Shown: positions 1-64,000 of the stretch, piece by piece | How positions within the stretch are numbered: the stretch's first letter is position 1 | Layout of the letters: each line of letters starts with the position of its first letter | Assembly: GCA_040006915.1 (NCBI GenBank) | Contig: JBDTWD010000003.1 | Span: 38,023 to 102,022 of the forward strand | From: Candidatus Woesebacteria bacterium | GTDB lineage: Bacteria; Patescibacteriota; Microgenomatia; UBA1400; UBA12028 | Direction: 5' to 3' | Length of the DNA: 64,000 nucleotides | Translations under genes and position numbers: made by a program | The notes under the pieces: generated by a model | The model's database searches: none | Told to the model about the DNA's origin: nothing | The model's input: the letters and a program-made list of their open reading frames with translations, nothing else

Positions 1-305
1 CACCGTGTCTCAGTTACCTTGTGGCCGATCACGCTCTCACGTCGGCTACCCGTCGTCGCCTTGGTGGGCTTTTACCCCGCCAACTAGCTGATAGGGCGCA
101 GGCTCCTCTCATAGCGTCTTACGACTTTGATCTTGCGATCACATGCGGTATTAATTGGCCTTTCGGCCAGCTATTCCCCACTACGAGGTAGATTCCTACG
201 CGTTACTCACCCGTCTGCCGCTAAACTTATATTGCTATAAATTTCGCTCGACTTGCATGCTTAAGGCACACCGCCAGCGTTCATCCTGAACCAGGATCAA
301 ATTCT
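1..305 (-). rRNA. rrs: 16S rRNA, 5' ~305 nt (gene continues beyond window start)
   Basis: Reverse complement of 220-305 reads AGAATTTGATCCTGGTTCAGGATGAACGCTGGCGGTGTGCCTAAGCATGCAAGTCGAGCG, the canonical 16S 5' end. Window position 1 is the reverse complement of GGTAACTGAGACACGGTG (~E. coli position 320). Confidence 0.9.
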
Positions 306-607
306 TAGGAAAATTTTCAAAAAATTAACAAAATTAAAAGAATTGAACGGATTTTAACTTGTACACACGAAAAATTTTATTCTCTCGTGGTCAAGCAAAA
401 TCCGTCAAAAAAGACTGTTTTGGCTTACCACGATGAAAACGGTTGGTTTCGTGTTCATTCAAATATAAAGCATTCTTCAATTGTAAAAGAGCAAAAAGAA
501 TATGTTCTAAAGACGAAAAAACCCCAGGTTGCTGGAGTTTTAATTCATGCAAACCTTGAAGGTGATGTCTAGAACATATGGGTATAATACCAACTCCCCA
601 GAGAAAA

Positions 608-982
608 TCAAGCACCAGATGTGGAATAGACAATATAACTCACGACTGCACACAGCAGTGTTCCCCACGCCCAATCGATCAACGTCATTTGAAGTGAATA
701 CTTTGTAAGTACCGCATAGTTGGTAAGGTCGTAGACTCCATAGGTAATCGCTCCCAAAATTCCCCCAAGCAGCGCGGCATGAGTAGCACTTCCCTTAGCC
801 TGAGGTAACACAAAGATTGTTATCCCCACTGCAAGTAAGAGGTAGGTTCCGAGTGCGGGAGCTAGACGGATGGTCCGTGCAAATGGAGACAACCACGTAT
901 CATAGAAGCGTTTCCCGATAAATCCAATCCAAGGAAGATCAATGATAAGAAAGGAAATGAAAGCGACGAGGAAAGTTCTCAT
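608..982 (-). CDS. hypothetical small integral membrane protein (4 predicted TM)
   Basis: 124-aa ORF, hydrophobic throughout, no recognisable catalytic motif. Confidence 0.4.
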   Translation of the reverse strand: MRTFLVAFISFLIIDLPWIGFIGKRFYDTWLSPFARTIRLAPALGTYLLLAVGITIFVLPQAKGSATHAALLGGILGAITYGVYDLTNYAVLTKYSLQMTLIDWAWGTLLCAVVSYIVYSTSGA

Positions 983-997
983 ATCCCCATTGTGTCG

Positions 998-1858
998 TTA
1001 CTTTTCAAAAATTTCCAGTGCCTCACGTTCTTCACGGCTAATTTTTTCTGGCATCGAGATGACAAGTCGCACGTATTCGTCCCCTTTTCCTCGTCCTGAG
1101 ACATGTGGAATACCATATTCACGAAGCCTCACCATGGTATTGGGTTGGGTACCCGGACGGACTTTTAGCTTCAAATTATCTTCTAAAGTCGGCACAGTAA
1201 TATCACCACCGAGGATAGCACGATAGAATGGGACTTCGACATCGATATAGACATCATCTCCTTCACGTTTAAAGGTACTGTCTGGTTCTACTGCGATCAC
1301 GATATCAAAGTCTTGGTACCGAATTCGAGTGCCTGTATCCGCACCGGGCGGAATCTTAATCGTTTTTTTCTTGCCATCAATTTGAACTTCTTTGTTCACC
1401 CCTTTGACGGCTTCCATGAATTTGATATCCAACTGATAGACCTGTTTCTTCGGACCTCGACGCATGCCACCGCCAAAGAATGATTCAAAGATATCAAAAG
1501 GATCAGAGAATCCTTGTCCACCAAAATCAAAGCCTTCAAATGGATTTCCTTGTCCTCCACCACGATTTGTATACGTATAGGAGAATGGTCCACCACCGGG
1601 ATTTCCACCTTGGGCGCTGCCCATATTGCCTTGTTGGAAAGCGCTGTGACCATACTGATCGTAGGTCGTCTTCTTTTGGGTATCAGAGAGTACTTCGTAG
1701 GCTTCATTAATTTCTTTAAACTTGGCCTCTGCTCCCGCTTCTTTATTTCGGTCAGGATGATACTGCATCGCTGACTTACGGTACGCAGACTTAATGTCTG
1801 CCGCCGATGCAGATTTTGAGACACCGAGGATATCGTAATAGTCACGTGAGGTTGCCAT
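998..1858 (-). CDS. dnaJ: DnaJ-family co-chaperone (J domain + G/F-rich region + C-terminal domains, no CxxCxGxG zinc finger; CbpA/type II-like)
   Basis: N-terminus DYYDILGV...YHPDRN is an HPD J-domain. Gly/Phe-rich linker follows. Zero cysteines in 286 aa. Confidence 0.8.
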
Positions 1859-1878
1859 AAAGAGAGCCTGTTTAGAAA

Positions 1879-2292
1879 TTAGTTTGCCACTTTCTTACCG
1901 CCCTCATCTTTCACTTGGATAACATCCAAAGCATACGACACGATCTCGGATTTTCCTTCGACGAAGACAAATTTGTACGTACCCACTTCATTAAATGGGA
2001 AACCTTCAAAATTTGAAACAAAATTAAATTTCCCGTTCTCACCAAAATTAAGCTTCACATCGGCCGCAAAATCTTCTTTTCCTGATGGAGCTACAATCTT
2101 TAATTTTACTTCTTCTTCTGTATTTGCGGGTCCGATAAAGGTCACAACAAATGACATACGAGCATGGCTTCCTGGAAGTTGACGCACGAACAGTTTGTCA
2201 AAGATTCCAATGACCGACAATTTCTTGTCTTCCCCTGTCATAGCGTAATCTGCCAAAGCGACGAGCTCTGCAGTGATTGTTGTTTTTGCCAT
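1879..2292 (-). CDS. hypothetical protein (137 aa) located between dnaK and dnaJ
   Basis: Clean ORF, no recognised motif. Position inside the heat-shock operon. Confidence 0.5.
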
Positions 2293-2307
2293 AGTTTCCT
2301 TTCAATA

Positions 2308-2490
2308 TTATTTACGAACTTTCGCTTTCAACAATCGAAAAACAATTGCAGAAATAAAAACGACTGTCACTATTGCTGATGAAAAAATCGCGTTATCTTT
2401 TACCCTTGAAGAAGAATCTGTGATCAAAACAAATACAGAAATTCCCATCAAAACCAGATATAGTACAAAGATCTTTTTCGACTTCGTCAT
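2308..2490 (-). CDS. small 2-TM membrane protein (60 aa), hypothetical
   Basis: Two hydrophobic helices and a basic C-terminus. Tightly packed between dnaK and the 137-aa ORF. Confidence 0.3.
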   Translation of the reverse strand: MTKSKKIFVLYLVLMGISVFVLITDSSSRVKDNAIFSSAIVTVVFISAIVFRLLKAKVRK

Positions 2491-2546
2491 AGTTGAATAT
2501 GGACACAGAGATCCAGTTTCTTAAGACTGAACCCCAATTTATTATC

Positions 2547-4448
2547 TTATTCTTTAACCACTTCACCTTCCTCAGCATCTTTCTTTGCGTCGTCAGTTGT
2601 CGCATCGGCAGCTGCAGGCTCTGCTCCATCAGTTGGAACTTTGGCTGCTTGCGCTTTGGACATGGCTTCCCCAATCTTTTGAGCAGATTGCAATGTTGCT
2701 TCCATCGCGGTTTTGAGTTCCTCTTCAGTCGCATCTTCTTTTTTGGCGAGGACTTCTAACTCATTGACGTTCTTTTCGATGGCTTCTTTGTCCGCAGCTT
2801 CCAAGTGTTCACCATATTCTTTCAGTTGCTTGCGCAGTTCAAAGACTGTGTGCTCCGCTTGGTTGCGAGATTCGATGAGTTTCTTTTTGGCCTCATCTTC
2901 CTCACGATGCTTTTCTGCCTCATTGACCATCTTCTCAACTTCCTCTTTTGAGAGATTGGTGGAATTTTGGATAGTAATCTTTTGCTCTTTGCCACTGGTC
3001 TTGTCCTGGGCTTTGACGTGCAAGATACCATTGGTATCGATATCAAAGGTGACTTCGACTTGTGGGACTCCACGTGGAGCCGGTGGGATACCATCGAGAA
3101 TAAAGCGACCTAAAGACTTGTTGTCAGTTGCCATCTCACGTTCACCTTGCAAGACGTTAATCTCTACTTGTGTCTGACTGTCAGCTGCGGTACTAAAGAC
3201 CTGTGCCTTACTGGTCGGTACGGTAGTGTTGCGTGGAATGAGTGGCGTTCGTACACCTCCAAGAGTTTCAAGACCCAAGGTCAGTGGTGTAACGTCCAGC
3301 AAGACCACATCTTTGACATCTCCAGTAATAACACCGGCTTGTACTGCCGCTCCGACAGCGACTACTTCATCAGGGTTGACACCCAAATGTGGTTCTTTAC
3401 CAAAGAATTTCTTCACTTCTTCTTGTACCTTTGGCATACGAGTCATACCACCGACCATCACCACTTCATTGATTTCAGACTTACTATGTCCAGCATCTTT
3501 GAGGGCTTGTTCGACTGGTTTGAATGATCCGCTGATTAGGTCATCGACGAGCTCTTCCATCTTTGCTCTCGTTAAATTCATGGTCAGATGCAAAGGTCCA
3601 TCTGAACCTTGGGTGATAAATGGCAAGTTGATTTCAGTCGTGGTTGCTGAAGATAATTCAATCTTCGCTTTCTCCGCAGCATCTTTGATACGCTGTAGTG
3701 CCTGTTTGTCTTTTTTCAAATCAACAGAATTTTCTTTTTTGAATTCTCCGATGATCCAGTCGATAATGCGGCCATCAAAGTCATCGCCTCCAAGAAAGGT
3801 GTTTCCGTTGGTTGATTTCACTTCAAAGACACCATCACCAATTTCCAAAATGGAAATATCAAAGGTTCCACCACCAAGGTCATAAACTGCAATCACTTCA
3901 TTTTTCTTTTGATCCAAACCGTAGGCCAATGCTGCGGCAGTTGGCTCATTCAAAATGCGTTCCACAGTCAAACCGGCAATTTCCCCAGCTTGTTTAGTTG
4001 CTTGACGCTGCGCATCATCAAAATATGCGGGAACGGTGATAACTGCTTGAGTGACTTTTTCTCCTAAGAAGGCTTCGGCGTCTGCCTTGGCTTTCGAGAG
4101 AGTCATCGCAGAAATTTCTTGTGGTGTATAGACTTTCCCTTCCACTTCCACACACGCCATACCATCTTTCCCTTTTACGATCTTGTAGGCTACATGCTCC
4201 ATGGTCTTTTTCACTTCAGGGTCGGTAAACTTTCGTCCCATCAAACGTTTTACTGAGTTGATAATCTTGTCAGACTTTAATACCATCTGGCGCTTAGCGG
4301 TTGCACCGACGGTACGGGTGGTTGGATCTACGATACTGGGATAGGTGTTTGTTCCTTCTGCAGTTGGGATCACTTTTGGTTTTCCACCCATCATCACAGC
4401 GATTGCACTGTTGGTCGTACCGAGATCAATTCCAATTACTTTTGCCAT
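2547..4448 (-). CDS. dnaK: chaperone DnaK (Hsp70). Likely start is [14 protein letters not shown] at 4448; the ORF track extends to 4463.
   Basis: [18 protein letters not shown] and full-length Hsp70 architecture. Confidence 0.97.
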
Positions 4449-4475
4449 ATATGTTTCCTCCATTTAAATAACTAT

Positions 4476-4955
4476 TTAATTACTTTTTGTACCAACAATT
4501 ACTTTTGCGGGTTTAATAACAATTCCATTAAGCGCATATCCAACACTCACTACTTCTACTACTTTATCTTCCTCTCCTTCTTTCGTATCAATCGCTTCCA
4601 TCGTTTGTGGGTCAAATGGTAAACCGACTGGATTAATTTCTTGCAATCCTTGTGATTCAAACACGTGTTTAAATTGAGTAATCACCATGTCTAACCCCTT
4701 GTCTTTGACATGTTTAGCGGCTAACAGCAAATGGTCATACGGTTCTACTAGTTGTTCAACAAAATCTTTGGTTGCCAGCTTCGCAAAGCGCATACTGCTT
4801 TCAGCCGTCTGACGTTCAAGATTTTGGTAATCAGCTAAAGCTCTTTTATACTTCCCTTCAGTCTCTGCCAGTTTCATTTCGCACTCTGTATGGTCTGCGA
4901 CCACTTCTTCTACTTCTTCTGCTTGGAGACTATCTGCCATAGGTTTTTTGCTCAT
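4476..4955 (-). CDS. grpE: nucleotide exchange factor GrpE. Likely start is MSKKPMADSL; the track ORF extends to 4988.
   Basis: Coiled-coil N-terminus and GrpE C-terminal beta domain. Position between hrcA and dnaK. Confidence 0.85.
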   Translation of the reverse strand: MSKKPMADSLQAEEVEEVVADHTECEMKLAETEGKYKRALADYQNLERQTAESSMRFAKLATKDFVEQLVEPYDHLLLAAKHVKDKGLDMVITQFKHVFESQGLQEINPVGLPFDPQTMEAIDTKEGEEDKVVEVVSVGYALNGIVIKPAKVIVGTKSN

Positions 4956-4960
4956 AGATT

Positions 4961-5701
4961 TTATTTTCCTACTACATCTACTATACAATTACGAAAGTAT
5001 CGCATCATCGGAATCACGTATGGATAGTCAAAGCGACTACTTCCTACCACACCCAACCAACTTCGATGCCCACCGGCGGTGAATTTGGTAAAGATAAAGC
5101 CGACAGAATCTAAAGACGTATTCCCTAATTCTTCACCAAAAACGATTTGAACTGGTTGTTCTCCTTCAAATTTCTCAAAAATCTCCATCATTAAACTGGT
5201 TTCATCAATCAGGTTTAACACCGCTCGCATTGCATCAATATCAAAGAATTCAGGCATGGAGAGGAGTTGGGCTGACCCTGAGATAAACAACTGTCCATCA
5301 TCGGTCATAGCAAAGCCGACTGAGTGCGCACGTTGTGCCAAGATTTTAGTTGATTCTTGTAACAAAAGGTTTAAATGGGTGCGTCGTTGCCAAATGCGTT
5401 CTTTGAAAGAGACTTCTTCAGCAACTGAGAGATCTTTCTCTCGCATTAAGTCACGAACATACACTTTCATCGCCAAAGACGTGGGACTGCGCCCGGCTGA
5501 GGTGTGTGGCTGCTTTAAGTACCCATGTTTGGTCAAGTAGACCATTTCATTGCGAATAGTTGCCGGAGAAACACCAAGACTATATTTGCGATCAATAGTG
5601 TCAGAACCGACAGCCTCGGCAGTATTAATATACTCCTCGACTACGGCTCGTAAAATTTGGACTTGTCTTGAGGTAAGGTCAATCATAGCTAACTGCGTCA
5701 A
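4961..5701 (-). CDS. hrcA: heat-inducible transcription repressor HrcA
   Basis: N-terminal wHTH (LTSRQVQILRAVVEEY...), HrcA-length protein, first gene of the dnaK operon, CIRCE immediately upstream. Confidence 0.85.
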   Translation of the reverse strand: MTQLAMIDLTSRQVQILRAVVEEYINTAEAVGSDTIDRKYSLGVSPATIRNEMVYLTKHGYLKQPHTSAGRSPTSLAMKVYVRDLMREKDLSVAEEVSFKERIWQRRTHLNLLLQESTKILAQRAHSVGFAMTDDGQLFISGSAQLLSMPEFFDIDAMRAVLNLIDETSLMMEIFEKFEGEQPVQIVFGEELGNTSLDSVGFIFTKFTAGGHRSWLGVVGSSRFDYPYVIPMMRYFRNCIVDVVGK

Positions 5702-5708
5702 AGACGAG

Positions 5709-5735
5709 TTAGCAGTAATAATAAACGAGTGCTAA
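5709..5735 (-). promoter_or_regulatory. CIRCE operator (HrcA binding site)
   Basis: TTAGCAGTA-N9-GAGTGCTAA inverted repeat, one mismatch from the consensus TTAGCACTC-N9-GAGTGCTAA, 8 bp upstream of the hrcA start. Confidence 0.8.
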
Positions 5736-5746
5736 GAGTCTGTCAA
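5718..5746 (-). promoter_or_regulatory. sigma70-type promoter of the hrcA operon (-35 TTGACA, 17-nt spacer, -10 TATTAT inside the CIRCE loop)
   Basis: Minus-strand reading: TTGACA (5741-5746) + 17 nt + TATTAT (5718-5723). Classic CIRCE-overlapping arrangement. Confidence 0.55.
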
Positions 5747-6210
5747 GTGGAGGAAGATTGGCGTCGTTTCACGAGTTCCCTTGGGGAAAGTTTGCGTGTA
5801 GCGAATACTTTTTCATTGATTCCCAACACCGAACCGACGCCGAATAAGGCAATTGCTCCTCCGGCGACGAGCCAGGTTTCAAACCCGGTCTTCGGGGAGT
5901 GCTTTAGCTTCGCAGAAAGTGAAGCAATTGGTGTGGGGCTTGGGCTTACCTTAGGTGAAGGCGAAACTGTGGGTTTTGGCGTAGTCGTTGGACGAATAGT
6001 CGAGGCTGGGGTAGGTGATGTGGTCCCTGCTGCACATGAACAGGTCGAGGATGAGGGACAACTATTTAAACGACAAACACCAACATAACAGCGATATCCA
6101 GAGCTACAATCTCCATCAACCTCACATTTTTGGTTACACATATTAGTCTGTGCGTAGACAGGGGCAACCGAAAACAAAAGGAAAAGTAGTGTTGTTGCAA
6201 TTTTTTTCAT
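5743..6210 (-). CDS. secreted Cys-rich surface protein: signal peptide, one 8-Cys module, Pro/Thr/Ser linker, SPKTG-like sorting motif + TM + basic tail
   Basis: MKKIATTLLFLLFSVAPVYAQ signal peptide. CNQKCEVDGDCSSGYRCYVGVCRLNSCPSSSTCSC has the same 8-Cys spacing as the repeats at 40.2 kb and 51.7 kb. ...HSPKTG-FETWLVAGGAIALFGVGSVLG-INEK...RKLSPRELVKRRQ. Confidence 0.6.
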   Translation of the reverse strand: MKKIATTLLFLLFSVAPVYAQTNMCNQKCEVDGDCSSGYRCYVGVCRLNSCPSSSTCSCAAGTTSPTPASTIRPTTTPKPTVSPSPKVSPSPTPIASLSAKLKHSPKTGFETWLVAGGAIALFGVGSVLGINEKVFATRKLSPRELVKRRQSSST

Positions 6211-6265
6211 ATTCGGGCGTAGTATACCCGAATAGAAGGCGGTTTACAACTGAAAAAGGGAGGGT

Positions 6266-6559
6266 TTAGTCGATACGCCTACGCTTCTTTCTCACCTCCA
6301 GCCTATTGTCTGCAGGTATAAACATCACCGAATACTCTGATGGCAAGAGGATCGGTTCACGCCCCTTAAGCTGATTTCTCTCCACCACCACAAGGGTACC
6401 AGCTATTCGTATAACAAAATATTCCGTTCCCAATTTGTCTTTTCCTTTAACCACAACACATTCAAACATGTGTACATATTCACCCTTACCATTCACATCT
6501 ATCAGTTGAGAAATTGGTTTTAGTTCGATCAGTTGTTTTTCTTTTGTCTTTAATTCCAT
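6266..6559 (-). CDS. hypothetical protein (97 aa), possibly small beta-barrel
   Basis: Clean ORF, basic C-terminus, no recognised motif. Confidence 0.4.
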   Translation of the reverse strand: MELKTKEKQLIELKPISQLIDVNGKGEYVHMFECVVVKGKDKLGTEYFVIRIAGTLVVVERNQLKGREPILLPSEYSVMFIPADNRLEVRKKRRRID

Positions 6560-6577
6560 ATTCTTTCTAGAAGAGAG

Positions 6578-7639
6578 TTAAATAATAATCCCACCACCAT
6601 AACACGTGTCTTGATGATAGAAAACAGCACTTTGGCCAGATGCCACTCCCTGCTGTGCTTCGCACAGATTGATTTTATTTCCCTTCAGCGTACAGGGAAT
6701 CAATTGCCCTGTATGCCGGATTCTGACCATTAACTTTTGGTCGTCTTCGCCTGATGATGAGCGAATCCAGTGAATGTCTTCAATTTCAAACGTATCTTTA
6801 TATGTCTCTGCACCAAAGCCAACAACCAGTTGGTTTTTCTCCCCATCTTTATGGATGACATAAAATGGCGGAATTGCATGCTTATCGATTCCTTCAATGG
6901 TTTTGACCACAAACGCATCATCAAACCCATGTCTCTGCCCGATGGTATAAAACCATAAGCCTTTGTGTCGTCCAATAACTCTTCCTTTGGTATCAACCAC
7001 ATCACCAGGATTCTCACCTAAACGATCTTTTAAGAAGTTGTGGACGTTGATCTCACCAATAAAACAAATCCCCTGACTATCAGGCTTGGTGGCCGTCAGT
7101 AATTCATATTCTTTCGCCAATTTTCTAACTTCTGGTTTGGTCAAATGCCCGATGGGAAAGAGAACATGTGAGAGTTGCTCTTCACGTAACCGATATAAGA
7201 AATAGGTTTGATCTTTGTGTTCATCAACGCTGCGAACCAGCGCATTATCTATAATCTGTGCATAATGACCGGTTGCCACGGCATCAAACCCTTGCTCCAT
7301 CGCCCAGTCATAAAAAAGCCCAAATTTAATTTCTTTGTTACAAAGCACATCTGGATTTGGAGTCTTTCCAGCTTTATACGTCTCAAAGAAATATTCAACT
7401 ACTTTTTGTCGGTACGCTTCTTTGAAATCCAGTACTTGAAATGGAATACCCAATTTTAAAGCTATCGCCAATGCATCTTTCCGATCTTCTTCCGCTCGGC
7501 AGCCTGGAGCTCGCCAGCATTCCAAAAATACTCCGGTCACGTCGTAACCAGCTTTCTGCAGAAGAACCGCTGAGACTGAGGAGTCTACTCCTCCTGACAT
7601 TCCCAGAGCGATTTTTTTTCTTGTATTATCTTGCGCCAT
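6578..7639 (-). CDS. mnmA: tRNA-specific 2-thiouridylase MnmA. Start at MAQDNTRKKIALGMSGGVDSS; the track ORF extends to 7762.
   Basis: PP-loop SGGVDSS and MnmA-length body with conserved Cys residues. Confidence 0.9.
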   Translation of the reverse strand: MAQDNTRKKIALGMSGGVDSSVSAVLLQKAGYDVTGVFLECWRAPGCRAEEDRKDALAIALKLGIPFQVLDFKEAYRQKVVEYFFETYKAGKTPNPDVLCNKEIKFGLFYDWAMEQGFDAVATGHYAQIIDNALVRSVDEHKDQTYFLYRLREEQLSHVLFPIGHLTKPEVRKLAKEYELLTATKPDSQGICFIGEINVHNFLKDRLGENPGDVVDTKGRVIGRHKGLWFYTIGQRHGFDDAFVVKTIEGIDKHAIPPFYVIHKDGEKNQLVVGFGAETYKDTFEIEDIHWIRSSSGEDDQKLMVRIRHTGQLIPCTLKGNKINLCEAQQGVASGQSAVFYHQDTCYGGGIII

Positions 7640-7696
7640 GAGGCAATTATACCAAGAGAGCGTTTTTTCTCTAAAATCGTGTAAAATAGCTAGAGT

Positions 7697-8740
7697 ATGT
7701 TCACTGTAAAACCACTTTTCTTCTCTCGTACTACCCCCACCGGCCCACAGCCATATCAACATTTAGATGCTGCGATGCAGATGGTGATTGATGAGGCGGA
7801 AAAACATGGAATGCACTGGGAATTATTGACAGATAGTGATGTGGTTGCAGTGACGTATAAAGGAAAAACCAATTATTTTCGTAACCGTGCTCCCTCTACA
7901 ACTCACGTTCCCGCCACTAAAATTTGTCAGAATAAAGCCGCAACTAGCGCCTTCTTGCGCAAAGCCGGTGTATGTGTTGTTAAAAGTTTGACTGTGTATT
8001 CTTCCGATTCAAAAGAGTATCTCCAGGCCGTGTGGGATACCCTTGCCAAACCGTTGGTGATTAAACCAGCACAAGGAATGCATGGAGATGCTGTCCATGT
8101 CGGAATTGCTGATCAAGCAGAATATTTTTCACTGATTCAAAGTTATTTTGTTCAACCTCTCTATGGTGGTGGCCTTGTCATCGAAGAAATGTTTTCCGGA
8201 AAAGAATATCGCATTATGGTTACCCAGGAAAAAGTTCTCGCCGTCATTGAGCGAATCCCGGCGTTTGTGACTGGAGACGGAGAACACACTATTCGAGAAT
8301 TAATCAAATTAAAGAATCAATTGCCCATTCGTAATGTCTCCCAAGATATTTATCCTCACATTAAAATTGATGATGACTTACTTGCCACTCTTAAACGACA
8401 AGAAAAAGACATTGAATCTGTTCCTACAAAAGATGAAACAATTCATTTACGTCGGGTTTCAAATGTAATGGCGGGTGGAGAAACGGTGGACCGAACCGAT
8501 GAGATTCATCCTTCGGTTGCTAAAATTGCAATGCAAACCATTCAAGCTATTCCAGGATTAAGTTGGGCGGGGATTGATTTCATGACTACAGATCTTTTCA
8601 GCGAACAAAATGAAAATTCCTACCGAATTATCGAAGTAAACGCAGCTCCAGAGTTTGATATGCATGAGTTGCCAATGCAAGGAAAAGCACGCCCGGTCTC
8701 TTTCGAATTTTTGAAACTTATGTTTCCCGATCTTTCGTAG
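7697..8740 (+). CDS. ATP-grasp domain protein resembling the N-terminal ATP-grasp domain of cyanophycin synthetase (stand-alone, no Mur-ligase domain)
   Basis: KPAQGMHGDAVHV..., EYRIMV..., RIIEVNAAPEFDMHELPMQGKARPV resembles the CphA EVNAAPG..MH motif region as I recall it. Confidence 0.55.
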   Translation: MFTVKPLFFSRTTPTGPQPYQHLDAAMQMVIDEAEKHGMHWELLTDSDVVAVTYKGKTNYFRNRAPSTTHVPATKICQNKAATSAFLRKAGVCVVKSLTVYSSDSKEYLQAVWDTLAKPLVIKPAQGMHGDAVHVGIADQAEYFSLIQSYFVQPLYGGGLVIEEMFSGKEYRIMVTQEKVLAVIERIPAFVTGDGEHTIRELIKLKNQLPIRNVSQDIYPHIKIDDDLLATLKRQEKDIESVPTKDETIHLRRVSNVMAGGETVDRTDEIHPSVAKIAMQTIQAIPGLSWAGIDFMTTDLFSEQNENSYRIIEVNAAPEFDMHELPMQGKARPVSFEFLKLMFPDLS

Positions 8741-9716
8741 CATCTGATATTTTGTCAAAGAAGTTCATTTTCCCAATTTCTAACAAACTCTTTTTGTACC
8801 CTGCCATATTTTCAGTGATAAAAGTGGGAAGGAGTAACGGTTGAACAGTCGACAACGGCTTTAGCATATCAACATCTTCTTGGGCAATTTTACCAATGTA
8901 TAAATCAGTAGGATCAAAATCGCGTTTTCGTAACCACTTCCAAACTTCAATCGCACCGCTAAAATAAATTTGATCTTTCGGAAACGCCCCTGGTTTAGAG
9001 GTATCGACGATTCCACGCTTCACTCGAACGCTAATATCAAAACGTCTCTCCCGATCGGAGATATGATCTTTCAACATCGCATACACTTCACTGAATGAAT
9101 GTGCCTGTGCGTAAAAGACTGCAAGATAGTTAATCGCTTGAAAAACCAATAATTTATTCTCTTTGGGAATTTGAGAATGAAGAACTGCCAATCCTTCTTC
9201 CGTTACAAAATGTGGATGGAGTTTTAATTCCTTGGCTTTTGATCTCCATAACTGTTGACGATCGTTCATCGAACGAATTTGGTGAGTTCCGATTTCGTGA
9301 TACAGCATCCCAAGCAACCCTGACTGGGTATACTCAACGGGCAAACGAATAATTAACGTATTCTTGTACATAGAAGTACGCGCTACAGTGCTGCGAGTAA
9401 ATTGAAGAGTAATGATTCGCGACAAATTTTCATGTTCCAAAAAAGCTACTACAATTTTTTCAACATCTTCTTTCGATAAAAGCGGTTCTTTTTGATCTGT
9501 TTTTTCAAACGCAGGAGACAGTGCATTTTTTTCTGCATAATCTAGAACTTTTTCAGCTAACGATACATATTCAGAGGAAACTCCTCCATATCGTTGCAGC
9601 TCTTCAGGACTCACAGGATCGGTATACGAAAATTGTGGATTGTATAAGGGATCAAAGAAAAACTTTTTCTTCTCCTCTTCCAAATTCGCTGGTAATATCC
9701 GTTGAATAAACGTCAT
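8718..9716 (-). CDS. DUF1704-like protein (QEGLA-motif family) with HExxH, putative Zn-dependent peptidase/amidase
   Basis: HEIGTHQ (HExxH) and FVTEEGLAVLHSQ (QEGLA-like motif). 332 aa. Confidence 0.55.
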   Translation of the reverse strand: MTFIQRILPANLEEEKKKFFFDPLYNPQFSYTDPVSPEELQRYGGVSSEYVSLAEKVLDYAEKNALSPAFEKTDQKEPLLSKEDVEKIVVAFLEHENLSRIITLQFTRSTVARTSMYKNTLIIRLPVEYTQSGLLGMLYHEIGTHQIRSMNDRQQLWRSKAKELKLHPHFVTEEGLAVLHSQIPKENKLLVFQAINYLAVFYAQAHSFSEVYAMLKDHISDRERRFDISVRVKRGIVDTSKPGAFPKDQIYFSGAIEVWKWLRKRDFDPTDLYIGKIAQEDVDMLKPLSTVQPLLLPTFITENMAGYKKSLLEIGKMNFFDKISDATKDRET

Positions 9717-9717
9717 A

Positions 9718-11040
9718 TCATTCTCCGATCAAAAAGCCGCCCATATCTTTTCGTCCAATTTCTACATTATGTTTTAATGCAGTTAGTTTTTTGGTGATCA
9801 CCATTTGAGTAGTAATTACTCGATGCTTTAATTTAAATTTCACTTCTACCACTGGAACTTTCCCTTCCCCTTCTTCTTCTTGCTTCCATAACAAATCAGA
9901 TTCATCAGTCAAGCCTAGTTCTTTGGCTTTTGAAATAGCAATTGCACTGCGGAATCTTCCAGTATTCATCAGCGCTTCTACTTCGTGTGGTTTGTCATTC
10001 TCATCAAAAATCGTAATTACTTCTTTTGGAGCCACGATCGTTCGCTCTCCCTCCAAATCCACTAAAGTGACTGTCTCCGTAAAAAGTGACTGTGCGATCT
10101 TTACTGCATGGGACACGGATCTAGCTTCAATTTCCTCAATTCGCTCAAGTCTGCGCCGTAAGCCCGAACGATTTGCCAATTGAATCGAAAGACCAGGAGC
10201 GCGATTGAGCTCGGCAATCATCGGTCCTTTTTCAGGATGCACAAAAACATCCGCTCCCATATACACAAAACCTGTCGCATTCGCACTACGAACTGCAGTT
10301 TTTAAAACATCTACCCAATACGGGATTTTGATCCCTGCGGTTTTAATGTTCGTATGAGGAAACAGATCAAAAATCTGATTACCGCCACTTACTCCATGTG
10401 TCGTCTCGCCAGTTCCTAAATCAATCCCAAGTGCCACGGCTCCCTGATGCAAATTGGCTCTACCTCCTGACGCTTTGGTCGGAATACGAATCATCGCCAT
10501 CACCGGAATTTTGTTAAACACAATCACGCGAACATCTGGAGTTCCCATTTCAACATACTGTTCAAGGTCAGGATGCACTGGTACTCGTTCCTCAATCAAA
10601 ATAATGGGAAGACTCCCCCAGGTACTATATTCTCCCTCCAAGATATTTCGACCATGTAAGATTAAATCTTCACGAGTAAACGGTTTCTCTTCTAGGTCAA
10701 TCCAAATTGCTTCCCCTTTTTTCTTGCGCTTGATGACCATCACACCCTTTCCTGCACTGCCATTCGCTGGCTTAATCACAAATGATGGGCCGCAAATATT
10801 CCAATCGAATTCTTGGAGTTCTTCCAATGAAGAAATTTTGGCAAACAATTTGGCAACTGTTATTCCATGTTTAGCCAAAAAGTTCTTTGCTCGCAACTTA
10901 CTGGTACCAAATTTCGTTGCATCATGAGAGTTTAATGGCTCATAAAGCATGTTGCGCGCATTCAAACCCAAGATATCAGAGAGTTTTACCATAGAGTATG
11001 TTATTCCTGCTCTTCGGATAGACGACGGAATCGAATCCAT
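9718..11040 (-). CDS. RimK-like ATP-grasp amidoligase (alpha-L-glutamate-ligase-like) with N-terminal extension
   Basis: ATP-grasp body: FVIKPANGSAGKGV, ...ILIEERV..., ...MIAELNRAPGLSIQ. An additional ~100-aa N-terminal domain is present. Confidence 0.7.
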   Translation of the reverse strand: MDSIPSSIRRAGITYSMVKLSDILGLNARNMLYEPLNSHDATKFGTSKLRAKNFLAKHGITVAKLFAKISSLEELQEFDWNICGPSFVIKPANGSAGKGVMVIKRKKKGEAIWIDLEEKPFTREDLILHGRNILEGEYSTWGSLPIILIEERVPVHPDLEQYVEMGTPDVRVIVFNKIPVMAMIRIPTKASGGRANLHQGAVALGIDLGTGETTHGVSGGNQIFDLFPHTNIKTAGIKIPYWVDVLKTAVRSANATGFVYMGADVFVHPEKGPMIAELNRAPGLSIQLANRSGLRRRLERIEEIEARSVSHAVKIAQSLFTETVTLVDLEGERTIVAPKEVITIFDENDKPHEVEALMNTGRFRSAIAISKAKELGLTDESDLLWKQEEEGEGKVPVVEVKFKLKHRVITTQMVITKKLTALKHNVEIGRKDMGGFLIGE

Positions 11041-11924
11041 TCAGTGAATCGCAGGCCAAGATAGCGACCGATGACAAAGTTTAAAAGTCCGATCAATAAG
11101 AACGTCAGTTCAGGATATAAAAGCACAAATGATTGGATTAACTGTGAACGAAGTACTAAGGTACACAGTACCCCTAAAATAAATGTTTCAAACACACGTT
11201 GAAGCGCGACAGTCGAAGAACTCGCGCTAGAGATCTCCAAGAAGTTCTCAGAAAGTAAAATCAGAATTAACAGTGCAAATACGTTTAACACTGAGAGTGA
11301 AAGTAACTGAACATAGGTAGAAAGAACTAAGAGCCCGAACACTCCAAAAGAAACCAACCACAGAATCATAGCTGTACGTGGAAGATAAGGTAATTTAAAT
11401 CCCTGCAATAAACGTCTTCCTATTGTCGCAAACAGTAGAATGGAAAAAAACAAAAAGCTGCCTCTAAACATTCCCATTGATAACAAGGCAACAGCTAGAG
11501 CCGCTGGCGCATACATGGACAGGCCTGACAATCCAATGATGTGACGCGCAAAGGCAATCAAACTTGCAACCAACGGGAAGATCAAGATAAAGGCAACAGT
11601 CGTCGCGCTCACCCCATTATCCACAGCGCGTCGCACTGCGTATTGGAGAAAGTTTGTTGGACCAAAATTTCCCAGTTTTTCTGTCTGTAAAATACTTTCC
11701 AAGCGATCGGCAGTTTGCCCACTCGCCTGTGTAATATTCCCTTCGTTGACTAACGGTCGTGATTCTTTAAAAATGACACCGCTTTCTGAGGCACTACTAC
11801 TCGCTTCCGATGATTCAGTTGCGACAGCGTCAGTTGGAAAAAATCGAGTATCTTGGGCAAAGACAGTTGATCGTGAAACTGAAAGGAAGAAAACGAATAC
11901 ACTGAGGGCAAAGATTTTTTTCAT
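11001..11924 (-). CDS. signal peptide + ~90-aa periplasmic region + 7-TM membrane protein (7TM-transglutaminase-associated type). Likely start MKKIFALSV at 11924.
   Basis: Seven hydrophobic helices counted in the C-terminal 230 aa. N-terminal cleavable signal (VFAQD). Confidence 0.55.
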   Translation of the reverse strand: MKKIFALSVFVFFLSVSRSTVFAQDTRFFPTDAVATESSEASSSASESGVIFKESRPLVNEGNITQASGQTADRLESILQTEKLGNFGPTNFLQYAVRRAVDNGVSATTVAFILIFPLVASLIAFARHIIGLSGLSMYAPAALAVALLSMGMFRGSFLFFSILLFATIGRRLLQGFKLPYLPRTAMILWLVSFGVFGLLVLSTYVQLLSLSVLNVFALLILILLSENFLEISSASSSTVALQRVFETFILGVLCTLVLRSQLIQSFVLLYPELTFLLIGLLNFVIGRYLGLRFTEWIRFRRLSEEQE

Positions 11925-12006
11925 GTCTATAGTATAGTACATCCGGCAACGAAAAGCCCCCCGATGTATCACCGAGGGGCTTCCATTTTTCAAAAACTAT
12001 TTTCCC

Positions 12007-12756
12007 TTATTTCAAGGCTTCGTCTAAGGCCTTTTGGAATTCACTGTATGGTTGCGCTCCCACGAGGAGTTTTCCATTGATAATGAACGTTGGGGTTCCA
12101 CTAGCGCCTACTTTTGCTGCCAAAGCATTATCATCGTCAATCTTTTGTTTAAACTTGCCATCGGCAATACACTTCTTGAATTGATCGACATTAATACCGA
12201 CATCTTTGGCATAGCCTTCAAACTTGGCTTTAGGATCAGCTTCATTTACCCAAGCATCTTGGTTGCCAAACAACTTGTCATGCATTTCAAAATACTTCTT
12301 TTGGTCTCCTGCACATTCAGCAGCTTCTGCACCAATGTGAGCGTTCGGGTGGAATGGAAGAGGAAGATTTTGTACAGCATAACTAATCTTATTGGTATCA
12401 ATATAATCCTTCTTCAGCTGACCATATGTTTGGGTAAAGTACTGTCCACAGAATGGACATTGAAAGTCAGTAAATTCAACGACTGCAACTTTCGCACTTT
12501 TGTTCCCTTCAATATGGACTGAATTTCCAGTCACTTCTTTCCACTGATCATCAGTTAATTGAGTTACAGGTTCAGCAGGAGCTGCGGCAGGAGCGGCTGC
12601 TGTTGGTGCCGTGGCTGCACTTCCACCTAATGACATTCCTCCAGCTTTCCACATCATGACAAACACCAGTGCGATCGCAGCTAGTGATACCGCAGAGACG
12701 GCACGAGTGACAACTTCAACTACTGTTGCCCACTCTTCAAATAATCGCTTATCCAT
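12007..12756 (-). CDS. membrane-anchored DsbA-like thiol:disulfide oxidoreductase
   Basis: N-terminal TM, Ala/Pro linker, thioredoxin fold with CPFC active site (FTDFQCPFCGQYF). Confidence 0.75.
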   Translation of the reverse strand: MDKRLFEEWATVVEVVTRAVSAVSLAAIALVFVMMWKAGGMSLGGSAATAPTAAAPAAAPAEPVTQLTDDQWKEVTGNSVHIEGNKSAKVAVVEFTDFQCPFCGQYFTQTYGQLKKDYIDTNKISYAVQNLPLPFHPNAHIGAEAAECAGDQKKYFEMHDKLFGNQDAWVNEADPKAKFEGYAKDVGINVDQFKKCIADGKFKQKIDDDNALAAKVGASGTPTFIINGKLLVGAQPYSEFQKALDEALK

Positions 12757-12825
12757 ATGGAAACTCCTACTATATTTATATATACGTACTCAAGATCCTT
12801 ACCGTACCAAAGTAAAAGGGACGCG

Positions 12826-13758
12826 TCAAGACTCAAGCCACCATTGTGCATCAAGCGCTGCCATACATCCAAGTCCCGCCGCTGTTATCGCTTGCTTATA
12901 GCGATAATCTACACAGTCTCCGGCAGCAAACACCCCTTCTACCGAAGTCATGGTTGGATAGTTAGTCAGACCCTGACGCACTGTAATAAATTTTTTCTCA
13001 TCCAGCTGAATTTGAGCTGAGAAAATTTCTGTTGAAGGCTTATGTCCAATCGCAACAAATACTCCATCGGCTGGCAATTCTTTTATTTCGTGCGTGTTCA
13101 CATCTTCAATTACCAGAGTTTCAACTTTCGCTTCGCCTTTAATTTCTTTGGGAACTGCATTCCAAATCACTGAGACTTTCGGATTTGCTAATACTCTATC
13201 CTGCATGATTTTACTGGCTTTAAAGCTATCTCTTCGATGAACAAGCGTGACAGATTTTGCAAATTTGGTTAGTGCTAACGTATCTTCCATTGCTGCATCT
13301 CCTCCACCAATCACGTAGGTATTTTTTTCTTTAAAGAATGCGGCATCACAGACGGCACAACTACTCACTCCCCGCCCAACCAGTTTCATTTCACCAGGGA
13401 TACCAAGCCACACATTTTCAGCTCCGGTTGAGATGAGTATCGCTTTAGCTTGAAACTCTTCTTCTCCACTCCATACTTTAAATGGACGGGCTGAAAAATC
13501 GACTTTAGTGATATTTTTATCAATGATCTGCGTTCCAAAATTCTTAGCTTGATCCCGCATATTCTGCATAAGGAGAGGACCATCCACTCCTTGTGGAAAT
13601 CCTGGATAGTTTTCAATCACTGTGGTAAGCATTAATTGTCCACCAGCTTTTTCTCCAGCAAAAAGCAGAGGAGCTAAATTTGCCCGTGCTAAATATGTAG
13701 CCGCAGTCCAACCACTTGGTCCTGAGCCAATGATAATAACGTTATGGATTTCATTCAT
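12826..13758 (-). CDS. trxB: thioredoxin reductase
   Basis: IIGSGPSGWTAA (FAD), CAVCD redox-active disulfide, GGGDAAME (NADPH), 310 aa. Confidence 0.9.
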   Translation of the reverse strand: MNEIHNVIIIGSGPSGWTAATYLARANLAPLLFAGEKAGGQLMLTTVIENYPGFPQGVDGPLLMQNMRDQAKNFGTQIIDKNITKVDFSARPFKVWSGEEEFQAKAILISTGAENVWLGIPGEMKLVGRGVSSCAVCDAAFFKEKNTYVIGGGDAAMEDTLALTKFAKSVTLVHRRDSFKASKIMQDRVLANPKVSVIWNAVPKEIKGEAKVETLVIEDVNTHEIKELPADGVFVAIGHKPSTEIFSAQIQLDEKKFITVRQGLTNYPTMTSVEGVFAAGDCVDYRYKQAITAAGLGCMAALDAQWWLES

Positions 13759-14327
13759 ATGTTTTTTGTCTCCTCTATCATCTGATCTATTTTCCCGGAT
13801 TCTAAAAGTGTTTGAATCAATGGTAATAATCTGACCGCATTGGGTGGCATTAAGATCGAGCCGTTTTCTACGCTGGTGATCAAATCAACAATATCAAAGA
13901 ATCTCACTTCTTGTGCTTCAACAGTATTGAATCCAGGAAAAGGCCCTTCGTGCAGACCATAGAACATTGCCCAAAACTCGGACTCATGCACTCCTGGTTG
14001 GAATATTTTCATCCAGTGGGTAAGAGGGACATTCACTCCTAATTCTTCACTGAGTTCACGAACCGCAGTTTTCTCATACGAATCGCCGCTGTTAACATGA
14101 CCTCCCACAGAAAATACCCAGTACCCAGGAAACATATCTTTTGTCATGCTCCGCTTTTGCATCAAAAGATGTTTTTTTTTGTTAAAGATATAGACACCGG
14201 CAGCACGATGAATGAGTTTGGGATCGCTATGTACTTGTTTGCGAGTGGCTGTTCCAAGGACTTCGTCCTCCTCGTTCACAACATCATAGACTTCTTCCTG
14301 ATTATCAGTGGTATTGGGATTGTACAT
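13755..14327 (-). CDS. NUDIX hydrolase
   Basis: Nudix box GGHVNSGDSYEKTAVRELSEELGV. Confidence 0.75.
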   Translation of the reverse strand: MYNPNTTDNQEEVYDVVNEEDEVLGTATRKQVHSDPKLIHRAAGVYIFNKKKHLLMQKRSMTKDMFPGYWVFSVGGHVNSGDSYEKTAVRELSEELGVNVPLTHWMKIFQPGVHESEFWAMFYGLHEGPFPGFNTVEAQEVRFFDIVDLITSVENGSILMPPNAVRLLPLIQTLLESGKIDQMIEETKNI

Positions 14328-14334
14328 ACGACAA

Positions 14335-14673
14335 TTATGCCGCCATTACTTTAGTGATCATTTCACGATATTTCTCTTCTCCACCAAATCCAATTTGACG
14401 ATCTGCTTCGACCATTTCACCTTTCTCATTTTTCTTGAAAGCAACCACAGTCGGAATACTCATAATTCCATAGTTACCGGCAATGTTTGTGGCATCCGTA
14501 TCAACTTTAACGATTTTCACCTTCCCAGCAAATTCGTCTGACAATTTATCGATAATTGGAGCAGCCATCTTGCATGGTCCACACCATTCGGCGTAGAAGT
14601 CCACAATCACTGGAGTCTCTGATTTTAAAACCTGATCTGTAAATTGATCATCGGTTAAGTGTGCTGCTGCCAT
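14335..14673 (-). CDS. trxA: thioredoxin
   Basis: WCGPCK active site, 112 aa. Confidence 0.9.
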   Translation of the reverse strand: MAAAHLTDDQFTDQVLKSETPVIVDFYAEWCGPCKMAAPIIDKLSDEFAGKVKIVKVDTDATNIAGNYGIMSIPTVVAFKKNEKGEMVEADRQIGFGGEEKYREMITKVMAA

Positions 14674-14682
14674 ACGGTCCTT

Positions 14683-14934
14683 TCAAGTCATTTCGACTAA
14701 TGTTTTTAATATACGATCAAAATCCTCAGGGGTTCTACATCTCGCACAACGGCTGGCTTCATCGGCGAGTAAATCCTTGGCTACACCAGAGAGTGCGCTA
14801 CGGGATGCCGCCACTTGCTGCACAATATCCAAACAAGAACGCTCTTCTTCATACATAGCAAGGACTCCATTAAGTTGTCCAATAATCTTCTTTAATTTAA
14901 GCGCTACCGCGTCTTTTCCAAGGTCAACAGCCAT
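14683..14934 (-). CDS. CsoR/RcnR/FrmR-family (DUF156) metal/thiol-sensing transcriptional repressor
   Basis: 83-aa all-helical protein with Cys at ~33 (RSCLD) and a C-A-R-C pair at ~63-66 in the W-X-Y-Z sensing positions (Cys where CsoR has His). Confidence 0.6.
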   Translation of the reverse strand: MAVDLGKDAVALKLKKIIGQLNGVLAMYEEERSCLDIVQQVAASRSALSGVAKDLLADEASRCARCRTPEDFDRILKTLVEMT

Positions 14935-14969
14935 ACTCTATGTATACTCCCCCACAGTATCGGTGTCAA

Positions 14970-15446
14970 CTACAGTTGTACCGAATCTCCAATTTTAATT
15001 CCCCTCTTTTGTACTTCCCCAGCATTCATCTCCAGCACATGAGTCACTGGTGTGATTGGTGAATAGAAACGTAAAGCTGAATCTGGCTCTCCTTTCTGGG
15101 CTGAGACTTTTTCGGTCAAATCAACGACCTTGTTTGAATCAATCCAGACGAAATCCAAGTCAAAACGCATATCTTTCATCCAAAATGTAGGAATATCACG
15201 AGCTGGCATCACAAACAGCATGCCATCACTTCCTAGTGTATCTCTTTTTCCTAATCCCAAGGTGATTTCTGGTATGGTTTTGGCACGCTCAATAGCAAGT
15301 TTCTGAGAACCAACAGTAATCGTGTCTTGGCTTTCATTTTGCGTCACTGGCGATTTCTTGAGAATGAAAGAGCCTAAAAGAAAAATCGCCACGATTGTTA
15401 TCAGTAGTAAAATGATTTTCTTCATAAGAAAGTCTTCAACTCCCAT
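14970..15446 (-). CDS. DUF192 family protein with N-terminal TM
   Basis: N-terminal TM then a DUF192-like body (LFVMP...DMRFDLDFVWID...). Confidence 0.55.
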   Translation of the reverse strand: MGVEDFLMKKIILLLITIVAIFLLGSFILKKSPVTQNESQDTITVGSQKLAIERAKTIPEITLGLGKRDTLGSDGMLFVMPARDIPTFWMKDMRFDLDFVWIDSNKVVDLTEKVSAQKGEPDSALRFYSPITPVTHVLEMNAGEVQKRGIKIGDSVQL

Positions 15447-16258
15447 TGTATGCCTCGATCACTATGACGGCGTAACCAAAAAACAATAATTGATGCAAGT
15501 GTAATCCCAATCGCCACCCATTGTGCTATAGAAAAGATCCCTAGTGCTCCACTCCACCTAGCAGTATCAATCCGTAAAAATTCTAACCAAAAACGAATCA
15601 GTCCATAACATGCTAAATAGATACAAGCGTATTGACCTTTCCCGATGTGTAACTTTTTCTTCAATCCCAGCCAATTAATAAAAATGAAGACGCACAGATT
15701 GGCAATCGCTTCATAGGCAAAGAGCGGATGATAGCGCTGTCCGTTAACCAGGATTCCCCACGGTAGATCGGTTGTCACTCCATAAAGCTCTCGGTTGAAA
15801 TAATTACCAAATCTCCCAATTGCTTGCGCAAGTGGCGCCCCTAAAGATAGAAGATCGACCAGCAAAAAGAACTTTTCAGTCGGATTCTTCTTTCCTTTTG
15901 TGTAGGCAAAAGCTATCAATCCAAGCAATCCTCCGATAAGTGCTCCAAAATATCCCAATCCTCCATTCCAGACTTTTAAGGTATCGATCAAAGGTCCATA
16001 CGCATATAATTGCCAATCTGTGATCACATGATACAAACGCGCACCAACAATTGCCGGAATAACAATCCAAAGGAGAGACTCATCAATCAGTTTTGAATTA
16101 ACTTTGAAATGCTTCGCTTGAAGAGTTGCAACAGCAATGCCGGCAACAACCCCAAGGCCAATTAGTAGGCCATACAAATGAAACATACATTTAAACGATT
16201 GCCGAAAGTACAGTAAGGATCCCAAATACTCCGATCGCTCCGTACACAAAATAATCAA
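15422..16258 (-). CDS. lgt: prolipoprotein diacylglyceryl transferase
   Basis: Polytopic membrane protein with the GGLGYFGALIGG Lgt signature region and YHP motif. Confidence 0.85.
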   Translation of the reverse strand: MIILCTERSEYLGSLLYFRQSFKCMFHLYGLLIGLGVVAGIAVATLQAKHFKVNSKLIDESLLWIVIPAIVGARLYHVITDWQLYAYGPLIDTLKVWNGGLGYFGALIGGLLGLIAFAYTKGKKNPTEKFFLLVDLLSLGAPLAQAIGRFGNYFNRELYGVTTDLPWGILVNGQRYHPLFAYEAIANLCVFIFINWLGLKKKLHIGKGQYACIYLACYGLIRFWLEFLRIDTARWSGALGIFSIAQWVAIGITLASIIVFWLRRHSDRGIQWELKTFL

Positions 16259-16739
16259 ATTCTGGCTCAGTCAAATTGGCGTGGAAGACAGAGAACCAAC
16301 GTTCCTTGAGTAATTCAAGAGGGTGTCGGTATAAGAAGAGATCCATCATCAGTGATAAACCAAGTCCCATGACAAACCCTCTGCCAAAAAAGTTGTTAGT
16401 TGAAGTGATTACAAAGAAAGCAGTTAAGAAATATCCTGCGAGTAGCGGATACGAACGCAACGGAGTTTGGGGAGCATTGGTCGGAACTAGATTTCCTTGT
16501 CGTACTTGTGAAGCCCCCTGTTGCAGTACGTCTTTTGCAGTACTGGTATTAATTTTGACATCCCCCGCCATGATTTTCGGCAAAAGGACATCTAAGAACA
16601 CTGGCAGCACAAATCCTACAAAACTCCCTAAGGCTGCGATACCGACAGTCAAAGGAACCCCTAAACGGAAATACCAAATCAGAGAAAGGACGAGAGTGTA
16701 GAGGATCCAACCCAAAAAAAGAACAACATTCTTTTGCAT
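16191..16739 (-). CDS. hypothetical integral membrane protein
   Basis: 182 aa, ~5 TM, no motif. Confidence 0.4.
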   Translation of the reverse strand: MQKNVVLFLGWILYTLVLSLIWYFRLGVPLTVGIAALGSFVGFVLPVFLDVLLPKIMAGDVKINTSTAKDVLQQGASQVRQGNLVPTNAPQTPLRSYPLLAGYFLTAFFVITSTNNFFGRGFVMGLGLSLMMDLFLYRHPLELLKERWFSVFHANLTEPEFDYFVYGAIGVFGILTVLSAIV

Positions 16740-16761
16740 ACATTTATCCTACCATATGATC

Positions 16762-17145
16762 TCATTTCTTTTCTTTTGCGAGTTTTGCTTTCTTAAGTTC
16801 TTTTACTTTCCACATAAATAACCTGCCCTTGGAATTGGCATTGGCATCCAATACAAAGGTTCGTGCGGACTCTAGAATTTTTCGGTCAACCGTTTTGGCC
16901 ATCTTTATGTACAGTGACTTGTGTGCCATGTCATCAAGCTCACTTGCCAATCGATAGCCGTAATCTTGAAATTCTTTGGTTATGTATCCACCGGCATCTT
17001 CCATAGCCCGACTTTTAATCAGATCGGCAATTGACGAAAATGAAGAAGGTTTTTTACGATCGCTCATATCGAGCAGTATATAACAGTGTTGACACCAAAA
17101 TACCACCGGCAGCAAAGATAAAGATCCAATTCCAAATCGCTCCAT
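16762..17145 (-). CDS. hypothetical protein (start uncertain; overlaps next gene)
   Basis: Basic/charged small protein. N-terminus of the track ORF is probably over-extended. Confidence 0.3.
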   Translation of the reverse strand: MERFGIGSLSLLPVVFWCQHCYILLDMSDRKKPSSFSSIADLIKSRAMEDAGGYITKEFQDYGYRLASELDDMAHKSLYIKMAKTVDRKILESARTFVLDANANSKGRLFMWKVKELKKAKLAKEKK

Positions 17146-18277
17146 ACAGAATGAACAATATTCCCAACACCGACCAAAAAATCAGAGAAACTATACAAGT
17201 GAGTACTTCTTTATACACATGGAAAACAAACGTATCTAGACGTTTGGAGATCCGATAAACTAAAGCATCAAATGACGGATAGAAAAAGCTCTCAACCAAT
17301 TTCTGGGCAATCTCAATCGCAATGATCATTGTAATCAGGGTCATATTGATTCGTAAGATCCAAAAGAGCGATAGAAGCAGCCCCCCCACAATAAACAACA
17401 TGTTTCTCTTACTATGGTCAATATACCAACCGGTAAAGTACACCAGAATCAAAGAGATAAAGAAAGAAAGCGACATTAAAAATCCTAAACGTTCAACTTT
17501 ACCAAAAACCAAAATCAAATAAATTGGCCATAATTCAAATCCGACGTCATTCACGTATCGACCGACTAAAGCCGCATGGACGCGAAAGTCAGCACTTCTT
17601 TTACACCAACTTAAGAAATGAGAGAGATTTGGAGAGGTCAACGTTTCCTTCCAATGCATTGGAAATAATGGCACGTTTGACAGCAAGAAGAAGATCATCG
17701 CTCCAAAGAAGGCGGCACCAAATCCAAATGTCACGATCAGGCCTCCTGCCAATGCAGGCAACAAGGAATACGAGAGTTTTAAAATAAACGTAAATGCTCC
17801 AACATCACGACCCACCTTGCTGTTACTCGCGCGCTTGGCAAACATCGTGTCATAAGCTGGACTAAAAACTGAGAGTTCAATACCTTGAATGATAGCTGCA
17901 GTAAAAATAAGCAACGGATATTTGGCCGATAGTGCTAGTAAGCCATAACGTAGTGCCATTAAAAAATTTCCAACGATTGCTGCTTTTGGTAATCCCAACT
18001 TTGAGGCCCACTGAGCCATTGGGAAAATCACTAATAGTTCAATAAACCGCAAGATCAAAACATCGGCGACAACTGTCAGGATTCCCTGCTGAAAATTGGA
18101 GAGTTGAAACCATGAGAAAAAATTGTTGGCAATTCCCAGACGATAAAAATAGACAAAAGTAAAAATGTCGACTAACGAAAAACCACTTTGGCGCAAGAAC
18201 GACGACCAAAATAAATTTCGCAGAGATTTTTGAAAAAAGAATAAAACGTGCTGATGACTATGATGAGAGGTCGACAT
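17054..18277 (-). CDS. MFS-type transporter-like membrane protein (~12 TM)
   Basis: 407 aa, repeated hydrophobic helices, two-halves architecture. Confidence 0.5.
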   Translation of the reverse strand: MSTSHHSHQHVLFFFQKSLRNLFWSSFLRQSGFSLVDIFTFVYFYRLGIANNFFSWFQLSNFQQGILTVVADVLILRFIELLVIFPMAQWASKLGLPKAAIVGNFLMALRYGLLALSAKYPLLIFTAAIIQGIELSVFSPAYDTMFAKRASNSKVGRDVGAFTFILKLSYSLLPALAGGLIVTFGFGAAFFGAMIFFLLSNVPLFPMHWKETLTSPNLSHFLSWCKRSADFRVHAALVGRYVNDVGFELWPIYLILVFGKVERLGFLMSLSFFISLILVYFTGWYIDHSKRNMLFIVGGLLLSLFWILRINMTLITMIIAIEIAQKLVESFFYPSFDALVYRISKRLDTFVFHVYKEVLTCIVSLIFWSVLGILFILYGAIWNWIFIFAAGGILVSTLLYTARYERS

Positions 18278-18828
18278 TACCTTTCATTGTCTATTTTCTG
18301 GGAGAGAAGATCAACAACAGACTCGGTTATTTTTCCTATCAAATACTGTTCATCAGAAGAAAAACCGCCAAGTACATAGTCTTGCGGATCCATAGATCGA
18401 TCCCCTTTTCTGCCATCCACTCCGACACGAACATGCCAGAACTGATCGGTTCCTAAGCTATCTTTAATATGGTTGACACCATTGTGGACTTTTGGTCCTG
18501 AGCCAAAAACTAGCTTATATTTCCCCACCTCAACATCTAAATCATCATAAATCACAAACAGGTTATGGAAATCTTTTTTCCCTAACGAATCGTAGTCGTA
18601 TTTCTTGAGCACGGCTTTCACTGCACTTCCAGAAAGGTTCATGAAGGTTTGCGGTTTTGCCAACACACAGTTTCCTACTCGCAGTGTTTCTGCCTCCAAC
18701 GATTTTTCCACTTTCCAGTCAGAGACCCCAGCTTTTTGAGCAATAGCCTCAACTATTCTCCAGCCAGTGTTATGACGTGAGTGTGTATATTTTTCACCGG
18801 GGTTACCAAGACCAACAATAATAGTCAT
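18277..18828 (-). CDS. pth: peptidyl-tRNA hydrolase
   Basis: IVGLGNPGEKYTHSRHNTGW N-terminal signature. Confidence 0.9.
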   Translation of the reverse strand: MTIIVGLGNPGEKYTHSRHNTGWRIVEAIAQKAGVSDWKVEKSLEAETLRVGNCVLAKPQTFMNLSGSAVKAVLKKYDYDSLGKKDFHNLFVIYDDLDVEVGKYKLVFGSGPKVHNGVNHIKDSLGTDQFWHVRVGVDGRKGDRSMDPQDYVLGGFSSDEQYLIGKITESVVDLLSQKIDNER

Positions 18829-19673
18829 AAATGCCTTTCTTCCTCGTCAGCAACTGAAAGTAGTGTTTGAGCTAACAGCTCTGGATGATTTAAAGGAATC
18901 AAATGATTTGCACCGGGGAAAACGATCATTCGTTTAGCCTGTACTTTCTTTTGAAAACGTGTCATTTCGGTGAGAGAGAAATAAAGATCATTATCACCTG
19001 TAACAATGATCGTATCTATTGGTAAGGAATCTTGAGTTGTTTCCACAGATTGGCCTGACACAAGACTTTGAAGAACCAAATAGCATCGCAGCCCTACAGA
19101 ACGCATATCAGACCATAAACGTTTGGGATAAAAATCCGCACTCCCTCTAAAAACCTCATGGTCTTTACGATTCCGCATGACTGGCATCGTTGTTGGAAAA
19201 TACCGAAGTGTTCTTGTAATCCAAGAAGGCATTTTCCACCCCATTGATTTTGAGGGTGCCGACACCAATACGATTTTTTTCACTTGAGAATGGAGAAACA
19301 AACGGGCATATTGCTGCACCACGAATGAGCCTAAGCTATGGCCAACAACAATGACGTTCTTATAGCTATGCTCTCTGAGCATAGCTTCAATAACAGCAGA
19401 GAGATCTCTTGCTTGAGTTACGAAGATGGACTCTCCCATAGGGATTTTCCGTGTAGATTGTCCATGACCACGTAAATCAAATGTATAAATTGATATCGTT
19501 TTGCTCTGAGGAAGATCAAACAACTTCTCGATAGTGAAATCCCAAGCAATCTGATCACCTCCTAAGCCATGCACAAAGAGTATTGCGGTAGTATCTTCAA
19601 AGTCTCCAGAGATCTTGCGCATGGCAATATTTTCTTTATCGAAACTCTTCACTGTATACTGGTGCGTATGCAT
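18825..19673 (-). CDS. alpha/beta-fold hydrolase
   Basis: HGLGGD oxyanion region and GHSLG nucleophile elbow. Confidence 0.7.
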   Translation of the reverse strand: MHTHQYTVKSFDKENIAMRKISGDFEDTTAILFVHGLGGDQIAWDFTIEKLFDLPQSKTISIYTFDLRGHGQSTRKIPMGESIFVTQARDLSAVIEAMLREHSYKNVIVVGHSLGSFVVQQYARLFLHSQVKKIVLVSAPSKSMGWKMPSWITRTLRYFPTTMPVMRNRKDHEVFRGSADFYPKRLWSDMRSVGLRCYLVLQSLVSGQSVETTQDSLPIDTIIVTGDNDLYFSLTEMTRFQKKVQAKRMIVFPGANHLIPLNHPELLAQTLLSVADEEERHL

Positions 19674-19693
19674 ATCTCATCTATTCTACAACC

Positions 19694-20785
19694 ATGAAGA
19701 AGATTTTGATTATTACTTCCACAAACGGACACAAAAGTATTGCCATCGCTATTCGCGAACAGCTCGAACAAGAATACACAGTAAATATTGAGACCTATAT
19801 AAGTAATGAACTCCAAAAAAGCTATCTTCCTTTTTACTTATTTTTCCCTGGACTATTTCGTGTCTTTTTTTATCTAGGACAAATTCCTTTCTTTTCTCGG
19901 TTTTTTAAATACCGATGGAGAATATTATTTACTCCTCATATAACATCATATATACGAGAGCATGATCCAGATCTTGTGATCAATACATTTGGTTTCTTTT
20001 CAGACTCTTGTGGAATTGTTTGCGAAAAACAAAATATCCCCTACATAAATGTCATTGCTGACCCTTTTACGTTTTATCCTTCGTTTATATCCCAAAAAGC
20101 AGTTTCTAATCTTTTTTTTGATGCCTCAACTTTTGCGACAGCACAGAAAAAAGGAATTCAAGCTTCTCAAATATATGCTTCGGGATGGTTTACGCAAAAA
20201 AAATACTTCTCTAAATTTTCAGTTGACGAAATCCGAGAAAAGCTCCAACTACCCACAAAAACACTTACGCTACTCCTCTGCGGAGGAAGTGAAGGAACAT
20301 TCCATATCTTAAAAGTTCTCTTCGCTTTGCTTGGGGCTAAAGGAACATGCACCATTATTGTGGCATGCGGGAAAAACGCTCTACTATACATGCTCGTCCA
20401 GAAAATTCAGTTAAACTTTTTTTCGTCCAAAATGATTAGACTTTATCCCATTCACTTCACTGCAGAACTTGATCAGTACATAAAAGCATCCGATATTGTT
20501 GTTGGAAAGGCTGGTCCCAACCTGCTCTTTGAAGCTGTTGCCGCAAGAAAACCGTTTTTGGCTGTCACTCATATTAGTGGACAAGAAGATGGAAATCTTT
20601 CGTTTATTCTCGACAAGAAAATTGGTTTTGTTGAAGAAAACCCAATCCGACTGCGAGCTGTTTTACAACGTATCTTTGAAAATCCAGAAATCCTCGAGGA
20701 GTTTCGAACTCCTTTAGAGGATATTGCCTCATACAACTATGATAGTGGACAAAGATTACGAGAGCACTTAAAAAAGATTTTATAA
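19694..20785 (+). CDS. GT28-family glycosyltransferase (MGDG-synthase/MurG-like)
   Basis: N-terminal MGDG_synth-like region. C-terminal GKAGPNLLFEA...ISGQEDGN resembles the GT28 C-terminal domain. Confidence 0.6.
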   Translation: MKKILIITSTNGHKSIAIAIREQLEQEYTVNIETYISNELQKSYLPFYLFFPGLFRVFFYLGQIPFFSRFFKYRWRILFTPHITSYIREHDPDLVINTFGFFSDSCGIVCEKQNIPYINVIADPFTFYPSFISQKAVSNLFFDASTFATAQKKGIQASQIYASGWFTQKKYFSKFSVDEIREKLQLPTKTLTLLLCGGSEGTFHILKVLFALLGAKGTCTIIVACGKNALLYMLVQKIQLNFFSSKMIRLYPIHFTAELDQYIKASDIVVGKAGPNLLFEAVAARKPFLAVTHISGQEDGNLSFILDKKIGFVEENPIRLRAVLQRIFENPEILEEFRTPLEDIASYNYDSGQRLREHLKKIL

Positions 20786-20804
20786 TATCGAGTATAATAG
20801 CAGC

Positions 20805-21638
20805 ATGAGTGACACCTTTTTTTCCATCGTCATCCCAGTTCTAAATGAGAAGTATGTTTTACCGCACCTCTTAAAAAATTTGACTGAACAAAGTTTTACT
20901 GATTTTGAAGTATTCGTTGTGGATAGCAAATCGACAGACGGGACTCAAAAGATAGTTCGAGATATTTCAAAAAAAGATAAGCGTTTTCATCTCCTCACGA
21001 GTTTGAAGAGGAATGTTGGCTCTCAGAGAAATATTGGTGGGAGGAAAAGCTCCGGCGAATTTATTATCTTCTTCGATGCAGATACCGAAATCCCAGATTT
21101 TTTTCTGGCGGGTATTCATTATCAGTGTTCTAAGGATAATTTAGAGTCTTTTACAACCTTTGCAGTCCCTGACAGTGAAAACACAAAAGATCGTTTATTC
21201 ATGCATGCCACAAATATTATTTTCGATACTGCAGCCAAATTAAAAGCTCCACTATGCTTAGGTTCCTGTATAGGAGTTAGTCGAAGAGTTTTTGAGAGCA
21301 CAGATGGTTTCGATGAATCTATCCACTTTATGGAAGATACCGAGTTCGTTAAACGAGTCGTCAAACATGGATTTAAATTTGTAGTATTAAAAGAACCAAC
21401 ATATACATATTCCCTTCGCAGGATGAGGAAAGAAGGAAATTTGATCATGTATCGAAATATTATTCCTACAGCTAAAGCGTTACTGTTAGACCAAAAAATT
21501 ACAAAGCCTCTTCCTGGATACCCAATGCTAGGCGGAACGTATTTTGAGAACATTAGTACGAAGAAGAAAAACACTCAATCATATATTCGTTTAAAGAATA
21601 TTGTCGACTCAGTACGTGATTTGATTTCTGAAGAATAA
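20805..21638 (+). CDS. GT2-family glycosyltransferase
   Basis: FSIVIPVLNE...FEVFVVDSKSTDGT...DADTE (DxD). Confidence 0.8.
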   Translation: MSDTFFSIVIPVLNEKYVLPHLLKNLTEQSFTDFEVFVVDSKSTDGTQKIVRDISKKDKRFHLLTSLKRNVGSQRNIGGRKSSGEFIIFFDADTEIPDFFLAGIHYQCSKDNLESFTTFAVPDSENTKDRLFMHATNIIFDTAAKLKAPLCLGSCIGVSRRVFESTDGFDESIHFMEDTEFVKRVVKHGFKFVVLKEPTYTYSLRRMRKEGNLIMYRNIIPTAKALLLDQKITKPLPGYPMLGGTYFENISTKKKNTQSYIRLKNIVDSVRDLISEE

Positions 21639-21648
21639 AGATCTTGAA

Positions 21649-23349
21649 TTATGCAATCGACGCAAGCTCTTTTACCGTGGTAATTTGTTCTACTTTTTTA
21701 TCGTCCCTGAATCGCTCAAGCCTTGGGAAACGTAAAGCAAGACCCGCGGAATGGTTCGGAGATTTGGTCAGTTCGTCCCCTGCTACTTCTACCACAATCT
21801 GTGGATCCACCCATACATCGGGAATAAGAAGTTTGTCGACTACGTACTGCTTTGGTTTTTCTGCTGTGACGACCGATTCACATCGAGTTTTAAACTCACG
21901 CCATTGATCATCGGATAATCCGGTGCCAACTTTGGAGAGTGTCACAATCTGTTCGCCATTAGCTACTCCGATTAAGAAAGCGCCAACCCCAAACTTATTA
22001 CGTTTGCCTTTGCCATACCAATATCCCATGACTACCGCATCGATCGTATCAGAGAGCTTGGCTGCTGTCCCTTCTGCTTCTTTAAACTTCACCCAACTCC
22101 ATCCACGTCTACCAGGCTGATAGACGCTGTCGTACTGTTTGATGACTGCCCCTTCCAAGCCTTTAGCTAATTGCTCCGTATGAAAAGCTCGTAGTTCATC
22201 AGCAGACTCGGTCACGATGAATGGAGAAACAATAAACATCTCATCGGCTTTTTGTAAAAGCTTGGCTAGTATTTCTTTGCGTTCAAAAAGTGGTAAACGA
22301 AGAAGACTCTCTCCATCTTGGTATAAAACATCAAACACGAAAAACTTAAGAGGAATATTTTTTGCAAACTCAGCGACATCATGTTTGCGTTTACGTTGAA
22401 TGGTTTCCTGAAACGGAAGCAACTTTCCCGTTTTAGGATCAAAGCCAACCGCTTCACAATCTAAAATCAAAGAATGAGAAAATCCTTTGATTGCCGCGAG
22501 GAGTTCCGGAAACTGGGCACTCGATTCTTCCATTGATCGCGTGAAAGTGCGGACCGTCCAGTCTTTTCCTTTTCCATTAATATGAATTTGAACTCGGGTA
22601 CCATCATATTTTGGCTCTGCAAATACCTTGGTCATTTTTTCAATCATTTCGGCGGCAGTTTTAAGTCGTTGACACAGTGCTGGTTGTAAAGGAATACCAA
22701 GTTCAATATCGAAATGTTCTAGTCCTTTTTCTCCATGTAAGAGATATGCTTTTGCCAATTTTCCAATATCGTTTTTGAGTTGATACGTGTCTTCAAGCAA
22801 TTTTCGTTGACTTTTGTCTCCCATCTTTGCCCAGGACAATGCATCAAGGATCGTCATGTCTGAAAACCCAAGTCGCAACTTGGTTAAGATAATGCGAACT
22901 ACATACTTTACTGAAACCGAGTCTAATTCTTTTAACAAATCGACAACTCTAATTACTTTCCGTTCTTGGCTCCCCTCGCCATTTTCATGTGCCAGGGCTG
23001 TCAGTTCACTATAAATTTCTTGAATACTCTTTTTTGATTCGTGCGTTTTCTCACCGGAGGAGTGTTGCACGACAGCTGCCAAGTCTCCGATTTTTTTGTA
23101 TTCAGCCTGCACGCTCTCAAGCTCTTCCTCGTAGGCAAGTGCGGTTGCCCGCATCATCATTTTGTCCGCGAATTGGAACTCTAAACCTTCATATGGAGGA
23201 AGAATGCGACCAAGAAGAAGCCAACAGGTTGCTTCAATTTCATTCGCTTCAAGCTTGTTTAACAGCTCAGCCAAAATCACCGTAATTTCATTACGGGAAC
23301 TGGTTTCTTCAATACGGGAAAGATAGGAAGCAAAAGCATGAAAGGTCAT
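21649..23349 (-). CDS. ATP-dependent DNA ligase
   Basis: Motif I EPKYDGTRVQ (KxDG) and 566-aa adenylation + OB-fold architecture. Confidence 0.85.
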   Translation of the reverse strand: MTFHAFASYLSRIEETSSRNEITVILAELLNKLEANEIEATCWLLLGRILPPYEGLEFQFADKMMMRATALAYEEELESVQAEYKKIGDLAAVVQHSSGEKTHESKKSIQEIYSELTALAHENGEGSQERKVIRVVDLLKELDSVSVKYVVRIILTKLRLGFSDMTILDALSWAKMGDKSQRKLLEDTYQLKNDIGKLAKAYLLHGEKGLEHFDIELGIPLQPALCQRLKTAAEMIEKMTKVFAEPKYDGTRVQIHINGKGKDWTVRTFTRSMEESSAQFPELLAAIKGFSHSLILDCEAVGFDPKTGKLLPFQETIQRKRKHDVAEFAKNIPLKFFVFDVLYQDGESLLRLPLFERKEILAKLLQKADEMFIVSPFIVTESADELRAFHTEQLAKGLEGAVIKQYDSVYQPGRRGWSWVKFKEAEGTAAKLSDTIDAVVMGYWYGKGKRNKFGVGAFLIGVANGEQIVTLSKVGTGLSDDQWREFKTRCESVVTAEKPKQYVVDKLLIPDVWVDPQIVVEVAGDELTKSPNHSAGLALRFPRLERFRDDKKVEQITTVKELASIA

Positions 23350-23363
23350 ATACTCAAAGTATA

Positions 23364-24464
23364 TTAACGTTCTTTGAGGTAATACACCACTCCTTTTGTC
23401 ACGCCCTCTTTTTTAAGCAGCCCTTTATTCATCATGTCTTTTAAATCACGAAGAATTGTGTCTGCGGAGATCAGGGGAAGAATTTTTTGCACATCTCCTG
23501 TCGTCGCACTCTTCTTTTGTTGCAGCATTTCAAGGATAGAAATCTGTCGTTCAGATAAAGCGATCTGGATTCCCCCCAGACGATCTTTCAACTTTGCATC
23601 TTGAGAAAGTTTCTGCACTTGTTGCTTCACTCGATCAAGTTCCACTGCCAAACCAAAACAGAAATATTCCAGCCAATATGTCATATCTTGATTCGTTGAT
23701 TGCTGCACTGATTGGATGGCCCGATAATATCCATCAATATCTTTGTCGAAATACTCTTCAATACTAAATAATTTCTTCACATCATACCCTTCTGCATACA
23801 AGATAAGGAGTGAAAACGCTCGAGCTGTTCGGCCATTGCCTTCGATGAATGGATGAATGCGTACCAATTCGTAATGAGCAATCCCTGCCCGGATGACCGG
23901 ATGAATATCTTTATTGCTTGGACTATTCAGCCAATTCATGACATCTTTGACGAGCTCAGGAATTTGTAAAAACATCGGAGGACGAAACACCACACTGCCA
24001 TCAATTGCGGACCGGATGACCACCTGGGCGGTACGAAATTGCCCAACTTGATCTCCCGGAAGAATATTACGAACTGTCAGAGTATGCAGTGTTTGCAAAA
24101 TGCGTTCCGTGTAATCAATCGTTCGCGTAGTGTAGTTGCCCCAATCGTCGATCCATTTGAGAACTTCTCGGTAATTTAAAACCTCTTGAATATCACGTGG
24201 CCGGGCGATTACCCCCACTTCTTCGGCAACAGACTCAGGAGAACCAGTTCCTTGTGATTGCATCAGTGCTGCTGCCTGCTCTTTCGTGAGTTCATTTCCC
24301 TCTACCCGAGTTCCAAAATGAACGGTGCGAATACGAGCATCATCACGAAACTTTGCTTCCCAAGCAGGAACGAGTGGTGCATTCGTCACTACTTCCTTAC
24401 AAGCTTCAATGCGCCCGATATACTTTAAAAGATTGTTGGAGATTTTATAATTGGGTTGGAACAT
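23364..24464 (-). CDS. Fic/DOC family protein with C-terminal wHTH
   Basis: Fic motif HPFIEGNGRTAR. Confidence 0.85.
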   Translation of the reverse strand: MFQPNYKISNNLLKYIGRIEACKEVVTNAPLVPAWEAKFRDDARIRTVHFGTRVEGNELTKEQAAALMQSQGTGSPESVAEEVGVIARPRDIQEVLNYREVLKWIDDWGNYTTRTIDYTERILQTLHTLTVRNILPGDQVGQFRTAQVVIRSAIDGSVVFRPPMFLQIPELVKDVMNWLNSPSNKDIHPVIRAGIAHYELVRIHPFIEGNGRTARAFSLLILYAEGYDVKKLFSIEEYFDKDIDGYYRAIQSVQQSTNQDMTYWLEYFCFGLAVELDRVKQQVQKLSQDAKLKDRLGGIQIALSERQISILEMLQQKKSATTGDVQKILPLISADTILRDLKDMMNKGLLKKEGVTKGVVYYLKER

Positions 24465-24520
24465 GAGTAGCGATATTCTTGCACGATTTGCGGGAAAATC
24501 AATGGTAGAATAGACACCCT

Positions 24521-24808
24521 ATGGCAAAGTCACCCAAAGAATTACCAATCACAATCTTAAAACAGATGGCAACACTCACAATGAGCGGATTCTCATTGGT
24601 CACAGCACTGGCATGGAACGATTTAATCAAGCAGTTTATCGAAGAATACGTGAAACCCTATACTCGAACTGGATCAGGGATCGTGGCCCAACTCATTTAC
24701 GCCATTGCGATCACAGTATTGGTAGTTCTCATCACCTATCAACTGGCTTGGATTCAAGAGAAATTTGAGAGAAAAGAAGAACGTCAGCAAGAAAAACTCT
24801 CTCACTAA
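24521..24808 (+). CDS. small membrane protein, hypothetical
   Basis: 95 aa, two hydrophobic helices, charged C-terminus. Confidence 0.35.
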   Translation: MAKSPKELPITILKQMATLTMSGFSLVTALAWNDLIKQFIEEYVKPYTRTGSGIVAQLIYAIAITVLVVLITYQLAWIQEKFERKEERQQEKLSH

Positions 24809-25377
24809 ACTGAAAGAGTCATCTGTACTCCGTCGATATACTCACTTTTATACAGTAGTTCACCAGGAATTCGTCCAACCTCCCTAAAGCCGAGTTTTTC
24901 ATATAAAGCAAGGGCGTTTGTATTACTGGCAAAACAATGTAGCCAAATGATTTTCAATCCAGGAATCATTTGCTTCGCTTCTGAAAAGACTGTTTGTGCC
25001 AAGATCTTCCCTACTCCATCTCCCCGAAAGTCCTTGGCTACCGTAATTCCAAAAATGACCACATGTTTTGCTCGTTCTCTTTTGCTCACGTCCCGACGAA
25101 CATCCGATATGCCTACGATCTTGTTCTCTACCTCGCAGAACAGTTTTACAACATCTCCCAGTTCCATAGAGGCAAACATCGAACCCAAATATTCGGCTTC
25201 TTCTTTTAAGCTAAGTTCCTCTCCAGAAAAAGACACAAACGTATTTTCGGTCGATAACGTATTCATGTATGCAGTCATTGCTTCAATATCTTCCCATTTT
25301 GGATATCTGATTATCGCTTGCTTTCCACTTTTGGTGGTAAATTCTTTGACAATTTTTCCGGGAATAAAATGTGACAT
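24805..25377 (-). CDS. GNAT-family N-acetyltransferase
   Basis: GNAT core (…HVVIFGITVAKDFRGDGVGKIL…). Confidence 0.6.
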   Translation of the reverse strand: MSHFIPGKIVKEFTTKSGKQAIIRYPKWEDIEAMTAYMNTLSTENTFVSFSGEELSLKEEAEYLGSMFASMELGDVVKLFCEVENKIVGISDVRRDVSKRERAKHVVIFGITVAKDFRGDGVGKILAQTVFSEAKQMIPGLKIIWLHCFASNTNALALYEKLGFREVGRIPGELLYKSEYIDGVQMTLSV

Positions 25378-25378
25378 A

Positions 25379-26161
25379 TTAATATCCTAATACATCTTTT
25401 AAGGTTTTAGGAATTTGTTCCACTAACTGGTTAGTCGTAAAGAAAGGCCCAACAGATTTGTACAATTCATCTCCCGCTTTCTTATTCACATAACTTCCTA
25501 CAACCGCCGCAACAAATGGATCTTCAGTCAGGGTATAAAGACCCGCAACAAGACCAGCCAAGGCATCACCGGTTCCACCTTTGGTCATCCCTGGGTTACC
25601 TCCAGTAATGACTTCTTTGGAATCTTTAGTAAACACTTGATCTTCTTGCCCTTTTAAAAGAATGGTCACCCCAGTTTCAAGAACATCCTCACCTTTTGCA
25701 TTCCCGATTAGCCGCTCATACTCGCTGGCATGTGGAGTGATGATCATATGCTCATTCAATTTAGCTGGTTCCATCATTTGCAAAGCCCCTGCATCCACTA
25801 CCCATTTTTTGGTTGGGTACGCTGAGAGCAGGTCATCAGTAATTCTTTTCGTATCTTCCTCACGTGTCATTCCGGGACCAATTAAAATTACATTGGCTTC
25901 ATCGATATAGTTTTTGACTTCTCCACGCGGCACAACTACTCCACTCCAAAAATTCTTTTTAGCTTCGGCGATCAGTTTGTTATTTTCAGGAACGGAAGAG
26001 TAGAAAACCATGTCCACCATGGCAGAAACCACTTCTAACGCCCATGCACTAGCAGCATGAAATAGCTCACTTCCGCCAATTACCATGACTTTACCGTTTT
26101 GACCTTTATGGGATCCCTTATCCATTCGATGAATTTTTGCAGTGTAGTGAGAAATATCCAT
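25379..26161 (-). CDS. ADP-dependent NAD(P)H-hydrate dehydratase (YjeF C-terminal/carbohydrate-kinase-like)
   Basis: ILIGPGMTRE and GGTGDALAG motifs. Confidence 0.75.
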   Translation of the reverse strand: MDISHYTAKIHRMDKGSHKGQNGKVMVIGGSELFHAASAWALEVVSAMVDMVFYSSVPENNKLIAEAKKNFWSGVVVPRGEVKNYIDEANVILIGPGMTREEDTKRITDDLLSAYPTKKWVVDAGALQMMEPAKLNEHMIITPHASEYERLIGNAKGEDVLETGVTILLKGQEDQVFTKDSKEVITGGNPGMTKGGTGDALAGLVAGLYTLTEDPFVAAVVGSYVNKKAGDELYKSVGPFFTTNQLVEQIPKTLKDVLGY

Positions 26162-26173
26162 ACAGAGATTTTA

Positions 26174-27241
26174 CTATAGATTAAGAATTTCTCCGTGGGT
26201 ACATTCTTTCGGAAGCATAGAAAGTTCTTCCGCACTGGTCATAATCACTTGTCGGTTTTCAAATAGGCCAAAAACCAACTCACGGTTTCCTTCATCAAGT
26301 TCTGAAAACATATCATCTAAAAGAAGCAGTGGGGTGTTTTTAGTTTCTTTTTCAATAAACTGTAAGGCTGCAACTTTAAGCCACAATACTGCCATGCGTT
26401 GCTGACCTCGCGATCCAAAGCGAGCTACATCGCTCATTTTTCCCTCGGATAGTTCAAGCTGAATAAGAAAGTTATCGCGATGTGGACCTACAAGAGTCTT
26501 TCCTGCTGCCACTTCTTCAAAAGCATACTGATGCAGTCGCTCCTCACTCATGAGTGATTCATCATAGGTCACTTCCCCTTTAATCGGAAATTCTACGTGA
26601 TTCGTAATGAAGAATAAAAACTTTTTCCGTTCACGAGTGATTACATCACCGTGTTTAATAAGGATGGTATCCCAAAAGATAAATTCCTTCCGAGTTACCA
26701 AACCCTCACGAAGCTGCAAAATTAATTTATTGCGATGCTTTAAGGCTTTCTCGTATTCTCGCAAAGATTTGGCATACTCTAGGCTTACCTGAATTAAGAC
26801 ATCATCCAAAAAATTGCGTTTATAACTTGGTCCGTCGGTGATTAGCTCCATGTCTTCTGGACGAAACAACACTGTTTTTACCACTCCGATTACATCGCTG
26901 CGACGTTTTTTCACTCCATTGCGTAAGAAGCGGGTAGAAGCTCGTTTAGAGTATTCACTGCTTTTAGAAACGATACTGGCACTCAACGTTACTTCCTCAT
27001 CATCCACAACTGCTTTGGCTCCCAGATGTGCAACTTCAGCTCCTTCTCGCACACAGTCAGAAAGGAGTTTGGCTCGAAAACTTCGACCAGTGGAGAGAAA
27101 TGCAATTGCCTCCAAAACATTAGTTTTCCCTTGACCATTGTTTCCTAAGATCAATGTTTGATCCGAGTCAAAAACAATTTCTTTGGTGGTAAAATTACGA
27201 AAATCCTGAAGGACTACTGATGAGACGACTGTCTTTTCCAT
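26174..27241 (-). CDS. recF: DNA replication and repair protein RecF
   Basis: Walker A GNNGQGKTN, SMC-like architecture, 355 aa. Confidence 0.9.
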   Translation of the reverse strand: MEKTVVSSVVLQDFRNFTTKEIVFDSDQTLILGNNGQGKTNVLEAIAFLSTGRSFRAKLLSDCVREGAEVAHLGAKAVVDDEEVTLSASIVSKSSEYSKRASTRFLRNGVKKRRSDVIGVVKTVLFRPEDMELITDGPSYKRNFLDDVLIQVSLEYAKSLREYEKALKHRNKLILQLREGLVTRKEFIFWDTILIKHGDVITRERKKFLFFITNHVEFPIKGEVTYDESLMSEERLHQYAFEEVAAGKTLVGPHRDNFLIQLELSEGKMSDVARFGSRGQQRMAVLWLKVAALQFIEKETKNTPLLLLDDMFSELDEGNRELVFGLFENRQVIMTSAEELSMLPKECTHGEILNL

Positions 27242-27261
27242 GCCGGTAGTATCTCACACGT

Positions 27262-27771
27262 TTACAGGAGTTCTGGATAAAAATGCCGTATCACGTAATG
27301 GAAGGCATCGCCAAATTTTTTTGGGGTATCTTTTAATTCTTGTTTGATTTGAGGCAACGTGAATTTCTCCACTCCGACAGACTCATGATTTAACGTCGGT
27401 TGCTCATCTGTATATATCTCATACAAAGAAAACAAATGATTTTCTTTACGTCCAATTACTTCACGATTAAAGACCGCTCGACCGAGTCGTTTAAAATTGA
27501 CCGCGGTAATCCCTAACTCCTCCATTGCTTCACGTTTCAACGCTTCATCGTCAGATTCTCCAGCTCCTACATGCCCTCCAACAGGAGATACAAATTGGCC
27601 TGCATCTTGTCTATCATCTGCCTGCTTGACCAAAATCCAATTTCCCTCTGAATCAATGACATGCGATACCACACAGCGATGTAAAGCTCCCAATCTATGG
27701 GCCTCAGTTTTCATCATCTGGCCAGTGACTTGATTTCGGTCATCAACAATATCAACTAGTTCATCTGCCAT
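27262..27771 (-). CDS. NUDIX hydrolase (second copy). Start MADELVDIV; the track ORF extends to 27858.
   Basis: Nudix box GGHVGAGESDDEALKREAMEELGI. Confidence 0.75.
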   Translation of the reverse strand: MADELVDIVDDRNQVTGQMMKTEAHRLGALHRCVVSHVIDSEGNWILVKQADDRQDAGQFVSPVGGHVGAGESDDEALKREAMEELGITAVNFKRLGRAVFNREVIGRKENHLFSLYEIYTDEQPTLNHESVGVEKFTLPQIKQELKDTPKKFGDAFHYVIRHFYPELL

Positions 27772-27785
27772 ACAGGTATCCTTTC

Positions 27786-28598
27786 TTATTTCTGACACTC
27801 TGGACAAAAGAACGTGCCGCGACCGCCAAGGGTTATTCGTTTGACCAGCGTACCACATCGTCTACATGGTTTCCCCGCTCGCATATACACTTTGAAAAAA
27901 TCTTGATATTTTCCTTTTCCTCCCATCAAGTTCCGATACGTATTGTCACTGGCTCCTCCTCGTTTAATACCTTCTTTGAGCACATCTTCTATCGCTATAA
28001 AGAGTTTTTTTGCTTGCTCTGGACTTAGACTGATTGCTGACACTTGTGGTGGAATTTTTGCCATCCAGAGACTCTCACAAGCATAGATATTTCCAATCCC
28101 TGCGATTTTCCGTTGATCAAGTAAAAGTGTTTTAATCGGACGTCTAGTTTTTTTTAAAAGCACCTTAAAGTCAGCAAGCGTCAAATCTTTTAAAGGCTCT
28201 TTTCCGAGTGTTTGGAGGAAACGAAGACTAGAAACTTGTACGGTCGGAAGAATCTCGACATATCCAAATCGGCGCATATCAGAAAACGTCAATTGTCTGC
28301 CATCTGCAAGTGTAAAAACCACATGTGTATGTGCACCTATTTCTTCAGTTCGTTGAAACAGCATTAATCGTCCAGTCATCTTTAAATGAATTGCGAGAGA
28401 GTAACTGTCTGAAAGATCAATGATCAATAGCTTTCCAAATCGTCGAACACCGGTAATCTTTTGCCCTTCCACTTGTTCCAAATTGCCGTGTAAAACTTTG
28501 GATGAGCGATCCGGGAACTTCACTTCAGTAATTTGCACTCCAAGTAAATGCTTTTCTATTTGCGAGCGGATAGTTTCGACTTCAGGGAGTTCAGGCAT
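27786..28598 (-). CDS. mutM: formamidopyrimidine-DNA glycosylase
   Basis: MPELPEVE N-terminus and C-terminal zinc finger CRRCGTLVKRITLGGRGTFFCPECQ. Confidence 0.9.
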   Translation of the reverse strand: MPELPEVETIRSQIEKHLLGVQITEVKFPDRSSKVLHGNLEQVEGQKITGVRRFGKLLIIDLSDSYSLAIHLKMTGRLMLFQRTEEIGAHTHVVFTLADGRQLTFSDMRRFGYVEILPTVQVSSLRFLQTLGKEPLKDLTLADFKVLLKKTRRPIKTLLLDQRKIAGIGNIYACESLWMAKIPPQVSAISLSPEQAKKLFIAIEDVLKEGIKRGGASDNTYRNLMGGKGKYQDFFKVYMRAGKPCRRCGTLVKRITLGGRGTFFCPECQK

Positions 28599-28602
28599 GC
28601 GG

Positions 28603-29016
28603 TTATTTCCCTAAGTTTTTTGGTCCAAATGCATTTGGAAGTAATTTAGCTACCGTAGTGAGAATGATTGCATCTGGATTATTGCAAGTACATACAACCT
28701 CAGCATCTGGTCCGAATTCATTCATCACTTGCCGACAGACGCCACAGGGAGAAGAAGCCGTTTCGGTCGGAGTGAATACACACATTTTTATAAGACGAAG
28801 ATACCCTTCTGCTACAGCCGAAAAAACAGCGGTTCGTTCTCCACAGTTAGTCGGACCATACGCAGCGTTTTCAATATTACAGCCAGTGAAAATTTTCTGG
28901 TTACCTGCAGGATTCTCAAATAGGCCTGCCGCTCCAACTTTAAAACGGCTATAAGGTGAATACGAAAAACCAGCAGCTACTTCAGAGAGTCTGACTAAAT
29001 CTTCATGCATTCCCAT
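28603..29016 (-). CDS. cdd: cytidine deaminase
   Basis: CGERTAVF (C/H-A-E) and PCGVCRQ zinc-binding motifs. Confidence 0.85.
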   Translation of the reverse strand: MGMHEDLVRLSEVAAGFSYSPYSRFKVGAAGLFENPAGNQKIFTGCNIENAAYGPTNCGERTAVFSAVAEGYLRLIKMCVFTPTETASSPCGVCRQVMNEFGPDAEVVCTCNNPDAIILTTVAKLLPNAFGPKNLGK

Positions 29017-29073
29017 AATAGTCTCCTTTAATTATTGGATGAGTATACACTGGGATTTTCGCTTTGAAATTAC

Positions 29074-30471
29074 TTGTCATCCTCTACCTCTTACAGTAGA
29101 CTCAACCTATTATCAGTAATCATAAAATGTATGCCGGAAAAATCATCAGAAAACAACGGGGGGAAATCCTCGAAAAATTCAAATCTTTTTTCAAGATTCA
29201 TTAGCAACTTCAGAAGAGAAACTGAGGACAACATAGATATTGATGATGACCTCTCTCCTATTCCGGAAACCTCTCGTACTCCAATTTCTATAGCAGATGT
29301 TTTAGAAAAAATATCTGTACATATGGATGAGATAGCAAACACATCAGAGACGCCAACTCGTAATGTGCTGATGTACGTCGTGATTGATTTAGATACAGCT
29401 GATATTGTTGACATACAGTGGAAAAGGTCACATGCTCCTTCAAATAAGTTCGTTCCACTCCCGCTTTTTTTGAAACTAAAAGATGGAAAGCCACAACGAC
29501 TTTTTGCTTCTGATGATATTGAGGCCTATTATCAGCAAAATGAGAGACAGAGTGTTAATTTAGAAAGTGCTACAGATTCTCTGATGCTCACAGTGAATAA
29601 AGAACTAGGCGGCGCAGAAAACTATGAGCCTTTGAGTCATAGAGATCTCGTCAAAGAAATTCACGATCACGTCAAAAAACTGGAAAAGAAAGATCGAGCT
29701 CTTCCCCTGCATGTGAGAATGCGACCAGATACTGGAGAAATTACCCAACTTATATGGAAAAATGAGACCAACACTTTTGACTCAGAAGGTATCTTTATTT
29801 CTTTGCAGATTGAGCTGCGATCCTCCCGAGTCTATGCAGTTACTCTTTCGGGAGAACAAGACCCCTTACTTTTGAACAATCAAGATTTATTAAAGAGCCT
29901 TTCGATCAAGCTGCAACGAATTACCACGGATTTAAGTAGTCCAGATCTTCTTTTTGAGAACAGGTCACCTGCTCCGTTACGCCACATCGACGCTAGGGGA
30001 AATAACCCATATGAAGAAGCTTTTGAAGCGGATCTCAAGGCAGCTTTCAAGGAAGCTGTCCAGAAAAAAAGAATAACTGCAGAAGTAATGCGTATTGTTC
30101 CTAAAGAATCAAAAGGAAACGAACCCTTGACCGATGAAGAAACCATCGAAGCGACATACGCTCTTATACAAGGCAATACAGTCCCCTCGTTTAAAAAAGG
30201 AATTTCCTCGTTTTATTTTATCTGGTCAGTGGATCCAGAGAATGGTCGAATAGTGGCTGTGGATTATCAAAGCGGGAGTGCAAGCTCTGATACTATTCCT
30301 ATCCAGATAAAGTGCCTTATGGACGTGGATGTATTCAGAAAACCTGCATTTAAAGTTCAAGTTTTTCAAATTGAGAATACTTCAAATGCAGAACGATTAG
30401 AACCTCGAGCACTTGTGGAATTCAGGAAACATTTTGAAGATATAAATGGGATTGCACGATCATCGTTCTAG
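29074..30471 (+). CDS. hypothetical protein (465 aa, acidic, no TM, no recognisable domain)
   Basis: Long clean ORF with no motif I can assign. The N-terminus may start at a later Met. Confidence 0.5.
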   Translation: MSSSTSYSRLNLLSVIIKCMPEKSSENNGGKSSKNSNLFSRFISNFRRETEDNIDIDDDLSPIPETSRTPISIADVLEKISVHMDEIANTSETPTRNVLMYVVIDLDTADIVDIQWKRSHAPSNKFVPLPLFLKLKDGKPQRLFASDDIEAYYQQNERQSVNLESATDSLMLTVNKELGGAENYEPLSHRDLVKEIHDHVKKLEKKDRALPLHVRMRPDTGEITQLIWKNETNTFDSEGIFISLQIELRSSRVYAVTLSGEQDPLLLNNQDLLKSLSIKLQRITTDLSSPDLLFENRSPAPLRHIDARGNNPYEEAFEADLKAAFKEAVQKKRITAEVMRIVPKESKGNEPLTDEETIEATYALIQGNTVPSFKKGISSFYFIWSVDPENGRIVAVDYQSGSASSDTIPIQIKCLMDVDVFRKPAFKVQVFQIENTSNAERLEPRALVEFRKHFEDINGIARSSF

Positions 30472-32229
30472 TACAGCCAGAAACGCTTCTTGAGGTAAAC
30501 TGACTTTTCCAAATTCCCTCATGCGCTTCTTGCCTTTTACTTGTTTCTTTAAGAGTTTTTGACGACGAGTAATATCTCCACCATACATTCCTTCTGTCAC
30601 GTCTTTTCGATATCCACTAATATCTTCACGAGCGACGACTTTACCACCAATGCTCGCTTGAATCGAAATTTGAAAGTTTTGCTTAGGAATGACTTCTTTG
30701 AGTTTTTTGACAATCTTTCGGCCAATATATTCAGCTTTAGCCCGAATAACAATTTGACTCAATGCATCAATTTTTTCAAAGTGCACCACGATATCTAACT
30801 TCACAGCATCTACTGGTTGGTAATCAAAAATTTCGTATTCAAGACTGGCAAATCCGGACGATACAGATTTGAGTTCATCATGGAAATTCACAATTAACTC
30901 CGAGAGAGGAAGTAAATACGTTACCTTCACTCGGTTTCCATGCTCCTCGAGTCCTTCTAAAGTTGCGCGGTGATCTTCACACAACCGCATCACTGCTCCT
31001 AAATATTCTTTGGGAGTAAAAATGGTTGACATGGTGACTGGCTCAGCAATCGAGGCTATGATGGCCGGATCTGGGTATTCAGTGGGAGTATGCATTTCAA
31101 ATGTCTCACCAGTACGGGTAGTAATTTTATAGAGGACTGAAGGCGAGGTGGCGATCAAATCCATGTTGTATTCATTTTCAAGTCGCTCTTGAACAATTGT
31201 GGCATGCAAGATTCCTAAGAATCCCACTCGTAAACCATTTCCTAAAGCTGGAGAATGGGTGGATTGATACTGCAAAGCAGCATCATGAAGAGCAAGTTTC
31301 CCCATCGCGTCCAAAAGCAGCGCATAGTCATCCCCTTCTGTTGGGTAAAACTCCATGTACACCATTGGTTGCGGTTCTTTGTATCCAGGTAGCGCTTGTG
31401 TCGCTCGCAGGGTCATAGAGGTCACCGTATCGCCAACCCGTAACAACCGTACGTCTTTTAGTCCCGAGGCAATATAGCCGACTTCTCCCGCGTGCAAGAC
31501 ATCTGTCTGTTTCATTTCCGGACCAAAGTATCCCAGTTCTACTGGAACAAATTCTTCACCAGTTCCCATGGCGAGCAATTTTTCTTTTCTGAGAGTGCCG
31601 TTTACCACCCGTACATAGGCAATCACTCCTTTATGAGGGTGATATAAAGAGGTAAAGACTAGAACCCGTAAATCTTGATCATCAGTCCCTTGTGGGGGCG
31701 GAACAAATTCAACTATTGCTTCGAGCAATCCTTCGATATTAATTCCAGTTTTGGCACTGACTTTGATAATTCGGTTTTCATCAATTCCAAAAGTCTCAAT
31801 TAAGTCCAGTGCTACCTGATCTGGATCAGCTGCTGGTAAATCAATTTTATTAATCACTGGAATAATTGTTAAGCCAATAGCCTTGGCCTTTTCATAGTTA
31901 GAAAGAGTTTGCGCTTGAATTCCTTGTGTCGCATCCACAACTAACAGTGCTCCTTCGCAAGCAGCCAGTGAACGGCTAACTTCGTAGCCAAAGTCCACGT
32001 GTCCGGGAGTATCGATCAAATTCAGTTCGTAATCTTTATAGGTCAAACGTACTGGAGCTAACTTAATGGTAATACCCCGCTCTTTTTCAATCGGATTACT
32101 ATCCATCATCCGCTCTTCCATCAAACGCTCAGAAACCGTATTAGTTTTGCGTAAGAGTTGATCGGTTAAAGTCGTCTTCCCATGATCAATATGGGCGATA
32201 ATAGAAAAATTACGAATATGGTTTGCCAT
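30460..32229 (-). CDS. lepA: elongation factor 4 (LepA)
   Basis: NFSIIAHIDHGKTTL, DTPGHVDF, 589 aa. Confidence 0.95.
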   Translation of the reverse strand: MANHIRNFSIIAHIDHGKTTLTDQLLRKTNTVSERLMEERMMDSNPIEKERGITIKLAPVRLTYKDYELNLIDTPGHVDFGYEVSRSLAACEGALLVVDATQGIQAQTLSNYEKAKAIGLTIIPVINKIDLPAADPDQVALDLIETFGIDENRIIKVSAKTGINIEGLLEAIVEFVPPPQGTDDQDLRVLVFTSLYHPHKGVIAYVRVVNGTLRKEKLLAMGTGEEFVPVELGYFGPEMKQTDVLHAGEVGYIASGLKDVRLLRVGDTVTSMTLRATQALPGYKEPQPMVYMEFYPTEGDDYALLLDAMGKLALHDAALQYQSTHSPALGNGLRVGFLGILHATIVQERLENEYNMDLIATSPSVLYKITTRTGETFEMHTPTEYPDPAIIASIAEPVTMSTIFTPKEYLGAVMRLCEDHRATLEGLEEHGNRVKVTYLLPLSELIVNFHDELKSVSSGFASLEYEIFDYQPVDAVKLDIVVHFEKIDALSQIVIRAKAEYIGRKIVKKLKEVIPKQNFQISIQASIGGKVVAREDISGYRKDVTEGMYGGDITRRQKLLKKQVKGKKRMREFGKVSLPQEAFLAVLER

Positions 32230-32263
32230 GAAGCGTTATTCTACCAGAGGTGAAGTAGAGAAG

Positions 32264-32545
32264 CTATGGTAGTTTCACCGTATCGACAAACAAGGTTGTT
32301 CCACTGAATTGACCGGTAACCGTCACATTTTTTCCCACATAGTCATCGAGTTTTACCGTGTAGGAATCTAAATCTCTGGTGACACTACCTGGACTTGCGA
32401 TATAGAATTTCCCTGCGGTTTTAGCGATGGTTCCAGAAACCGTGGTAGTCACCGCTGCCTGGCTGGTCGGCGTCGGTGCTACTGGCTGTTTGCTACAGCC
32501 CACACACAGGCCTGCAATTAAACAGAATAGGAATAGTTTTTTCAT
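32264..32545 (-). CDS. small lipoprotein, hypothetical
   Basis: Lipobox LCVGCS after signal peptide. Consistent with lgt in the window. Confidence 0.45.
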   Translation of the reverse strand: MKKLFLFCLIAGLCVGCSKQPVAPTPTSQAAVTTTVSGTIAKTAGKFYIASPGSVTRDLDSYTVKLDDYVGKNVTVTGQFSGTTLFVDTVKLP

Positions 32546-34203
32546 AGTTGTACCTCCTCTTGTGGTCCAATAACTTCTTCACTGCGAGCCAGTTTGTTTC
32601 TCCAATCTTTCACTCTCCCTTGAATTGAAACCAAAATCGAAAGCTGTTCAACGGAGAACATTGCACACAAGAAAGTATAGACGATTGCTCCTGCCAGCGC
32701 TGCAGCTCCAGTCAGCGCAAATAATCCTAAAACTCGAGTTGTATCAAATACCAGTTGATCGAGGAGTTTCATGACCACGTATAGCGTACCTCCCATCAAA
32801 ATTGCAGAAAGAGCCAGTTTCCCTTGTGGGATAAAGAACTCTTTCCAATAGAAGGTTCGTAACCGATGAAAAAGCGTCACCAGTAACAGTAATACTTCAG
32901 TAAAAGCTGCAATCGTAAATCCAAGTGGAATCGCATGAACTCCCCATCCCAAAACTGCAGTCCCAAGCCACATGACAAAAATATTTATTCCCATGGCGAC
33001 AAGCGCAATAAAGAAAGGAACCTTGGTTTCTTTGAGTGCATAAAATGCTCGTAAAAGAACATGGATCATTGCTACCGCTCCGACTGCAATCGCATAAATC
33101 GCAACCAACTGACCAAGCAATACTGTATCTGTCCAAGGAAACTCTTTGGCGCCATATGCAAGTCGAACAATGGGAATACGTAAAACCAGTAAAAGGGCTC
33201 CGGCAGGATACATGAAAAATGCGATTTGATGTAAGGTTTTAATTAGAAGTTTCACAAAACCAACGATGTCGTGATCTTTGGCTTCGGAAGAGAGAAAAGG
33301 TAAAGCGGCTTGAGCAATTGAAACACCAAAAAAGCGAATCGGAGCTGCGATCAAACTTTGGGCAAAAGTCACGCTGGTAAGCAGTGTGCTTCCAAGTGAA
33401 GTTGCGATATACACCCCCACAAAATCTTCTACCGCATTGGTGGTTTGCGTTGCTCCTCTTGGGAGCATGAGTTTAAATACTTCACGGACGTTACTGTTCT
33501 GAAAATTCCAGCGCAAACGGAATACAAACCCGTACCGAATGGCGAGTGGCAACTGGATAGCGAAATGAACTACAGCTCCGAGGAGTACGCCAATCGTCGG
33601 TCCATAAATTCCCACGATAGGAGAGAAGATCAAGGTGCCGACGATAATTCCCAGGTTGTACAGGATTGGAGAAAGTGCGGGTAAGAGAAAACTTCTATTC
33701 GATTGTAAAATCCCTGACAAAAAATTACTCAGGAGGAAGAAAAACTGGGCTCCCAACATTACCCGCATCAGTTGAGCAGCCAACATCACTTGCTCCACAC
33801 TAAATTCTTTTCCGGTAAAGCTGCGAATTAACGGGACGGCAAATATCCCAGCTATAGTCGCAACAATGATGTAGGCAATTCCTAAAATGGTCATCAAGGT
33901 TTGAACAAATTGATGTTTCTCTTCATCTTGATGCAGAAGACGACTGTAGACAGGGATAAAGGTTGCAGATAAGACGCCTACAACCAGTAATTGAAACAAA
34001 AAGTCAGGAATCCGAAACGCAGCAAAGAATGCGTCCAGTAATGGACGACTTTCTCCGACAAAAACCGAGACCAACAAGCGTTTATAGAGTATCCCCAAAA
34101 CCGCCGAGCACACCGAGAGTGAGCCAATCAACGTCGCTGCCGATAGAATAGAGGTCTGCTCTGAAAACAGAAATGACGCGCTTTTTTTAAGGAGAGAAAC
34201 CAT
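32542..34203 (-). CDS. murJ: lipid II flippase MurJ. Likely start MVSLLKK at 34203; the track ORF extends to 34272.
   Basis: ~14 TM. N-terminal ...SRPLLDAFFAAFRIPDF...SATFIPVYS matches the MurJ/MviN conserved region. Confidence 0.85.
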   Translation of the reverse strand: MVSLLKKSASFLFSEQTSILSAATLIGSLSVCSAVLGILYKRLLVSVFVGESRPLLDAFFAAFRIPDFLFQLLVVGVLSATFIPVYSRLLHQDEEKHQFVQTLMTILGIAYIIVATIAGIFAVPLIRSFTGKEFSVEQVMLAAQLMRVMLGAQFFFLLSNFLSGILQSNRSFLLPALSPILYNLGIIVGTLIFSPIVGIYGPTIGVLLGAVVHFAIQLPLAIRYGFVFRLRWNFQNSNVREVFKLMLPRGATQTTNAVEDFVGVYIATSLGSTLLTSVTFAQSLIAAPIRFFGVSIAQAALPFLSSEAKDHDIVGFVKLLIKTLHQIAFFMYPAGALLLVLRIPIVRLAYGAKEFPWTDTVLLGQLVAIYAIAVGAVAMIHVLLRAFYALKETKVPFFIALVAMGINIFVMWLGTAVLGWGVHAIPLGFTIAAFTEVLLLLVTLFHRLRTFYWKEFFIPQGKLALSAILMGGTLYVVMKLLDQLVFDTTRVLGLFALTGAAALAGAIVYTFLCAMFSVEQLSILVSIQGRVKDWRNKLARSEEVIGPQEEVQL

Positions 34204-34342
34204 GATCAGTATAGGATACTCAATAAACTCCAAATACCAAATACCAAATTTAAAGAGCCTTCTCCTCCTCAAGTGCTTTCCAAAACTCAGGGGGAATGCT
34301 ATACTACTTGTTCAGTAAAACCTAGAAATACACGAAATCCGT

Positions 34343-34579
34343 ATGCCTATCACCAAATCAGCACTCAAAGCTTTACGTCAAGACCGTCGTCGCGCAGAGA
34401 CGAACAGACCTATTCGCTCTCGAGTAAAGACTACTTTAGATGAATTAAAAACTGCTCAGTCACAAACTGCTCTTTCCAGTGCTTTTTCTGCTATTGATCG
34501 AGCTTTAAAAAAGAATCTGATTCATCGAAATAAGGCTGCTCGTCTCAAGAGCAAGGCCTCTAAACTGATCTCAAAGTAA
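34343..34579 (+). CDS. rpsT: 30S ribosomal protein S20
   Basis: MPITKSALKALRQDRRRAETNRP... Confidence 0.9.
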   Translation: MPITKSALKALRQDRRRAETNRPIRSRVKTTLDELKTAQSQTALSSAFSAIDRALKKNLIHRNKAARLKSKASKLISK

Positions 34580-34582
34580 GTT

Positions 34583-34612
34583 CCTCACTTGTGCCAGTGC
34601 CCCTTTTTTTGC
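34583..34612 (+). terminator. possible weak intrinsic terminator after rpsT
   Basis: Short hairpin (CACT-TGTGCC-AGTG) followed by CCCC + a 7-T run. The stem is only 4 bp. Confidence 0.3.
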
Positions 34613-35260
34613 TACGCTGTTACCATGGCGTACAAACCGCAAACTCTTGTTATTCCAAAAATTAACCTTATTCCCCGGGATCCGTTCTATGAAACGACGA
34701 TTGGGAAGATTATGGTCTGGGCGATCCAAGTGGGTCGATACATCATCATTTTTACCGAAATTATTGTTATCATGAGCTTTGCTTCCCGCTTTAAGCTCGA
34801 TCGCGATCTGACAGATCTTACGGCCAAAGTCACACAGAAAAAAGCGATTGTCGAGTCATTTGGTGATATTGAAGCTCGTACTCGTACCATCCAAGATAAA
34901 ATTGCGACAACTCAAAAACTCCTTGCCGACGGAACAGCTATGTTTTATCTGGACAAAGTCACAGCCAGAATCCCGTCTGGAATCGAATTAACTCAACTTA
35001 CTCTTGATCCTGGTACCCTTACTTTTTCAGGAAAAGCTGTAAATTCGAACGTTCTGGCTGCCATGATCGTGGCGTTGCAGCAAGAGCCAGCCTTCACCAG
35101 TGTCTCTGTCGACAAGATCTCTTCAGGACAAGCAAATGATCCAAACGTTTCATTCGCAATTAAACTCACTATTCCACAGAAAGCAGTGGAAGCGAAAGTT
35201 GAAGATGGCAGTACACCAACAACTCCGCCCACATCACCTGATACACCAGTAACACCATAG
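34589..35260 (+). CDS. pilN: type IV pilus assembly protein PilN
   Basis: N-terminal INLIPRD (the PilM-binding INLLP motif), single TM, coiled-coil plus ferredoxin-like periplasmic domain, Pro/Thr C-terminal tail. Confidence 0.7.
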   Translation: MCQCPFFCYAVTMAYKPQTLVIPKINLIPRDPFYETTIGKIMVWAIQVGRYIIIFTEIIVIMSFASRFKLDRDLTDLTAKVTQKKAIVESFGDIEARTRTIQDKIATTQKLLADGTAMFYLDKVTARIPSGIELTQLTLDPGTLTFSGKAVNSNVLAAMIVALQQEPAFTSVSVDKISSGQANDPNVSFAIKLTIPQKAVEAKVEDGSTPTTPPTSPDTPVTP

Positions 35261-35264
35261 ATCT

Positions 35265-35924
35265 ATGCCAATCCAAAGACCATCACTACAACGAACTATT
35301 ATCCAGATGGATTTAAACCGCTTTTATGACAAGCCAGTCACCCGAGTATCTGTGGCATTAGTGCTTTCTCTACTCGCTATTGCTTTTTTCGCACTGGCTG
35401 CGATACGCCCGACTCTACAAACTATGGCAGAGTTATTAAAAGAAATTGATCAGAAAAAAACCTTAGATGAGAAATTGACGCAAAAAATTACGGCACTTAC
35501 TAGTGCTCAACGTCAACTCTCAGAAAAGGAAGCACTATTCCCTGTACTCTCGATCGCAATCCCCTCTAATCCAAACTTTGCTCAGCTCATGACAGTGATC
35601 GAAAAATTAGCAACGGAACGCCAAGTTGAATTTTCTTCGGCACAAATCCAAAAAGTTCCGCTTGAAGGCAAACCACCAAGCGCAACGGCAAAGTATCAAC
35701 TAGTTAGTTATCCTATGACACTTGCCTTCTCGGGATCATATGAGAATTTGATTCTACTCATGCGTGATCTTCAGTCCATTAAACGAATCATTGCAATTGA
35801 TCGATTTGATATTTCTCCTGCGGTACAAAGTGCCCCTACGGAGTTAACCCTTACCCTCGCAATTCGCGCATTCTCGTTTAATCAATTACAAGGAGCTGCT
35901 CCGGCACCGGTGCCTGTTCCGTAA
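35265..35924 (+). CDS. pilO: type IV pilus assembly protein PilO-like
   Basis: Single TM, coiled-coil (KKTLDEKLTQKITALTSAQRQLSEKE), periplasmic domain, Ala/Pro C-terminus, immediately after pilN. Confidence 0.6.
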   Translation: MPIQRPSLQRTIIQMDLNRFYDKPVTRVSVALVLSLLAIAFFALAAIRPTLQTMAELLKEIDQKKTLDEKLTQKITALTSAQRQLSEKEALFPVLSIAIPSNPNFAQLMTVIEKLATERQVEFSSAQIQKVPLEGKPPSATAKYQLVSYPMTLAFSGSYENLILLMRDLQSIKRIIAIDRFDISPAVQSAPTELTLTLAIRAFSFNQLQGAAPAPVPVP

Positions 35925-35931
35925 AATCAGT

Positions 35932-36318
35932 ATGAAAAAAAGATTAACATTTAAACAACTCCTCTTTGAACAACAGATACTGGGAATTTTGCTCTTTTCT
36001 GTATTAGTTGTGTTTTTGTGGGTAGTATCGACTATTTATTTTTCCTACACCAAATCTACACTTACCAGTGAAGATGAAACGGTTGTTATCCCTCTGAGTC
36101 CTATTATTGATGATCGCCCACTACAAGTTTTAAGTAGCCGACGCTGGTGGAGTGACAGTGATCTACAAAGCTTTGCAGTCAGTGTCGTGATACGTGACAG
36201 TAACGGAAAAACGACGACTTCTCAAACCCAAACAGGAGCAGCTTCACCATCTGCTACCCTTGCGCCCACTCCTGTCCCCACACCACTTCCAGCCTCTGGT
36301 TCTGCCCAAACGCAGTAA
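35932..36318 (+). CDS. membrane-anchored protein with Thr/Pro-rich C-terminus (PilP-position, hypothetical)
   Basis: N-terminal TM, small domain, PT-rich tail. 8-nt gap after pilO. Confidence 0.4.
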   Translation: MKKRLTFKQLLFEQQILGILLFSVLVVFLWVVSTIYFSYTKSTLTSEDETVVIPLSPIIDDRPLQVLSSRRWWSDSDLQSFAVSVVIRDSNGKTTTSQTQTGAASPSATLAPTPVPTPLPASGSAQTQ

Positions 36319-36365
36319 GTGTATGGTACTTGTAGTGCAATTAGTGAGCATGATAGCGTAGTACT

Positions 36366-37682
36366 ATGGCCCAATCGTTTCTTTCGACCAAAAGAATTCC
36401 CACCATTGTTGGTATTGTGATTTTGAGTGCTGGCTTGATCGGAGGAATCTTCTTAGCTAACTCTGTTACTACGGGCTTTCTTCCGAGAGCTTCCCCCGAG
36501 TCAACTCCAAAGAACTTAAAAATCACCAATGTCACCGATACCAGTTTTACTGTTTCTTGGGTAACCGATAGCAAGACAACCGGCTACGTAAAGTATGGCC
36601 CCAGCAGTAGTTCAATTAGCAGTGTTACTACTGATGATCGAGATCAAATTGGTGGTAGTGTTGGCCAATTTAAAACACATCATGTTACCCTTCGGGGATT
36701 AACTGCATCCACAACCTATTTCTATAAAATCGGTACTGGTACCAGCGAACTATACGACGATAGTGGCAAACCTTATCAAACAAAAACCACCGTTCCAATC
36801 ACCTCACCTGCAAAAACCTTGTACGGAGAAGTTCTTTCCAGTGATACAACCGGAGCCACTGGCGCCTTAATTTATATTAGTGGAGATTCAATTGCCCCAC
36901 TCTCTACCATTACGCAAAGTGGTGGAAGTTTTGCCTTATCACTAGCGATCGCCCGAGCGAAAGACGGTGTTAGCAGTGCCACTTTTACGGATGACACCAA
37001 GATTTCATTGCTCGTCATTAGTCCGATAGATGATACGACTAGTGTAATCGATGCAACGATTTCTCAAGGTCAGCCCTTCCCTGATATTGTATTAGGTAAG
37101 AATCAAAATCTCACAAGTCCCACACAAACACCCCAACCAGAAGCAGAAAATACTTCCGCTCCAACGCAAAGCAAGTTTACCAGTCAATTACTCTCAGCTC
37201 CGGTCGAGATTCCCGCGTCAGTCAGTGCCAACTTTCTTTCAATAAGTGCACCAACTGATCAATTTGTTTCAACTGTTGCTCGTCCAGTCTTAAGTGGTAC
37301 AGCTTCAAAAAGCGCAACCGTTTCGTTAGCTCTTAAAGGACCATCTACGTTAACAACGAGCACGAAAGCGACTGCAACGGGTGCATGGACATACACACCA
37401 GTAACGAGCTTGAAAAATGGCGCCTATACTCTTACAGCTAGTACCACAATCAGTGGAAAGAAAGAAACACAAAACGTTTCTTTCTCCATTTTGGTCCCCA
37501 CGCCTACGCCCAAAACCAGCACTGCTTCTGCAGTTTTAGGACTGCCATCCACTGAATCAGCAGATTTGGTATCCGGATCCACTGAAATCACCATTTCTTT
37601 TGCTCTCGCTGGTTTGTTATTTATCGGTTCTGGAGCTTTTTTCGCCACAATTCAGTCAAGTGATCACAAAAAAAGAAAATAG
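36366..37682 (+). CDS. surface protein with fibronectin type III-like domain, Ser/Thr-rich regions and C-terminal TM + basic tail
   Basis: NLKITNVTDTSFTVSWVTDS...YVKYG...TTYFYKIG is an FN3/PAP-N-like motif pattern. C-terminal ...TEITISFALAGLLFIGSGAFFATIQSSDHKKRK. Confidence 0.55.
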   Translation: MAQSFLSTKRIPTIVGIVILSAGLIGGIFLANSVTTGFLPRASPESTPKNLKITNVTDTSFTVSWVTDSKTTGYVKYGPSSSSISSVTTDDRDQIGGSVGQFKTHHVTLRGLTASTTYFYKIGTGTSELYDDSGKPYQTKTTVPITSPAKTLYGEVLSSDTTGATGALIYISGDSIAPLSTITQSGGSFALSLAIARAKDGVSSATFTDDTKISLLVISPIDDTTSVIDATISQGQPFPDIVLGKNQNLTSPTQTPQPEAENTSAPTQSKFTSQLLSAPVEIPASVSANFLSISAPTDQFVSTVARPVLSGTASKSATVSLALKGPSTLTTSTKATATGAWTYTPVTSLKNGAYTLTASTTISGKKETQNVSFSILVPTPTPKTSTASAVLGLPSTESADLVSGSTEITISFALAGLLFIGSGAFFATIQSSDHKKRK

Positions 37683-37727
37683 CATCTTGAGATTAGTTGA
37701 AAAGTTAGTTACTGTAGATATTGCATC

Positions 37728-39923
37728 ATGTCAGACGATCAAAAAACACCACCACCATCGCCACTCTCATCCACACAAGGAACTGCAAATTTGGATGATG
37801 TGCTGTCATCGTTGGAAAAACAGTTACCACAAGATTCAGCTACACCAGCGCCTGTTGACCCAGTCTCACCACCTAGTCCAACCCCACCTGTTACCCCTCC
37901 CGAGCCAATGCCTCCACTTACACCTGTAGAAGAAAAACCTGTTGAGCCAGTACCTCCGGTAATTCCACCTGCTCCAGAGCCAATGGCTTCAGCAGCCTCT
38001 ACCCCGACTCCACCGCCAGTTCCAACTTCTTCATCATTTGGTATTGAAGAAAACCACATTGAACCAGTAGCCACACCGGTTCCGGTAGCTACTCCTGAAC
38101 AAAGTCCCGTACTAACTGAAACGCTCAGAGAGCACCCTATGGTTGCGACGCAAACAACAACGACAACTGCTCCTCCTCCAAGAAAAAAAGGATTATTTGG
38201 AATTGATCCTAAGCTTATTGTGGGTGCTGCCGTTGTTTTCATTTTGGCAATTGGATCTGTTGCTGCATATTTGACAATTGGAGCACCAGCAGGTTCTTTG
38301 GATACGAGAAATCAAGCTTCCGGATGTAGTATTGTCTACAATCAAAACACTTTTACACTTACAAATTGTGTGGGATCTGGAACTATCACAAGGTTTAATG
38401 GACCGTCATGTCCAACAACACAGAATAAAGTAAGTGAGGTTCCTGCAACCGATGGTACTATTTCGCCTCAGCCGCCAGCAGGTCAATGTCAACAGGTCGA
38501 TCATAATTTTGGCGGAAATGGACCAGACGGGCTTCCAATTGGGGCTGGTGGAGTCTGTTCCTGTAATAGCGCTCCTTCCCCTACTCCTCAACCACGTGCT
38601 TGTGGTGAAGCATGTACCACAACAGCAAACTGCCGTAACCCAAGTACTGGAGGCTTTCCAGTTGAATGTCGCAACGGCAAATGTCAACTTCCCTTGACTG
38701 GTCCATACGCTTGTCCGGAAGGACAGTCTTCAGGTTCAATTTGTACCTGTGCAGCCAAAGTTCAATGTGGACAGCAATGTGGCCCTGCAGCTGGAGGGAA
38801 GTTGTGTAACCCTGGCAGTGTCTGCGGATTCTTGACTCCTTCAAACGCGTGCAAAGTGAACGGCGTTGATCAAAGTACAAAACAATACTGTATCCCTGTC
38901 AATCCAAATGGTGGATATAGCTCCAAGCGCTGTGACACCACTCCGGCAATCAACTATATTGCTGCTGACTCTTTGGTAAAACCAGACGGAACACAAACAA
39001 ACTTAACCGCTGCGGATGCAGTAGTTGCATGTACCCCAGTCTGTGGAGATAAGATTGTAGCTGGAAATGAAGAGTGTGATGCTGGAAGTGAAAATGGAAA
39101 GCCAGGATCAACTTGTGATGCAACGTGCAAAATGCGCAACGTCTGTGGCGACACTTGCTCTGCCGCTAGTGAATGCAATAAGCATTACGTTACCTTGCGA
39201 TGTAGTGTAGGCGCAACTGGAACAACCGAACGATACTGTGGATTAGATGCAATCGTTGAAAACGGAGTCACCATTGAAGAGAATAGTACCCGCTTCATCA
39301 AACCAGGAATGTGGAGAATCTCAAGTACTGCAGCTTTGAGTGGTGGATCTGAAATATACGACCACGAACAAGGTGCCACAATCTCCTTCTGGACCTCAGC
39401 AACAAATGTAACTCTCGTCTATACCAAAGCTTCAAATCGTGGAACCTTTAATATCCTTGTCGACGGAAAGCAGCAATCGGCAACTATCAATCAAAATGGG
39501 ACAACCACACAATACAAGCAAAATGCACTTATTACGGTTCGAGATGCCAGTATTCCTGAATATGTCTGCACCTCAAATACTTGCCGCCTGTCAACCAGCC
39601 CTGAGAGTCCGACCTGTGATGGGAATATTCCTTCTCCATCACCAACTCCATCGGCTCCACCACTCGCCTGTCTCCGTATTTCCTCTGATAATCCAACTCC
39701 AGTATTGGGAAGCCAAGTGCGATTCACTTGTGGCCTCGTCACTGGTGTTGATCGCTATGAATTCCGCTACAAGATGACATTCAATGGAGTTGATGGAGCT
39801 GGTGGAACACTCGCTGCAACTAATAATTTGTCTGCTCCTCTTACTGTTGATCAACCTGGAGATTATAAAGCACAGTGTCGGCCATGTGTTGGTCAGGCAT
39901 GTGCACCTTGGCAGAATTGGTAA
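37728..39923 (+). CDS. large bitopic Cys-rich protein: Pro-rich N-terminal ~165 aa, one TM, ~540-aa Cys-rich ectodomain including a myxo-type CGD..EECD repeat
   Basis: PPPSP/PVTPPEPMPPLTP N-terminus. TM LIVGAAVVFILAIGSVAAYLTIG. More than 50 Cys. CGDKIVAGNEECDAGSENG matches the myxococcal cysteine-rich repeat pattern. ACGEACTTTANC...C resembles the 8-Cys module. Confidence 0.55.
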   Translation: MSDDQKTPPPSPLSSTQGTANLDDVLSSLEKQLPQDSATPAPVDPVSPPSPTPPVTPPEPMPPLTPVEEKPVEPVPPVIPPAPEPMASAASTPTPPPVPTSSSFGIEENHIEPVATPVPVATPEQSPVLTETLREHPMVATQTTTTTAPPPRKKGLFGIDPKLIVGAAVVFILAIGSVAAYLTIGAPAGSLDTRNQASGCSIVYNQNTFTLTNCVGSGTITRFNGPSCPTTQNKVSEVPATDGTISPQPPAGQCQQVDHNFGGNGPDGLPIGAGGVCSCNSAPSPTPQPRACGEACTTTANCRNPSTGGFPVECRNGKCQLPLTGPYACPEGQSSGSICTCAAKVQCGQQCGPAAGGKLCNPGSVCGFLTPSNACKVNGVDQSTKQYCIPVNPNGGYSSKRCDTTPAINYIAADSLVKPDGTQTNLTAADAVVACTPVCGDKIVAGNEECDAGSENGKPGSTCDATCKMRNVCGDTCSAASECNKHYVTLRCSVGATGTTERYCGLDAIVENGVTIEENSTRFIKPGMWRISSTAALSGGSEIYDHEQGATISFWTSATNVTLVYTKASNRGTFNILVDGKQQSATINQNGTTTQYKQNALITVRDASIPEYVCTSNTCRLSTSPESPTCDGNIPSPSPTPSAPPLACLRISSDNPTPVLGSQVRFTCGLVTGVDRYEFRYKMTFNGVDGAGGTLAATNNLSAPLTVDQPGDYKAQCRPCVGQACAPWQNW

Positions 39924-39925
39924 CT

Positions 39926-40735
39926 ATGAAAAATCGAAAGTCTATCATCGCTGGTTTCATACTTTTTGTCCTAGTAGTGGCTGCTATTGGAGTGGTGATT
40001 ATCACTCGCCGAACTTCAGGAACACAATCTGTTGCTCCAACAGCTCCACAATCACAGCCAGCAGCAACATCTTGTACCCTTTCCTTTACGGTCGAAGGGA
40101 CACCTGGCCCTTCTGAAAGTCCAACCCCAACCCCTTCTGCATCACCGACAGCAAGCCCAAGTCCAACTCCAACCGCTACTCCTGTTGCTCAATGTAACAG
40201 TACTTGTGCGTCCGATAGTGACTGTCCTGCATCTATGACTTGTTCTAGTGGAACGTGTCGTAATCCAGCGTGTACAGACTCAGACAGCTGTGTATGTGCG
40301 ACTGCAACACCTGCTCCTACACCAACACCGACCCCAGGACCATCGTGTAACAGTGAATGCACCACCAATGATCAATGTCCGTCAAACTTAATCTGTGCTT
40401 CAGGTCGCTGCAGAATGCCAGGCTGCACTGCTCTGGATAGCTGTACTTGTGGACCAACCTGTAACTCAACCTGTACAACCAACTCTGACTGTCCAAGTGA
40501 TCTGATCTGTGCCTCGAATCAATGTCGCCGACCTGGATGTACAGCTCTGGATACGTGTTCATGTGGTACACCTGGACCAACAGCTACCCCTACAACTCCA
40601 CCAGTTGTGGTCCAAAGCACGCCTGTACCACAGGAAGTCCTTCCAGTCGCAGGTTCTTCCCTCCCAACAGCAGGGTTAGTAGGAACTGGGATCATCACTA
40701 TCATCATCGGAATCCTAGGGCTACTAGCACTCTAA
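39926..40735 (+). CDS. Cys-rich repeat surface protein with C-terminal LPTAG + TM sorting signal (start MKNRKS at 39926, 2 nt after the upstream gene)
   Basis: N-terminal TM/signal, PT-rich linker, three tandem 8-Cys modules, ...EVLPVAGSSLPTAG-LVGTGIITIIIGILGLLAL. Confidence 0.6.
   Translation: MKNRKSIIAGFILFVLVVAAIGVVIITRRTSGTQSVAPTAPQSQPAATSCTLSFTVEGTPGPSESPTPTPSASPTASPSPTPTATPVAQCNSTCASDSDCPASMTCSSGTCRNPACTDSDSCVCATATPAPTPTPTPGPSCNSECTTNDQCPSNLICASGRCRMPGCTALDSCTCGPTCNSTCTTNSDCPSDLICASNQCRRPGCTALDTCSCGTPGPTATPTTPPVVVQSTPVPQEVLPVAGSSLPTAGLVGTGIITIIIGILGLLAL
40193..40564 (+). repeat. three tandem copies of a ~35-aa 8-Cys module (CNSxCxxxxDCPSxLICASxxCRxPxCTALDSCxCG) encoded in-frame
   Basis: R1 AQCNSTCASDSDCPASMTCSSGTCRNPACTDSDSCVC. 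R2 PSCNSECTTNDQCPSNLICASGRCRMPGCTALDSCTCG. R3 PTCNSTCTTNSDCPSDLICASNQCRRPGCTALDTCSCG. Confidence 0.7.
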
Positions 40736-40832
40736 CTTCTCTTCGAAAAAGAACGCCATTTCATTGCTGACGTCCCTAAAAGAATGAGCATCACAAATAC
40801 ATGCTAGAAGAAAGTGCTTTCAGAGAGTTTCT

Positions 40833-41036
40833 TTAAGAAGCTTTTGATGGGACAGTTTTTTTGAAGCGGATAAAGGGAATGTTTACCTGCTTATCGCCTG
40901 AGTTTAAGGTGATCGCAAATCCCCCTTCGTTTAATTCGTTATGCTCTGCTAAAGAATCGAGTTGATCAATACGATCCCAAAACTCGTCATCAGTCAGCTG
41001 AATCAATTCCAATGGAAGTTGAAAAAAAGTTTGCAT
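40833..41036 (-). CDS. small hypothetical protein (67 aa)
   Basis: ORF only. Confidence 0.25.
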   Translation of the reverse strand: MQTFFQLPLELIQLTDDEFWDRIDQLDSLAEHNELNEGGFAITLNSGDKQVNIPFIRFKKTVPSKAS

Positions 41037-41115
41037 GAGACCTCTATCCTACCACTCTGTTCCATTTTTTCAAGAAAAGACACTTTGGATGTTATAATTT
41101 CCAGAGAGAAATAAG

Positions 41116-41189
41116 GGGCGTGTGGCGCAATCGGTTAGCGCAGGAAGCTTATACCTTCAAGGTTCCTGGTTCGAGTCCAGGCACGCCCA
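41116..41189 (+). tRNA. tRNA, anticodon loop CUUAUAC -> anticodon UAU (Ile, AUA-reading) by hand folding
   Basis: Acceptor GGGCGTG/CACGCCC, D-arm GCGC-AATCGGTTA-GCGC, anticodon arm GGAAG-CTTATAC-CTTCA (27-43 mismatch), variable AGGTT, T-arm CCTGG-TTCGAGT-CCAGG, discriminator A. CCA not encoded. Confidence 0.75.
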
Positions 41190-41395
41190 CAATCGTTGAA
41201 TAGGTTCATAAATTATGTGTGCTATGCCAGTTCTATCGAATGCGTGATACCATTTATGTAGTAGAAAAATGCATATATATGATTTCTTCTGTTCTCTGCC
41301 TACTTCTCATCAAACTTTAAGGCTTTTATGATATATATGTCTCGCGGTGATTCGACGTATAAACTGGGTGTACAATACACAAGTGAAAAGCAAAT

Positions 41396-41644
41396 ATGAT
41401 AAATATAAAGTTCGGCTCCAATAAAGAATCCAAATCATTCGTACTAAGCCTCTTCGACAAGACCATTGATAATGAAGGATATATCATTGAACAAAAATCA
41501 AAGAAGAGAGTGCTTAGTGCTGACGGACAGGAGATTACCCTCGAAGAATTTGGCGTGATTAAAAACGGTTCTGAAATCTTTGCAAAAGATGATATCGCCG
41601 CACTTGTTCGCTTTTACGAAAGGTACCTTAGCGATGCTAAGTAG
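41396..41644 (+). CDS. hypothetical protein (82 aa)
   Basis: ORF downstream of the tRNA, no motif. Confidence 0.35.
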   Translation: MINIKFGSNKESKSFVLSLFDKTIDNEGYIIEQKSKKRVLSADGQEITLEEFGVIKNGSEIFAKDDIAALVRFYERYLSDAK

Positions 41645-41653
41645 GTCTACTTT

Positions 41654-42466
41654 ATGTTGGATCTACTCCCTGGCTTAAAGACTATAATTGAGAAAGTTGG
41701 ACTGTCTGATTCGCTCAACCTCTTCTCCAACAACACGCAGAAAAACAACATCCTTAACGTAAATATAAACATCCAACCTGGAACTGATCCAAAAGCGCTC
41801 GCAGAAGTCGCTGTGGAGATGAAGAAACTCATACGAGGCAGTGAAGATGGTTTTTTGGGTGTAACGGACAAATCAGAAACAACGCTAGAGTTGATTGATG
41901 GATATGAAAAGAGTGATGTGGATGTGGAGCAAAGGAAGTTCGTGATGAGCTGTATTCCACAAAGAGATCGATCACTTTGGATGTCTGCACTAATACTTCG
42001 GAGACAATTCAAACTCATGGGCAATAAAGAAGAAGTTTGGCGAATTAAGGGGGATATGTCCAGATCGAGTTCTAGAGGGAAAAATATTGCCAATCTCTGT
42101 ACTGCAGGCTACTTGGAATCACATATAATTCCGCTGTATGAACACGTGGTTAATGAAAAACATGACGAGCAACAATTCATTGATATTTACTCAATGATCG
42201 TATCGGACTTCCCTTTTGCTGTTTTTGTGTCTCAGCTTCGATCAGATACGGAAATAAATGCAGAGATCGTTGAAAAAATCGAGACAGTTGGACAGTACGG
42301 ATGGAAGATGGTCAAGGTTCACGGGATCGGAGAGGAAAATGTAAAAAAAATTCAACGTGTAGTGCTGCAAGTACAAGATGAGAAAAAAGCTGAAATAATC
42401 AGCACTGATGTAGATTCCCACCGATCAGGCGGACAAATAATCGCTGTTACTTTCAATCTTAAATAG
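41654..42466 (+). CDS. hypothetical protein (270 aa)
   Basis: Clean ORF. Weak resemblance of C-terminal VKVHGIGEENVKKIQRVV to an Smr-type HGxG motif only. Confidence 0.45.
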   Translation: MLDLLPGLKTIIEKVGLSDSLNLFSNNTQKNNILNVNINIQPGTDPKALAEVAVEMKKLIRGSEDGFLGVTDKSETTLELIDGYEKSDVDVEQRKFVMSCIPQRDRSLWMSALILRRQFKLMGNKEEVWRIKGDMSRSSSRGKNIANLCTAGYLESHIIPLYEHVVNEKHDEQQFIDIYSMIVSDFPFAVFVSQLRSDTEINAEIVEKIETVGQYGWKMVKVHGIGEENVKKIQRVVLQVQDEKKAEIISTDVDSHRSGGQIIAVTFNLK

Positions 42467-43233
42467 AACAAAATTTTTCTACACTTTCATTAACACTCGT
42501 TTCCATTGAACTGCTAGAAAGTTCCACATACACTGAATGTGATACAATTCCGTTCTTAATAAATTGTTCTTGAGGTAGTCTCGACTAATTTAAATAAACA
42601 TTACCGAATACCTTTACCTTGTTTTGTGTTTCGTCTCATCGACAAGGTAATACGTCATATTGGGTCGGGGTGTGGGTGGCGTTGGCTCGCCTCTCACACC
42701 CGTAACCTCTCGATCGTATACTCCACCTCGAGGACCTCGAAGTCCCAACTGTCCGGAATCTTCCAATATCTCACCTGGTTTGTAAGTTCTTTTTGTGTTT
42801 GCCATAGCGATCACACTTTCTGCGAGGTACCTCAAGAACAATTCATCAAGCATAAAAAAAGCCACCCTCGGTTTGGTGGCGTGTCTCCTATTCTCCTGTT
42901 ACAGCACAAATTTAGTCACGGCACATATCGATGTTTGGGGTCTTATATTATTAAATCGTTAAAGAACGAAAAACCCCTTAGTACGTTGGCAAGGCTCCAG
43001 GTTATGGAACTTTGGCAAGTATTACCTTGCCGCCGTACTAAAGGGTCTTTCCTGGTTTATACTCCGCTTGCCATCAGAGTTTTTCTCGTAGTACTACTTT
43101 TACCAAAAGAGATAAATGAAATCAAGATTCAAATTCAACACAAGAAGTAATCTAATTGGTGGAAACCGTGTACGCAGTGGTGTTTATAGATAAATAGGTT
43201 CGCACATCGTCCACGAGTGCCCACTAACAGATT

Positions 43234-43824
43234 CTAGTCTCTTTTGTAGTGTGGTTGTCCATCTACATAGACTAACGATGATCCAGGAGGAATTGCGTAA
43301 ATATCTGGTAACTCTCTGCCTTTGCCTCCAGCATCTAATCCCCATCCGACCAGCCAATCAGATTGATCGTACTCTATAGCCATCCGTAGCTTAGGTAATC
43401 GCTCCTTTGTGCTTGTTCGAGCTATTAGAGTTACCATTGCTACCGAAGCACATTTATACGCCTTATAAACTCTTTCAAGAAAATGGGTAGTGGTCCCCGT
43501 ATCCACAATTTCATCGACCAAAAGAACATGATCTCCCGTGGGAATTTCCGTTGGGCCACTCACGAGCCTGGGAAATTGGACTTTCTGTTGATCTTGATAC
43601 GTACTGACATGCACAAAATCAAACTCTGTTGATAATCCTAACCTTGAGAGTTCCTGCATCAGCGTTATGGCGACGGGAGCACCACCCTTCATGACCGCAG
43701 TCACAACAAGACTTGTGTCACTTTTTTCATAATCAGGGGCAATGAGGTAAGCAAGCGAAGATAAACGTTCCCGTATTTCTGACTCTGGGTAAAGTAATCG
43801 CGCTGGTAAGATTTTTTCCGCCAT
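43234..43824 (-). CDS. hpt: hypoxanthine-guanine phosphoribosyltransferase
   Basis: PRPP-binding VLLVDEIVDTGTT, 196 aa. Confidence 0.8.
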   Translation of the reverse strand: MAEKILPARLLYPESEIRERLSSLAYLIAPDYEKSDTSLVVTAVMKGGAPVAITLMQELSRLGLSTEFDFVHVSTYQDQQKVQFPRLVSGPTEIPTGDHVLLVDEIVDTGTTTHFLERVYKAYKCASVAMVTLIARTSTKERLPKLRMAIEYDQSDWLVGWGLDAGGKGRELPDIYAIPPGSSLVYVDGQPHYKRD

Positions 43825-43829
43825 GTTTT

Positions 43830-46163
43830 TTAAAGCTTCGCTCGAACGGCTGTTTCTTGTTCCACAATATCTCGTGGACGACCGTATTTAATCCTTGAGA
43901 GCTCACGAATGAGTTCAGCGCGTTTGGGATCCATCAGTTTCTTCTCCCCTTCAATATCGCGCGTTAAGTCCATGCTAAATGGAGGAACAGGCTCGTTGTT
44001 CACAATGGTTTTGATGTAGACGTGATATTTTTCAATATTGGTTAAATCTGTTTCAGAAAATGTTGGCGCAAATTCATGTTGCAGAAAATTTGCATCCGGA
44101 ACACCAACACGGAAAGTTACCATCGAGCCAACGTTGCCAAAGACCGCGTTCTTTACGTCTTCTTCGATCTGAGCCACAAACTGGTTGGCAACAATCAAAT
44201 TTAGTCGGTACTTACGAGCTTCAGAAAGAATGGTAGCGAAATCTTCAGTTGCATAGTTTTGGAACTCATCGACGTAGAGATAGAAATCTCGACGCTGCTC
44301 CATCGGCATATCTTGACGACTCATGGCAGCCGTTAAAATCTTTGGCACCAAAATCAAACCTAAGAACTTGGCATCCTCTTCTCCCAATTTTCCTTTGGAT
44401 AAATTGACCAAGAGAATCTTTCCTTCATCCATAACCTGGCGGAAATTAAAAGCGCTTTGACTTTGGCCAATAATGTTTCGCATTACCTTATTGGTAATGA
44501 ATTTGCCAAATTTCGAAACGATGTAGTCTAGAACTTCAGACTTATGGAAATCACTCGTCTGGGCAATCTGGTCCGTCCAGTAGCGACGCACAACCGGATC
44601 TTTCACTTTCGGAAGCAGTTCCTGCACATACTTTTGATCAGTCAAACAGCGCACGAGTTCAATAAAAGTAGCCCCTGGTTCAGCCATAATAGTTAACATG
44701 GCGTTACGAATGGCATGCTCAAATCGTGGACCGATGATACCGGTTTTGTGTGGATCGTAGAGCTTGTACATTAACGCGATAATTGATCCCACCACAAAAT
44801 GCATCTGTTCTTCGGTCTGCGCTTCCATAATATTTAAACCCATCGGTCGTTCAGTATCAGATGGATTAAAGTAAATAACTTCTTCAGCTCGTTCTGGAGG
44901 GATAAGCTGCATGATATCTTCGACCAACTCTCCATGTGGATCCAAAACTGCCATCCCTTTTCCAGCTCTGATATCCTGCAAAATCATATCTTTTAAGAAT
45001 TCTGATTTTCCGGTACCAGTCTTTCCGACAATATACATGTGACGTTGACGATCTTTTTCCTCAATAAAGATCTCTTTCTTTGTCCCTCGATAATTACTTG
45101 AACCTAAGCGCATTCCAGAAGTTGCGATACTGGCCGGAGCCGGAGCCGACTTAGCTTTAAGCCAATTAATGTGGTGGGTTTCAACCGTTTTATTAGGGAA
45201 ATGCAGAATTGTAGACATCTCTTCAGAATTTAAAACAAATGCCCCGCGATCAAATAACGGCATGTAGCGATAAATGAAATCGACCATGAATAATTGCTTG
45301 AACAAAATTCTCGATCGCTTAAAGCTATTCGTTGGACTACTAAACTGAGCAAAAGCACCAAGAATGTTAGTTAAGTGAGAATTAGCCCTCCTGGCATCAA
45401 TTGATGAGACCACAACACGCAGAGCTACTTTAAATCCTGGTTTGGAAGCTTTGGTCTCAATGGCATCCAGTTTTTTAGGGTCATGATTATAGGAAGCTTT
45501 TTGTGGATCAGATTCTTTTTTCTTCGTATCGGCAACATACTTGCTTCCAGCTCGCTGCCATCCGGGACCAGCGGGCTCTAACACAAATTGCACAATTGCC
45601 CCCTCACCTTCATCCATTTTCGAAAGCGCTGAACTTAAGAGTGATAGTCCATCAGTGGGAAGATCTTTATATACTTTAATTGGTAGATACGTTTGACTGG
45701 CTAGAGTCAAAGCTGCAAACGCAACTTTGCCACCTTCTGAGAAAATATTGTATTCTTCCGCCTCTTCAATCTCTGCAGATGGATAGGCTCCATAAATTTG
45801 TTTTTCAATCAAATCAGTTAACTCCGCTGGAACCGTAACGTAAAAGGCAATGCTTTCGTGTAACGCCACAATTTCAAACGTAAAGTGATCTTCAGGTTTA
45901 AGAATTGATCCCACTCCTTCATTTTTTAAACTGTATAAACCGGCAAACATCTGTTCAGCTGCATCAATTTTTATTTCGTTCTCTTTAGGTAACAATACTT
46001 TGAGAACCTTAAAGCCAAGTGAGTATTTTTCTCTCCCACGGAATCGAAACCATTGGACAACCATATAGACGAGCCCTGCTCCGAAGATCAACGGGATCGC
46101 AAACAAGGCCAGGCTTGTGAGAATTTGGGTAACGACAATTGCAATATCAGTGGTTGGATCCAT
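43830..46163 (-). CDS. VirD4/TraG/TraD-family type IV coupling protein-like membrane ATPase
   Basis: Two N-terminal TM helices, Walker A YIVGKTGTGKSEF, Walker B FYLYVDEFQNY, C-terminal ...SEARKYRLNLIVANQFVAQIEE (TraG-D_C-like). Confidence 0.65.
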   Translation of the reverse strand: MDPTTDIAIVVTQILTSLALFAIPLIFGAGLVYMVVQWFRFRGREKYSLGFKVLKVLLPKENEIKIDAAEQMFAGLYSLKNEGVGSILKPEDHFTFEIVALHESIAFYVTVPAELTDLIEKQIYGAYPSAEIEEAEEYNIFSEGGKVAFAALTLASQTYLPIKVYKDLPTDGLSLLSSALSKMDEGEGAIVQFVLEPAGPGWQRAGSKYVADTKKKESDPQKASYNHDPKKLDAIETKASKPGFKVALRVVVSSIDARRANSHLTNILGAFAQFSSPTNSFKRSRILFKQLFMVDFIYRYMPLFDRGAFVLNSEEMSTILHFPNKTVETHHINWLKAKSAPAPASIATSGMRLGSSNYRGTKKEIFIEEKDRQRHMYIVGKTGTGKSEFLKDMILQDIRAGKGMAVLDPHGELVEDIMQLIPPERAEEVIYFNPSDTERPMGLNIMEAQTEEQMHFVVGSIIALMYKLYDPHKTGIIGPRFEHAIRNAMLTIMAEPGATFIELVRCLTDQKYVQELLPKVKDPVVRRYWTDQIAQTSDFHKSEVLDYIVSKFGKFITNKVMRNIIGQSQSAFNFRQVMDEGKILLVNLSKGKLGEEDAKFLGLILVPKILTAAMSRQDMPMEQRRDFYLYVDEFQNYATEDFATILSEARKYRLNLIVANQFVAQIEEDVKNAVFGNVGSMVTFRVGVPDANFLQHEFAPTFSETDLTNIEKYHVYIKTIVNNEPVPPFSMDLTRDIEGEKKLMDPKRAELIRELSRIKYGRPRDIVEQETAVRAKL

Positions 46164-46644
46164 ATGTTACTTCTGAACCTAATTTTTTTACCAGGCGCTG
46201 ACACCACTGTGCTAACCACCTGACACTCTCGTTAACGTTTGTATGTAGTCCTTGTTTATACTCAACTTCCCCTAGAGGAAGAACAAAAACGGGCTGAGCA
46301 CTATAATGATTGGTTGCCGATTGAGCCGTCTTGTCTGCAACCACAATTTCTGGTGGTTTTTCTCCACTATTATCTCGATTCACTTTTTCCATCCAGCTGG
46401 AAACTTCAGGAGGTAATGGTTCTTTTTCAATTGCGTCGGTACCAACGACTTCAATAGTCGGGGTGGTTTCAGCCGAAATCGGACCTGCCTCTTTGGCTTT
46501 TCCACTCACTTGTGTATCAACCACAGGCTGGGCGCTACTCACTGCATTTACGACTGGTTGCACCATGGCTGGTGCCTGCATAACTGGCTGATCAGTTGGT
46601 GGAACTACTGGTGTTGGTACTTGAGGAATAGCATTCGAATCCAT
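46147..46644 (-). CDS. hypothetical Pro/Val/Gln-rich protein co-transcribed with the coupling-protein-like ATPase
   Basis: 165 aa, 17-nt overlap with the downstream ATPase gene. Confidence 0.45.
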   Translation of the reverse strand: MDSNAIPQVPTPVVPPTDQPVMQAPAMVQPVVNAVSSAQPVVDTQVSGKAKEAGPISAETTPTIEVVGTDAIEKEPLPPEVSSWMEKVNRDNSGEKPPEIVVADKTAQSATNHYSAQPVFVLPLGEVEYKQGLHTNVNESVRWLAQWCQRLVKKLGSEVTYGSNH

Positions 46645-46696
46645 ACCTATTCATCATAGCATGGGAACCAAGGTACAGAGAACTACCGATGCAAAT

Positions 46697-47323
46697 TTAT
46701 TGGTGGGTAAAGTGTTCCTCTACAATAGCTTTCACATCAACATCAACTGGAATATTAAATTGTTCTAAAAGACCGGCCGCTTCCTCTATTGGTAATCCTA
46801 CTACATTGGACAAACTTCCCTCCAGTAACTTCACCAATCCTTTCGCTCCTAACTGAATTGCGTAGGCACCTGCTTTTCCTAATGATTCACTGGTATCTAT
46901 ATAGTTTTCTAGTTGTTCATCCGAAAATGGCAGAAACGTTACGAAGCTACTCACCGTTTGAATTTCTTGTTGTCTGGTTAATGTATCAATAAAAACCATC
47001 GCGGTTGTAACCTGATGTCGCTTCCCTCGAAGCATTTGCAGAATACGCCGAGCCTCATCTAAATCACTTGGCTTGTTGTATACATTCCCTTCCAAAAAAA
47101 CCGAAGTGTCAGCCGCAATAATCAATGCATCTTCAAAACGGGGTGCAATTGTGAGGGCTTTTCCCATGGCAATGGTACTGACGTAATCTGCTGGTTCATC
47201 AAAATCTTCCCACCTCACATTTTCTTCCGGGAAATCTGAGACCACGATCTCGAAAGGAACGCCTAAAAATTCCATGATATCTTTTCGTCGAGGTGAGCCT
47301 GAGGCTAAAATAATTTTTCGCAT
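46697..47323 (-). CDS. maf: Maf-family nucleoside triphosphate pyrophosphatase
   Basis: IILASGSPRRKDI N-terminus and Maf fold length. Confidence 0.85.
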   Translation of the reverse strand: MRKIILASGSPRRKDIMEFLGVPFEIVVSDFPEENVRWEDFDEPADYVSTIAMGKALTIAPRFEDALIIAADTSVFLEGNVYNKPSDLDEARRILQMLRGKRHQVTTAMVFIDTLTRQQEIQTVSSFVTFLPFSDEQLENYIDTSESLGKAGAYAIQLGAKGLVKLLEGSLSNVVGLPIEEAAGLLEQFNIPVDVDVKAIVEEHFTHQ

Positions 47324-47370
47324 ATGAATCTTGACTACTTTTCTTACTCCTCTTTTGTTACTATGGAAAG

Positions 47371-48768
47371 ATGAATTATAGCTTGAGTCGTCGACATATT
47401 ATATTCCAATTGCTTCCTCTGCTTTTTATCATGATCGCGATAGTCTTGGGTAGTTTAAATTTTAATAAAATTCGAGAATTCTTAATTGGAGCGTTAGGGC
47501 AAGAAGCGAACATCATTATTAATACTCAAGTTTCCCAAGGACCAATGGTCTATCCCTGGCACAATCTTGCCCAAGGTGGAGAAAATAAAGATTGGAGATT
47601 AGCTCCCCTCACCAACCAAGTCAAAGCGTTGCAACCACAATATATCCGTCTGGATCACCTCTATGACTTCTACGATATCGTTCATGGGTCTCCAGGACAA
47701 CTGACGATGGATTTCTCCAAACTCGATGTCATCATCCAAGACATTAGAGCTACGGGTGCCACTCCGTTTCTGTCTCTTTCCTATACACCTCCTGCTATTG
47801 CAGTCGGTGGCGACATCACCGCTCCACCCGCAAGGTGGACTGATTGGCAGTTCGTCGTCCAACGAACAATTGAACATGTAAGTGGAACACTTAATATTCC
47901 CAATGTGTATTACGAAGTATGGAATGAACCTGATTTGTTTGGTGGATACAAAACCTATGGAGACAAAAATTACCTGACGATGTACCAGTATGCCGCGCAA
48001 GGAGCCAAAAATGCCAGGGTCAGGCAACCATATAAAATTGGCGGTCCAGCAATTACAGCGTTGTATAAAAACTGGGTCGATAGCATGATTCAGATGTGCC
48101 TTGATCAAAATCTGCCATTAGACTTTTTCTCCTGGCATCGCTACAGCCGTGATGTTGATGTATTTCGTCAGGACATTTCCCAAGTCCGGCAATGGCTAGC
48201 AGCGTATCCACAAAAATCTAATATTGAGCTTGATATCACCGAATGGGGACATGATCCCCAAAACGATAGCGGCTATGATGGACAATTTGGGGCAATACAT
48301 ACAATTGCAGTCAGCACTGAACTGATTGGAAACATCGATAAAGCCTTTGTGTTTGAAATCCAAGATGGTAAGGATCCGGCCGGACAAACCCGCTGGGGCC
48401 GTTGGGGATTATTTGATAGTCAAAACCAAGCCAAACCTCGCTATTCTGCACTTCGTTTCTTGGACCGATTGACGGGTGAGAGAGTACAACTTCTCGGTCG
48501 AGGAACTTGGGTGAAAGGTGTATCAAGCAAGGCTGGACAGGATATTTTAACGATTCTGGCCAACTTTGATCCCGCAGGTCGACACATTGAAACAGTTCCT
48601 ATTACCTGGAAAGGAATAACTCCTGGAAACTTTGAGATTGAAACTCAGTTTTTTGCCGGAAGTTCGAACAAACAACGCGTGGCGACTACTGGAGCAGAAC
48701 TGCATATTGATGTTCCAATGCCAATCAACAGTGCGGTGTTTGTAAAACTCCACCCGGTTGGACCGTAA
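47371..48768 (+). CDS. membrane-anchored clan GH-A glycoside hydrolase (GH39/GH5-like TIM barrel)
   Basis: N-terminal TM. YYEVWNEPD (acid/base NEP) and ITEWG (nucleophile) motifs. Confidence 0.6.
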   Translation: MNYSLSRRHIIFQLLPLLFIMIAIVLGSLNFNKIREFLIGALGQEANIIINTQVSQGPMVYPWHNLAQGGENKDWRLAPLTNQVKALQPQYIRLDHLYDFYDIVHGSPGQLTMDFSKLDVIIQDIRATGATPFLSLSYTPPAIAVGGDITAPPARWTDWQFVVQRTIEHVSGTLNIPNVYYEVWNEPDLFGGYKTYGDKNYLTMYQYAAQGAKNARVRQPYKIGGPAITALYKNWVDSMIQMCLDQNLPLDFFSWHRYSRDVDVFRQDISQVRQWLAAYPQKSNIELDITEWGHDPQNDSGYDGQFGAIHTIAVSTELIGNIDKAFVFEIQDGKDPAGQTRWGRWGLFDSQNQAKPRYSALRFLDRLTGERVQLLGRGTWVKGVSSKAGQDILTILANFDPAGRHIETVPITWKGITPGNFEIETQFFAGSSNKQRVATTGAELHIDVPMPINSAVFVKLHPVGP

Positions 48769-48836
48769 GTTTCCTTGAAAAAGTAAAACAACCCGCCAAA
48801 ACAGCAGAACTTCCGATTCTATTTACAGAAGCATCT

Positions 48837-49346
48837 TCACAGATCAATAAACTTTGCCGAATTGGTAGCAGTGTCGTAAATTGCAAAACTGGCTCCCTTT
48901 GTTTCTTCATCAGTCATTGGCATCAGCGTTCCTGGATTAAGGGAAAGAGTTTTTCCTACCAGCTCATTTATCCGTTTGTGGGTATGACCGTGAAACACGG
49001 CATCATACTTACCACAGGTGACTAATGCATCGGTCACTTCCCCATAATCACCGTGATAGACAAATATCTTTCTATCTTCAATAACGAGGGATAACACTCG
49101 TTCCTCATATTCAACGTTTATTCCAAATGCCTGGGCACGGATGGGATGCAAAAACCGATCACCGTCATTATTTCCAAATACTCCTTTGATCGGAGCTTTC
49201 AAATTTTTGTAAAATGCCAAAGTAAACGGTGAGACCCAATCACCACAGTGAATCACCAGCCCCACTCCTTCTTGGTTTAAGAGTTCAACAGACTTGAGAA
49301 TGTTATCTACTTGATCATGAGTATCCGACAGTATGCCAATTTTCAT
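48837..49346 (-). CDS. metallophosphoesterase (YfcE/MJ0936-like)
   Basis: MKIGILSDTHD...GDW...GNND...GHTH motif series. Confidence 0.8.
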   Translation of the reverse strand: MKIGILSDTHDQVDNILKSVELLNQEGVGLVIHCGDWVSPFTLAFYKNLKAPIKGVFGNNDGDRFLHPIRAQAFGINVEYEERVLSLVIEDRKIFVYHGDYGEVTDALVTCGKYDAVFHGHTHKRINELVGKTLSLNPGTLMPMTDEETKGASFAIYDTATNSAKFIDL

Positions 49347-49347
49347 A

Positions 49348-49938
49348 TTATTGTTTTAAGCCTTTGTTGTGAATCATTGTATTACCGATGAATTCTCGAA
49401 CCAATGATTGATCTGCTTTGGCCAGCTGTTTTTCAATGTCCCTTTCCAATTGTTCTGGATCAATACGCTTTAACATCCACTCGAGTTCCGGATCAGGGTC
49501 CGGGCCGCTAATGCCTCGCTCTTTCTTTAGTTCCACTAAAATCTCTAAACATTTTGTAATTTCTTGCTCGGCAATTTGATTGATCTGCAAATGCAATTCT
49601 TCTCGCAAAGTTGCAATTTGCGCAGCGCGGTTTTGAGAGATCAACACAAATACAGAGAGAATAATAGCCTCAAGCGATACCACCATTGTTAAAAACCCAA
49701 AAGGATATGGATCAAAGGGAGCAAAACCAGGAACTAGCCCCAGATTTAACGTGATCCAAACGATAAAGATTCCGACATTAACGAACAGAAACAGCGGAGT
49801 ACTTGAATACGAGGTCAAGTGATCAGCAAACTTGGTTGACGATGACCGCTGACGAAGGGATGTTGCTTCAAGAACTTTGTAGATTTGTCTTCTAGTGTGA
49901 TAACTTCTGGCCATATCTTGTAGTGTATTCTTTTTCAA
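49348..49938 (-). CDS. DUF1003 family membrane protein
   Basis: Two TM followed by a coiled region. Architecture typical of DUF1003. Confidence 0.55.
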   Translation of the reverse strand: MKKNTLQDMARSYHTRRQIYKVLEATSLRQRSSSTKFADHLTSYSSTPLFLFVNVGIFIVWITLNLGLVPGFAPFDPYPFGFLTMVVSLEAIILSVFVLISQNRAAQIATLREELHLQINQIAEQEITKCLEILVELKKERGISGPDPDPELEWMLKRIDPEQLERDIEKQLAKADQSLVREFIGNTMIHNKGLKQ

Positions 49939-51067
49939 TCAATTTCTCTATCTCCTCTTGGAACCTGGCTTTTGAGAATTTTTGAGCATGGGTCTTTATT
50001 TTTTCAGGATCGAATTTCTGTGACTCAAATTGCTTGACTGCATCACATAAACCTTCAACACTTAATGAATTAAACAAAATTCCTGTTTTCCCGTCTATAA
50101 CAGTCTCCATCGGCCCTCCTGATTTGTGGGCGATGACTGGAACTCCATGCATCATAGCCTCGACTGGCACAATTCCAAAATCTTCATCTTCAACTGGATA
50201 CAGAAGAGCTTTCGCGTTTTGATACAGTTTGGCCAAAGATATATCATCGATAGCTCCCATAAGTTCGACAGTCTTGCCTGCTATTTTTTCTAACTCCTCG
50301 GCCATAGCTCCTTTGCCTACTACTTTGAGTGCAATTCCTAATTGGGTTGCAGCTCTCACTGCAATCTCGGGGTGCTTGGCAAATGCTAATCGATTTACAT
50401 ACAAATAATATTCTCCGTTCCCTTTTGTTTTGTCATCTTTAACTTCGACGGGAGGATAAATGACCACAGAATCTCTTCCGTAAAATTTCTGGATTCGTGC
50501 TTTCACCTCCTTCGAGTTTGCTACCAATACGTCGGGCCGTTGTGCGGTTACATAATCAATTTGACGCAGACGAAAGTTAATCAACTCACCGACGATACGA
50601 GTAATCGGATTTTTTTTCCAGTTACTGGCTGTGGTGTACCCATATAGTGACCTTGGAGGTGTATGAATATAACTGATGTGAAGCGTATGCGGATTGGTAA
50701 GAACGGCCTTAGCCATATACATATTCGTACTAGAAATGACCACATCGTAGTCGGAAAAATCAAATCCCTCAAAAAAATAAGCTGCAAGAAGTCGTAATGG
50801 AGAATAGAGTTTTTTTATTCCTGGGATTCGAGCGGCACTGCTCTCTTTAATATTCCAATTCTTAAATCGTTGCCAATGAATTCCTAAAGCTTCTGGGTCA
50901 ACAAAAGATGTATACAGTGGCGCATCAGGGAACATTTCATGTAATGCCTCAACCACGCGCTCTGCTCCTCCATATTCACGTAAATAATCATGGACTAATG
51001 CAATTTTCAGTGACTTCATGAGGTAAGTATAGCATTTGAAACTGTTACATTTGCGCAACACAATCAA
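49892..51067 (-). CDS. GT4-family glycosyltransferase
   Basis: C-terminal E...FGIVPVEAMMHGVPVIAHKSGGPMETV motif (EX7E-like). Confidence 0.8.
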   Translation of the reverse strand: MIVLRKCNSFKCYTYLMKSLKIALVHDYLREYGGAERVVEALHEMFPDAPLYTSFVDPEALGIHWQRFKNWNIKESSAARIPGIKKLYSPLRLLAAYFFEGFDFSDYDVVISSTNMYMAKAVLTNPHTLHISYIHTPPRSLYGYTTASNWKKNPITRIVGELINFRLRQIDYVTAQRPDVLVANSKEVKARIQKFYGRDSVVIYPPVEVKDDKTKGNGEYYLYVNRLAFAKHPEIAVRAATQLGIALKVVGKGAMAEELEKIAGKTVELMGAIDDISLAKLYQNAKALLYPVEDEDFGIVPVEAMMHGVPVIAHKSGGPMETVIDGKTGILFNSLSVEGLCDAVKQFESQKFDPEKIKTHAQKFSKARFQEEIEKLIEKEYTTRYGQKLSH

Positions 51068-51090
51068 TCCAAGTACAGTTATAGAGCCCT

Positions 51091-51903
51091 ATGAATAAAA
51101 GAGTTCTCATCGGTTTGATTCTCATCATCACAGTTATAGTGGGAATTGGACTCGCTGTCAGTTTATACCTCTCAAGTCAGACGCAAGAGAATCGAAATCA
51201 AGCCTGGACCACAACGCAATCAGCCAACAGTACCTGTGGCGTTGATGGAAAAGCGGTCATCGTCGTCACGTTTTCAAATACAGAACCTGCGAATACTCCT
51301 GCAGACGACATGACTGTCTCTGCTACAGATACCCAGAGCAATCAAAGTGTCAGTATTGGATTAGTCAAAGGTGGGGAAACACTTTCAGCCTCAATTTTGA
51401 CAGGATTTGCTTCGCTAGCGGCTGGAAACGTCCAGCTCCGTCTGACTTGGGCAAATGGAAGAGCAGGAACGGATACTCGAACTGCAAGTTACGGTGCGGT
51501 CTCAACTTGTCTAGTTGCTACCCCCTCCCCAACCCCTGAGATAACCCCTGTTCCCTCACCCACTCCCGAGGTAACACCTAGTCCTACACCAATAACGACA
51601 TCAACTCCTCAGCCAACCAGTACACCGACTAATACTCCTCCCCCCACCTCAGGACCAAGTTGTAACTCACAATGCACCGTCAACACCGATTGTCCCTCAG
51701 ACTTAATCTGTGCATCAAACCAATGTCGCAGACCTGGATGTACTGCCCTTGACTCCTGCAACTGTGGAACACCGGCACCGGCGACACCCACCTCAACTCC
51801 ACAGATATTACCAGTCGCAGGTGGAAGTGGACCGACACTATTTATTCTCACAGCTGGGATGTTTATTCTCATTCTTGGAGTCCTGGGTTTTACGAGACTG
51901 TGA
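51091..51903 (+). CDS. Cys-rich module surface protein with PT-rich linker and C-terminal LPVAGG + TM sorting signal
   Basis: N-terminal TM. TPSPTPEITPVPSPTPEVTPSPTP linker. One 8-Cys module PSCNSQCTVNTDCPSDLICASNQCRRPGCTALDSCNCG (module at 51661-51765). ...QILPVAGGSGPTLFILTAGMFILILGVLGFTRL. Confidence 0.6.
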   Translation: MNKRVLIGLILIITVIVGIGLAVSLYLSSQTQENRNQAWTTTQSANSTCGVDGKAVIVVTFSNTEPANTPADDMTVSATDTQSNQSVSIGLVKGGETLSASILTGFASLAAGNVQLRLTWANGRAGTDTRTASYGAVSTCLVATPSPTPEITPVPSPTPEVTPSPTPITTSTPQPTSTPTNTPPPTSGPSCNSQCTVNTDCPSDLICASNQCRRPGCTALDSCNCGTPAPATPTSTPQILPVAGGSGPTLFILTAGMFILILGVLGFTRL

Positions 51904-53017
51904 GGATGAGGTCTTCCCATTTCTTACACATCTGGGATGCCAGAAACTTACTTTGTACCATCTTCTTTCCCCGTGCACCCATTACGCCACGCTGCGAAGA
52001 ACGAAGCGCTTTTCCCATGACTACTGCTAAATCATCGTCATCATGAGCCGTAAAATACCATCCAGTTTTCCCGTTCTCAACAATCTCGATTTGGGGACCA
52101 AAGCCCGTGGTAATAACTGGTATTCCTGCAGCCATCGCCTCAATCGCAGTCATTCCAAAACCTTCAAGTTTCCACGCTGAAGGAAAGATAAAGAGATCTG
52201 ATTCAGATAGAAGTCGTTTTTTTTTGCCATCTGAAACAAACCCTAAGAATTTGACTGAATCTGAAATTTTCAAATCTTTGCTTAATTCTTCTAAATATTT
52301 TCTCTCTGGACCGTCACCAATAATTTGAAGTTTTTTGTTCGTCCGATCCATTTTTGCCCACGCTTTCAACAGAACATCTATTTCTTTCTCAGTAGCCAAC
52401 CGTGCAACAGTTGAGATAATCACCTGTTTTTTTCTCTGGTTTTTGGGTTTTAGGAAAGGGATCTCAACACCTGGGTAAATGATTTCAATTTCACTCTCTG
52501 GAATCTTCCCCATTTGCACTAAAGATCTCTTTGTCCATTCCGAAATAGTAACGATCTTATCTGGAAACGGACGTCCAAATGCATACAGAAGTTTGGGAAA
52601 ACCATGATTGCGGGCAAAAGTCGGCTCCAAAGGACCGTACTCAAGCCAAATAAGCGTCCCCCCCCACCGTTTTACGAATGGAGAAAAGGAAAGCCTATCC
52701 GAAAATCCCGGAAACAAACACACCACTTTCGCGTTAGTAGCTCGAAGTTTTTGTAGTGTTATTCGTAGCCAAAACAATGCACCAGGAAGAGCGAGAAAAT
52801 ATTTAAGAAGTCCCTTCCAATTTCCAATCGCATCTAGTCTGTATGGAAGATCAATAACTTCTATCTTCCCGATACAAGCCTTTTTGACTGAGGCGTTATT
52901 CGTTGCCAAAACGACGTGATATTTTTTTGTTGCCAAATGAAACAAAACGGAGCATAGATATTCTTCTGCTCCCCCATATGCTGGGGTATCAAGCAGCGAA
53001 AAAATCGTGGGAGGCAT
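51890..53017 (-). CDS. GT4-family glycosyltransferase
   Basis: EGFGMTAIEAMAAGIPVITTGFGPQIEIVENGKTG. Confidence 0.8.
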   Translation of the reverse strand: MPPTIFSLLDTPAYGGAEEYLCSVLFHLATKKYHVVLATNNASVKKACIGKIEVIDLPYRLDAIGNWKGLLKYFLALPGALFWLRITLQKLRATNAKVVCLFPGFSDRLSFSPFVKRWGGTLIWLEYGPLEPTFARNHGFPKLLYAFGRPFPDKIVTISEWTKRSLVQMGKIPESEIEIIYPGVEIPFLKPKNQRKKQVIISTVARLATEKEIDVLLKAWAKMDRTNKKLQIIGDGPERKYLEELSKDLKISDSVKFLGFVSDGKKKRLLSESDLFIFPSAWKLEGFGMTAIEAMAAGIPVITTGFGPQIEIVENGKTGWYFTAHDDDDLAVVMGKALRSSQRGVMGARGKKMVQSKFLASQMCKKWEDLILTVS

Positions 53018-53027
53018 ACGAAACTGT

Positions 53028-53660
53028 CTATTTTGCTAATAGCGCATCTACAGTGGATTTCAAATCATTTACGTCGGTTGCGACGTTATTTACGTAAAAG
53101 GTTGGAGTCGCATTGACTCCAAGAGTATTGGCATCGGTTTGATCAGCTGTGATCCTCGCTTCTACTTCTGGACTCACGCGATCTTTCTTAAATTTCTCTA
53201 CATCAAGTTTTAAATCTTTTGCGTACCCATCAAACTTAGAAGTTGGGTCAGCATCCTCTTCCCACTCTGATTGGGTTTCAAACAATTTGTCATGCATCTC
53301 CCAAAATTTTCCTTGATTAGCAGCTGCTTCAGCAACTTTGGACGCCGCATACGCATTTTTATGAACAGTAGTGAGTGGATAGTGACGATACACCAATCGC
53401 ACGCTCTCTGTAGCTGTCTGAGTAATCAAATCAACTAACGGTTGTGCAGCTTTACAGGCCGGACACTGGAGATCGGAAAATTCAACGATCGTGACTTTGG
53501 CATCCTCTTTCCCTTTGCTGTTTTTGGTTTGTCCTAACACTACTTTCGAATCAACTGGAGCAACCGGAGCATTCGCTTTTTTGGTAAACAAAAATGCAAC
53601 CGCAACTACGGCAATACATGTAACAGCGAGTGAACCTAAAAGGAGCCAAAGATTTTTCAT
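53028..53660 (-). CDS. DsbA-like thiol:disulfide oxidoreductase (second paralog)
   Basis: N-terminal TM/signal. CPAC active site (FSDLQCPACKAAQPL). Confidence 0.75.
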   Translation of the reverse strand: MKNLWLLLGSLAVTCIAVVAVAFLFTKKANAPVAPVDSKVVLGQTKNSKGKEDAKVTIVEFSDLQCPACKAAQPLVDLITQTATESVRLVYRHYPLTTVHKNAYAASKVAEAAANQGKFWEMHDKLFETQSEWEEDADPTSKFDGYAKDLKLDVEKFKKDRVSPEVEARITADQTDANTLGVNATPTFYVNNVATDVNDLKSTVDALLAK

Positions 53661-53705
53661 ATAGATGTAGTATACAAGACAAAAACTGATTTGAAACTGA
53701 AATCA

Positions 53706-55010
53706 TTAATACCGATAATGATCCGGCTTGTATGGCCCTTTGTCCTCAACGCCTAAATACTTCGCCTGGTCTTTGGAGAGTTTGGTTAAATGAACGCCAA
53801 CGTGTTCCAAATGCAGCGCCGCAACTTTTTCATCTAATTCCTTGGGCAATCGATACACTCCCACCTCATATTTCTTCGTCCACAATTCAATTTGCGCCAA
53901 CACTTGATTACTAAAGGAATTACTCATCACAAACGATGGATGTCCCATTGCACACCCTAGGTTTACCAATCTTCCTTCAGCCAATATGATGATACGGTGC
54001 CCGTCTGGAAAAGTGTGAATATCAACTTGTGGTTTTAATGTCGATTTCTTGACTCCCTTCGCTTTATTGAGTCTCGCCATTTGAATCTCAACGTCAAAGT
54101 GTCCGATATTACAGACAATCGCAGTATCTTTCATTTTTTCCATGTGCTCTAGAGTAATGACATCACTACATCCAGTAGCAGTCACAAAGATATCGCATTC
54201 CTTAATCACTTCTTCAACGCGTTTTACTTCATACCCTTCCATTGCCGCTTGCAGCGCACAAATGGGATCAACTTCAGAAACGATCACTCGACAACCATTA
54301 TTACGTAAGCTTTGCGCACATCCCTTACCGACGTCACCATACCCAGCTACAAATGCCACTTTCCCTGCCATCATAATGTCAGTAGCTCTTCGAATCGCAT
54401 CGACGAGCGATTCTCGACACCCATAAATGTTATCAAATTTTGACTTGGTCACCGAATCATTGACATTAATTGCGGGAATTTTTAATTTCCCATCCGCCAT
54501 TAACTTGTAGAGATGATGAACCCCAGTTGTTGTTTCTTCCGAAACCCCTTTTACCTGCGGCAAGAATTCACTGCGTTTGTTATGCAGCCACCCAGTTGCA
54601 TCTCCTCCATCATCCAAAACCATATTTGGTCCAATGATTTTTCCTTTTGCGTCTTTAAAATTAAAGATCTGATCAGTTGACCACCAGTATTCCTCTTCTG
54701 TTTCCCCTTTCCAAGCGAACACAGGAACACCCGATTTTGCAATTGCTGCCGCTGCATGATCTTGAGTAGAGAAAATATTACATGATGCCCATCTAACCTC
54801 TGCACCTAATTCCACCAAAGTTTCAATCAGCACGGCAGTTTGAATTGTCATGTGAAGCGATCCAGCAATTCGCGCTCCTTTGAGTGGTTTTTTCTTGGCA
54901 AACTCTTTACGAATACTCATAAGGCCTGGCATCTCATTCTCTGCCAAGTCCATCTCTTTTCTGCCCCAATCTGCTAAAGAAATGTCCTTTACTTTATAGT
55001 CTTGTTTCAT
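53706..55010 (-). CDS. ahcY: adenosylhomocysteinase
   Basis: Full-length SAHH with NAD-binding [10 protein letters not shown] and conserved catalytic regions. Confidence 0.95.
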
Positions 55011-55016
55011 ATGTTC

Positions 55017-55955
55017 CTATTCTAGGATCGAAAGTGATCCAAATTGTTTTTGGTATCGGGTACGAAATTGTGTCTTGGTAAAATGGTGTGCTTGTGTTCC
55101 TTGCACTTCGACTGCAAAAGCTGCTGCTGTTGCTCCCAGCTTAGCACAGATAACAGGATCAACATCTTGAATATATCCATACAGGAATCCTGATCGAAAG
55201 GCATCCCCTGCACCTGTGGGATCAACAACTTTTTTCACTTTAAGAGCCGAAACTGAGTGCCGTCTCCCTTCACTCCAAACGAGTGAGCCTTTTTCACCCA
55301 AAGTCACTACCACGGTTTTCACCATTGCGACAATTTTCTCTTGGCTCCAGCCAGTTTTTTCGGTTAAGACTCCCATTTCATAATCATTGACAATCAAGAG
55401 CTCACAAGCTTCAATTCCTGCTTGAATATCTTTCCCCGAAACATTGGAAGCTTGTTGTCCAATGTCATAGCACATGCGTTTTTTCAGTTTTTTGCATTCT
55501 TTTACTTGGAAAGCCATTTGCGCTGGATCATGAGGGGAGATGACCACAAACACAGTATCATTTTTAAATGGTTCGATCCGTAAGCTTTTAGCATCACTCA
55601 TCGCTCCGGGATAGAAACCTCCGACCTGACAATTCGCTTTATCAGTAATCACGTTAAAAGCGGCGGTAGGAAGGATGGAAAAATGAACCTTTGATGTATC
55701 AATCCCCATATCCTTGAGAGAGTCCATGTACTCAAGCCCATTTTGGCCTACAGATCCATACAAAAGAGGTTTCTCTCCTAACAAAGCGAGGGTATACGCG
55801 ATATTTGCAGCCACTCCCCCTCTGGTCTCGCGCATCTGAGAAAGTAGAACGGACAGGGACAAAACATGTAATTTATCTGGCTGAATTACATCTGCATACC
55901 GCCCATCATATGACATGATGCGATCGATCGCGATGGAACCCGTGAGAATGAGTTT
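55017..55955 (-). CDS. PfkB-family carbohydrate/nucleoside kinase (probable adenosine kinase)
   Basis: DPTGAGDAF motif and ribokinase fold. Directly downstream of ahcY. Confidence 0.65.
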   Translation of the reverse strand, partial: KLILTGSIAIDRIMSYDGRYADVIQPDKLHVLSLSVLLSQMRETRGGVAANIAYTLALLGEKPLLYGSVGQNGLEYMDSLKDMGIDTSKVHFSILPTAAFNVITDKANCQVGGFYPGAMSDAKSLRIEPFKNDTVFVVISPHDPAQMAFQVKECKKLKKRMCYDIGQQASNVSGKDIQAGIEACELLIVNDYEMGVLTEKTGWSQEKIVAMVKTVVVTLGEKGSLVWSEGRRHSVSALKVKKVVDPTGAGDAFRSGFLYGYIQDVDPVICAKLGATAAAFAVEVQGTQAHHFTKTQFRTRYQKQFGSLSILE

Positions 55956-56251
55956 CATACAGGCCACACCTGTTTACCAGTGGCAATCTCTTCTACCACA
56001 ATTGCTGCAGTAGGACAACTTTGCGCTGCTAGTAACTTGATATCATCAAGCTCATCTTCCGAAATAACGTGAGCCAAATTTTTATCATCTAACGCAAACA
56101 CTTTTGGAGCAATGGCAACACAAGAAGCAGCTCCAATACATTTGGATCTGACTACTTTAACGCGATATTTCCCTGGGCTTGTCGCTTTGTCTGCGGGAGC
56201 GACAGAGATATCTCCTGTAACTGGGGGTACTGGCTGTGCGGTATCAGACAT
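55955..56251 (-). CDS. small ferredoxin (3-Cys, [3Fe-4S]/[4Fe-4S] single-cluster type)
   Basis: CIGAASCVAIAP...SCPTAAI. Confidence 0.65.
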   Translation of the reverse strand: MSDTAQPVPPVTGDISVAPADKATSPGKYRVKVVRSKCIGAASCVAIAPKVFALDDKNLAHVISEDELDDIKLLAAQSCPTAAIVVEEIATGKQVWPV

Positions 56252-56280
56252 ATATCTTGCCTTCCTACTGTATCGATTAA

Positions 56281-57030
56281 TTACGAAAATTTCTCATGAT
56301 GCACCTTGTTTGGATCTATTCCCCGGACGGCAAGTGTTTTCATGACATCTTCAATCATGTGTGGATTTCCACAAATGTAGTAATGTGCATTCTCCGGCAT
56401 GGTATGAACGGAAAGACAATCAGTTACTCGTCCACGACACATAGTCCATTCATCGGGAGCCTGTGACAGGACTAAGTGATACATAAAATTTGGGAAATTG
56501 TCATGTAATTCCTCTAGTTCTTGTAGCCAAAATAATTCATCCGCATGCCGCATTCCCCAGTAAAGCCAAATGGGCCGCTTGGTTTCTTTAGTACGTAATT
56601 GATCAAGCGCCATACTGCGTAGGGGAGCAACTCCTGATCCGGTTCCAATTAAAACCAGAGGATCCTGACTACTTTCGACTTCTGGTTTGATGGTAAATTC
56701 CCCTGCTGGTGCGTAAAAATCCACTTCGGTTCCGGGATTAATACTATTTAAATATCCAGAAGCCACTCCATTGGGAATTATTTCAACCAATAATTCTATA
56801 GCGTGATCTAGTCTCGGAGCTGAGACAATAGAATACTGACGTTTTTGTGGGGTACTTGGAGTGTTTAAAAGGATGTATTGCCCTGCTTCAAAGACTATTT
56901 TGTTTGGTTCAAACAACTCAAGTTTTATGAACATGAATTTTCCACCAACGATTGTTTTTTCTGAGAGTTTGGCTTTATGAAGTTGGACAGGCATGAGCCA
57001 TAGTATACGGCAGAGATATTGAGTTGTCAC
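56281..57030 (-). CDS. ferredoxin-NADP+ reductase-like FAD/NAD(P) oxidoreductase
   Basis: RQYSIVS (RxYS FAD motif) and GTGSGVAP (NAD(P) motif). Confidence 0.7.
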   Translation of the reverse strand: MTTQYLCRILWLMPVQLHKAKLSEKTIVGGKFMFIKLELFEPNKIVFEAGQYILLNTPSTPQKRQYSIVSAPRLDHAIELLVEIIPNGVASGYLNSINPGTEVDFYAPAGEFTIKPEVESSQDPLVLIGTGSGVAPLRSMALDQLRTKETKRPIWLYWGMRHADELFWLQELEELHDNFPNFMYHLVLSQAPDEWTMCRGRVTDCLSVHTMPENAHYYICGNPHMIEDVMKTLAVRGIDPNKVHHEKFS

Positions 57031-57096
57031 TGAAAAAACTGATATATACTACAAAAGAGCAAATTGCAGAAGGAGAAAAAGACAAAGTGAGATTTT

Positions 57097-57645
57097 TTAT
57101 AAATTGTCTCGCCAGTTCCGGCCAAACCACAGGCCGATCGTCAGTCTAGCAATCGAAGCATATTCTTCAGTGCGATTAAAAAAATTCTCTGTCACAATCC
57201 CGATCATTCCACCTTTCTTTTTCGTATCAGTTTCATTCACTAAACTATCCATCACTGGACCCATTTCTTCACCCGCTAGAATACGAGAGGCAATCTCATC
57301 ATCAAGAATGAAACGAGCTCCAGAGGAAGAATAAAAAACTCCATTTTTGTCGACCACGCTACACCAGACTACGTTCATCAATCCATCTTCTGTTTCATCA
57401 ACTCCACCTTCAAGTCCAACTCCTAAAATTTCCGCATCATTGCCGATTTTTTCCTGCATCGCCAGTAGTGCTGAGTAAGCTCTATTGCGGGAACCCACGT
57501 ACGTCTCGTGGTCACTACGAGGCTGTACTCCAACCCCACTATCAGTCTCAAAACCCTCAACGACTGCATCTGGCCAAGTTTCTTCGACTCCAGATTGCAC
57601 AGCATTTACTTTGACGACATTGGTGGAACCGACAGCAAGATACAT
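57097..57645 (-). CDS. non-canonical purine NTP phosphatase (YjjX family ITPase/XTPase). Start MYLAVGSTNVVK; the track ORF extends to 57741.
   Basis: VGSTNVVKVNAV, ...SGVGVQP...ETYVGSRNRA..., ...GEEMGPVMD...GGMIGIVT... align with YjjX as recalled. Confidence 0.6.
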   Translation of the reverse strand: MYLAVGSTNVVKVNAVQSGVEETWPDAVVEGFETDSGVGVQPRSDHETYVGSRNRAYSALLAMQEKIGNDAEILGVGLEGGVDETEDGLMNVVWCSVVDKNGVFYSSSGARFILDDEIASRILAGEEMGPVMDSLVNETDTKKKGGMIGIVTENFFNRTEEYASIARLTIGLWFGRNWRDNL

Positions 57646-57858
57646 AAGACAGGTAGTATATCGCAAAGCAAGGGTTGACGCACCTCCCATCCAGAGGGAA
57701 AATAGAGATAGGCAATTTCGCTCCGGCGAAGCTACCGCCACCGTCCAATTCCTATTTATTGGATAGTCGTATTTATTTTATTTGGAGCGTTTTCTTTACA
57801 TCAAAGCCTCTTCACCTTTATACAGTGGGGTGTTTTTTGTGTGGGGAAATGAAAGAAC

Positions 57859-58074
57859 ATGACTGAATCTTGCAGATATTTCATTGATTTATCAAAACTA
57901 AATGGGGAAAAAGAAAAAGTACAAGACTGTGTGATTGCTGCTGTTTCTCAACCAAATCAAGAGGTCAGAGATAACAAAATCTTTTTTTCCTGTAAAGAAG
58001 GATCACTTGCCTACTTACAGTTTATGCTTTCAGAGATATGGGCAAATATAGACATTTCTCCCGTGCAGGAGTAA
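57859..58074 (+). CDS. small hypothetical protein (71 aa)
   Basis: ORF only. Overlaps the sufU 3' end in antisense. Confidence 0.2.
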   Translation: MTESCRYFIDLSKLNGEKEKVQDCVIAAVSQPNQEVRDNKIFFSCKEGSLAYLQFMLSEIWANIDISPVQE

Positions 58075-58387
58075 TTGACTCTATCCCAGTTAATTCCTGA
58101 ATTTGCTTTTGATCAAATCCATGGAGCTGTTCTGTTGTCTTTCCAATCGCCCATTCACAAAACAGGTCGGTGGATGCTGTACTAATTGCACACCCTTCCC
58201 CTCTCCATTTAGCGTCAACAACAATGTTGTCTTTGCGAAGCAACGTCACTTCAAACTTATCACCACAACTGACATTGTGTGCTTGTTTGATATCAAGGCT
58301 ATAGTTTTCAGGCACCACTTCAATCCATCCCGAAAAAAGTGGGTGTTTGTAACGATCCAGAATTGAGTCCAAATAGAGATCATCCAT
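58022..58387 (-). CDS. sufU: SufU/IscU-like Fe-S cluster scaffold
   Basis: HNVSCGDKF...GEGCAISTAS...C three-Cys NifU-N pattern. Confidence 0.8.
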   Translation of the reverse strand: MDDLYLDSILDRYKHPLFSGWIEVVPENYSLDIKQAHNVSCGDKFEVTLLRKDNIVVDAKWRGEGCAISTASTDLFCEWAIGKTTEQLHGFDQKQIQELTGIESITPAREKCLYLPISLKA

Positions 58388-59606
58388 GGAAGACCTTTTT
58401 TACTTTTTCTAGAGCCACTACCAACGTATCAATATCTGCTTTAGTGGTATAAACATTAAAACTCACTCTCGTCGTGGCGACCCAATGCATTGCGTGATGC
58501 AATGGCATTGTGCAGTGATGACCTGACCTGACCGCAATTCCTTCACTATCTAGAATTTGAGCCACATCATGAGAATGAATACCTTTGTACAGGAAACTCA
58601 CAGAGCCGGAACGGTTTTTCATTGGCCCGACAACCGTAATTTCTGGAATCGCCGTTAATTTATCAAGCGTATAGCGTATGAGTTCCTCATCATGAGTAAA
58701 GACATCATTCATATGGAGTGCTGAAAGGTACTGACAGGCAGCTGCCCATCCAACCGCTCCCGCAACATCTGGAGTTCCTGCCGTAAACTTATCTTCCAAA
58801 TCTTCTGAAAATGTTGCACTTCCTTCTTCAACTTCATCAATCATTCCCCCACCAAATAACCACGGTTTCATGGTTTTTAAAATTTCTTTCTTTACAAATA
58901 AACCACCGACTCCCATGGGACCAAGCATTTTATGGGCAGAGACCGCGTAAAAATCAACTCCAAGAGCATGGAAATTGACAGACATATGTGGAGCAGCTTG
59001 CGCTCCGTCAACAACAATAAACGGAAGCTTTTTAAAGAGATTTTTTATCTTTGAAATTGGATTTACAGTACCCAAGGTATTTGAGACATGGGCCAGGGCC
59101 AAAATTTTTATGTTGTCCCCTTCCCTTCTTATCTTTTCTTCGAGCCAATCAAGATCCAACATTCCTTCTTCGGTCACCGGTATCAACCCTAACGTCGCTT
59201 TTGTCCGCTTAGCTAACTCCTGCCAAGGAACCAAATTGCTATGATGCTCCATCTGGGTCGCCAAAATCAGATCCCCCTGCCCTATTTTCTCTTCGAGATT
59301 GTAGGCTACAAGATTTAACGCTTCAGTGGTATTTCTCACCATGATCAGTTCTTCAGGCTCAGCACCAAAGAAAGTGGCAATCGTGCTTCTTGAGTCATGC
59401 CAAGCTCGAGTGGATTTATCTCCCAAGTAATGAATGCCGCGATGGACATTGGCATTACTGGTCTTGTAGTAATTGGAAATGGCGTCGATGACAACTTCAG
59501 GCTTTTGACTAGTCGCGGCACTATCCAAATACACCAAAGGTTTCCCTGACGAATGGGAGATAGAAAGAATTGGAAAGCCCTTACGGACTTCTTGAGGGTC
59601 AAACAT
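58380..59606 (-). CDS. sufS: cysteine desulfurase SufS (class V aminotransferase)
   Basis: PLP region SAHKMLGPMGVGGLFV and catalytic Cys loop (…GHHCTMP…). Confidence 0.9.
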   Translation of the reverse strand: MFDPQEVRKGFPILSISHSSGKPLVYLDSAATSQKPEVVIDAISNYYKTSNANVHRGIHYLGDKSTRAWHDSRSTIATFFGAEPEELIMVRNTTEALNLVAYNLEEKIGQGDLILATQMEHHSNLVPWQELAKRTKATLGLIPVTEEGMLDLDWLEEKIRREGDNIKILALAHVSNTLGTVNPISKIKNLFKKLPFIVVDGAQAAPHMSVNFHALGVDFYAVSAHKMLGPMGVGGLFVKKEILKTMKPWLFGGGMIDEVEEGSATFSEDLEDKFTAGTPDVAGAVGWAAACQYLSALHMNDVFTHDEELIRYTLDKLTAIPEITVVGPMKNRSGSVSFLYKGIHSHDVAQILDSEGIAVRSGHHCTMPLHHAMHWVATTRVSFNVYTTKADIDTLVVALEKVKKVFHG

Positions 59607-59707
59607 TATGTATATTGTACCAGGACTAGAAACTACAATAGTTATGGGATATAATATCCTCTTCGTTCGAGGCCATATGACAATGCGTCAGACTGGCTAC
59701 GAAAGGA

Positions 59708-60016
59708 TTGGTAATGAACGATCAGAAAATGCTCCAACTCGTTCAGCAGGCCCGTCCCGGTATCTACGGAAAAATTTTTGCTTTACAGCAGAAATTCCCG
59801 CAGATTAATCCCGATCTAAAAGCAGTCGCCGTGAAAGCAATCCAACTGGACTATCTTTTCGCGGTTGCGGAAGAAATCGGGTTAGATGGACTTGTAATCG
59901 AGAATCTCTTGATAGATGGTTCAAAGACTCGCTGGAAATACGATGTTGAGCAGAATGTTTTCTTACGTCAAGGAAGAGCATGCGATCCAGTATGCTTTGT
60001 CCCTAAGAACCAATAA
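59708..60016 (+). CDS. hypothetical protein (102 aa)
   Basis: ORF followed by a strong intrinsic terminator. Confidence 0.35.
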   Translation: MVMNDQKMLQLVQQARPGIYGKIFALQQKFPQINPDLKAVAVKAIQLDYLFAVAEEIGLDGLVIENLLIDGSKTRWKYDVEQNVFLRQGRACDPVCFVPKNQ

Positions 60017-60021
60017 ACAAT

Positions 60022-60054
60022 GGGGAGTGCCGTGCAGCACTCCCCTTTTTCTTT
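60022..60054 (+). terminator. Rho-independent terminator
   Basis: Perfect 9-bp stem GGGGAGTGC-CGTGCA-GCACTCCCC followed by TTTTTCTTTT. Confidence 0.75.
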
Positions 60055-60116
60055 TATAAGAATAATTCCTCATTTCCTAGCACTGCTCAAGAAATGACTT
60101 ATAATACAAAAACTCT

Positions 60117-60626
60117 ATGGAGCACATTAGATTTAAAACCGAGGCAGCTAAAATTTTCGCGCAGGCTGGTGGTAAATATGCCACATCTGTTACTGCACAA
60201 GCAGCATTCATTGCACTAAGTTTCGAATCTAATAAAAGAAAAATCCAAAAGGCCAAGAAAGAGATTCTGTCATGTACAGAAGACATTGAATCAGTTCTTG
60301 TACTCGCTAATCTTAGACATCAATCTCTACCTCCTGAGAGAAGACCAACAATCAGTACAAAAAGAGTAAGAGATGTTGCCGCAGACACTTTTTCTTTTGC
60401 TAAACAAGTCGCTATTCTTTTAGAGTCTGATCTTAAAAATATTCTCCAGGAAGGATTCCCTGCACAGATAGAAAAGAATAGATTTAATTCTTCTTTTCTG
60501 AGTTTGGGAGAAATAGACTTTCGTCACAAAGTTACTCGTATGATTCATCGACGACAAACAGAGTTATTTTTGTGGGGAGTACCATGGCAGATACATCTTC
60601 TTCTTGAGAAAAAGAATCGCGAATAG
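60117..60626 (+). CDS. hypothetical protein (169 aa)
   Basis: ORF only. Lies between suf genes on the opposite strand. Confidence 0.4.
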   Translation: MEHIRFKTEAAKIFAQAGGKYATSVTAQAAFIALSFESNKRKIQKAKKEILSCTEDIESVLVLANLRHQSLPPERRPTISTKRVRDVAADTFSFAKQVAILLESDLKNILQEGFPAQIEKNRFNSSFLSLGEIDFRHKVTRMIHRRQTELFLWGVPWQIHLLLEKKNRE

Positions 60627-60630
60627 CATT

Positions 60631-61116
60631 CTATTCTAGAAACCCTTCCACAATCATATCTTCAGCAAGTTTCTGTGGGATTCCCCGGCTTTCTAGATAA
60701 AACAAATGTTCTTCAGGAATCCTTGAGATACTCGCAGCGTGAGAACATTTCACATCATCAGTCTTGATTTCGAGTTCGGGAATGGCTTCAGCTTTGGCCT
60801 TGTCAGACAGTAATAAAATTCGTTCCTCTAAAAATGACTGGGTGTCTCCACAGTCTTCCTCGATAATGATCCGACCAAAAAACCGAATATGGCTCTTGTC
60901 TTCTGCTACTCCCTTGAGTATCGTTTTGGCTCGCGTGTGAGGAGCTTTATGCACAATCGTTAAGTTAATGTTTATGTCATCATCATTTTTTCCGTGAAAC
61001 ATTCCTACGATTGATATTTCATCTCCAGGATTAAGAATTTCGACTCGATAGTCACCTGATTTGGTCAAGGTAATGTTTTTCATATTAGCCAACTGACCCT
61101 TCCATCTCATGATCAA
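60631..61116 (-). CDS. sufD: SufD-like protein, short form (161 aa, C-terminal SufBD domain only). TTG/alternative start likely.
   Basis: ...ILLLSDKAKAEAIPELEIKTDDVKCSHAASISRIPEEHLFYLESRGIP matches the SufB/SufD C-terminal signature (LEI..DDVKCSHGAT). Confidence 0.7.
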   Translation of the reverse strand: MIMRWKGQLANMKNITLTKSGDYRVEILNPGDEISIVGMFHGKNDDDININLTIVHKAPHTRAKTILKGVAEDKSHIRFFGRIIIEEDCGDTQSFLEERILLLSDKAKAEAIPELEIKTDDVKCSHAASISRIPEEHLFYLESRGIPQKLAEDMIVEGFLE

Positions 61117-63697
61117 TCAATCGATTCATTTCAATTGCATACTCAAGTGGGAGCTTTTTCACAAGATCATTGACGAATCCATTCACAATCATTTTACGAC
61201 TATCTTCTTCCGTTACACCACGACTCATCAAATAAAATAGTTGCTCATCACCAATGCGACTCACTGTAGCTTCATGTTGGATCTCGACCTGATCATTCAT
61301 AATCCGATCAGTGGGATACGTGTCGGAACGTGATTTTCCATCCAAAAGCATGGCATCACACACCACCGTATTTTTACTATGATGCGCCTGGGGTGACACC
61401 ATCACCATTCCCCGGTAACTAGTACGTCCGCCATCTTTACTAATGGATTTAGAAATAATAGTTGAGCTCGTATATGGAGCTAAATGCATTGCTTTGCTTC
61501 CAGTATCTTGATGTTGCCCGGCTCCTGCTAAGGCCATTGATAATGTTTCTCCCTTGGCACCCTTTCCTACTAACAAGAAAGATGGATATTTCATGGTGAG
61601 TTTGGAACCCATGTTAAAGTCTGTCCATACCATTGTTGCTTCTTCCTCAACACGAGCACGTTTAGTGACCAAGTTATAGACATTTTTGTACCAATTCTGG
61701 ATAGTTGTGTACTGACATCTAGCTCCTTTTTTCACGAAAATCTCAACCACTGCAGAATGCAGTGATCCGGAGGAAAATGCCGGAGCGGTACAATTATGAA
61801 CGGCAACTCCCCCTGCTACATAGCTTTCGTCATCTCGAACACTAAAGTTATAGACTGGCAAATTTTTTACAGTTTTTCTTTCAATTGAACGAATAGGAAC
61901 GTACATATACTTTTCATCGATATGATAAAAAGTAGCTCGTTTTTTATTATGTAATCGGTCTTCTACTTTCTCTTCTGCAATTTTTGCAAAATCTGATAGG
62001 TACTGTCCGCCGATCACACACACATACATTGTCTTTCTCCCTTCATACGATCTGCTTTGCCAATTTAAGCTCGATGCGATGTTGAGACGCAAAAGTATTT
62101 GTCGTGCTTGTGAAGCAAGTGTTTTTGAGGTCGTACACAGACGAAATACTTCTTTTAATCCATGTTTATGAGTTTTTTTGTAATAGTTCCCATCACCTCT
62201 ATACCACCCTAACAGCAACTGCTTCTGTTTTTCTAAAGACTCTTTCATCATCCAAAGTGGAATTTTTTTTTCGTCACACTTTGTTCCGAACTGTTTAAAT
62301 AATCGACACAATCTTGTAGAAGAAACTACGACAGAAGTTCCGTGGTTCGTTTTATGTGTTTGCTCACTAATTCTGTTCTCGTCAAAAACAATCCTAATAA
62401 GCTTTTTTACATCATCAATATATTCTCTCTCATTACTGTTAAATGAAAAATTCAGATAATGTCCACTACTAATACTCCCCTCTGCCAGATAATATCCAAC
62501 TAACCGAAAGAAATCCTCTGTAGAAGGGATTGACACTTCTTCAAGAAAGGGGCCATGTCTTCCGGCACCACGTAATACTGGAAAACGAACAGTTTTGTTT
62601 TTGAAAATCTCTCTATCTATAGGAATACAAGCATAGTCGTATTTGGAAATATTTTTTGTTTCTGTCCATGAAGGAATCCATTTACTGTTTCTTTCATTTT
62701 TTCTCTGTCTCTTCACTATAAGAAAAGGATGCTCTTGTGTTGTCTCTATTTTCTCTTTTGGAGAACCAACAAGTTCTATCGTATAGAGGTCTCCAGAATA
62801 CGGCCGTACCTGCGTGTAATACACCTCTTTGTAACGTCCTTCATGTGTTAGAACTAAATCTCCCTTCTCAATTGACTCAATTGCCGCTTCACCCATATCG
62901 GTTTGAATGCGTGTCCCCGCAGTGAAACAGCCCTCCACGTAGTGAACACTCGCTCCTTCATCCACTATGATCAACGTGCGTTCAAATTGACCTGCATTTG
63001 GAGAATTAATACGAAAATACGCTTGGAGAGGCATCTTCACATCCAACCCCTTGGGTACATACACAAACGATCCCCCCGACCAAACAGCAGTATTGAGGGC
63101 CGCAAATTTATTATCTCCGGACGGAATATTTTTGCCAAAGTATTCTTTGATGAGATCAGGATATTGTTTTAGGCCCTCATCCATTGACAAAAAGATTACT
63201 CCTTGTTCCTCCCAGATGTTTTGCAGAGATCCATAGACCACTTCACTATCGTATTGGGCTTTCACACCAGCCAGAACATCTCGTTCTGCCTGAGGAATTC
63301 CCAACTTATCAAAAGTTGCTTTCACGTCAGCCGGAACATCATTCCAAGACTCAACAGACTTATCTGTCGGTTTTAAGTAGTAATGAATTTTATCGTAATC
63401 GATTTCCGACAATACTCCTCCCCAGGTTGGGGTTTGCATGCCTTCAAATATCTCCAAGGCTTTGAGACGGATCTCTAGCATCCACTCTGGTTCCTCTTTA
63501 ATGTGTGAGAGTTCTTCTACTACTCGTTTGGACAATCCAGGTTTAGAAATAAAACTATATTTGTCAGTTGGATACGAAAACCCTGCCGTATATGTCGAGT
63601 CGACTACGGAGTCATCAAACTGCGTCGTATGTTTGTTTGCAAATCTGGACATAATTATAAAACTGAAAGCAGTGTTTTCACTCTCGTTTCTTAGCAC
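61085..63697 (-). CDS. sufB: Fe-S cluster assembly protein SufB interrupted by an in-frame intein (870-aa precursor; ~491-aa mature SufB)
   Basis: N-extein ...LIIVDEGASVHYVEG | C-extein CTAPAFSSGSLHSAVVEI...VVCDAMLLDG...FYLMSRG. Host sequence is SufB-like at both ends. Confidence 0.9.
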   Translation of the reverse strand: MLRNESENTAFSFIIMSRFANKHTTQFDDSVVDSTYTAGFSYPTDKYSFISKPGLSKRVVEELSHIKEEPEWMLEIRLKALEIFEGMQTPTWGGVLSEIDYDKIHYYLKPTDKSVESWNDVPADVKATFDKLGIPQAERDVLAGVKAQYDSEVVYGSLQNIWEEQGVIFLSMDEGLKQYPDLIKEYFGKNIPSGDNKFAALNTAVWSGGSFVYVPKGLDVKMPLQAYFRINSPNAGQFERTLIIVDEGASVHYVEGCFTAGTRIQTDMGEAAIESIEKGDLVLTHEGRYKEVYYTQVRPYSGDLYTIELVGSPKEKIETTQEHPFLIVKRQRKNERNSKWIPSWTETKNISKYDYACIPIDREIFKNKTVRFPVLRGAGRHGPFLEEVSIPSTEDFFRLVGYYLAEGSISSGHYLNFSFNSNEREYIDDVKKLIRIVFDENRISEQTHKTNHGTSVVVSSTRLCRLFKQFGTKCDEKKIPLWMMKESLEKQKQLLLGWYRGDGNYYKKTHKHGLKEVFRLCTTSKTLASQARQILLRLNIASSLNWQSRSYEGRKTMYVCVIGGQYLSDFAKIAEEKVEDRLHNKKRATFYHIDEKYMYVPIRSIERKTVKNLPVYNFSVRDDESYVAGGVAVHNCTAPAFSSGSLHSAVVEIFVKKGARCQYTTIQNWYKNVYNLVTKRARVEEEATMVWTDFNMGSKLTMKYPSFLLVGKGAKGETLSMALAGAGQHQDTGSKAMHLAPYTSSTIISKSISKDGGRTSYRGMVMVSPQAHHSKNTVVCDAMLLDGKSRSDTYPTDRIMNDQVEIQHEATVSRIGDEQLFYLMSRGVTEEDSRKMIVNGFVNDLVKKLPLEYAIEMNRLIDHEMEGSVG
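61793..62929 (-). mobile_element. intein (~379 aa) with LAGLIDADG-type homing endonuclease domain inside sufB
   Basis: Begins CFTAGTRI (Cys1) after host ...YVEG. Ends ...GGVAVHN followed by +1 Cys of host CTAP. Internal LVGYYLAEGS and LLGWYRGDGN are LAGLIDADG-like blocks. Confidence 0.8.
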
Positions 63698-64000
63698 TTC
63701 TTAAGTCTGCAATAAGTTTATTCACTGATTGCTCATCTACTGCGTGCTGGCGGATCTTCTCTTCACTAATTCCTTCAAGTTCATTTATCCAACCTCTTAG
63801 TTCTTTTTCAAATAGATCAATTTGATTGGATGTAACACGTAAATTTCCAGCAGATAATAAACTACGAACCCATCCAATGTGATTCACAATCTGTTGCAAA
63901 GCGGCAAAACTCTTTGTTTCTCCTCGTTTATGAAGTTCCTTATGCCCTTCATTGAGTACTCTATTTTTGAGACTATCCGTAATCTCTAAAAATCTCTCCT
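63678..64000 (-). CDS. hypothetical protein, 3' part (ORF runs off the right window edge; upstream of sufB)
   Basis: Minus-strand frame stays open from 64000 to the stop at 63678: ...HKELHKRGETKSFAALQQIVNHIGWV.... No confident family. Confidence 0.3.
   Translation of the reverse strand, partial: ERFLEITDSLKNRVLNEGHKELHKRGETKSFAALQQIVNHIGWVRSLLSAGNLRVTSNQIDLFEKELRGWINELEGISEEKIRQHAVDEQSVNKLIADLRSAKKRE

Follow-up and report, generated by a model that had tools for sequence, protein, structure and literature searches.

The locus studied here raises the question of what kind of protein is encoded by a cysteine-rich reading frame (37728..39923, + strand, as are all features of the protein given below) of an uncultivated ultra-small Candidatus Woesebacteria (CPR/Patescibacteria), how its product is placed in the membrane, and what it may bind. 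A life spent attached to other cells is generally assumed for CPR/Patescibacteria, and, to our knowledge, almost nothing is known about their attachment surface proteins besides type IV pili, above all outside Saccharibacteria. In the ORF listing of the 64-kb window (the whole stretch of DNA analyzed), the frame runs from ATG to stop through 731 aa. It is a real gene, and its product, described below as a bitopic surface protein with the N-terminus inside and the C-terminus outside, is 100% identical to the NCBI MAG protein ABI758_02885 of Candidatus Woesebacteria, annotated as “hypothetical protein”. The protein has 17 close and 450 distant relatives and is an uncurated variant of an already known protein kind; by sequence comparison, it is assigned to a narrow, small and uncurated CPR family, found to be undescribed in literature searches.

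The N-terminus of the protein depends on the choice of the start codon. The first-pass annotation had considered that the start might be mis-called and the true one located at the membrane segment; translation would then begin at approximately M138, which sits 24 aa ahead of this segment, and the Pro-rich “N-terminus” would be untranslated. We find this hardly credible: although no clear Shine-Dalgarno sequence precedes the ATG at 37728, codons 1–33 specify a motif in which eight residues are invariant across ten homologues, about 24 relatives carry this motif, some of them distant and with unrelated ectodomains, the reading frame is open throughout, and homologues have comparable N-terminal extensions of about 45–325 aa. 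The conservation of the N-terminal motif thus effectively refutes the mis-called start.

This motif, TANLDDVLSSLEKQL (aa 19–33, 37782..37826), is a short amphipathic helix according to the alignment and the AF2 model, with the helix proper at aa 22–30 in surroundings of pLDDT below 50, and with a hydrophobic moment of 0.5–0.57. Its core, TANLDDVLSSLEKQ (aa 19–32), fits the family pattern [ST]A[NS]LD[DE][VI]L[AS]SLE[KQ]Q, allowed within 45 aa of the start, at positions invariant in the alignment (A1); the invariant residues among the ten homologues are A20, L22, D23, L26, S28, L29, E30, and Q32. The motif is present in 24 of the 160 fetched relatives, 9–45 aa from the N-terminus, and occurs only once in the 64-kb window. 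Similarity to the FtsZ C-terminal peptide was considered and rejected, as the match is out of register and has no I-P-x-F core.

Between the motif and the membrane lies a disordered, acidic cytoplasmic spacer rich in Pro, Thr, Ser, and Val (aa 34–162, 37827..38213), delineated by composition, alignment and AF2 pLDDT below 50. Residues 1–162 contain 26% Pro, including TPPPSP, two aromatic residues, no Cys, and 19 D+E versus 8 K+R, which bears out the Pro-rich N-terminus reported in the first-pass annotation. Semi-conserved FGIEENHIE (aa 104–112) and EHP (aa 135–137) are embedded in the spacer, and its last residues are RKK. Its sequence and length differ among homologues, with E108 and P137 invariant, and the distance from the motif to the membrane segment varies from about 29 to 299 aa in the 24 motif-bearing relatives. 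The suggestion that a PxxP-like tail engages cytoplasmic partners hence finds no support, the linker being free to vary over a motif-to-membrane distance of ~30–300 aa; judged from the alignment, the Pro-rich stretch is a variable spacer rather than a conserved PxxP ligand. What is conserved on the cytoplasmic side is the short amphipathic helix at the extreme N-terminus, overlooked earlier.

A single segment exceeds a Kyte–Doolittle hydropathy of 1.6 over 19 aa, at approximately aa 155–189, with a core at aa 163–185 (38214..38282) and a peak of 2.46. Hydropathy, an AF2 helix at aa 164–183 and the alignment agree on the single TM helix proposed initially, which acts as a signal anchor. It carries the conserved AIGSVAAY, where G176-x3-A180 forms a small-x3-small pattern; in the homologue alignment G176, V178, and Y181 are invariant, and A167, V170, and A180 are conserved in at least 90%.

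The N-in/C-out topology, also proposed at first pass, is well supported, since four K/R residues flank the TM on the N-side versus one on the C-side; no Cys lies ahead of the TM and all 39 lie beyond it, starting with C200; ten full-architecture relatives have N-tails of 150–325 aa with no Cys versus 27–41 Cys past the TM; paralogues P0002–P0004, P0006, and P0014 have the same Cys modules straight after classical N-terminal signal peptides; and two genes of DsbA-like oxidoreductases are present in the window (12007-12756 and 53028-53660). MdbA-like oxidoreductases of CPR have been described (PMC6744442). This topology had been held to be unusual; within the family it is not, as in 45 of the 105 relatives bearing the C-terminal domain (CTD) the TM is preceded by a long N-tail devoid of Cys.

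Past the TM, an extracellular juxtamembrane motif, SLDTRNQAS (aa 190–198, 38295..38321), represents the family signature [DE]-x-R-x-x-A with the consensus QSQDIRQQA. Of the 127 relatives that have a TM, 51 show the signature; in the subset of 57 whose TM comes late, it is found in 38. Its R and A do not vary in the anchor alignment (A5). The target thus has the succession that characterizes the family, a Cys-free tail, a TM with G-x3-A/G, and [DE]-x-R-x-x-A. Other sorting signals were also considered. A cleaved Sec signal peptide, for which a hydrophobic region within ~30 aa of the N-terminus and an AXA site 3–7 aa past it are expected, was not found, the hydrophobic core being at aa 163–185. 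A type IV prepilin or pseudopilin (class III) signal, in which a short basic leader with a terminal Gly precedes F/M at +1 and Glu at +5 where the hydrophobic segment begins, was rejected, as the leader would be ~155 aa long and “KKG-LFGID” is not conserved: P0009, P0010, P0012, and P0017 have neither G at –1 nor an acidic residue at +5 of the prepilin-like site. Likewise rejected was a lipoprotein, as A-S-G-C at aa 197–200 is no conserved lipobox and is too distant from the TM. The C-terminus, ...QCRPCVGQACAPWQNW, has no sortase LPXTG-type anchor and no hydrophobic tail; both neighboring genes, unlike the target, carry C-terminal hydrophobic anchors.

The juxtamembrane motif bears on a different reading, in which the first ~190 residues would be an extended signal or pro-region cut near D-x-R-x-x-A. 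The hydrophobic segment would then target Sec, and the released ectodomain would perhaps be retained on the surface by the CTD. The N-motif would serve only export targeting or timing, as extended signal peptide regions do in autotransporters and long signal peptides in Gram-positive serine-rich adhesins. Indeed, no short element is conserved more widely than QSQDIRQQA, which is also found after short, ordinary-looking signal sequences, e.g., in the 299-aa protein of locus L011; however, this motif has Q or N at –3, which is not the signal peptidase I pattern, and it is located ~12–16 residues past the hydrophobic core. The A-P-A-G stretch at aa 186–189 would suit such a cut, but A186-P187-A188 is not conserved among homologues. 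As the paralogues with ordinary signal peptides demonstrate, the ectodomain modules do not need the anchor to work, and in 87 of 105 relatives the CTD forms the very C-terminal end, a common position for sorting or attachment domains; still, the ~22-residue core with its conserved small-x3-small pattern points more to a stable TM than to an h-region, and a conserved N-helix with a tail of up to 300 aa would be costly as a discarded leader. We regard cleavage as unlikely; if it did occur near D-x-R-x-x-A, the ectodomain would be released and the role of the tail altered.

The ectodomain, in which 39 Cys were counted instead of the more than 50 claimed at first, consists of a membrane-proximal beta-sandwich, Cys-knot-like modules, one DUF4215-like repeat, a second beta-sandwich, and a terminal Fn3-like domain. 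The structural assignments come from AF2 models built on alignments of only 17 sequences (full-length mean pLDDT 65, pTM 0.33). The proximal beta-sandwich (aa 196–281, 38313..38570; CSIVY...FNGPSCPTTQ...QCQQVDH...GGVCSC), defined by AF2 and the alignment, is modeled as all-beta with pLDDT 85–91 and is 55–60% identical to full-architecture homologues; it has no Pfam match. The Cys-rich modules that follow (aa 285–435, 38580..39032; pLDDT 67–87) are delimited by identity to paralogues. They include the 8-Cys module noted at first pass, with the spacing C-x3-C-x5-C-x11-C-x4-C-x9-C-x9-C-x-C at aa 292–341; its likeness to DPY modules proved weak, as BLASTP of the target modules against the downstream DPY-like protein yields E 1.3 and therefore indicates similarity at the pattern level only.

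The second beta-sandwich (aa 501–615, 39228..39572), among flanking Cys, is possibly of a carbohydrate-binding type: AF2 predicts an all-beta fold (pLDDT 73–89), 13 related copies are present in relatives, and four of these 13 match Pfam CE2_N below threshold (best E 7e-4), while a profile of the module found nothing among PDB sequences. The C-terminal Fn3-like domain (aa 644–731, 39657..39920; LACLRI...RFTCG...YEFRYK...QCRPCVGQACAPW), with four conserved Cys, occupies the extreme C-terminus as is typical of the family, and has no sequence-level match to Pfam fn3. For the whole protein, Pfam and NCBIfam gave no above-threshold match, the PDB sequence search only noise (E ≥ 0.1), and Foldseek of the full-length model against the PDB nothing at E ≤ 1e-3, only generic Ig/Fn3 matches.

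The repeat of the myxobacterial type, which the first-pass annotation noted in the ectodomain, was confirmed as a pattern, CGDKIVAGNEECDAG being found at aa 439–453, but only as one sub-threshold copy of DUF4215. The stretch CTPVCGDKIVAGNEECDAGSENGKPGSTCDATC (aa 435–467, 39030..39128) scores 20.5 bits (E 6e-4) against Pfam PF13948 (DUF4215), below the gathering score of 27; the CGDG...EECD signature and Cys spacing are present in CGDKIVAGNEECDAGSENGKPGSTCDATC, aligned to profile positions 17–46 of 47. TIGR02232 gave no match, NCBIfam having none for the target at E ≤ 0.1, and Pfam detected no equivalent repeat in paralogues at E ≤ 0.01. Tandem arrays are typical of the DUF4215/TIGR02232 family. 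The target shares with this Myxococcales-type repeat the spacing C-G-D-x7-E-E-C-D-x-G ... C-x3-C; it differs in its single copy, with one CGD...EECD occurrence and one matched stretch instead of an array, in the sub-threshold score, and in the low-confidence structure (pLDDT below 50 at aa 437–469). This stretch is a minor inserted element and not the defining feature of the protein. The “cysteine-rich repeat” of the literature is a different repeat from that of the target.

The layout common to the family comprises the N-terminal helix motif, the disordered tail, the conserved TM, D-x-R-x-x-A, a variable Cys-rich middle, and the Fn3-like CTD; in alignments, the anchor and the CTD are conserved and the mid-ectodomain is swapped between members. 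In the target, aa 285–435 are 84% identical to the same-genome paralogue P0002, whose gene lies outside the window, and 81% to P0003, versus 66–67% to the orthologues P0007 and P0008, while in the same comparison CTD identity is 23–31% with the secreted lineage versus 74–76%. Moreover, an insertion at aa 436–640, which holds the second beta-sandwich, is confined to the secreted paralogue group and is absent from P0007–P0010, P0012, and P0015–P0017. As aa 285–435 group with the secreted lineage and aa 436–640 are found only there, the gene is a mosaic, apparently made by recombination with a secreted paralogue. Ten relatives matched no Pfam families, the 17-sequence profile in a second, word-indexed search retrieved no further members, and of the 79 pattern stretches from a scan of metagenome contigs, tblastn confirmed none. 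Against 5.8 billion proteins, the anchor profile (TM and QSQDIRQQA) was too short to give any significant match.

Three genes form a conserved surface cassette, in which the target occupies the middle position. The upstream partner (36366..37682, + strand, 438 aa) has an N-terminal TM, Fn3 (Pur_ac_phosph_N) and Big_13 domains identified with Pfam, a C-terminal TM, and a KKRK tail; a gene of this type is directly upstream of all members with the N-motif for which upstream sequence is available. The downstream partner (39926..40735, + strand, 269 aa), whose ATG at 39926 is two bases past the target stop, is DPY-like (Pfam Dumpy_DPY, E 1.8e-9), with an N-terminal TM and repeated 8-Cys modules; at its C-terminus, LPxAG precedes a hydrophobic tail. 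Its homologues follow the target-family gene in L001–L005, L007–L010, and L013. The complete order of the Fn3/Big_13 gene, the target-family gene and the DPY-like Cys-repeat gene is observed in the window and eight other loci. All genomes in which the cassette is seen to be conserved are collinear across the entire region (LepA–MurJ ... TrwB-like), and therefore synteny alone is no proof of functional linkage. Promoter and terminator scans of 34200–41700 were indistinguishable from shuffled sequence and hence uninformative on operon structure. A very highly conserved gene of a TrwB/HerA-like ATPase is located 4 kb away from the target.

On the same strand (+), pilN (34625-35260; Pfam PilN, N-terminal INLIP motif), pilO (35265-35924; Pfam PilO), and a gene of a 128-aa bitopic protein (35932-36318) form a run (34625..36318) that continues into the cassette with gaps of 4–47 nt. 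This arrangement suggests a role accessory to the type IV pilus, with the target and its two partners assembled into a structure that spans the envelope and surrounds or adjoins the pilus of a cell lacking the PilQ secretin; the cassette would be co-transcribed with pilN–pilO, and the N-helix would dock onto PilM, PilB or PilT, as the INLLP peptide of PilN does on PilM. CPR genomes indeed have PilM/N/O/B/C/T and no PilQ (PMC6744442). The adjacency of pilN–pilO and the cassette recurs in a JGI contig, L002, L003, and L010, that is, in closer relatives only, while the distant L004, L005, and L013 retain the cassette at loci from which pilN, pilO and the small gene are missing, with the Fn3/Big_13 gene straight after murJ. 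Nor does the 64-kb window contain genes of PilM, PilB, PilC, PilT or a pilin, and the class III signal is absent, its G/F/E+5 pattern being unconserved in homologues. A pilus-associated role consequently appears improbable.

We infer that the protein functions as a signal-anchored adhesin or receptor. In its full form, this reading, to which we give an about even chance, describes a signal-anchored (type II) multi-domain surface protein whose disulfide-rich ectodomain binds an external ligand while the N-helix meets a cytoplasmic partner. The disulfide-stabilized ectodomain would project outward and contact the ligand, probably a glycan or protein displayed on the surface of a host or partner cell; the candidate contact sites are the beta-sandwich module and the Fn3-like domain at the distal end. 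Ligand binding is suggested by modeled beta-sandwich folds that have generic matches only. The flexible tether would present the N-terminal helix to the cytoplasmic partner, and this contact might determine where the protein sits, gather it into clusters or link it to machinery inside the cell, whereas the conserved TM may pack against another helix, its own or that of a cassette partner. Recombination among paralogues would diversify the exposed middle of the ectodomain.

The same layout, N-in with a single TM and a distal beta-sandwich giving a weak carbohydrate-esterase/CBM-like signal, would also fit an RsgI-like anti-sigma sensor. Here the ectodomain would sense a polysaccharide and the N-motif sequester a transcription factor, to be freed upon ligand binding or intramembrane proteolysis, with the juxtamembrane motif as a possible site-1 cleavage site. 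Yet searches in Pfam and NCBIfam reveal no RsgI_N, zf-HC2, RskA or other anti-sigma domain at E ≤ 0.1; such domains are ~50–90 residues long, and the conserved cytoplasmic element is only ~14. The cassette contains no sigma factor or regulator gene at any locus, and the beta-sandwich module is missing in most family members. A sensor of this kind is very unlikely.

As for the signal-anchored adhesin or receptor, its conserved anchor, composed of the N-helix, the variable Cys-free tail, the small-residue TM and QSQDIRQQA, might, although we consider this quite doubtful, be the signature of an undescribed CPR-specific system. One form of it would be a pathway reserved for the sorting or processing of surface proteins; in the other, inside-out coupling, a cytoplasmic machine (the pilus motor, the division apparatus or the TrwB/HerA-like ATPase being candidates) would grip the N-helix and position or pull the adhesin complex. 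The family delineated by this locus is uncurated, belongs to Woesebacteria and has a testable anatomy (docking helix, tether, TM and juxtamembrane motif, exchangeable ectodomain, Fn3-like tip); the locus also provides a conserved three-gene cassette, beside pilN–pilO in some genomes, and evidence of mosaic recombination. If the N-motif has a cytoplasmic partner, the family would offer a handle on how minimal cells link surface binding to the interior; if it has none, the target is one more lineage-specific adhesin-like protein.

Comparison with known systems places these features in context. The target CTD differs from fibronectin type III domains in having no sequence-level Fn3 match and four conserved Cys, and domains of its type nearly always form the very C-terminal end of the CPR surface proteins that carry them. 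In Clostridia, anti-sigma factors of the RsgI type are N-in bitopic proteins that have a binding element in the cytoplasmic N-terminus and modules of the carbohydrate-binding type outside the cell; the target shares this general plan, but has no anti-sigma domain or nearby sigma factor gene, and has instead a 14-residue helix on a long disordered tether.

PilN, encoded 2.5 kb upstream, is also bitopic and N-in, with a short conserved cytoplasmic peptide (INLLP, here INLIP) at the extreme N-terminus, similarly to the N-motif of the target. The genes of the two form one co-directional run in five genomes, and this linkage is lost in distant relatives. However, PilN has a cytoplasmic part of ~20 aa without a long disordered spacer and a small ferredoxin-like periplasmic domain, and the target has no PilN domain.

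Finally, the Nap adhesins of Mycoplasma (P1/P140 with P40/P90/P110) are bitopic adhesins of a reduced-genome, host-dependent bacterium, and their surface-exposed parts are diversified through recombination with paralogous repeats. The ectodomains of these adhesins are 45–50% identical, as compared to above 80% for the TM and cytoplasmic regions, and small-x3-small (Engelman) motifs in the TM are important for function (PMC11984735). There is neither sequence nor fold homology to the target, and the Nap adhesins have a C-terminal TM and a C-terminal cytoplasmic tail, whereas the anchor and tail of the target are N-terminal. Nevertheless, the target likewise combines a conserved TM (G176-x3-A180) and cytoplasmic motif with a variable ectodomain and a mosaic history, and, in the doubtful CPR-specific system outlined above, cassette-like recombination with secreted paralogues would vary its exposed ectodomain as a functional analogue, in an episymbiont lineage, of Mycoplasma adhesin variation.

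The gene at 37728–39923 (+ strand) is an open reading frame of 731 codons from ATG to stop, and its product is identical to ABI758_02885, an NCBI "hypothetical protein" of a metagenome-assembled genome (Candidatus Woesebacteria bacterium, 142,872-bp contig). The anatomy given in the first-pass annotation, a Pro-rich N-terminus, one transmembrane segment (TM) and a Cys-rich part, is real, but the claimed number of more than 50 Cys was overstated: direct counting yields 39 Cys, the first at residue 200, and 85 Pro. Residues 1–162 are 26% Pro and contain two aromatic, 19 acidic versus eight basic, and no Cys residues. The only segment above 1.6 on the Kyte-Doolittle scale (19-residue windows) covers window starts 155–171, with the core LIVGAAVVFILAIGSVAAYLTI at aa 163–184.

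Several independent lines agree with the previously proposed topology, in which the N-terminus is cytoplasmic and the Cys-rich part lies outside the cell. Four K/R residues are found in the 15 positions before the TM and one in the 15 after it, and this bias has the same direction in all ten full-architecture homologues, which also have no Cys in their N-terminal segments (150–325 aa) and 27–41 Cys beyond the TM. In the paralogues P0002, P0003, P0004, P0006, and P0014, an ordinary N-terminal signal peptide is followed at once by the same Cys-rich modules, which are therefore assigned to the extracytoplasmic side. Moreover, two DsbA-like thioredoxin-fold proteins (DsbA/Thioredoxin_4) are encoded in the window, at 12007–12756 and 53028–53660 (both on the – strand), the former extended by about 80 aa at its N-terminus; a thioredoxin reductase is encoded at 12826–13758. 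The two DsbA-like proteins fit the enrichment of MdbA-like oxidoreductases in CPR (PMC6744442), and are likely extracytoplasmic disulfide-forming enzymes that would serve the many Cys-rich surface proteins. A mis-called start, with the true one at the TM, is refuted by eight residues of aa 20–32 (A20, L22, D23, L26, S28, L29, E30, and Q32) that are invariant in the ten homologues. A Gly-rich 167-aa ORF lies antisense to the Pro-rich coding region (37739–38242, – strand); it was rejected as a gene, being a shadow of CCN codons.

The invariant residues belong to a motif, [ST]A[NS]LD[DE][VI]L[AS]SLE[KQ]Q, found in 24 out of 160 fetched relatives, always 9–45 residues from the start and 29–299 residues ahead of the TM (aa 19–32 in the 731-aa protein). 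Beyond the search pattern, A at –2 (16 of 24 carriers) and Q at +10 (19 of 24) are also conserved. The segment is amphipathic (hydrophobic moment 0.5–0.57), and AlphaFold2 predicts a helix at aa 22–30, the rest of residues 1–193 being disordered. Other conserved cytoplasmic features are a weaker F-x-I-E-E-x-H-I-E patch with invariant E108, an E-H-P patch with invariant P137, and a basic cluster ahead of the TM. The Pro-rich stretch is conserved among homologues neither in sequence nor in length and behaves as a disordered spacer. Of the earlier interpretation, the topology stands, while PxxP-like prolines as a ligand are therefore unsupported. What the data do support for the tail is a flexible tether bearing a short linear motif.

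Small residues are conserved within the TM; G176, V178, and Y181 do not vary, and A180 is kept in at least 90% of sequences. Right after the TM follows a strikingly conserved motif with the consensus QSQ[DE][IVL]RQQA[SA], which occurs in 51 of 127 relatives that have a TM; for those whose TM is late, the figure is 38 of 57. In the alignment of the anchor its R and A never vary, and its form here is SLDTRNQAS (aa 190–198). This motif might be the cleavage site of an extended leader, but it is not of the signal-peptidase type and the h-region is TM-like, which makes such processing rather unlikely.

A profile of ten full-architecture proteins, searched against 1.84 billion representative proteins, gave 450 matches with E ≤ 1e-3, of which 25 reached E ≤ 1e-30. 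For most of the 450, the match is confined to the C-terminal domain or to the Cys-rich middle. Members with the full layout (including P0020, P0022, P0023, P0025, P0026, P0075, P0100, P0103, P0104, and P0136, of which P0100 is a 1009-aa protein of locus L013) keep the N-terminal motif, tail, TM, and C-terminal domain, and have quite different Cys-rich middles. The Fn3-like C-terminal domain was detected with a local HMM in 105 of the 160 fetched proteins, ending at most 10 residues from the C-terminus in 87 of them. Among these 105, 23 have the N-terminal motif, 22 another long Cys-free P/T/S-rich tail ahead of a late TM, 36 an early TM or signal peptide, and 24 no TM, the latter probably being fragments. 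A word-indexed search of 5.8 billion clusters returned only 17 close relatives, each either without a name or labeled "hypothetical", and no Pfam or NCBIfam model covers the family layout, the TM, or the juxtamembrane motif (Pfam was run on the protein and ten relatives). We also note a 299-aa protein in another Candidatus Woesebacteria contig (JAGOVC010000023, L011, 3461–4360), with an early TM, QDLRQQA, a long PT-repeat linker, and the same C-terminal domain, whose gene sits after a ftsQ-like gene, between ftsA (2031–3332) and ftsZ (5023–6303). Several TPA MAG records among L007–L010 and L012 are titled "uncultured Pseudomonadales bacterium" despite clear Woesebacteria-type syntenic loci, and L013 is titled Candidatus Paceibacterota; these labels look unreliable.

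The full-length AlphaFold2 model (17-sequence alignment, mean pLDDT 65) contains a proximal beta-sandwich at aa 196–280 (pLDDT 85–91), Cys modules at aa 290–435 (67–87), a beta-rich region at aa 470–630 (73–89), and a beta-sandwich at aa 645–731 (84–91). The module at aa 501–615 has 13 recognizable copies among relatives. As a profile search found no sequence relative of it in PDB and the Pfam CE2_N signal is sub-threshold, seen in only four of the 13 copies (best E 7e-4), a possible carbohydrate-binding role is a lead, not a result. An anti-sigma-like sensor is very improbable, with no such domain found in the protein and no regulator gene nearby.

The repeat earlier called myxobacterial, CGDKIVAGNEECDAG at aa 439–453, has fitting Cys spacing, but neither a TIGR02232 match nor a score above the Pfam threshold: the sole Pfam match is one DUF4215 stretch at aa 435–467 (20.5 bits, gathering score 27, E 6e-4), and NCBIfam, which includes TIGR02232, gave no match at E ≤ 0.1. 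The paralogues' copies of this repeat escape detection by Pfam at E ≤ 0.01, and pLDDT falls below 50 at aa 437–469. Judged from these comparisons, the stretch is a single, marginal, inserted element and not the defining feature of the protein. The spacing pattern of the suggested 8-Cys module is present at aa 292–341; compared by BLASTP with the DPY-like modules encoded just downstream, it shows no significant similarity (E 1.3).

Region-by-region identities are phylogenetically incongruent. The N-terminus, TM, and proximal domain are 55–73% identical to the orthologues P0007 and P0008, and have only short chance local alignments, no meaningful match, with P0002, a secreted paralogue from the same genome; the C-terminal domain is 74–76% identical to the orthologues and 28% to P0002 (23–31% in the secreted group). 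On the contrary, aa 285–435 are 84% identical to P0002 and 81% to the secreted P0003, versus 66–67% to the orthologues, and aa 436–640, absent in the group with the N-terminal motif, are 63% identical to P0002. The best reading is a motif-bearing gene whose middle was probably replaced or extended through recombination with a secreted paralogue. The gene of P0002 was not found within the 64-kb window.

Upstream on the + strand lie rpsT (34343–34579), pilN (true start M at 34625, N-terminal KINLIPRD), pilO (35265–35924), and genes of a 128-aa bitopic protein (35932–36318) and, directly before the gene studied, of a 438-aa protein (36366–37682) whose Pur_ac_phosph_N/Fn3 and Big_13 domains are flanked by an N-terminal and a C-terminal TM, the latter followed by a KKRK tail. 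Two bases past the stop codon starts a gene (39926–40735, +) whose 269-aa product combines an N-terminal TM with DPY-like 8-Cys repeats (E 1.8e-9) and has, at its C-terminus, LPxAG followed by a hydrophobic tail. The order Fn3/Big_13 protein, family member, DPY-like protein is observed in the window, a JGI contig, L002, L003, L004, L005, L010, and L013, and partially in L007. Five of these loci have pilN, pilO, and the small protein; in L004, L005, and L013 these are missing and the Fn3/Big_13 gene directly follows murJ. As the order persists there, the three-gene surface cassette is the robust unit, and its pilN–pilO link is lineage-limited. An accessory role in a type IV pilus, suggested by this proximity, is doubtful given the loss of linkage in distant relatives; PilM, PilB, PilC, PilT, pilin, and sortase genes were not found in the window. 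Synteny is weak evidence of functional coupling here, since all genomes with the cassette are collinear over a wider region, from LepA and MurJ to a TrwB-like ATPase.

Both cassette neighbors have C-terminal hydrophobic anchors after sortase-like motifs: LPSTES...LVSGST with TM and KKRK tail in the upstream product, LPVAGSSLPTAG with TM in the downstream one, and VPKSGS and LPKAGS in their L013 orthologues. The 777-aa TrwB/VirD4-like ATPase (DUF87/HerA, DUF8128; 43830–46163, –), whose gene always lies on the other strand a few kb past the cassette's downstream end, is 85–90% identical across genomes where the family of the 731-aa protein is only 34–60% identical, uncommonly strong conservation for a "coupling protein" given that no type IV secretion genes are visible nearby. 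Another Cys-repeat surface protein of this genome, 270 aa long (51091–51903, +) and encoded between two GT4 glycosyltransferase genes, matches the Dumpy DPY module below threshold (E 2.9e-4). Elsewhere in the window, an 870-aa SufB/SufD-core protein (61085–63697, –) is interrupted by an intein, with Hint, Intein_splicing, and LAGLIDADG_3 homing-endonuclease domains between two SUFBD_core stretches, and a second SUFBD_core ORF (161 aa) lies at 60631–61116. Genes of ATP-grasp proteins (7697–8740, +; 9718–11040, –), a MATCAP-like peptidase (8718–9716, –), and a 7TM_transglut membrane protein (11001–11993, –) form a possible peptide-modification or ligation module. An ATP-dependent DNA ligase of the archaeal/eukaryotic type with N, adenylation, and C domains (21649–23349, –) is followed by a Fic/DOC-HTH protein gene (23364–24464).

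The protein belongs to a narrow uncurated CPR family, and a role as an adhesin or receptor is plausible. It is most economically read as a surface protein held by a signal anchor. A disulfide-stabilized modular ectodomain would stick out from the cell and bind an external ligand, the TM would pack against another helix, and the cytoplasmic tether would offer its conserved helix to a partner, for localization, clustering, or coupling. The anchor motifs and mosaic history are concrete and testable; they demonstrate no new mechanism, and the layout is a variant of a familiar kind, the bitopic surface adhesin or receptor. PilN, encoded just upstream, docks onto its partner via a short N-terminal cytoplasmic peptide, and may serve as a precedent for the peptide proposed here. 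The nearest functional analogy is the Mycoplasma Nap adhesins: their ectodomains are much less conserved than the TM and the cytoplasmic parts, and small-x3-small motifs in the TM have functional importance (PMC11984735).

Follow-up and report, generated by a model that had tools for sequence, protein, structure and literature searches.

The described unit closest to the module studied here is the DPY module of Drosophila Dumpy, an extracellular hairpin of about 21 residues in which four cysteines with the consensus Cx5Cx5Cx4C form two disulfides with the connectivity C1-C3/C2-C4 (PMC12723725). DPY modules are small rigid beads used in tandem that alternate with EGF modules in giant animal matrix proteins, and their connectivity is also that of the two-disulfide EGF-like CREMP modules. 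In plants, the pore-forming kissper peptide of kiwellin contains six cysteines in three disulfides, and a survey of kiwellins found them in plants only and none in bacteria (PMC9813671). Bacterial proteins assigned to DUF7107, Dickkopf_N or EB contain the core C-x5-C-x5-C-x4-C with the pattern 'DC..G..C..G.C', repeated up to 49 times in long head-to-tail arrays within large proteins; our literature search on DUF7107, PF21164 and PF23416 found no papers. As regards the proteins that carry the module, they resemble the LPXTG sortase substrates of monoderm bacteria, with which they share an N-terminal export signal, a wall-spanning Pro/Thr-rich stalk, a C-terminal [LS]PxxG motif and a hydrophobic segment after it.

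Bacteria of the CPR/Patescibacteria are mostly uncultivated episymbionts whose surface molecules are largely 'hypothetical proteins'. In a stretch of 64 kb from one such genome, which is Woesebacteria-like (the whole stretch analysed, called the window here), three proteins, carrier proteins 1 to 3, contain a module of 35 residues with eight cysteines (C1 to C8). The data support an extracytoplasmic location of these carriers, which are rich in Pro and Thr, and their origin from a CPR bacterium (Table 1).

Table 1. Features of the window discussed in the text.
Feature	Position	Strand	Sequence	Description or evidence
Carrier protein 3	5743..6210	-		155 aa, 8 Cys
Diverged module, carrier protein 3	6034..6138	-	CNQKCEVDGDCSSGYRCYVGVCRLNSCPSSSTCSC	regex and DNA pattern; HMM 42.8 bits
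MurJ	32542-34272			divergent from the pilN-pilO cluster
PilN-like	34589-35260	+		Pfam
PilO-like	35265-35924	+		Pfam
128-aa TM/Pro-Thr ORF	35932-36318	+
438-aa FN3/Pur_ac_phosph_N/Big_13 protein	36366-37682	+		Pfam
731-aa Cys-rich membrane-anchored protein	37728..39923	+		directly upstream of carrier protein 1
Possible degenerate eight-Cys copy, residues 292-341 of the 731-aa protein	38601..38750	+	CGEACTTTANCRNPSTGGFPVECRNGKCQLPLTGPYACPEGQSSGSICTC
Carrier protein 1	39926..40735	+		269 aa, 25 Cys; ORF; homologues with the same frame
Module R1, carrier protein 1	40193..40297	+	CNSTCASDSDCPASMTCSSGTCRNPACTDSDSCVC	regex and DNA pattern; HMM 46.6 bits
Module R2, carrier protein 1	40346..40450	+	CNSECTTNDQCPSNLICASGRCRMPGCTALDSCTC	regex and DNA pattern; HMM 48.6 bits
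Module R3, carrier protein 1	40460..40564	+	CNSTCTTNSDCPSDLICASNQCRRPGCTALDTCSC	regex and DNA pattern; HMM 48.9 bits
C-terminal sorting-like signal, carrier protein 1	40640..40732	+	LPVAGSSLPTAGLVGTGIITIIIGILGLLAL	frame kept in homologues
Carrier protein 2	51091..51903	+		270 aa, 10 Cys
Single module, carrier protein 2	51661..51765	+	CNSQCTVNTDCPSDLICASNQCRRPGCTALDSCNC	regex and DNA pattern; HMM 46.9 bits
DsbA-like membrane-anchored thiol-disulfide oxidoreductase	53028..53660	-		Thioredoxin_4 91.5 bits, DSBA 54.9 bits

The eight-cysteine module and its carrier proteins

A six-frame regular-expression search for the spacing C-x3-C-x5-C-x5-C-x4-C-x4-C-x5-C-x-C returned exactly five copies in the window, and a degenerate DNA pattern of eight cysteines and an arginine after C5 returned the same five, so that the tandem array of three and the two single copies reported in a first-pass annotation were all recovered. 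In 100 dinucleotide-preserving shuffles, 0.00 module matches were obtained (five copies against none expected by chance), and both chance and low complexity were rejected as the origin of the pattern. The array spans positions 40193-40564 from C1 of R1 to C8 of R3, and R2 and R3 abut at a 'GPT' junction. A profile of 37 columns was built from 50 modules; the five window copies score between 42.8 and 48.9 bits against it (domain E 3e-12 to 4e-14), and the next-best ORF of the window 9.6 bits. The cysteine spacing proved strictly conserved both in these copies and in the aligned modules, as had been proposed. All eight cysteines are invariant, C1, C6, C7 and C8 as much as those of the core, an arginine directly follows C5 in 48 of the 50 unique modules, and CxxC pairs and a conserved histidine are absent.

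R3 and the copy at 51.7 kb share 86% of their amino acids and 70% of their nucleotides, which agrees with the moderate nucleotide identity between loci noted before, and 16 of the 30 identical residues are encoded by different codons. Many synonymous differences at a similar protein sequence indicate purifying selection, and sequence comparison supports the earlier view that the copies are old paralogues rather than products of a recent duplication. Orthologues of the carrier protein 3 module are present at three other loci (L089, L091 and L111).

In carrier protein 1, an N-terminal TM helix is followed by the residues 'VAPTAP', a lone cysteine (Cys50), Pro/Thr linkers, the three modules, an LPVAG motif and a hydrophobic helix. 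The AF2 model of the full protein contains helices at residues 3-30 and 250-268, termed TM helices, and three confident beads (pLDDT 85-90) joined by linkers with pLDDT <50; β-hairpins are predicted at protein residues 105-112, in R1 (pLDDT about 90), and 156-163, in R2 (about 85). The C-terminal frame [LV]P..G...PT..G is conserved, with P240, G243, P247 and G255 invariant in 19 homologues. Carrier protein 2 is composed of an N-terminal TM segment, a β-rich domain of about 100 residues between two cysteines, a Pro/Thr linker, one module, and a tail of LPVAG and a hydrophobic stretch (51808-51900). Its gene is flanked by GT4 glycosyltransferases, and its homologue P0013 (hypothetical protein ABI758_02955, Candidatus Woesebacteria bacterium) has the same length and matches it in the N-terminal 40 residues, the module and the C-terminal 45 residues. 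Carrier protein 3 begins with a classical signal peptide (MKK...VYA|Q) directly followed by the module, and its C-terminal part contains a Pro/Thr/Ser linker and an SPKTG motif, which precedes a TM segment and basic tail (5746-5898). Homologues with the same scaffold and without any module were also found (P0045, P0046 and P0056).

About 20 hydrophobic residues follow the motifs LPVAG of carrier proteins 1 and 2 and SPKTG of carrier protein 3; a clear basic tail is present only in the last, and most tails are without basic residues at the end. Against the NCBIfam model LPXTG_anchor (TIGR01167, cut-off 15.9 bits), the tail of carrier protein 3 scored 12.4 bits, below the cut-off, the tails of carrier proteins 1 and 2 gave no match, and two family members, P0070 (21.5 bits) and L097 (17.1 bits), passed. 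CPR genomes of Peribacteria and Microgenomates encode sortases (PMC7143001, PMC4736985); the sortase motif TLxTC was found neither in the window of 64 kb nor at any of 45 carrier loci. Judged by sequence, the C-terminal ends have the form of sortase signals, yet they differ from LPXTG substrates in their motifs (LPVAG, LPxSG and SPKTG), in the scores of the window tails and in having no sortase found nearby. A sorting-like C-terminus, previously attributed to all carriers, is present in the three with strict modules but not in the 731-aa protein.

Relation to the Dumpy DPY hairpin and other cystine-rich families

The best Pfam match is to the family Dumpy_DPY (PF21164): carrier protein 1 matches it with 38.1 bits, a score summed over its three copies (cut-off 27), carrier protein 2 reaches 21.2 bits and, like P0067 and P0068, stays below the cut-off, and carrier protein 3, P0065 and P0073 gave no match to this model. 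The highest single-module score listed is that of R3 alone, at 25.3 bits under the cut-off of 27, and 26 of the 50 single modules match at E <= 0.01. For one homologue, P0004, a PF21164 annotation is precomputed. A profile search of the PDB with the module profile found as best match the solved DPY module of Dumpy (1oig_A, E 9.5e-5). Profile positions 4-24 correspond to module residues 5-25, so the match covers the central 21 of 35 residues and the four cysteines C2-C5, with C1, C6, C7 and C8 outside it. Within this core, the spacing Cx5Cx5Cx4C is identical to that of DPY in all five window copies and in 50 of 50 aligned modules, and the residues N-S-D-C-P-S and C-R-x-P are common to both. Like DPY modules, the CPR modules are extracellular small beads that can be used in tandem; they differ in having eight invariant cysteines within 35 residues and in being set on Pro/Thr linkers in small envelope proteins, where no EGF domains were matched next to them.

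None of the Pfam and NCBIfam models extends over the eight cysteines of the unit. Since the match is limited to four of them, we regard the module as a known unit elaborated in a way not described before and not as a new fold class, and since the core C2-C5 matches the named DPY hairpin, the module is a lineage-specific CPR variant of it rather than a wholly new domain. The first-pass annotation, which had not recognised it as a named domain, is therefore supported only in part: a match to an existing Pfam family, by which it was to be refuted, exists for the core. Common descent with DPY and convergence on so short a cysteine motif are not distinguished by the present sequence data.

The bacterial DUF7107/Dickkopf_N/EB repeats share the same core at about profile positions 4-25 and are without C1 and the fixed C6/C7/C8 tail, in contrast to the CPR proteins with their one to five beads separated by Pro/Thr linkers. 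Carrier protein 1 scored 11.1 bits against DUF7107 (PF23416), below its cut-off of 24.6, and only 5 of 50 modules match that family at E <= 0.01, whereas the multi-repeat proteins with only the four-cysteine core that the module profile retrieved score 62.9-277 bits against DUF7107. A relation to myxococcal repeats, proposed as a check, was also examined, and the modules have no match to TIGR02232 or DUF4215.

With kissper (PDB 4PMK, 4X9U), the segment SCNGPCRDLNDCDGQLICIKGKC aligns with module positions 1-25 (hhalign E 1.6e-5, 79% probability); the alignment covers C1-C5, whose spacing is identical in both. Its sixth cysteine, 10 residues after C5, reads as having the spacing of C7 in six-cysteine variants of the module. 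Kissper differs in being a non-repeated N-terminal extension of a double-psi β-barrel (barwin-like) and in having no C6-C8 pair; no barrel domain was found in the module carriers, and the similarity, which is short, may be convergent. The module also resembles knottins (MCoTI-II, EETI-II) and CREMP modules in having a cystine-stabilised β-hairpin within some 30-37 residues, but a significant structural match to knottins and their I-IV, II-V, III-VI connectivity were not found. The AF2 model of a single module (R3; pLDDT 80.5) contains a hairpin at C4/C5, and the top Foldseek matches in the PDB were a two-disulfide knottin intermediate, kiwellin (second best, TMq 0.60), knottins and Dkk1, all non-significant.

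Eight unique natural six-cysteine variants retain C7 and have lost both C6 and C8, and this joint loss points to the pairs C6-C8 and C1-C7. The pairing was derived from such co-loss patterns and from analogy, which together suggest C1-C7, C2-C4, C3-C5 and C6-C8 with a hairpin core of DPY type. The core C2-C5 would then be a cystine-stabilised β-hairpin of the same kind as in the DUF7107/Dickkopf_N/EB-type repeats, to which the CPR module would add a C1-C7 staple between the N-terminal 'CNxxC' extension and the C-terminal tail, and a local C6-C8 loop (C-x5-C-x-C). Four disulfides per module, as assumed from the start, is the most reasonable reading.

Distribution of the family and the pilN-pilO operon

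Searching with the module profile yielded 2487 representatives at E <= 1e-3. The best 150 of these comprised 147 new proteins, 65 of which contain one to five strict modules, so that the full eight-cysteine form is present in at least 65 cluster representatives; 46 of these 65 end in P-x-x-G and a hydrophobic tail. Named carriers belong to the Woese-, Ames-, Shapiro-, Gottesman-, Cerri- and Kerfeldbacteria, to WWE3 and to the 'Patescibacteria group', and among the matches listed all carriers whose taxon labels can be trusted are from the CPR, as expected for the lineage restriction that had been put up for checking. The complete genomes with members of the family include, for example, CP011214, Woesebacteria GW2011_GWF1_31_35. 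Outside the CPR, the profile retrieved large multi-repeat proteins with the four-cysteine core only (DUF7107/Dickkopf_N/EB). Four loci labelled 'Gammaproteobacteria' or 'Pseudomonadales' (L088, L091, L111 and L117) are syntenic with the window and 80-95% identical to it in amino acids, and their labels were rejected; by analogy, the labels of other carriers assigned to these taxa are considered unreliable because they have the same low-GC CPR-type architecture. Two carriers, L050 and L058, bear an unconfirmed archaeal label ('Methanosarcinales'). The DNA pattern scan of genome contigs gave at least 119 stretches, more than half of them TGY-rich low-complexity sequence that was filtered out with the module HMM, and the resulting tally of carriers is a sample and not a census. 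In viral contigs, the same scan gave at least 120 matches, all of low complexity, and no true modules were present among the matches listed.

Further partners to which the module is joined in one protein are a type IV pilin, cohesin, DUF11/DUF7507, SdrD_B with DUF4215, PKD and AhpC-TSA domains; in the pilin (L082), it is located at the C-terminus.

A conserved operon closes with the gene of carrier protein 1. The pilN-pilO cluster (34589..37682, +) is tightly packed, with intergenic gaps of 2-47 nt, and the order murJ, then pilN-pilO-small ORF-FN3/Big_13-Cys-rich-module gene, is identical in the window, in the P0001 contig and in L121, including the gene of the 731-aa protein. About 10 more carrier loci have tblastx matches to the pilN-pilO stretch, which indicate similarity only and say nothing of gene order. 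At L121, the gene has a PMT-family transferase as its neighbour. Scanned for promoters and terminators, the operon gave nothing above shuffle expectation.

In the 731-aa protein, the N-terminus is rich in Pro, residues 163-185 form a TM segment, and residues 439-468 give a sub-threshold match to the myxococcal-type DUF4215 repeat (20.5 bits, cut-off 27). A degenerate copy of the module had been proposed in this protein. Eight cysteines in module order, with expanded loops, do occur at 38601-38750, but the module HMM found no match in the protein. The segment aligns with the strict module in the counterpart encoded at L062 at a pairwise BLAST E of 6e-4, and the two proteins align in their C-terminal domain as well; with this BLAST match as its sole support, the degenerate copy is only plausible.

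A probable structural role in the envelope and its alternatives

We consider it probable, at roughly 0.6, that the module is an extracytoplasmic mini-domain with four disulfides and a DPY-like core that acts as an envelope-anchored bead with a structural or surface role. The carrier proteins would be exported by Sec and, once outside the membrane, oxidized. A candidate oxidase for the modules is the DsbA-like protein of the window, which has an N-terminal TM segment and a CPAC active site (53454-53465). The carriers would be retained in the envelope by the N-terminal TM or signal segment together with the C-terminal [LVS]Px[AST]G-hydrophobic signal, possibly through processing by a sortase. 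The modules may be beads that are small, rigid and resistant to proteases, set on disordered Pro/Thr linkers that are possibly glycosylated, and may provide stalk-like or adhesin surface proteins with structural spacers or contact surfaces. The module appears to be a mobile cassette, and its fusion to pilins, cohesin, DUF11, PKD and SdrD_B domains argues for a surface or attachment role rather than catalysis. A wider proposal, that the modules constitute an undescribed, Patescibacteria-restricted domain family and that carriers with a membrane-anchoring N-terminal helix and wall linkage via the [LV]PxxG signal, together with the operon, form a CPR-specific envelope structure or appendage for attachment to the host, is tentative and seems unlikely to hold as a whole.

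In a simpler explanation, the module would be an ordinary member of Dumpy DPY, with an ancestry common with the animal matrix module, possibly through horizontal transfer, and with the extra cysteines as mere flanks. The score of carrier protein 1, the precomputed annotation of P0004, the proportion of matching single modules, the rank of 1OIG among PDB sequence matches and the identical spacing all fit it, but the match leaves out half of the invariant cysteines, which are as conserved as the core, the listed single-module scores do not exceed 25.3 bits, several members stay below the cut-off or have no match, and EGF neighbours are absent. As the abundant four-cysteine repeats of bacteria are labelled DUF7107, Dickkopf_N or EB and not DPY, a broad ancient or convergent class is likelier than a recent transfer, and we judge ordinary membership improbable. 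Less probable still is a role of the modules as bioactive peptides of knottin type (protease inhibitors, pore formers or antimicrobials) that the episymbiont would display on a Pro/Thr-rich precursor, or release from it, against its host or competitors: the weak likeness to squash trypsin inhibitors, a carboxypeptidase inhibitor, conotoxins, spider toxins and the pore-forming kissper peptide of kiwellin (PMC9813671) is in all cases non-significant or short, the AF2 model has the protein anchored at both ends, and processing sites around the modules are not conserved. The fusions to structural or adhesin domains and a pilin and the absence of the knottin-type third disulfide between C3 and C4 also speak against such peptides.

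Because carrier protein 1 closes the pilN-pilO operon, the module proteins could be dedicated parts of a type-IV-pilus-like or envelope-spanning machine, with the module mediating assembly contacts. The gene order conserved at three loci, the tblastx matches at further ones and the pilin with a C-terminal module are in line with this, but carrier proteins 2 and 3 and many relatives are encoded in unrelated contexts, members of the scaffold exist without a module, and PilM/B/C/D genes and a canonical prepilin motif were not found among the window ORFs examined, so that a role of this kind is quite doubtful. With 8 cysteines in 35 residues and a terminal CxC, the module might also bind metal (as zinc, iron-sulfur or metallothionein-like sites) instead of forming disulfides; this was rejected as very improbable in view of the extracytoplasmic topology, the DsbA-like oxidase and the pairwise loss of cysteines, and the absence of CxxC pairs and of a conserved histidine and the likeness to solved disulfide-bonded modules point in the same direction. 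An envelope-anchored bead, adhesive or structural in function, thus appears to be the best explanation.

Our results reveal no new mechanism. The signature C-x3-C-x5-C-x5-C-x4-C-R-x3-C-x5-C-x-C and the 37-column profile are searchable and, together with the proposed disulfide map and the conserved operon context, should help to annotate such proteins, of which there are hundreds to thousands, and to select candidates for studies of the envelope and of host contact. In bacteria, the two-disulfide 'DPY' hairpin of arthropods also has close look-alikes by sequence, a result relevant to the relationships among the Pfam families Dumpy_DPY, DUF7107, Dickkopf_N and EB. In many of the DUF7107-type proteins, a cysteine is located a few residues after a signal-peptide-like N-terminus, as read from their N-termini.

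The eight-cysteine module and its carriers

Reading of the ORFs at the three loci agreed with the first-pass annotation, which had described a tandem triple (R1-R3) and two single copies of an eight-cysteine module (cysteines C1-C8). A six-frame regular-expression search of the window with C-x3-C-x5-C-x5-C-x4-C-x4-C-x5-C-x-C gave exactly five matches, and a degenerate DNA pattern (eight Cys codons plus Arg after C5) found the same five sites and gave 0 matches in 100 dinucleotide-preserving shuffles, which confirms the module's occurrence far beyond chance. The moderate DNA identity read as a sign of old paralogues was also borne out: R3 and the 51.7-kb copy share 86% protein and 70% DNA identity, with different codons at 16 of 30 identical residues. 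Judged from their sequences, the copies in the window are old. The degenerate copy reported in the 731-aa protein is no more than plausible: the segment has eight cysteines in the right order, but with longer loops and no match to the module HMM, its sole support being a pairwise alignment to the strict module of an aligning L062 protein (E 6e-4).

Table. Coordinates of module copies, carriers and other features in the window
Feature	Position	Strand	Remarks
R1	40193-40297	+	regular expression and degenerate DNA pattern
R2	40346-40450	+	regular expression and degenerate DNA pattern
R3	40460-40564	+	regular expression and degenerate DNA pattern
Module of carrier 2	51661-51765	+	regular expression and degenerate DNA pattern
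Module of carrier 3	6034-6138	-	regular expression and degenerate DNA pattern
Possible degenerate copy, 731-aa protein	38601-38750		eight Cys, longer loops
murJ-to-module stretch	32542-40735
PilN-like	34589-35260	+	cluster gene 1
PilO-like	35265-35924	+	cluster gene 2
TM/Pro-Thr ORF		+	cluster gene 3; 128 aa
FN3/Pur_ac_phosph_N/Big_13 protein		+	cluster gene 4; 438 aa
731-aa Cys-rich protein	37728-39923	+	cluster gene 5
Carrier 1 (protein 1)	39926-40735	+	cluster gene 6, last; 269 aa, 25 Cys
Odd cysteine, Cys50 of protein 1	40073-40075
Carrier 2 (protein 2)	51091-51903	+	270 aa
Carrier 3 (protein 3)	5743-6210	-	155 aa
Sub-threshold DUF4215 repeat	39042-39131		731-aa protein, residues 439-468
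CGDTCSAASEC... half	39144-39176		731-aa protein
...CTSNTCRLSTSPESPTC half	39567-39617		731-aa protein
DsbA/Thioredoxin_4 protein	53028-53660	-	membrane-anchored, CPAC active site
TrwB/VirD4-type coupling ATPase	43830-46163	-	777 aa, with DUF87
SufB/SufD-type protein	61085-63697	-	870 aa
Second SUFBD-core ORF	60631-61116		short
ATP-grasp cluster	7697-11993

With protein 1 as query, 60 proteins were returned, and most of them share a frame that holds one to three strict modules. This frame has a TM helix at the N-terminus (consensus ...LAGVAIFTAVRLYQLRQ..VAPTAP.S.P.A), then a single conserved odd cysteine within the motif C.L.FT, then Pro/Thr linkers and the modules, and at the C-terminus an [LV]P..G...PT motif with a hydrophobic end. 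Frame and module are separable, since P0045, P0046 and P0056 have the frame without any module. The odd cysteine, which lies just after VAPTAP.S.P.A and is also found in module-free members, explains the 25 cysteines of protein 1 (3x8+1); it may either stay a free thiol or link to another molecule by a disulfide. For whole protein 1, AlphaFold2 predicted three beads of identical secondary structure (pLDDT 85-90) with linkers between them (pLDDT < 50), and helices at residues 3-30 and 250-268.

Fifty unique modules aligned without gaps, the eight cysteines being invariant and C5 directly followed by Arg in 48. The HMM search that had been proposed was run with a profile of these modules against 1.84 billion cluster representatives and returned 2487 proteins at E <= 1e-3, in two tiers. 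Full-length profile matches form the first: 65 of the 147 new proteins among the best 150 of the 2487 carry 1-5 strict modules, and 46 of these 65 end in P-x-x-G and a hydrophobic tail. The second comprises large proteins matching profile positions ~4-25 alone, up to 49 times, with the four-cysteine unit C-x5-C-x5-C-x4-C; many appear to have lipoprotein-like N-termini. Sortases are encoded in published Peribacteria and Microgenomates genomes (PMC7143001, PMC4736985). A search of the window and of 45 carrier loci for a sortase motif found none; against NCBIfam LPXTG_anchor (cut-off 15.9 bits), the tails of proteins 1 and 2 gave no score and that of protein 3 12.4, and two relatives' tails passed with 21.5 and 17.1 bits.

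Relation to the Dumpy module and predicted disulfides

Pfam Dumpy_DPY (PF21164, cut-off 27 bits), the two-disulfide module of Drosophila Dumpy, matched protein 1 with 38.1 bits, a sum over three stretches that each span C2-C5; protein 2 scored 21.2 bits and protein 3 did not match this family. Scanned singly, 26 of 50 modules matched it at E <= 0.01, and R3 reached 25.3 bits, under the cut-off. Among all PDB sequences, the best match to the module profile was 1oig_A, the NMR structure of the DPY module (E 9.5e-5), aligning ECVLNSDCPSNQACVNQKCRDP to tCttnsdCpsglvCssgvCRnp. The DPY consensus spacing, Cx5Cx5Cx4C (PMC12723725), is exactly that of C2-C5. Four-cysteine-only proteins of the second tier carry the Pfam labels DUF7107, Dickkopf_N and EB module. 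The claim of a novel, unnamed domain is thus partly contradicted, since the C2-C5 core matches a named unit; the whole eight-cysteine module has no description in the libraries searched, no NCBIfam model matches it, and a literature search found no paper.

Disulfide pairing was inferred from natural cysteine-loss variants. All eight cysteines are present in 272 of 1055 profile-aligned units and C2-C5 alone in 517; 12 units in the profile tabulation retain C1-C5 and C7 and have neither C6 nor an aligned C8. When the raw sequences were scanned more strictly, eight unique modules were found that keep C1-C5 and C7 and lack both C6 and C8 (e.g. CNSICSTNSDCPISMTCNSGRCRNPQNPEDANC). That C6 and C8 are lost together while C7 is kept points to C6-C8 and C1-C7 pairs, and these, with the analogy to DPY and related CREMP modules (connectivity C1-C3/C2-C4; PMC12723725), to C2-C4 and C3-C5. 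The pattern implied is therefore a putative one of C1-C7, C2-C4, C3-C5 and C6-C8. The N-terminal kissper domain of plant kiwellin, which has three disulfides (PMC9813671), aligns to module positions 1-25 with the same C1-C5 spacing (hhalign E 1.6e-5); on our reading its sixth cysteine falls at C7 spacing, so that its pattern would be C-x3-C-x5-C-x5-C-x4-C-x10-C.

Distribution and genomic context

To check for lineage restriction, as had been suggested, GTDB species were scanned with the DNA pattern, each represented by one genome; at least ~45 genuine carriers were found, and all trustworthy labels among those listed are CPR (Woese-, Ames-, Shapiro-, Gottesman- and Cerribacteria, WWE3, 'Microgenomates group', 'Patescibacteria group'). 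Protein 2 has the same length as P0013, from a 'Candidatus Woesebacteria bacterium' MAG at NCBI, and matches it in every segment compared. Four TPA_asm MAG contigs (L088, L117, L111, L091) bear the label 'uncultured Pseudomonadales' or 'Gammaproteobacteria' and share synteny with the Woesebacteria-like window (GC content 42%), at 80-95% amino acid identity in neighbouring genes; their labels, which appear wrong, were treated as errors. Contigs L089, L097 and L077, labelled Woesebacteria, Cerribacteria and Patescibacteria, are likewise syntenic. Many other carriers bear the same proteobacterial labels yet have low-GC, CPR-type architecture, and by analogy these labels are probably unreliable. 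No true module was found among the viral-contig matches listed. On the evidence available, no carrier with a trustworthy label lies outside CPR. Two contigs labelled Methanosarcinales archaeon (L050, L058) encode giant proteins of ~1470-1590 aa with 121-170 cysteines and one strict 'GCDGGY'-subtype module; the contigs may be from CPR or DPANN under a wrong label, or the module may truly occur outside CPR. The TrwB/VirD4-type ATPase is unusually conserved relative to its neighbours (81-87% amino acid identity in L088, L117, L097 and L077).

Carrier 1 is the final gene of a tightly packed plus-strand cluster, with murJ divergent upstream. The order is identical in L121 and on the 835-kb contig of the 71%-identical protein P0001. 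In ~10 further carrier loci of named Microgenomates lineages, the stretch is matched by tblastx at the level of sequence; loci with such matches include L104, L045, L027, L024, L041, L113, L015, L053 and L102. Carrier 3 adjoins hrcA (compare L121). Directly downstream of the L121 module gene P0008 lies a PMT-family protein O-mannosyltransferase (801 aa; 10578-12983, minus strand), which hints at O-glycosylation of the Pro/Thr linkers; of the window ORFs scanned, none encodes a PMT. Carrier 2 sits between two GT4 glycosyltransferases.

Domain partners and proposed role

Module partners include a type IV pilin N-terminus, cohesin, DUF11/DUF7507, SdrD_B with DUF4215, PKD and, in a Kerfeldbacteria protein, DUF4215 with AhpC-TSA. 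The pilin (L082, 4361-5044, plus strand; 227 aa; N_methyl 31.5 bits, motif KSGFTLIELL) has a Pro/Thr linker followed by a single strict module at its C-terminal end, so display on a pilus subunit is possible. DUF4215 passes its cut-off in carriers P0064 and L022. The 731-aa protein holds a sub-threshold repeat of this myxococcal-type Cys-rich kind (CGDKIVAGNEECDAGSENGKPGSTCDATCK; 20.5 vs 27 bits); the two Cys-rich units thus accompany each other in CPR surface proteins. The same protein contains two stretches, ~130 residues apart, resembling halves of a 6-Cys-type module, with a weak CE2_N-like match at residues 549-596. The pair may reflect insertion of a domain into the C3-C4 loop, or coincidence.

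The module is a real, ancient feature, best classed as a variant of an already known small disulfide module type, its core named and its whole undescribed. Less probably, it is a plain DPY family member; the eight-cysteine CPR proteins mostly have no Pfam match or a sub-threshold DPY match. Its protein could, at low probability, be a dedicated part of a PilN/PilO machine, genes for both of which open the carrier 1 cluster; no pilM/B/C/D gene and no canonical prepilin motif were found among the window ORFs examined. It is unlikely to be a released, knottin-like bioactive peptide, and metal binding by its cysteines is very unlikely; the DsbA-like CPAC protein 1.1 kb from carrier 2 is plausibly an extracytoplasmic oxidase for every Cys-rich surface protein that this small genome encodes.

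In the variant reading, the best supported one, the module would be an extracytoplasmic four-disulfide bead with a DPY-type hairpin as its core, clamped by the CPR-specific N-terminal 'CNxxC' and C-terminal 'C-x5-C-x-C'. Carriers would first be exported and next oxidised by a Dsb-like enzyme, and the bead would be displayed by envelope-anchored proteins on their Pro/Thr stalks and also by other surface structures. From the partner domains and the analogy with DPY-type fibre modules, we infer a structural role or one as spacer or contact. The module signature is useful in annotating CPR surface proteins; its likeness to an arthropod matrix module is mildly surprising and leaves known mechanism unchanged.

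Elsewhere in the window, the SUFBD core of the SufB/SufD-type protein is split by an intein (Hint_2, Intein_splicing and LAGLIDADG_3 matches, residues ~257-635), and a second SUFBD-core ORF adjoins its gene. In the ATP-grasp cluster, two ATP-grasp proteins (RimK-like, ATPgrasp_ST) are accompanied by a MATCAP-like peptidase and a membrane protein of the 7TM_transglut family, an arrangement similar to known cassettes for peptide modification by ATP-grasp enzymes.

Follow-up and report, generated by a model that had tools for sequence, protein, structure and literature searches.

A modular C-terminal tag without a charged tail, resembling sortase sorting signals, in a Candidatus Woesebacteria lineage

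Two proteins encoded in the 64-kb window, the whole stretch of DNA analyzed here, end in an LPVAG pentapeptide, three residues, a PT dipeptide, and a hydrophobic helix of 18 to 21 residues, with the charged tail absent or almost so. We found that this ending is a modular sorting signal common to the lineage and that its tail-less form is conserved lineage-wide, beyond the two window proteins. The tag has the form [L/I/V]-P-x-[A>S>T]-G-x3-P-T followed by a Gly-rich hydrophobic helix of ~19 residues, the protein ending 29 residues after the L. We read the tags, with a probability of roughly 55%, as wall-anchoring signals of the sortase (LPXTG) type, the LPVAG pair being a lineage-specific tail-less variant and a third window protein, ending in SPKTG, a canonical case. 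A literature search found no prior description of the tag or of sortase motifs in CPR or Microgenomates.

Results

Signal-Bearing Proteins of the Window

The original prediction had listed three C termini with a short motif and a hydrophobic segment, and all three are present in the sequence (Table 1). The identity of proteins 2 and 3 to entries of a Candidatus Woesebacteria MAG, located on a contig of 142,872 bp, confirms that the window comes from a CPR bacterium. Two of the motif names stand, LPVAG at 51808 and SPKTG in protein 3, but the LPTAG proposed for protein 1 is out of register: an alignment with 55 homologs places it in the following x-PT-x stretch, and the true pentapeptide is therefore LPVAG, the one conserved in the family. 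We accordingly rejected LPTAG as the functional pentapeptide. The basic tail, expected to be minimal in two proteins, is indeed reduced to zero after the helix in protein 1 (QEVLPVAGSSLPTAGLVGTGIITIIIGILGLLAL) and to three residues in protein 2 (QILPVAGGSGPTLFILTAGMFILILGVLGFTRL). Protein 3 (HSPKTGFETWLVAGGAIALFGVGSVLGINEKVFATRKLSPRELVKRRQSSST) has a canonical-type SPKTG, a helix, and a 23-aa tail of mixed charge that is net basic, and its SPKTG is retained in the query and in both homologs found. The hydrophobic stretches after the motifs are 18 to 21 residues long, with Kyte–Doolittle 17-residue maxima of 2.0 to 2.6. At the other end, every carrier has a basic and hydrophobic N-terminal segment; that of protein 3 looks cleavable (VYA before Q), and those of proteins 1 and 2, at least 20 residues long, may be uncleaved anchors.

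Table 1. Coordinates of the features in the 64-kb window
Feature	Position	Strand	Description
Protein 1 (target ORF)	39926–40735	+	269 aa; last gene, closing the PilN–PilO operon; N to C: hydrophobic anchor, VAPTAP motif, PT-rich linkers, three 8-Cys modules, tail-less LPVAG sorting signal
Protein 1, N-terminal hydrophobic signal/anchor	39944–40006	+	Residues 7–27, preceded by basic MKNRKS; N-terminal signature kept in family
Protein 1, VAPTAP motif	40031–40048	+	Juxtamembrane; kept in class-A family as VAPxAPxSxPxA
Protein 1, three 8-Cys modules	40193–40297, 40346–40450, 40460–40564	+	35 residues each; span 40193–40564
Protein 1, LPVAG pentapeptide	40640–40654	+	Homologous to family LPx[A/S/T]G; predicted cleavage between A and G
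Protein 1, LPTAG	40661–40675	+	Overlaps conserved PT dipeptide (40664–40669), 3' of true pentapeptide
Protein 1, C-terminal hydrophobic helix	40670–40732	+	AGLVGTGIITIIIGILGLLAL; reaches last residue; charged tail absent
Protein 2 (second carrier)	51091–51903	+	270 aa; identical to NCBI ABI758_02955 (Candidatus Woesebacteria MAG); N-terminal anchor, one 8-Cys module 51661–51765, LPVAG 51808–51822, PT 51832–51837, helix 51838–51891, tail TRL
Protein 3	5743–6210	-	155 aa; identical to NCBI ABI758_02690 (Candidatus Woesebacteria MAG); cleavable-looking signal peptide, one 8-Cys module 6034–6138, SPKTG 5884–5898, helix 5815–5871, tail 5746–5814
Protein 4 (operon FN3 protein)	36366–37682	+	FN3 / Pur_ac_phosph_N and Big_13 domains; LPSTE 37542–37556, helix, KKRK tail
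PilN-like gene	34589–35260	+	Opens the conserved operon with the PilO-like gene (together 34589–35924)
PilO-like gene	35265–35924	+	
Small operon protein	35932–36318	+	128 aa; one N-terminal helix; operon position conserved; no known-family match
731-aa operon protein	37728–39923	+	Pro-rich N terminus, one helix, Cys-rich ectodomain; this copy without C-terminal signal
DsbA-like thiol-disulfide oxidoreductase	12007–12756	-	
DsbA-like, second copy	53028–53660	-	

The 8-Cys modules of protein 1 match Pfam Dumpy_DPY (PF21164; 38.1 bits vs. a cut-off of 27), and this passenger occurs in the window both with the tail-less tag and with the canonical combination of SPKTG, helix, and basic tail. The C-terminal DNA of proteins 1 and 2 is ~78% identical with many synonymous differences, which rules out a recent duplication behind their likeness. 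The two DsbA-like proteins are plausible oxidants of the Cys-rich ectodomains (on a basis that includes PMC6744442).

For protein 4, the transmembrane segment, the KKRK tail, and the noncanonical LPSTE were correctly noted, but the description was incomplete. Its orthologs end in [IV]PVTG-xLTPT-helix-WKxAEN, and an alignment suggests that in this copy the motif is split by a seven-residue insertion (LP/STESADL/VSG, 37542–37580), LPSTE being half of it. Of the four proteins, only the SPKTG protein and, with KKRK, this FN3 protein have a basic tail.

Form and Conservation of the Tag

We searched the 324 stop-to-stop ORFs of the window with the pattern [LIV]P.[AST]G.{2,4}[PT][TS].{16,23}$ and found that two fit, these being the two LPVAG proteins only. 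When the final 40 residues were shuffled in the 113 ORFs of at least 100 aa, the expectation was 0.015 such tails per window. An exhaustive profile (HMM) search of 1.84 billion representative proteins returned 212 matches at E ≤ 1e-3, the best reaching 57 bits (E 1e-10); among the 150 matches listed, all extend to the last few residues of the protein and nearly all to the very last.

Of 194 tails then extracted, 164 have L at position 1, and position 4 is A in 94, S in 69, T in 23, and V in 7, such that A or S accounts for 84% and T for 12%. The P and G were fixed in this set by the selection pattern; they are also invariant columns in independent tail alignments. The PT dipeptide stands at +4/+5 in 171 of the 194. 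In 174 of the 194, LP lies 29 aa from the end, a figure that is partly circular as the profile was built from 29-aa tails; among 55 homologs found via full-length similarity, 35 show this spacing. The last 20 residues are free of any K, R, D, or E in 191 of the 194 tails, and the helix conserves small residues at fixed positions (GxGxG...G-S). The original prediction had called the minimal tails atypical for sortase A substrates, which is right but understated, given the conservation of the tail-less form across the lineage.

The tag is borne by at least six unrelated passenger architectures, the carriers including FN3 proteins, Cys-free proteins, proteins with true signal peptides, and tiny proteins of 76 to 100 aa that consist of a signal peptide, a PT linker, and the tag alone. 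T-type versions (IPVTG, IPETG, and LPQTG) keep the identical PT and helix format and form a gradation toward the canonical sortase motif. A long hydrophobic helix or anchor also stands at the N terminus of most carriers, with the signatures helix + RLYQLRQxxVAPxAPxSxPxA or helix + RQxQ[D/E]IRxKA.

The PilN–PilO Operon and Envelope Context

The best-conserved tag carriers are products of the PilN–PilO operon, whose gene order recurs in at least 12 loci and whose first two genes match PF05137 PilN (42.9 bits vs. gathering 22.8) and PF04350 PilO (46.9 vs. 22). A genome scan with a narrow tail alignment (LPQSGTDW) gave 10 loci, of which 8 have a tail-less tag, 7 of those in this same operon. Relatives with the architecture of the 731-aa operon protein (class B) bear IPVTG or IPETG tags. 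Carriers also lie outside the operon: protein 2, P0179, which adjoins DAGK/PAP2, and P0107. MurJ is encoded inside the window, and LCP, FemAB, and PMT adjoin the operon in relatives; this envelope context fits a sortase-type reading.

Comparison with Known Sorting Signals

The only known models recurrently matched by the tails were LPXTG anchors, and weakly so: at E ≤ 1, TIGR01167 matched 34 of 90 tails and PF00746 35 of 90. The TIGR01167 curated cut-off was narrowly exceeded by two relatives (16.2 and 16.9 vs. 15.9), the SPKTG tail of protein 3 stayed under it (12.3), and the two LPVAG tails of the window gave no match to either model. The PEP-, PGF-, GlyGly-, and MYXO-CTERM models showed zero resemblance in the tails, and no CTERM model was matched recurrently, Firmicu_CTERM and PVV_CTERM each being found in 1 of 90 tails with E from 0.015 to 0.53.

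L, P, and G are the conserved positions of the canonical LPXTG motif. The tag shares with that signal (PF00746 Gram_pos_anchor, TIGR01167) an L/P/G pentapeptide that precedes, by a few residues, a Gly-rich hydrophobic helix at the C terminus, modular use on many secreted passengers, and Pro/Thr-rich wall-spanning linkers ahead of it. It differs in the missing basic tail, the predominance of A and S at position 4, the extra PT at +4/+5, the fixed length of 29 residues, and scores mostly below cut-off. Surface proteins of staphylococci include LPXAG and LPXSG variants (PMC7137321). Among the features that define a sortase sorting signal is its positively charged tail, which is considered a requirement for keeping the protein in the membrane (PMC4591827). 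In C. difficile, experiments have established SPKTG as a site of SrtB, whose substrates there with (S/P)PXTG include CD3246 (SPKTG) and CD2831 (PPKTG) (PMC4591827). Protein 3 resembles these substrates in having a signal peptide, the identical SPKTG, and then a helix and a basic tail, but this tail is long and of mixed charge, the host belongs to CPR, and no sortase was detected in the available sequence.

Signals of the exosortase, archaeosortase, and rhombosortase type (PEP-, PGF-, and GlyGly-CTERM) likewise combine a short motif and a helix at the extreme C terminus and are modular and lineage specific; unlike the tag, they have another motif and a basic tail, and their enzymes are absent from the window. 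Of the two types of processing originally proposed, sortase or exosortase, the sortase type is the best supported, by the invariant L, P, and G, the LPXTG-anchor matches, the proven use of SPKTG in C. difficile, and the near-ubiquity of sortase reported for Microgenomates (PMC6744442), whereas an exosortase- or rhombosortase-type signal has no support and was dropped, no model having matched. Eukaryotic GPI-attachment signals combine small residues at the cleavage site, a polar spacer, and a hydrophobic C terminus. The tag is similar to these, by analogy and not by homology, in its small residues at the predicted cleavage site, its short polar spacer, and its hydrophobic end without a cytoplasmic tail, but its LP-x-x-G core is sortase-like, and we know of no GPI machinery in bacteria. 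YSIRK and KxYKxGKxW are N-terminal signal-peptide motifs that accompany LPXTG proteins; the tag carriers share special N-terminal signatures of their own, unrelated in sequence, so that the precursor has a mark at either end.

Search for the Processing Enzyme

As the original prediction had stated, the window contains no sortase gene. PF04203 was absent from Pfam scans of 58 window ORFs, no TLxTC signature was found in a real ORF of the window, phmmer with S. aureus SrtA gave no match there, and an HMM of 120 CPR sortases reached at best only 8.4 bits. The CPR-sortase HMM and the scans also exclude a divergent sortase hidden among the unannotated window ORFs. Sortases were similarly absent from 314 kb of related loci, most around relatives, and from ±10 kb around eight tag-bearing genes, and no exosortase, rhomboid, or CPBP family member was found among the scanned window ORFs or the Pfam lists of the eight neighborhoods. 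We found zero tail-less tags in 711 kb around 80 metagenomic CPR sortase loci and in loci L021, L022, and L103, and the only two signals near the sampled CPR sortases were classical tailed xPxTG; none of the sampled loci had sortase and tag together. These sortase loci may come from CPR lineages other than this one, since the sole LepA among them is 47% identical to that of the window. Scans of viral contigs gave no match to sortase or tag.

The CPR sortases themselves are intact: they are 225 to 247 aa long, have one N-terminal helix, and retain the His (TGHSS), the Cys (LTLMTC), and the Arg. NCBI and UniRef name the family "class D sortase," and among solved structures the nearest to it is 4D70, a "sortase family protein" (E 1.7e-14) that we take to be C. 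perfringens SrtD. The PF04203 family, with a median of 231 aa, has been counted in 1020 CPR vs. 12 non-CPR genomes and described as "near ubiquitous in Microgenomates" (PMC6744442). The CPR sortase family is the candidate processing enzyme; its genes are absent from the window and from the surroundings of the tag-bearing genes examined, and the signals close to the sampled genes of the family are of the classical tailed kind.

Discussion

We infer that this genome encodes a sortase and that the tagged proteins are processed as follows. The precursors would be exported by Sec via their N-terminal hydrophobic segment, after which the 8-Cys modules would be oxidized by the DsbA-like enzymes and the PT-rich linkers possibly O-glycosylated. 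The C-terminal helix would keep the precursor membrane-bound. A membrane-anchored class-D-like CPR sortase, presumably encoded elsewhere in the genome, would then cut between position 4 (A/S/T) and G and transfer the protein to a peptidoglycan precursor, leaving the G-xxx-PT-helix remnant in the membrane. Given the long hydrophobic anchor that most carriers also have at the N terminus, the products could act as links between membrane and wall. Against the sortase-type reading count the absent basic tail, the prevalence of A and S over T at position 4, the failure of the window's LPVAG tails to match TIGR01167, the absence of sortases from the window and the 314 kb of related loci, and the absence of tail-less tags from the sampled sortase loci.

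Short motifs are common and PT/AG-rich linkers lift the background, and ordinary hydrophobic C termini might happen to follow LPxxG; the window statistics, the profile search, and the fixed register to the C terminus refute such a chance resemblance, leaving it a negligible probability. An uncleaved C-terminal membrane anchor deserves more weight, although we consider it unlikely. The LPxxG-x3-PT would then be a structural or partner-binding juxtamembrane element in bitopic proteins with both ends in the membrane, such as a turn by which the Gly-rich helix docks on the PilN/PilO platform or on the N-terminal helix of the same protein. The missing charged tail and the lack of a linked sortase speak for this, as do the small residues fixed in the helix, which are expected for helix packing, the N-terminal helix of most carriers, and the operon that the best-conserved carriers share with the membrane proteins PilN and PilO. 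On the other hand, the tag occurs on unrelated nonoperon proteins (protein 2, P0179, and P0107), on proteins whose signal peptides look cleavable, and on tiny proteins that lack any other domain, which makes an intramolecular or operon-restricted partner unlikely. A plain anchor would moreover have no need of a near-invariant L-P-x-small-G, and the motif specifically resembles LPXTG anchors.

Somewhat more doubtful is that the tag is read by a different, nonsortase enzyme, for instance a transamidase or intramembrane protease analogous to archaeosortase, rhombosortase, or GPI transamidase, with a lipid, a glycan, or the S-layer as acceptor in place of peptidoglycan. By analogy, the shape of the tag is nearer to GPI-attachment signals than to Gram-positive ones, no tail-less tag lies around the 83 sampled CPR sortase genes, where the two signals found are classical tailed xPxTG ones, and the coexistence of tailed SPKTG with the tail-less form in the lineage could mean two systems. 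Against it stand the lack of a candidate enzyme (exosortase, rhomboid, or CPBP) in the window and neighborhoods, the unmatched PEP-, PGF-, GlyGly-, and MYXO-CTERM models, and the gradation of the T-type versions into the canonical motif. With a similarly low probability, the tail-less LPx[A/S]G-x3-PT may be a separate system specific to Woesebacteria/Microgenomates, in which a specialized sortase or a nonsortase transamidase covalently fixes a set of PilN/PilO-operon proteins (among them FN3 and Cys-rich DPY-like proteins, many keeping an N-terminal anchor) to the wall, a lipid, or the S-layer. If true, these proteins would form membrane-to-wall tethers or a fiber at the base of a pilus machine.

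CPR bacteria account for much of bacterial diversity, yet little has been learned of how their envelope is built and how surface proteins are fixed to it. Sharply defined by a profile, a fixed register, and over 200 representative carriers, the tag is searchable and makes it possible to catalog the proteins that are probably anchored at the surface in Woesebacteria-type genomes, a set to which it ties the conserved PilN–PilO operon. If the tag functions without a tail, the textbook rule that sortase sorting requires one needs qualifying; if no sortase reads it, the tag points to a new sorting enzyme.

Results

The window belongs to a MAG of Candidatus Woesebacteria (CPR, Microgenomates), on a contig of 142,872 bp. 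Three window proteins share a passenger module and differ in their C-terminal signals. Protein 1 opens with a basic start and a 21-residue hydrophobic segment, continues with a VAPTAP motif and Pro/Thr-rich linkers, carries three copies of a 35-residue eight-cysteine module (Pfam Dumpy_DPY, 38 bits) and ends in ...QEVLPVAGSSLPTAGLVGTGIITIIIGILGLLAL. Protein 2 has a single copy and ends in ...QILPVAGGSGPTLFILTAGMFILILGVLGFTRL, while the SPKTG protein combines a classical signal peptide and one copy with ...HSPKTG, a helix and a 23-residue net-basic tail. Given the common module and the differing ends, the passenger domains are paralogous and the C-terminal signals are of two kinds. The module found in all three follows the spacing C-x3-C-x6-C-x6-C-x4-C-x4-C-x5-C-x-C.

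Coordinates of the features (window positions unless a locus of a relative is named)
Feature	Coordinates	Remarks
Protein 1	39926-40735	269 aa; target ORF
Protein 2	51091-51903	identical to NCBI ABI758_02955
SPKTG protein	5743-6210	minus strand; identical to NCBI ABI758_02690
Eight-Cys modules	40193-40564, 51661-51765, 6034-6138	exceed Pfam threshold for Drosophila Dumpy DPY module PF21164
N-terminal signature region	39944-40048	also N-termini of the tag carriers P0001-P0199
PilN-like	34589-35260	first operon gene
PilO-like	35265-35924	second operon gene
Small one-helix protein		third operon gene
FN3/Big_13 protein	36366-37682	fourth operon gene
Pro-rich + helix + Cys-rich protein	37728-39923	fifth operon gene, precedes target
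DsbA-like pair, thioredoxin reductase, thioredoxin	12007-12756, 53028-53660, 12826-14673	all minus strand
PMT-family gene	L003 10888-13179; L005 11022-13511; L006 10578-12983	loci of relatives
SufB with intein	61085-63697	minus strand; Hint_2, Intein_splicing and LAGLIDADG_3 domains
Second SufBD gene	60631-61116	follows intein-bearing SufB
Two ATP-grasp enzymes, MATCAP-like (tyrosine carboxypeptidase family) protein, 7TM_transglut membrane protein	7697-11993	looks like a peptide-modification cassette
TrwB/DUF87-type coupling ATPase	43830-46163	777 aa; minus strand; same relative position in an 834-kb relative

The original prediction placed the C-terminal motifs at coordinates that proved exact. 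The LPTAG it named in protein 1 is present (40661-40675), but alignment with relatives identifies the conserved pentapeptide as LPVAG (40640-40654), common to proteins 1 and 2; LPTAG contains the conserved PT dipeptide of the signal. The pattern [LIV]P.[AST]G.{2,4}[PT][TS].{16,23}$ matches these two proteins alone among 324 stop-to-stop window ORFs, with 0.015 matches expected by chance (shuffled tails of the 113 window ORFs of at least 100 aa).

A search with protein 1 gave 55 homologues, nearly all with the same ending; 35 of them have the L of LPxxG exactly 29 residues before their final residue. We searched all 1.84 billion representative proteins with a profile of 33 tails of 31 residues and retrieved 212 proteins at E ≤ 1e-3 (top score 57 bits); each of the 150 matches listed of these 212 extends to the last few residues of its protein, and nearly all to the final one. 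In a set of 194 tails, position 1 is L in 164, position 4 is A, S, T or V (94, 69, 23 and 7), PT follows the G at +4/+5 in 171, and 191 have no charged residue within the last 20 aa. P and G were fixed in this set by the selection pattern, but both columns are invariant in independent tail alignments also. The 29-residue distance holds in 174 of the 194, a figure partly circular for profile matches because the profile was made from 29-aa tails. This tag is carried by protein 1's Cys-module family, Cys-free proteins, FN3 proteins, proteins with a cytoplasmic N-terminal extension and the versions IPVTG/IPETG, one family with ELPEAGFALPTFG, proteins with ordinary cleavable signal peptides, and very small proteins consisting of signal peptide, PT linker and tag and nothing else. 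Such a fixed register across unrelated passengers characterises sorting signals; the tag is thus a modular, lineage-wide sorting signal and not a family-specific tail. Past the hydrophobic segment, carriers also show an N-terminal signature, RLYQLRQxxVAPxAPxSxPxA in protein 1's family (class A) or RQxQ[D/E]IRxKA in other classes, so that the precursors are marked at both ends.

For comparison with known signals, full proteins, ten isolated tails and 90 isolated tails were scanned against NCBIfam and Pfam. LPXTG anchors were the only recurrent matches to the tails (TIGR01167, 34 of 90, best E 0.0029; PF00746, 35 of 90, best E 6.6e-4; EF0750_LPXTG, 13 of 90), and PEP-CTERM, PGF-CTERM, GlyGly-CTERM or similar models did not recur, so that of the sortase or exosortase-type processing first proposed only the sortase half found support. 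Two relatives pass the TIGR01167 cut-off barely (16.2 and 16.9 vs 15.9), aligning to positions 1-28 of the 34-position model, a stretch that leaves out its basic tail. The window's two LPVAG tails do not match this model, and that of the SPKTG protein reaches 12.3. In C. difficile, SPKTG and PPKTG are established SrtB sites and the charged tail is said to ensure membrane retention (PMC4591827); staphylococcal surface proteins include LPXAG and LPXSG motifs (PMC7137321). Neither Pfam nor NCBIfam release 20 holds a dedicated model of the tag, and the searchable literature yielded no account of CPR sortase motifs and none of the tail-less tag.

Protein 1 is the final gene of a six-gene operon (34589-40735) with MurJ upstream and divergent, and no PilM, pilin or ATPase gene is adjacent. 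Relatives share this gene order: it occurs in a JGI contig of 834 kb and at further loci (L003, L005-L011, L013, L014 within L003-L014), among them those of Woesebacteria GW2011_GWB1_39_10 and of CP066686.1, a complete Woesebacteria chromosome. Several operon products bear the tag in relatives. Their FN3 protein has a third version, [I/V]PVTG-xLTPT-helix-WKxAEN; in the window's FN3 protein, which has a KKRK tail, a 7-residue insertion appears in the alignment to split the motif (LP-STESADL-VSG). The non-canonical LPSTE noted earlier in this protein is thus half of a motif that is probably disabled.

PMT-family glycosyltransferase, LCP and FemAB genes adjoin the operon in relatives, the PMT-family (protein O-mannosyltransferase-like) gene being convergent with the target but absent at that position in the window. 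This neighbour suggests that the PT-rich linkers are O-glycosylated. Of the window's two DsbA-like genes, one lies two genes away from that of protein 2. We infer that the DsbA, PMT, LCP and FemAB context fits oxidised, possibly glycosylated, wall-associated proteins. A DnaJ-DnaK-GrpE-HrcA block adjoins the MurJ-PilN operon in most of the relatives examined whose loci include that flank (L003-L010, L013, L014); in the window, 26 kb separate the two (998-6210 vs 32542-34272), and the SPKTG gene comes directly after HrcA. The MurJ-PilN operon of named Woesebacteria is also present in four third-party-assembled MAGs (L007, L008, L009, L011), where HrcA lies upstream if the flank is included, with DnaK too in L007 and L009; the titles of these MAGs, 'uncultured Gammaproteobacteria' or 'Alphaproteobacteria', are probably wrong.

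The window contains no sortase gene, as originally predicted. PF04203, exosortase and rhomboid are absent from a Pfam scan of 58 window ORFs and the TLxTC signature from real window ORFs; S. aureus SrtA gave zero phmmer matches, an HMM of 120 CPR sortases reached only 8.4 bits, and unannotated ORFs matched no sorting enzyme in NCBIfam. Nor did the ±10 kb around eight tag-bearing genes, or 378 kb of tag-related sequence (window included), contain a sortase. CPR sortases were sought with three consensus-like probes composed from known sortase motifs, the evidence being the matches and not the probes. The best 120 of 6613 matches are all PF04203, mostly of 180-250 aa, with conserved TGHSS (His) and LTLMTCxPxGT (Cys) and an invariant Arg; the few named by organism are from CPR3, Berkelbacteria and Parcubacteria, and two of these three are titled 'class D sortase'. 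Among solved structures the nearest is 4D70 (titled 'sortase family protein'), which we take to be C. perfringens SrtD. These sortases fit the PF04203 family (median 231 aa, one helix) reported from 1020 CPR vs 12 non-CPR genomes and as 'near ubiquitous in Microgenomates' (PMC6744442).

No tail-less tag was present in three sortase neighbourhoods and 80 metagenomic loci (711 kb); the signals there were just two, both of the classical tailed type (PPITG...KKRK and LPNTG...RK). The sampled loci probably represent other CPR lineages, as the one LepA among them shares 47% identity with the window's. This result shows that CPR sortases are 'housekeeping', with genes unlinked to those of their substrates, and that tailed signals are in use in other CPR. 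Among full-length CPR class-D-like sortases (from P0200-P0319), 39 of 84 have [LIVF]P within the last seven residues (ILPLY, LLPLE, ILPGR), which could be a pseudo-substrate tail. At two NCBI sortase loci (L021, L022), the gene of a PEGA(-like) protein is about 1 kb or less from the sortase, and genes for GT4 and WecG glycosyltransferases come next, no more than about 5 kb away; a GT4 gene is also present a few kilobases downstream at several metagenomic sortase loci.

Discussion

We favor, at a probability of about 0.55, the reading of the tag as a new, tail-less form of sortase-type wall-anchoring signal, which would be specific to Woesebacteria-type Microgenomates and read by an enzyme encoded elsewhere in the genome. 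This reading draws on the fixed L, P and G, the small residue at position 4 with its gradation towards T, the placement of the motif five residues ahead of a Gly-rich helix, the PT-rich linkers and modularity, the exclusive resemblance to LPXTG anchors, the presence in this genome of a canonical SPKTG signal attached to the shared eight-cysteine module, and the reported ubiquity of sortase in Microgenomates. Against it count the uncharged end, as a charged tail is a defining feature of LPXTG signals, the A or S where those signals have T, and the fact that tag and sortase were not seen together in the tag loci or CPR sortase loci sampled.

The tag may instead be an uncleaved anchor whose motif is a structural juxtamembrane element, which we consider unlikely beside the likeness to LPXTG anchors; somewhat less probable still is that a non-sortase sorting enzyme reads it. 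Chance resemblance, set beside the fixed register, has a negligible probability.

Sortase substrates in a sortase-bearing group would be no surprise. The tail-less format, the link to a PilN-PilO operon and the question of the reading enzyme make the envelope biology of CPR directly testable.
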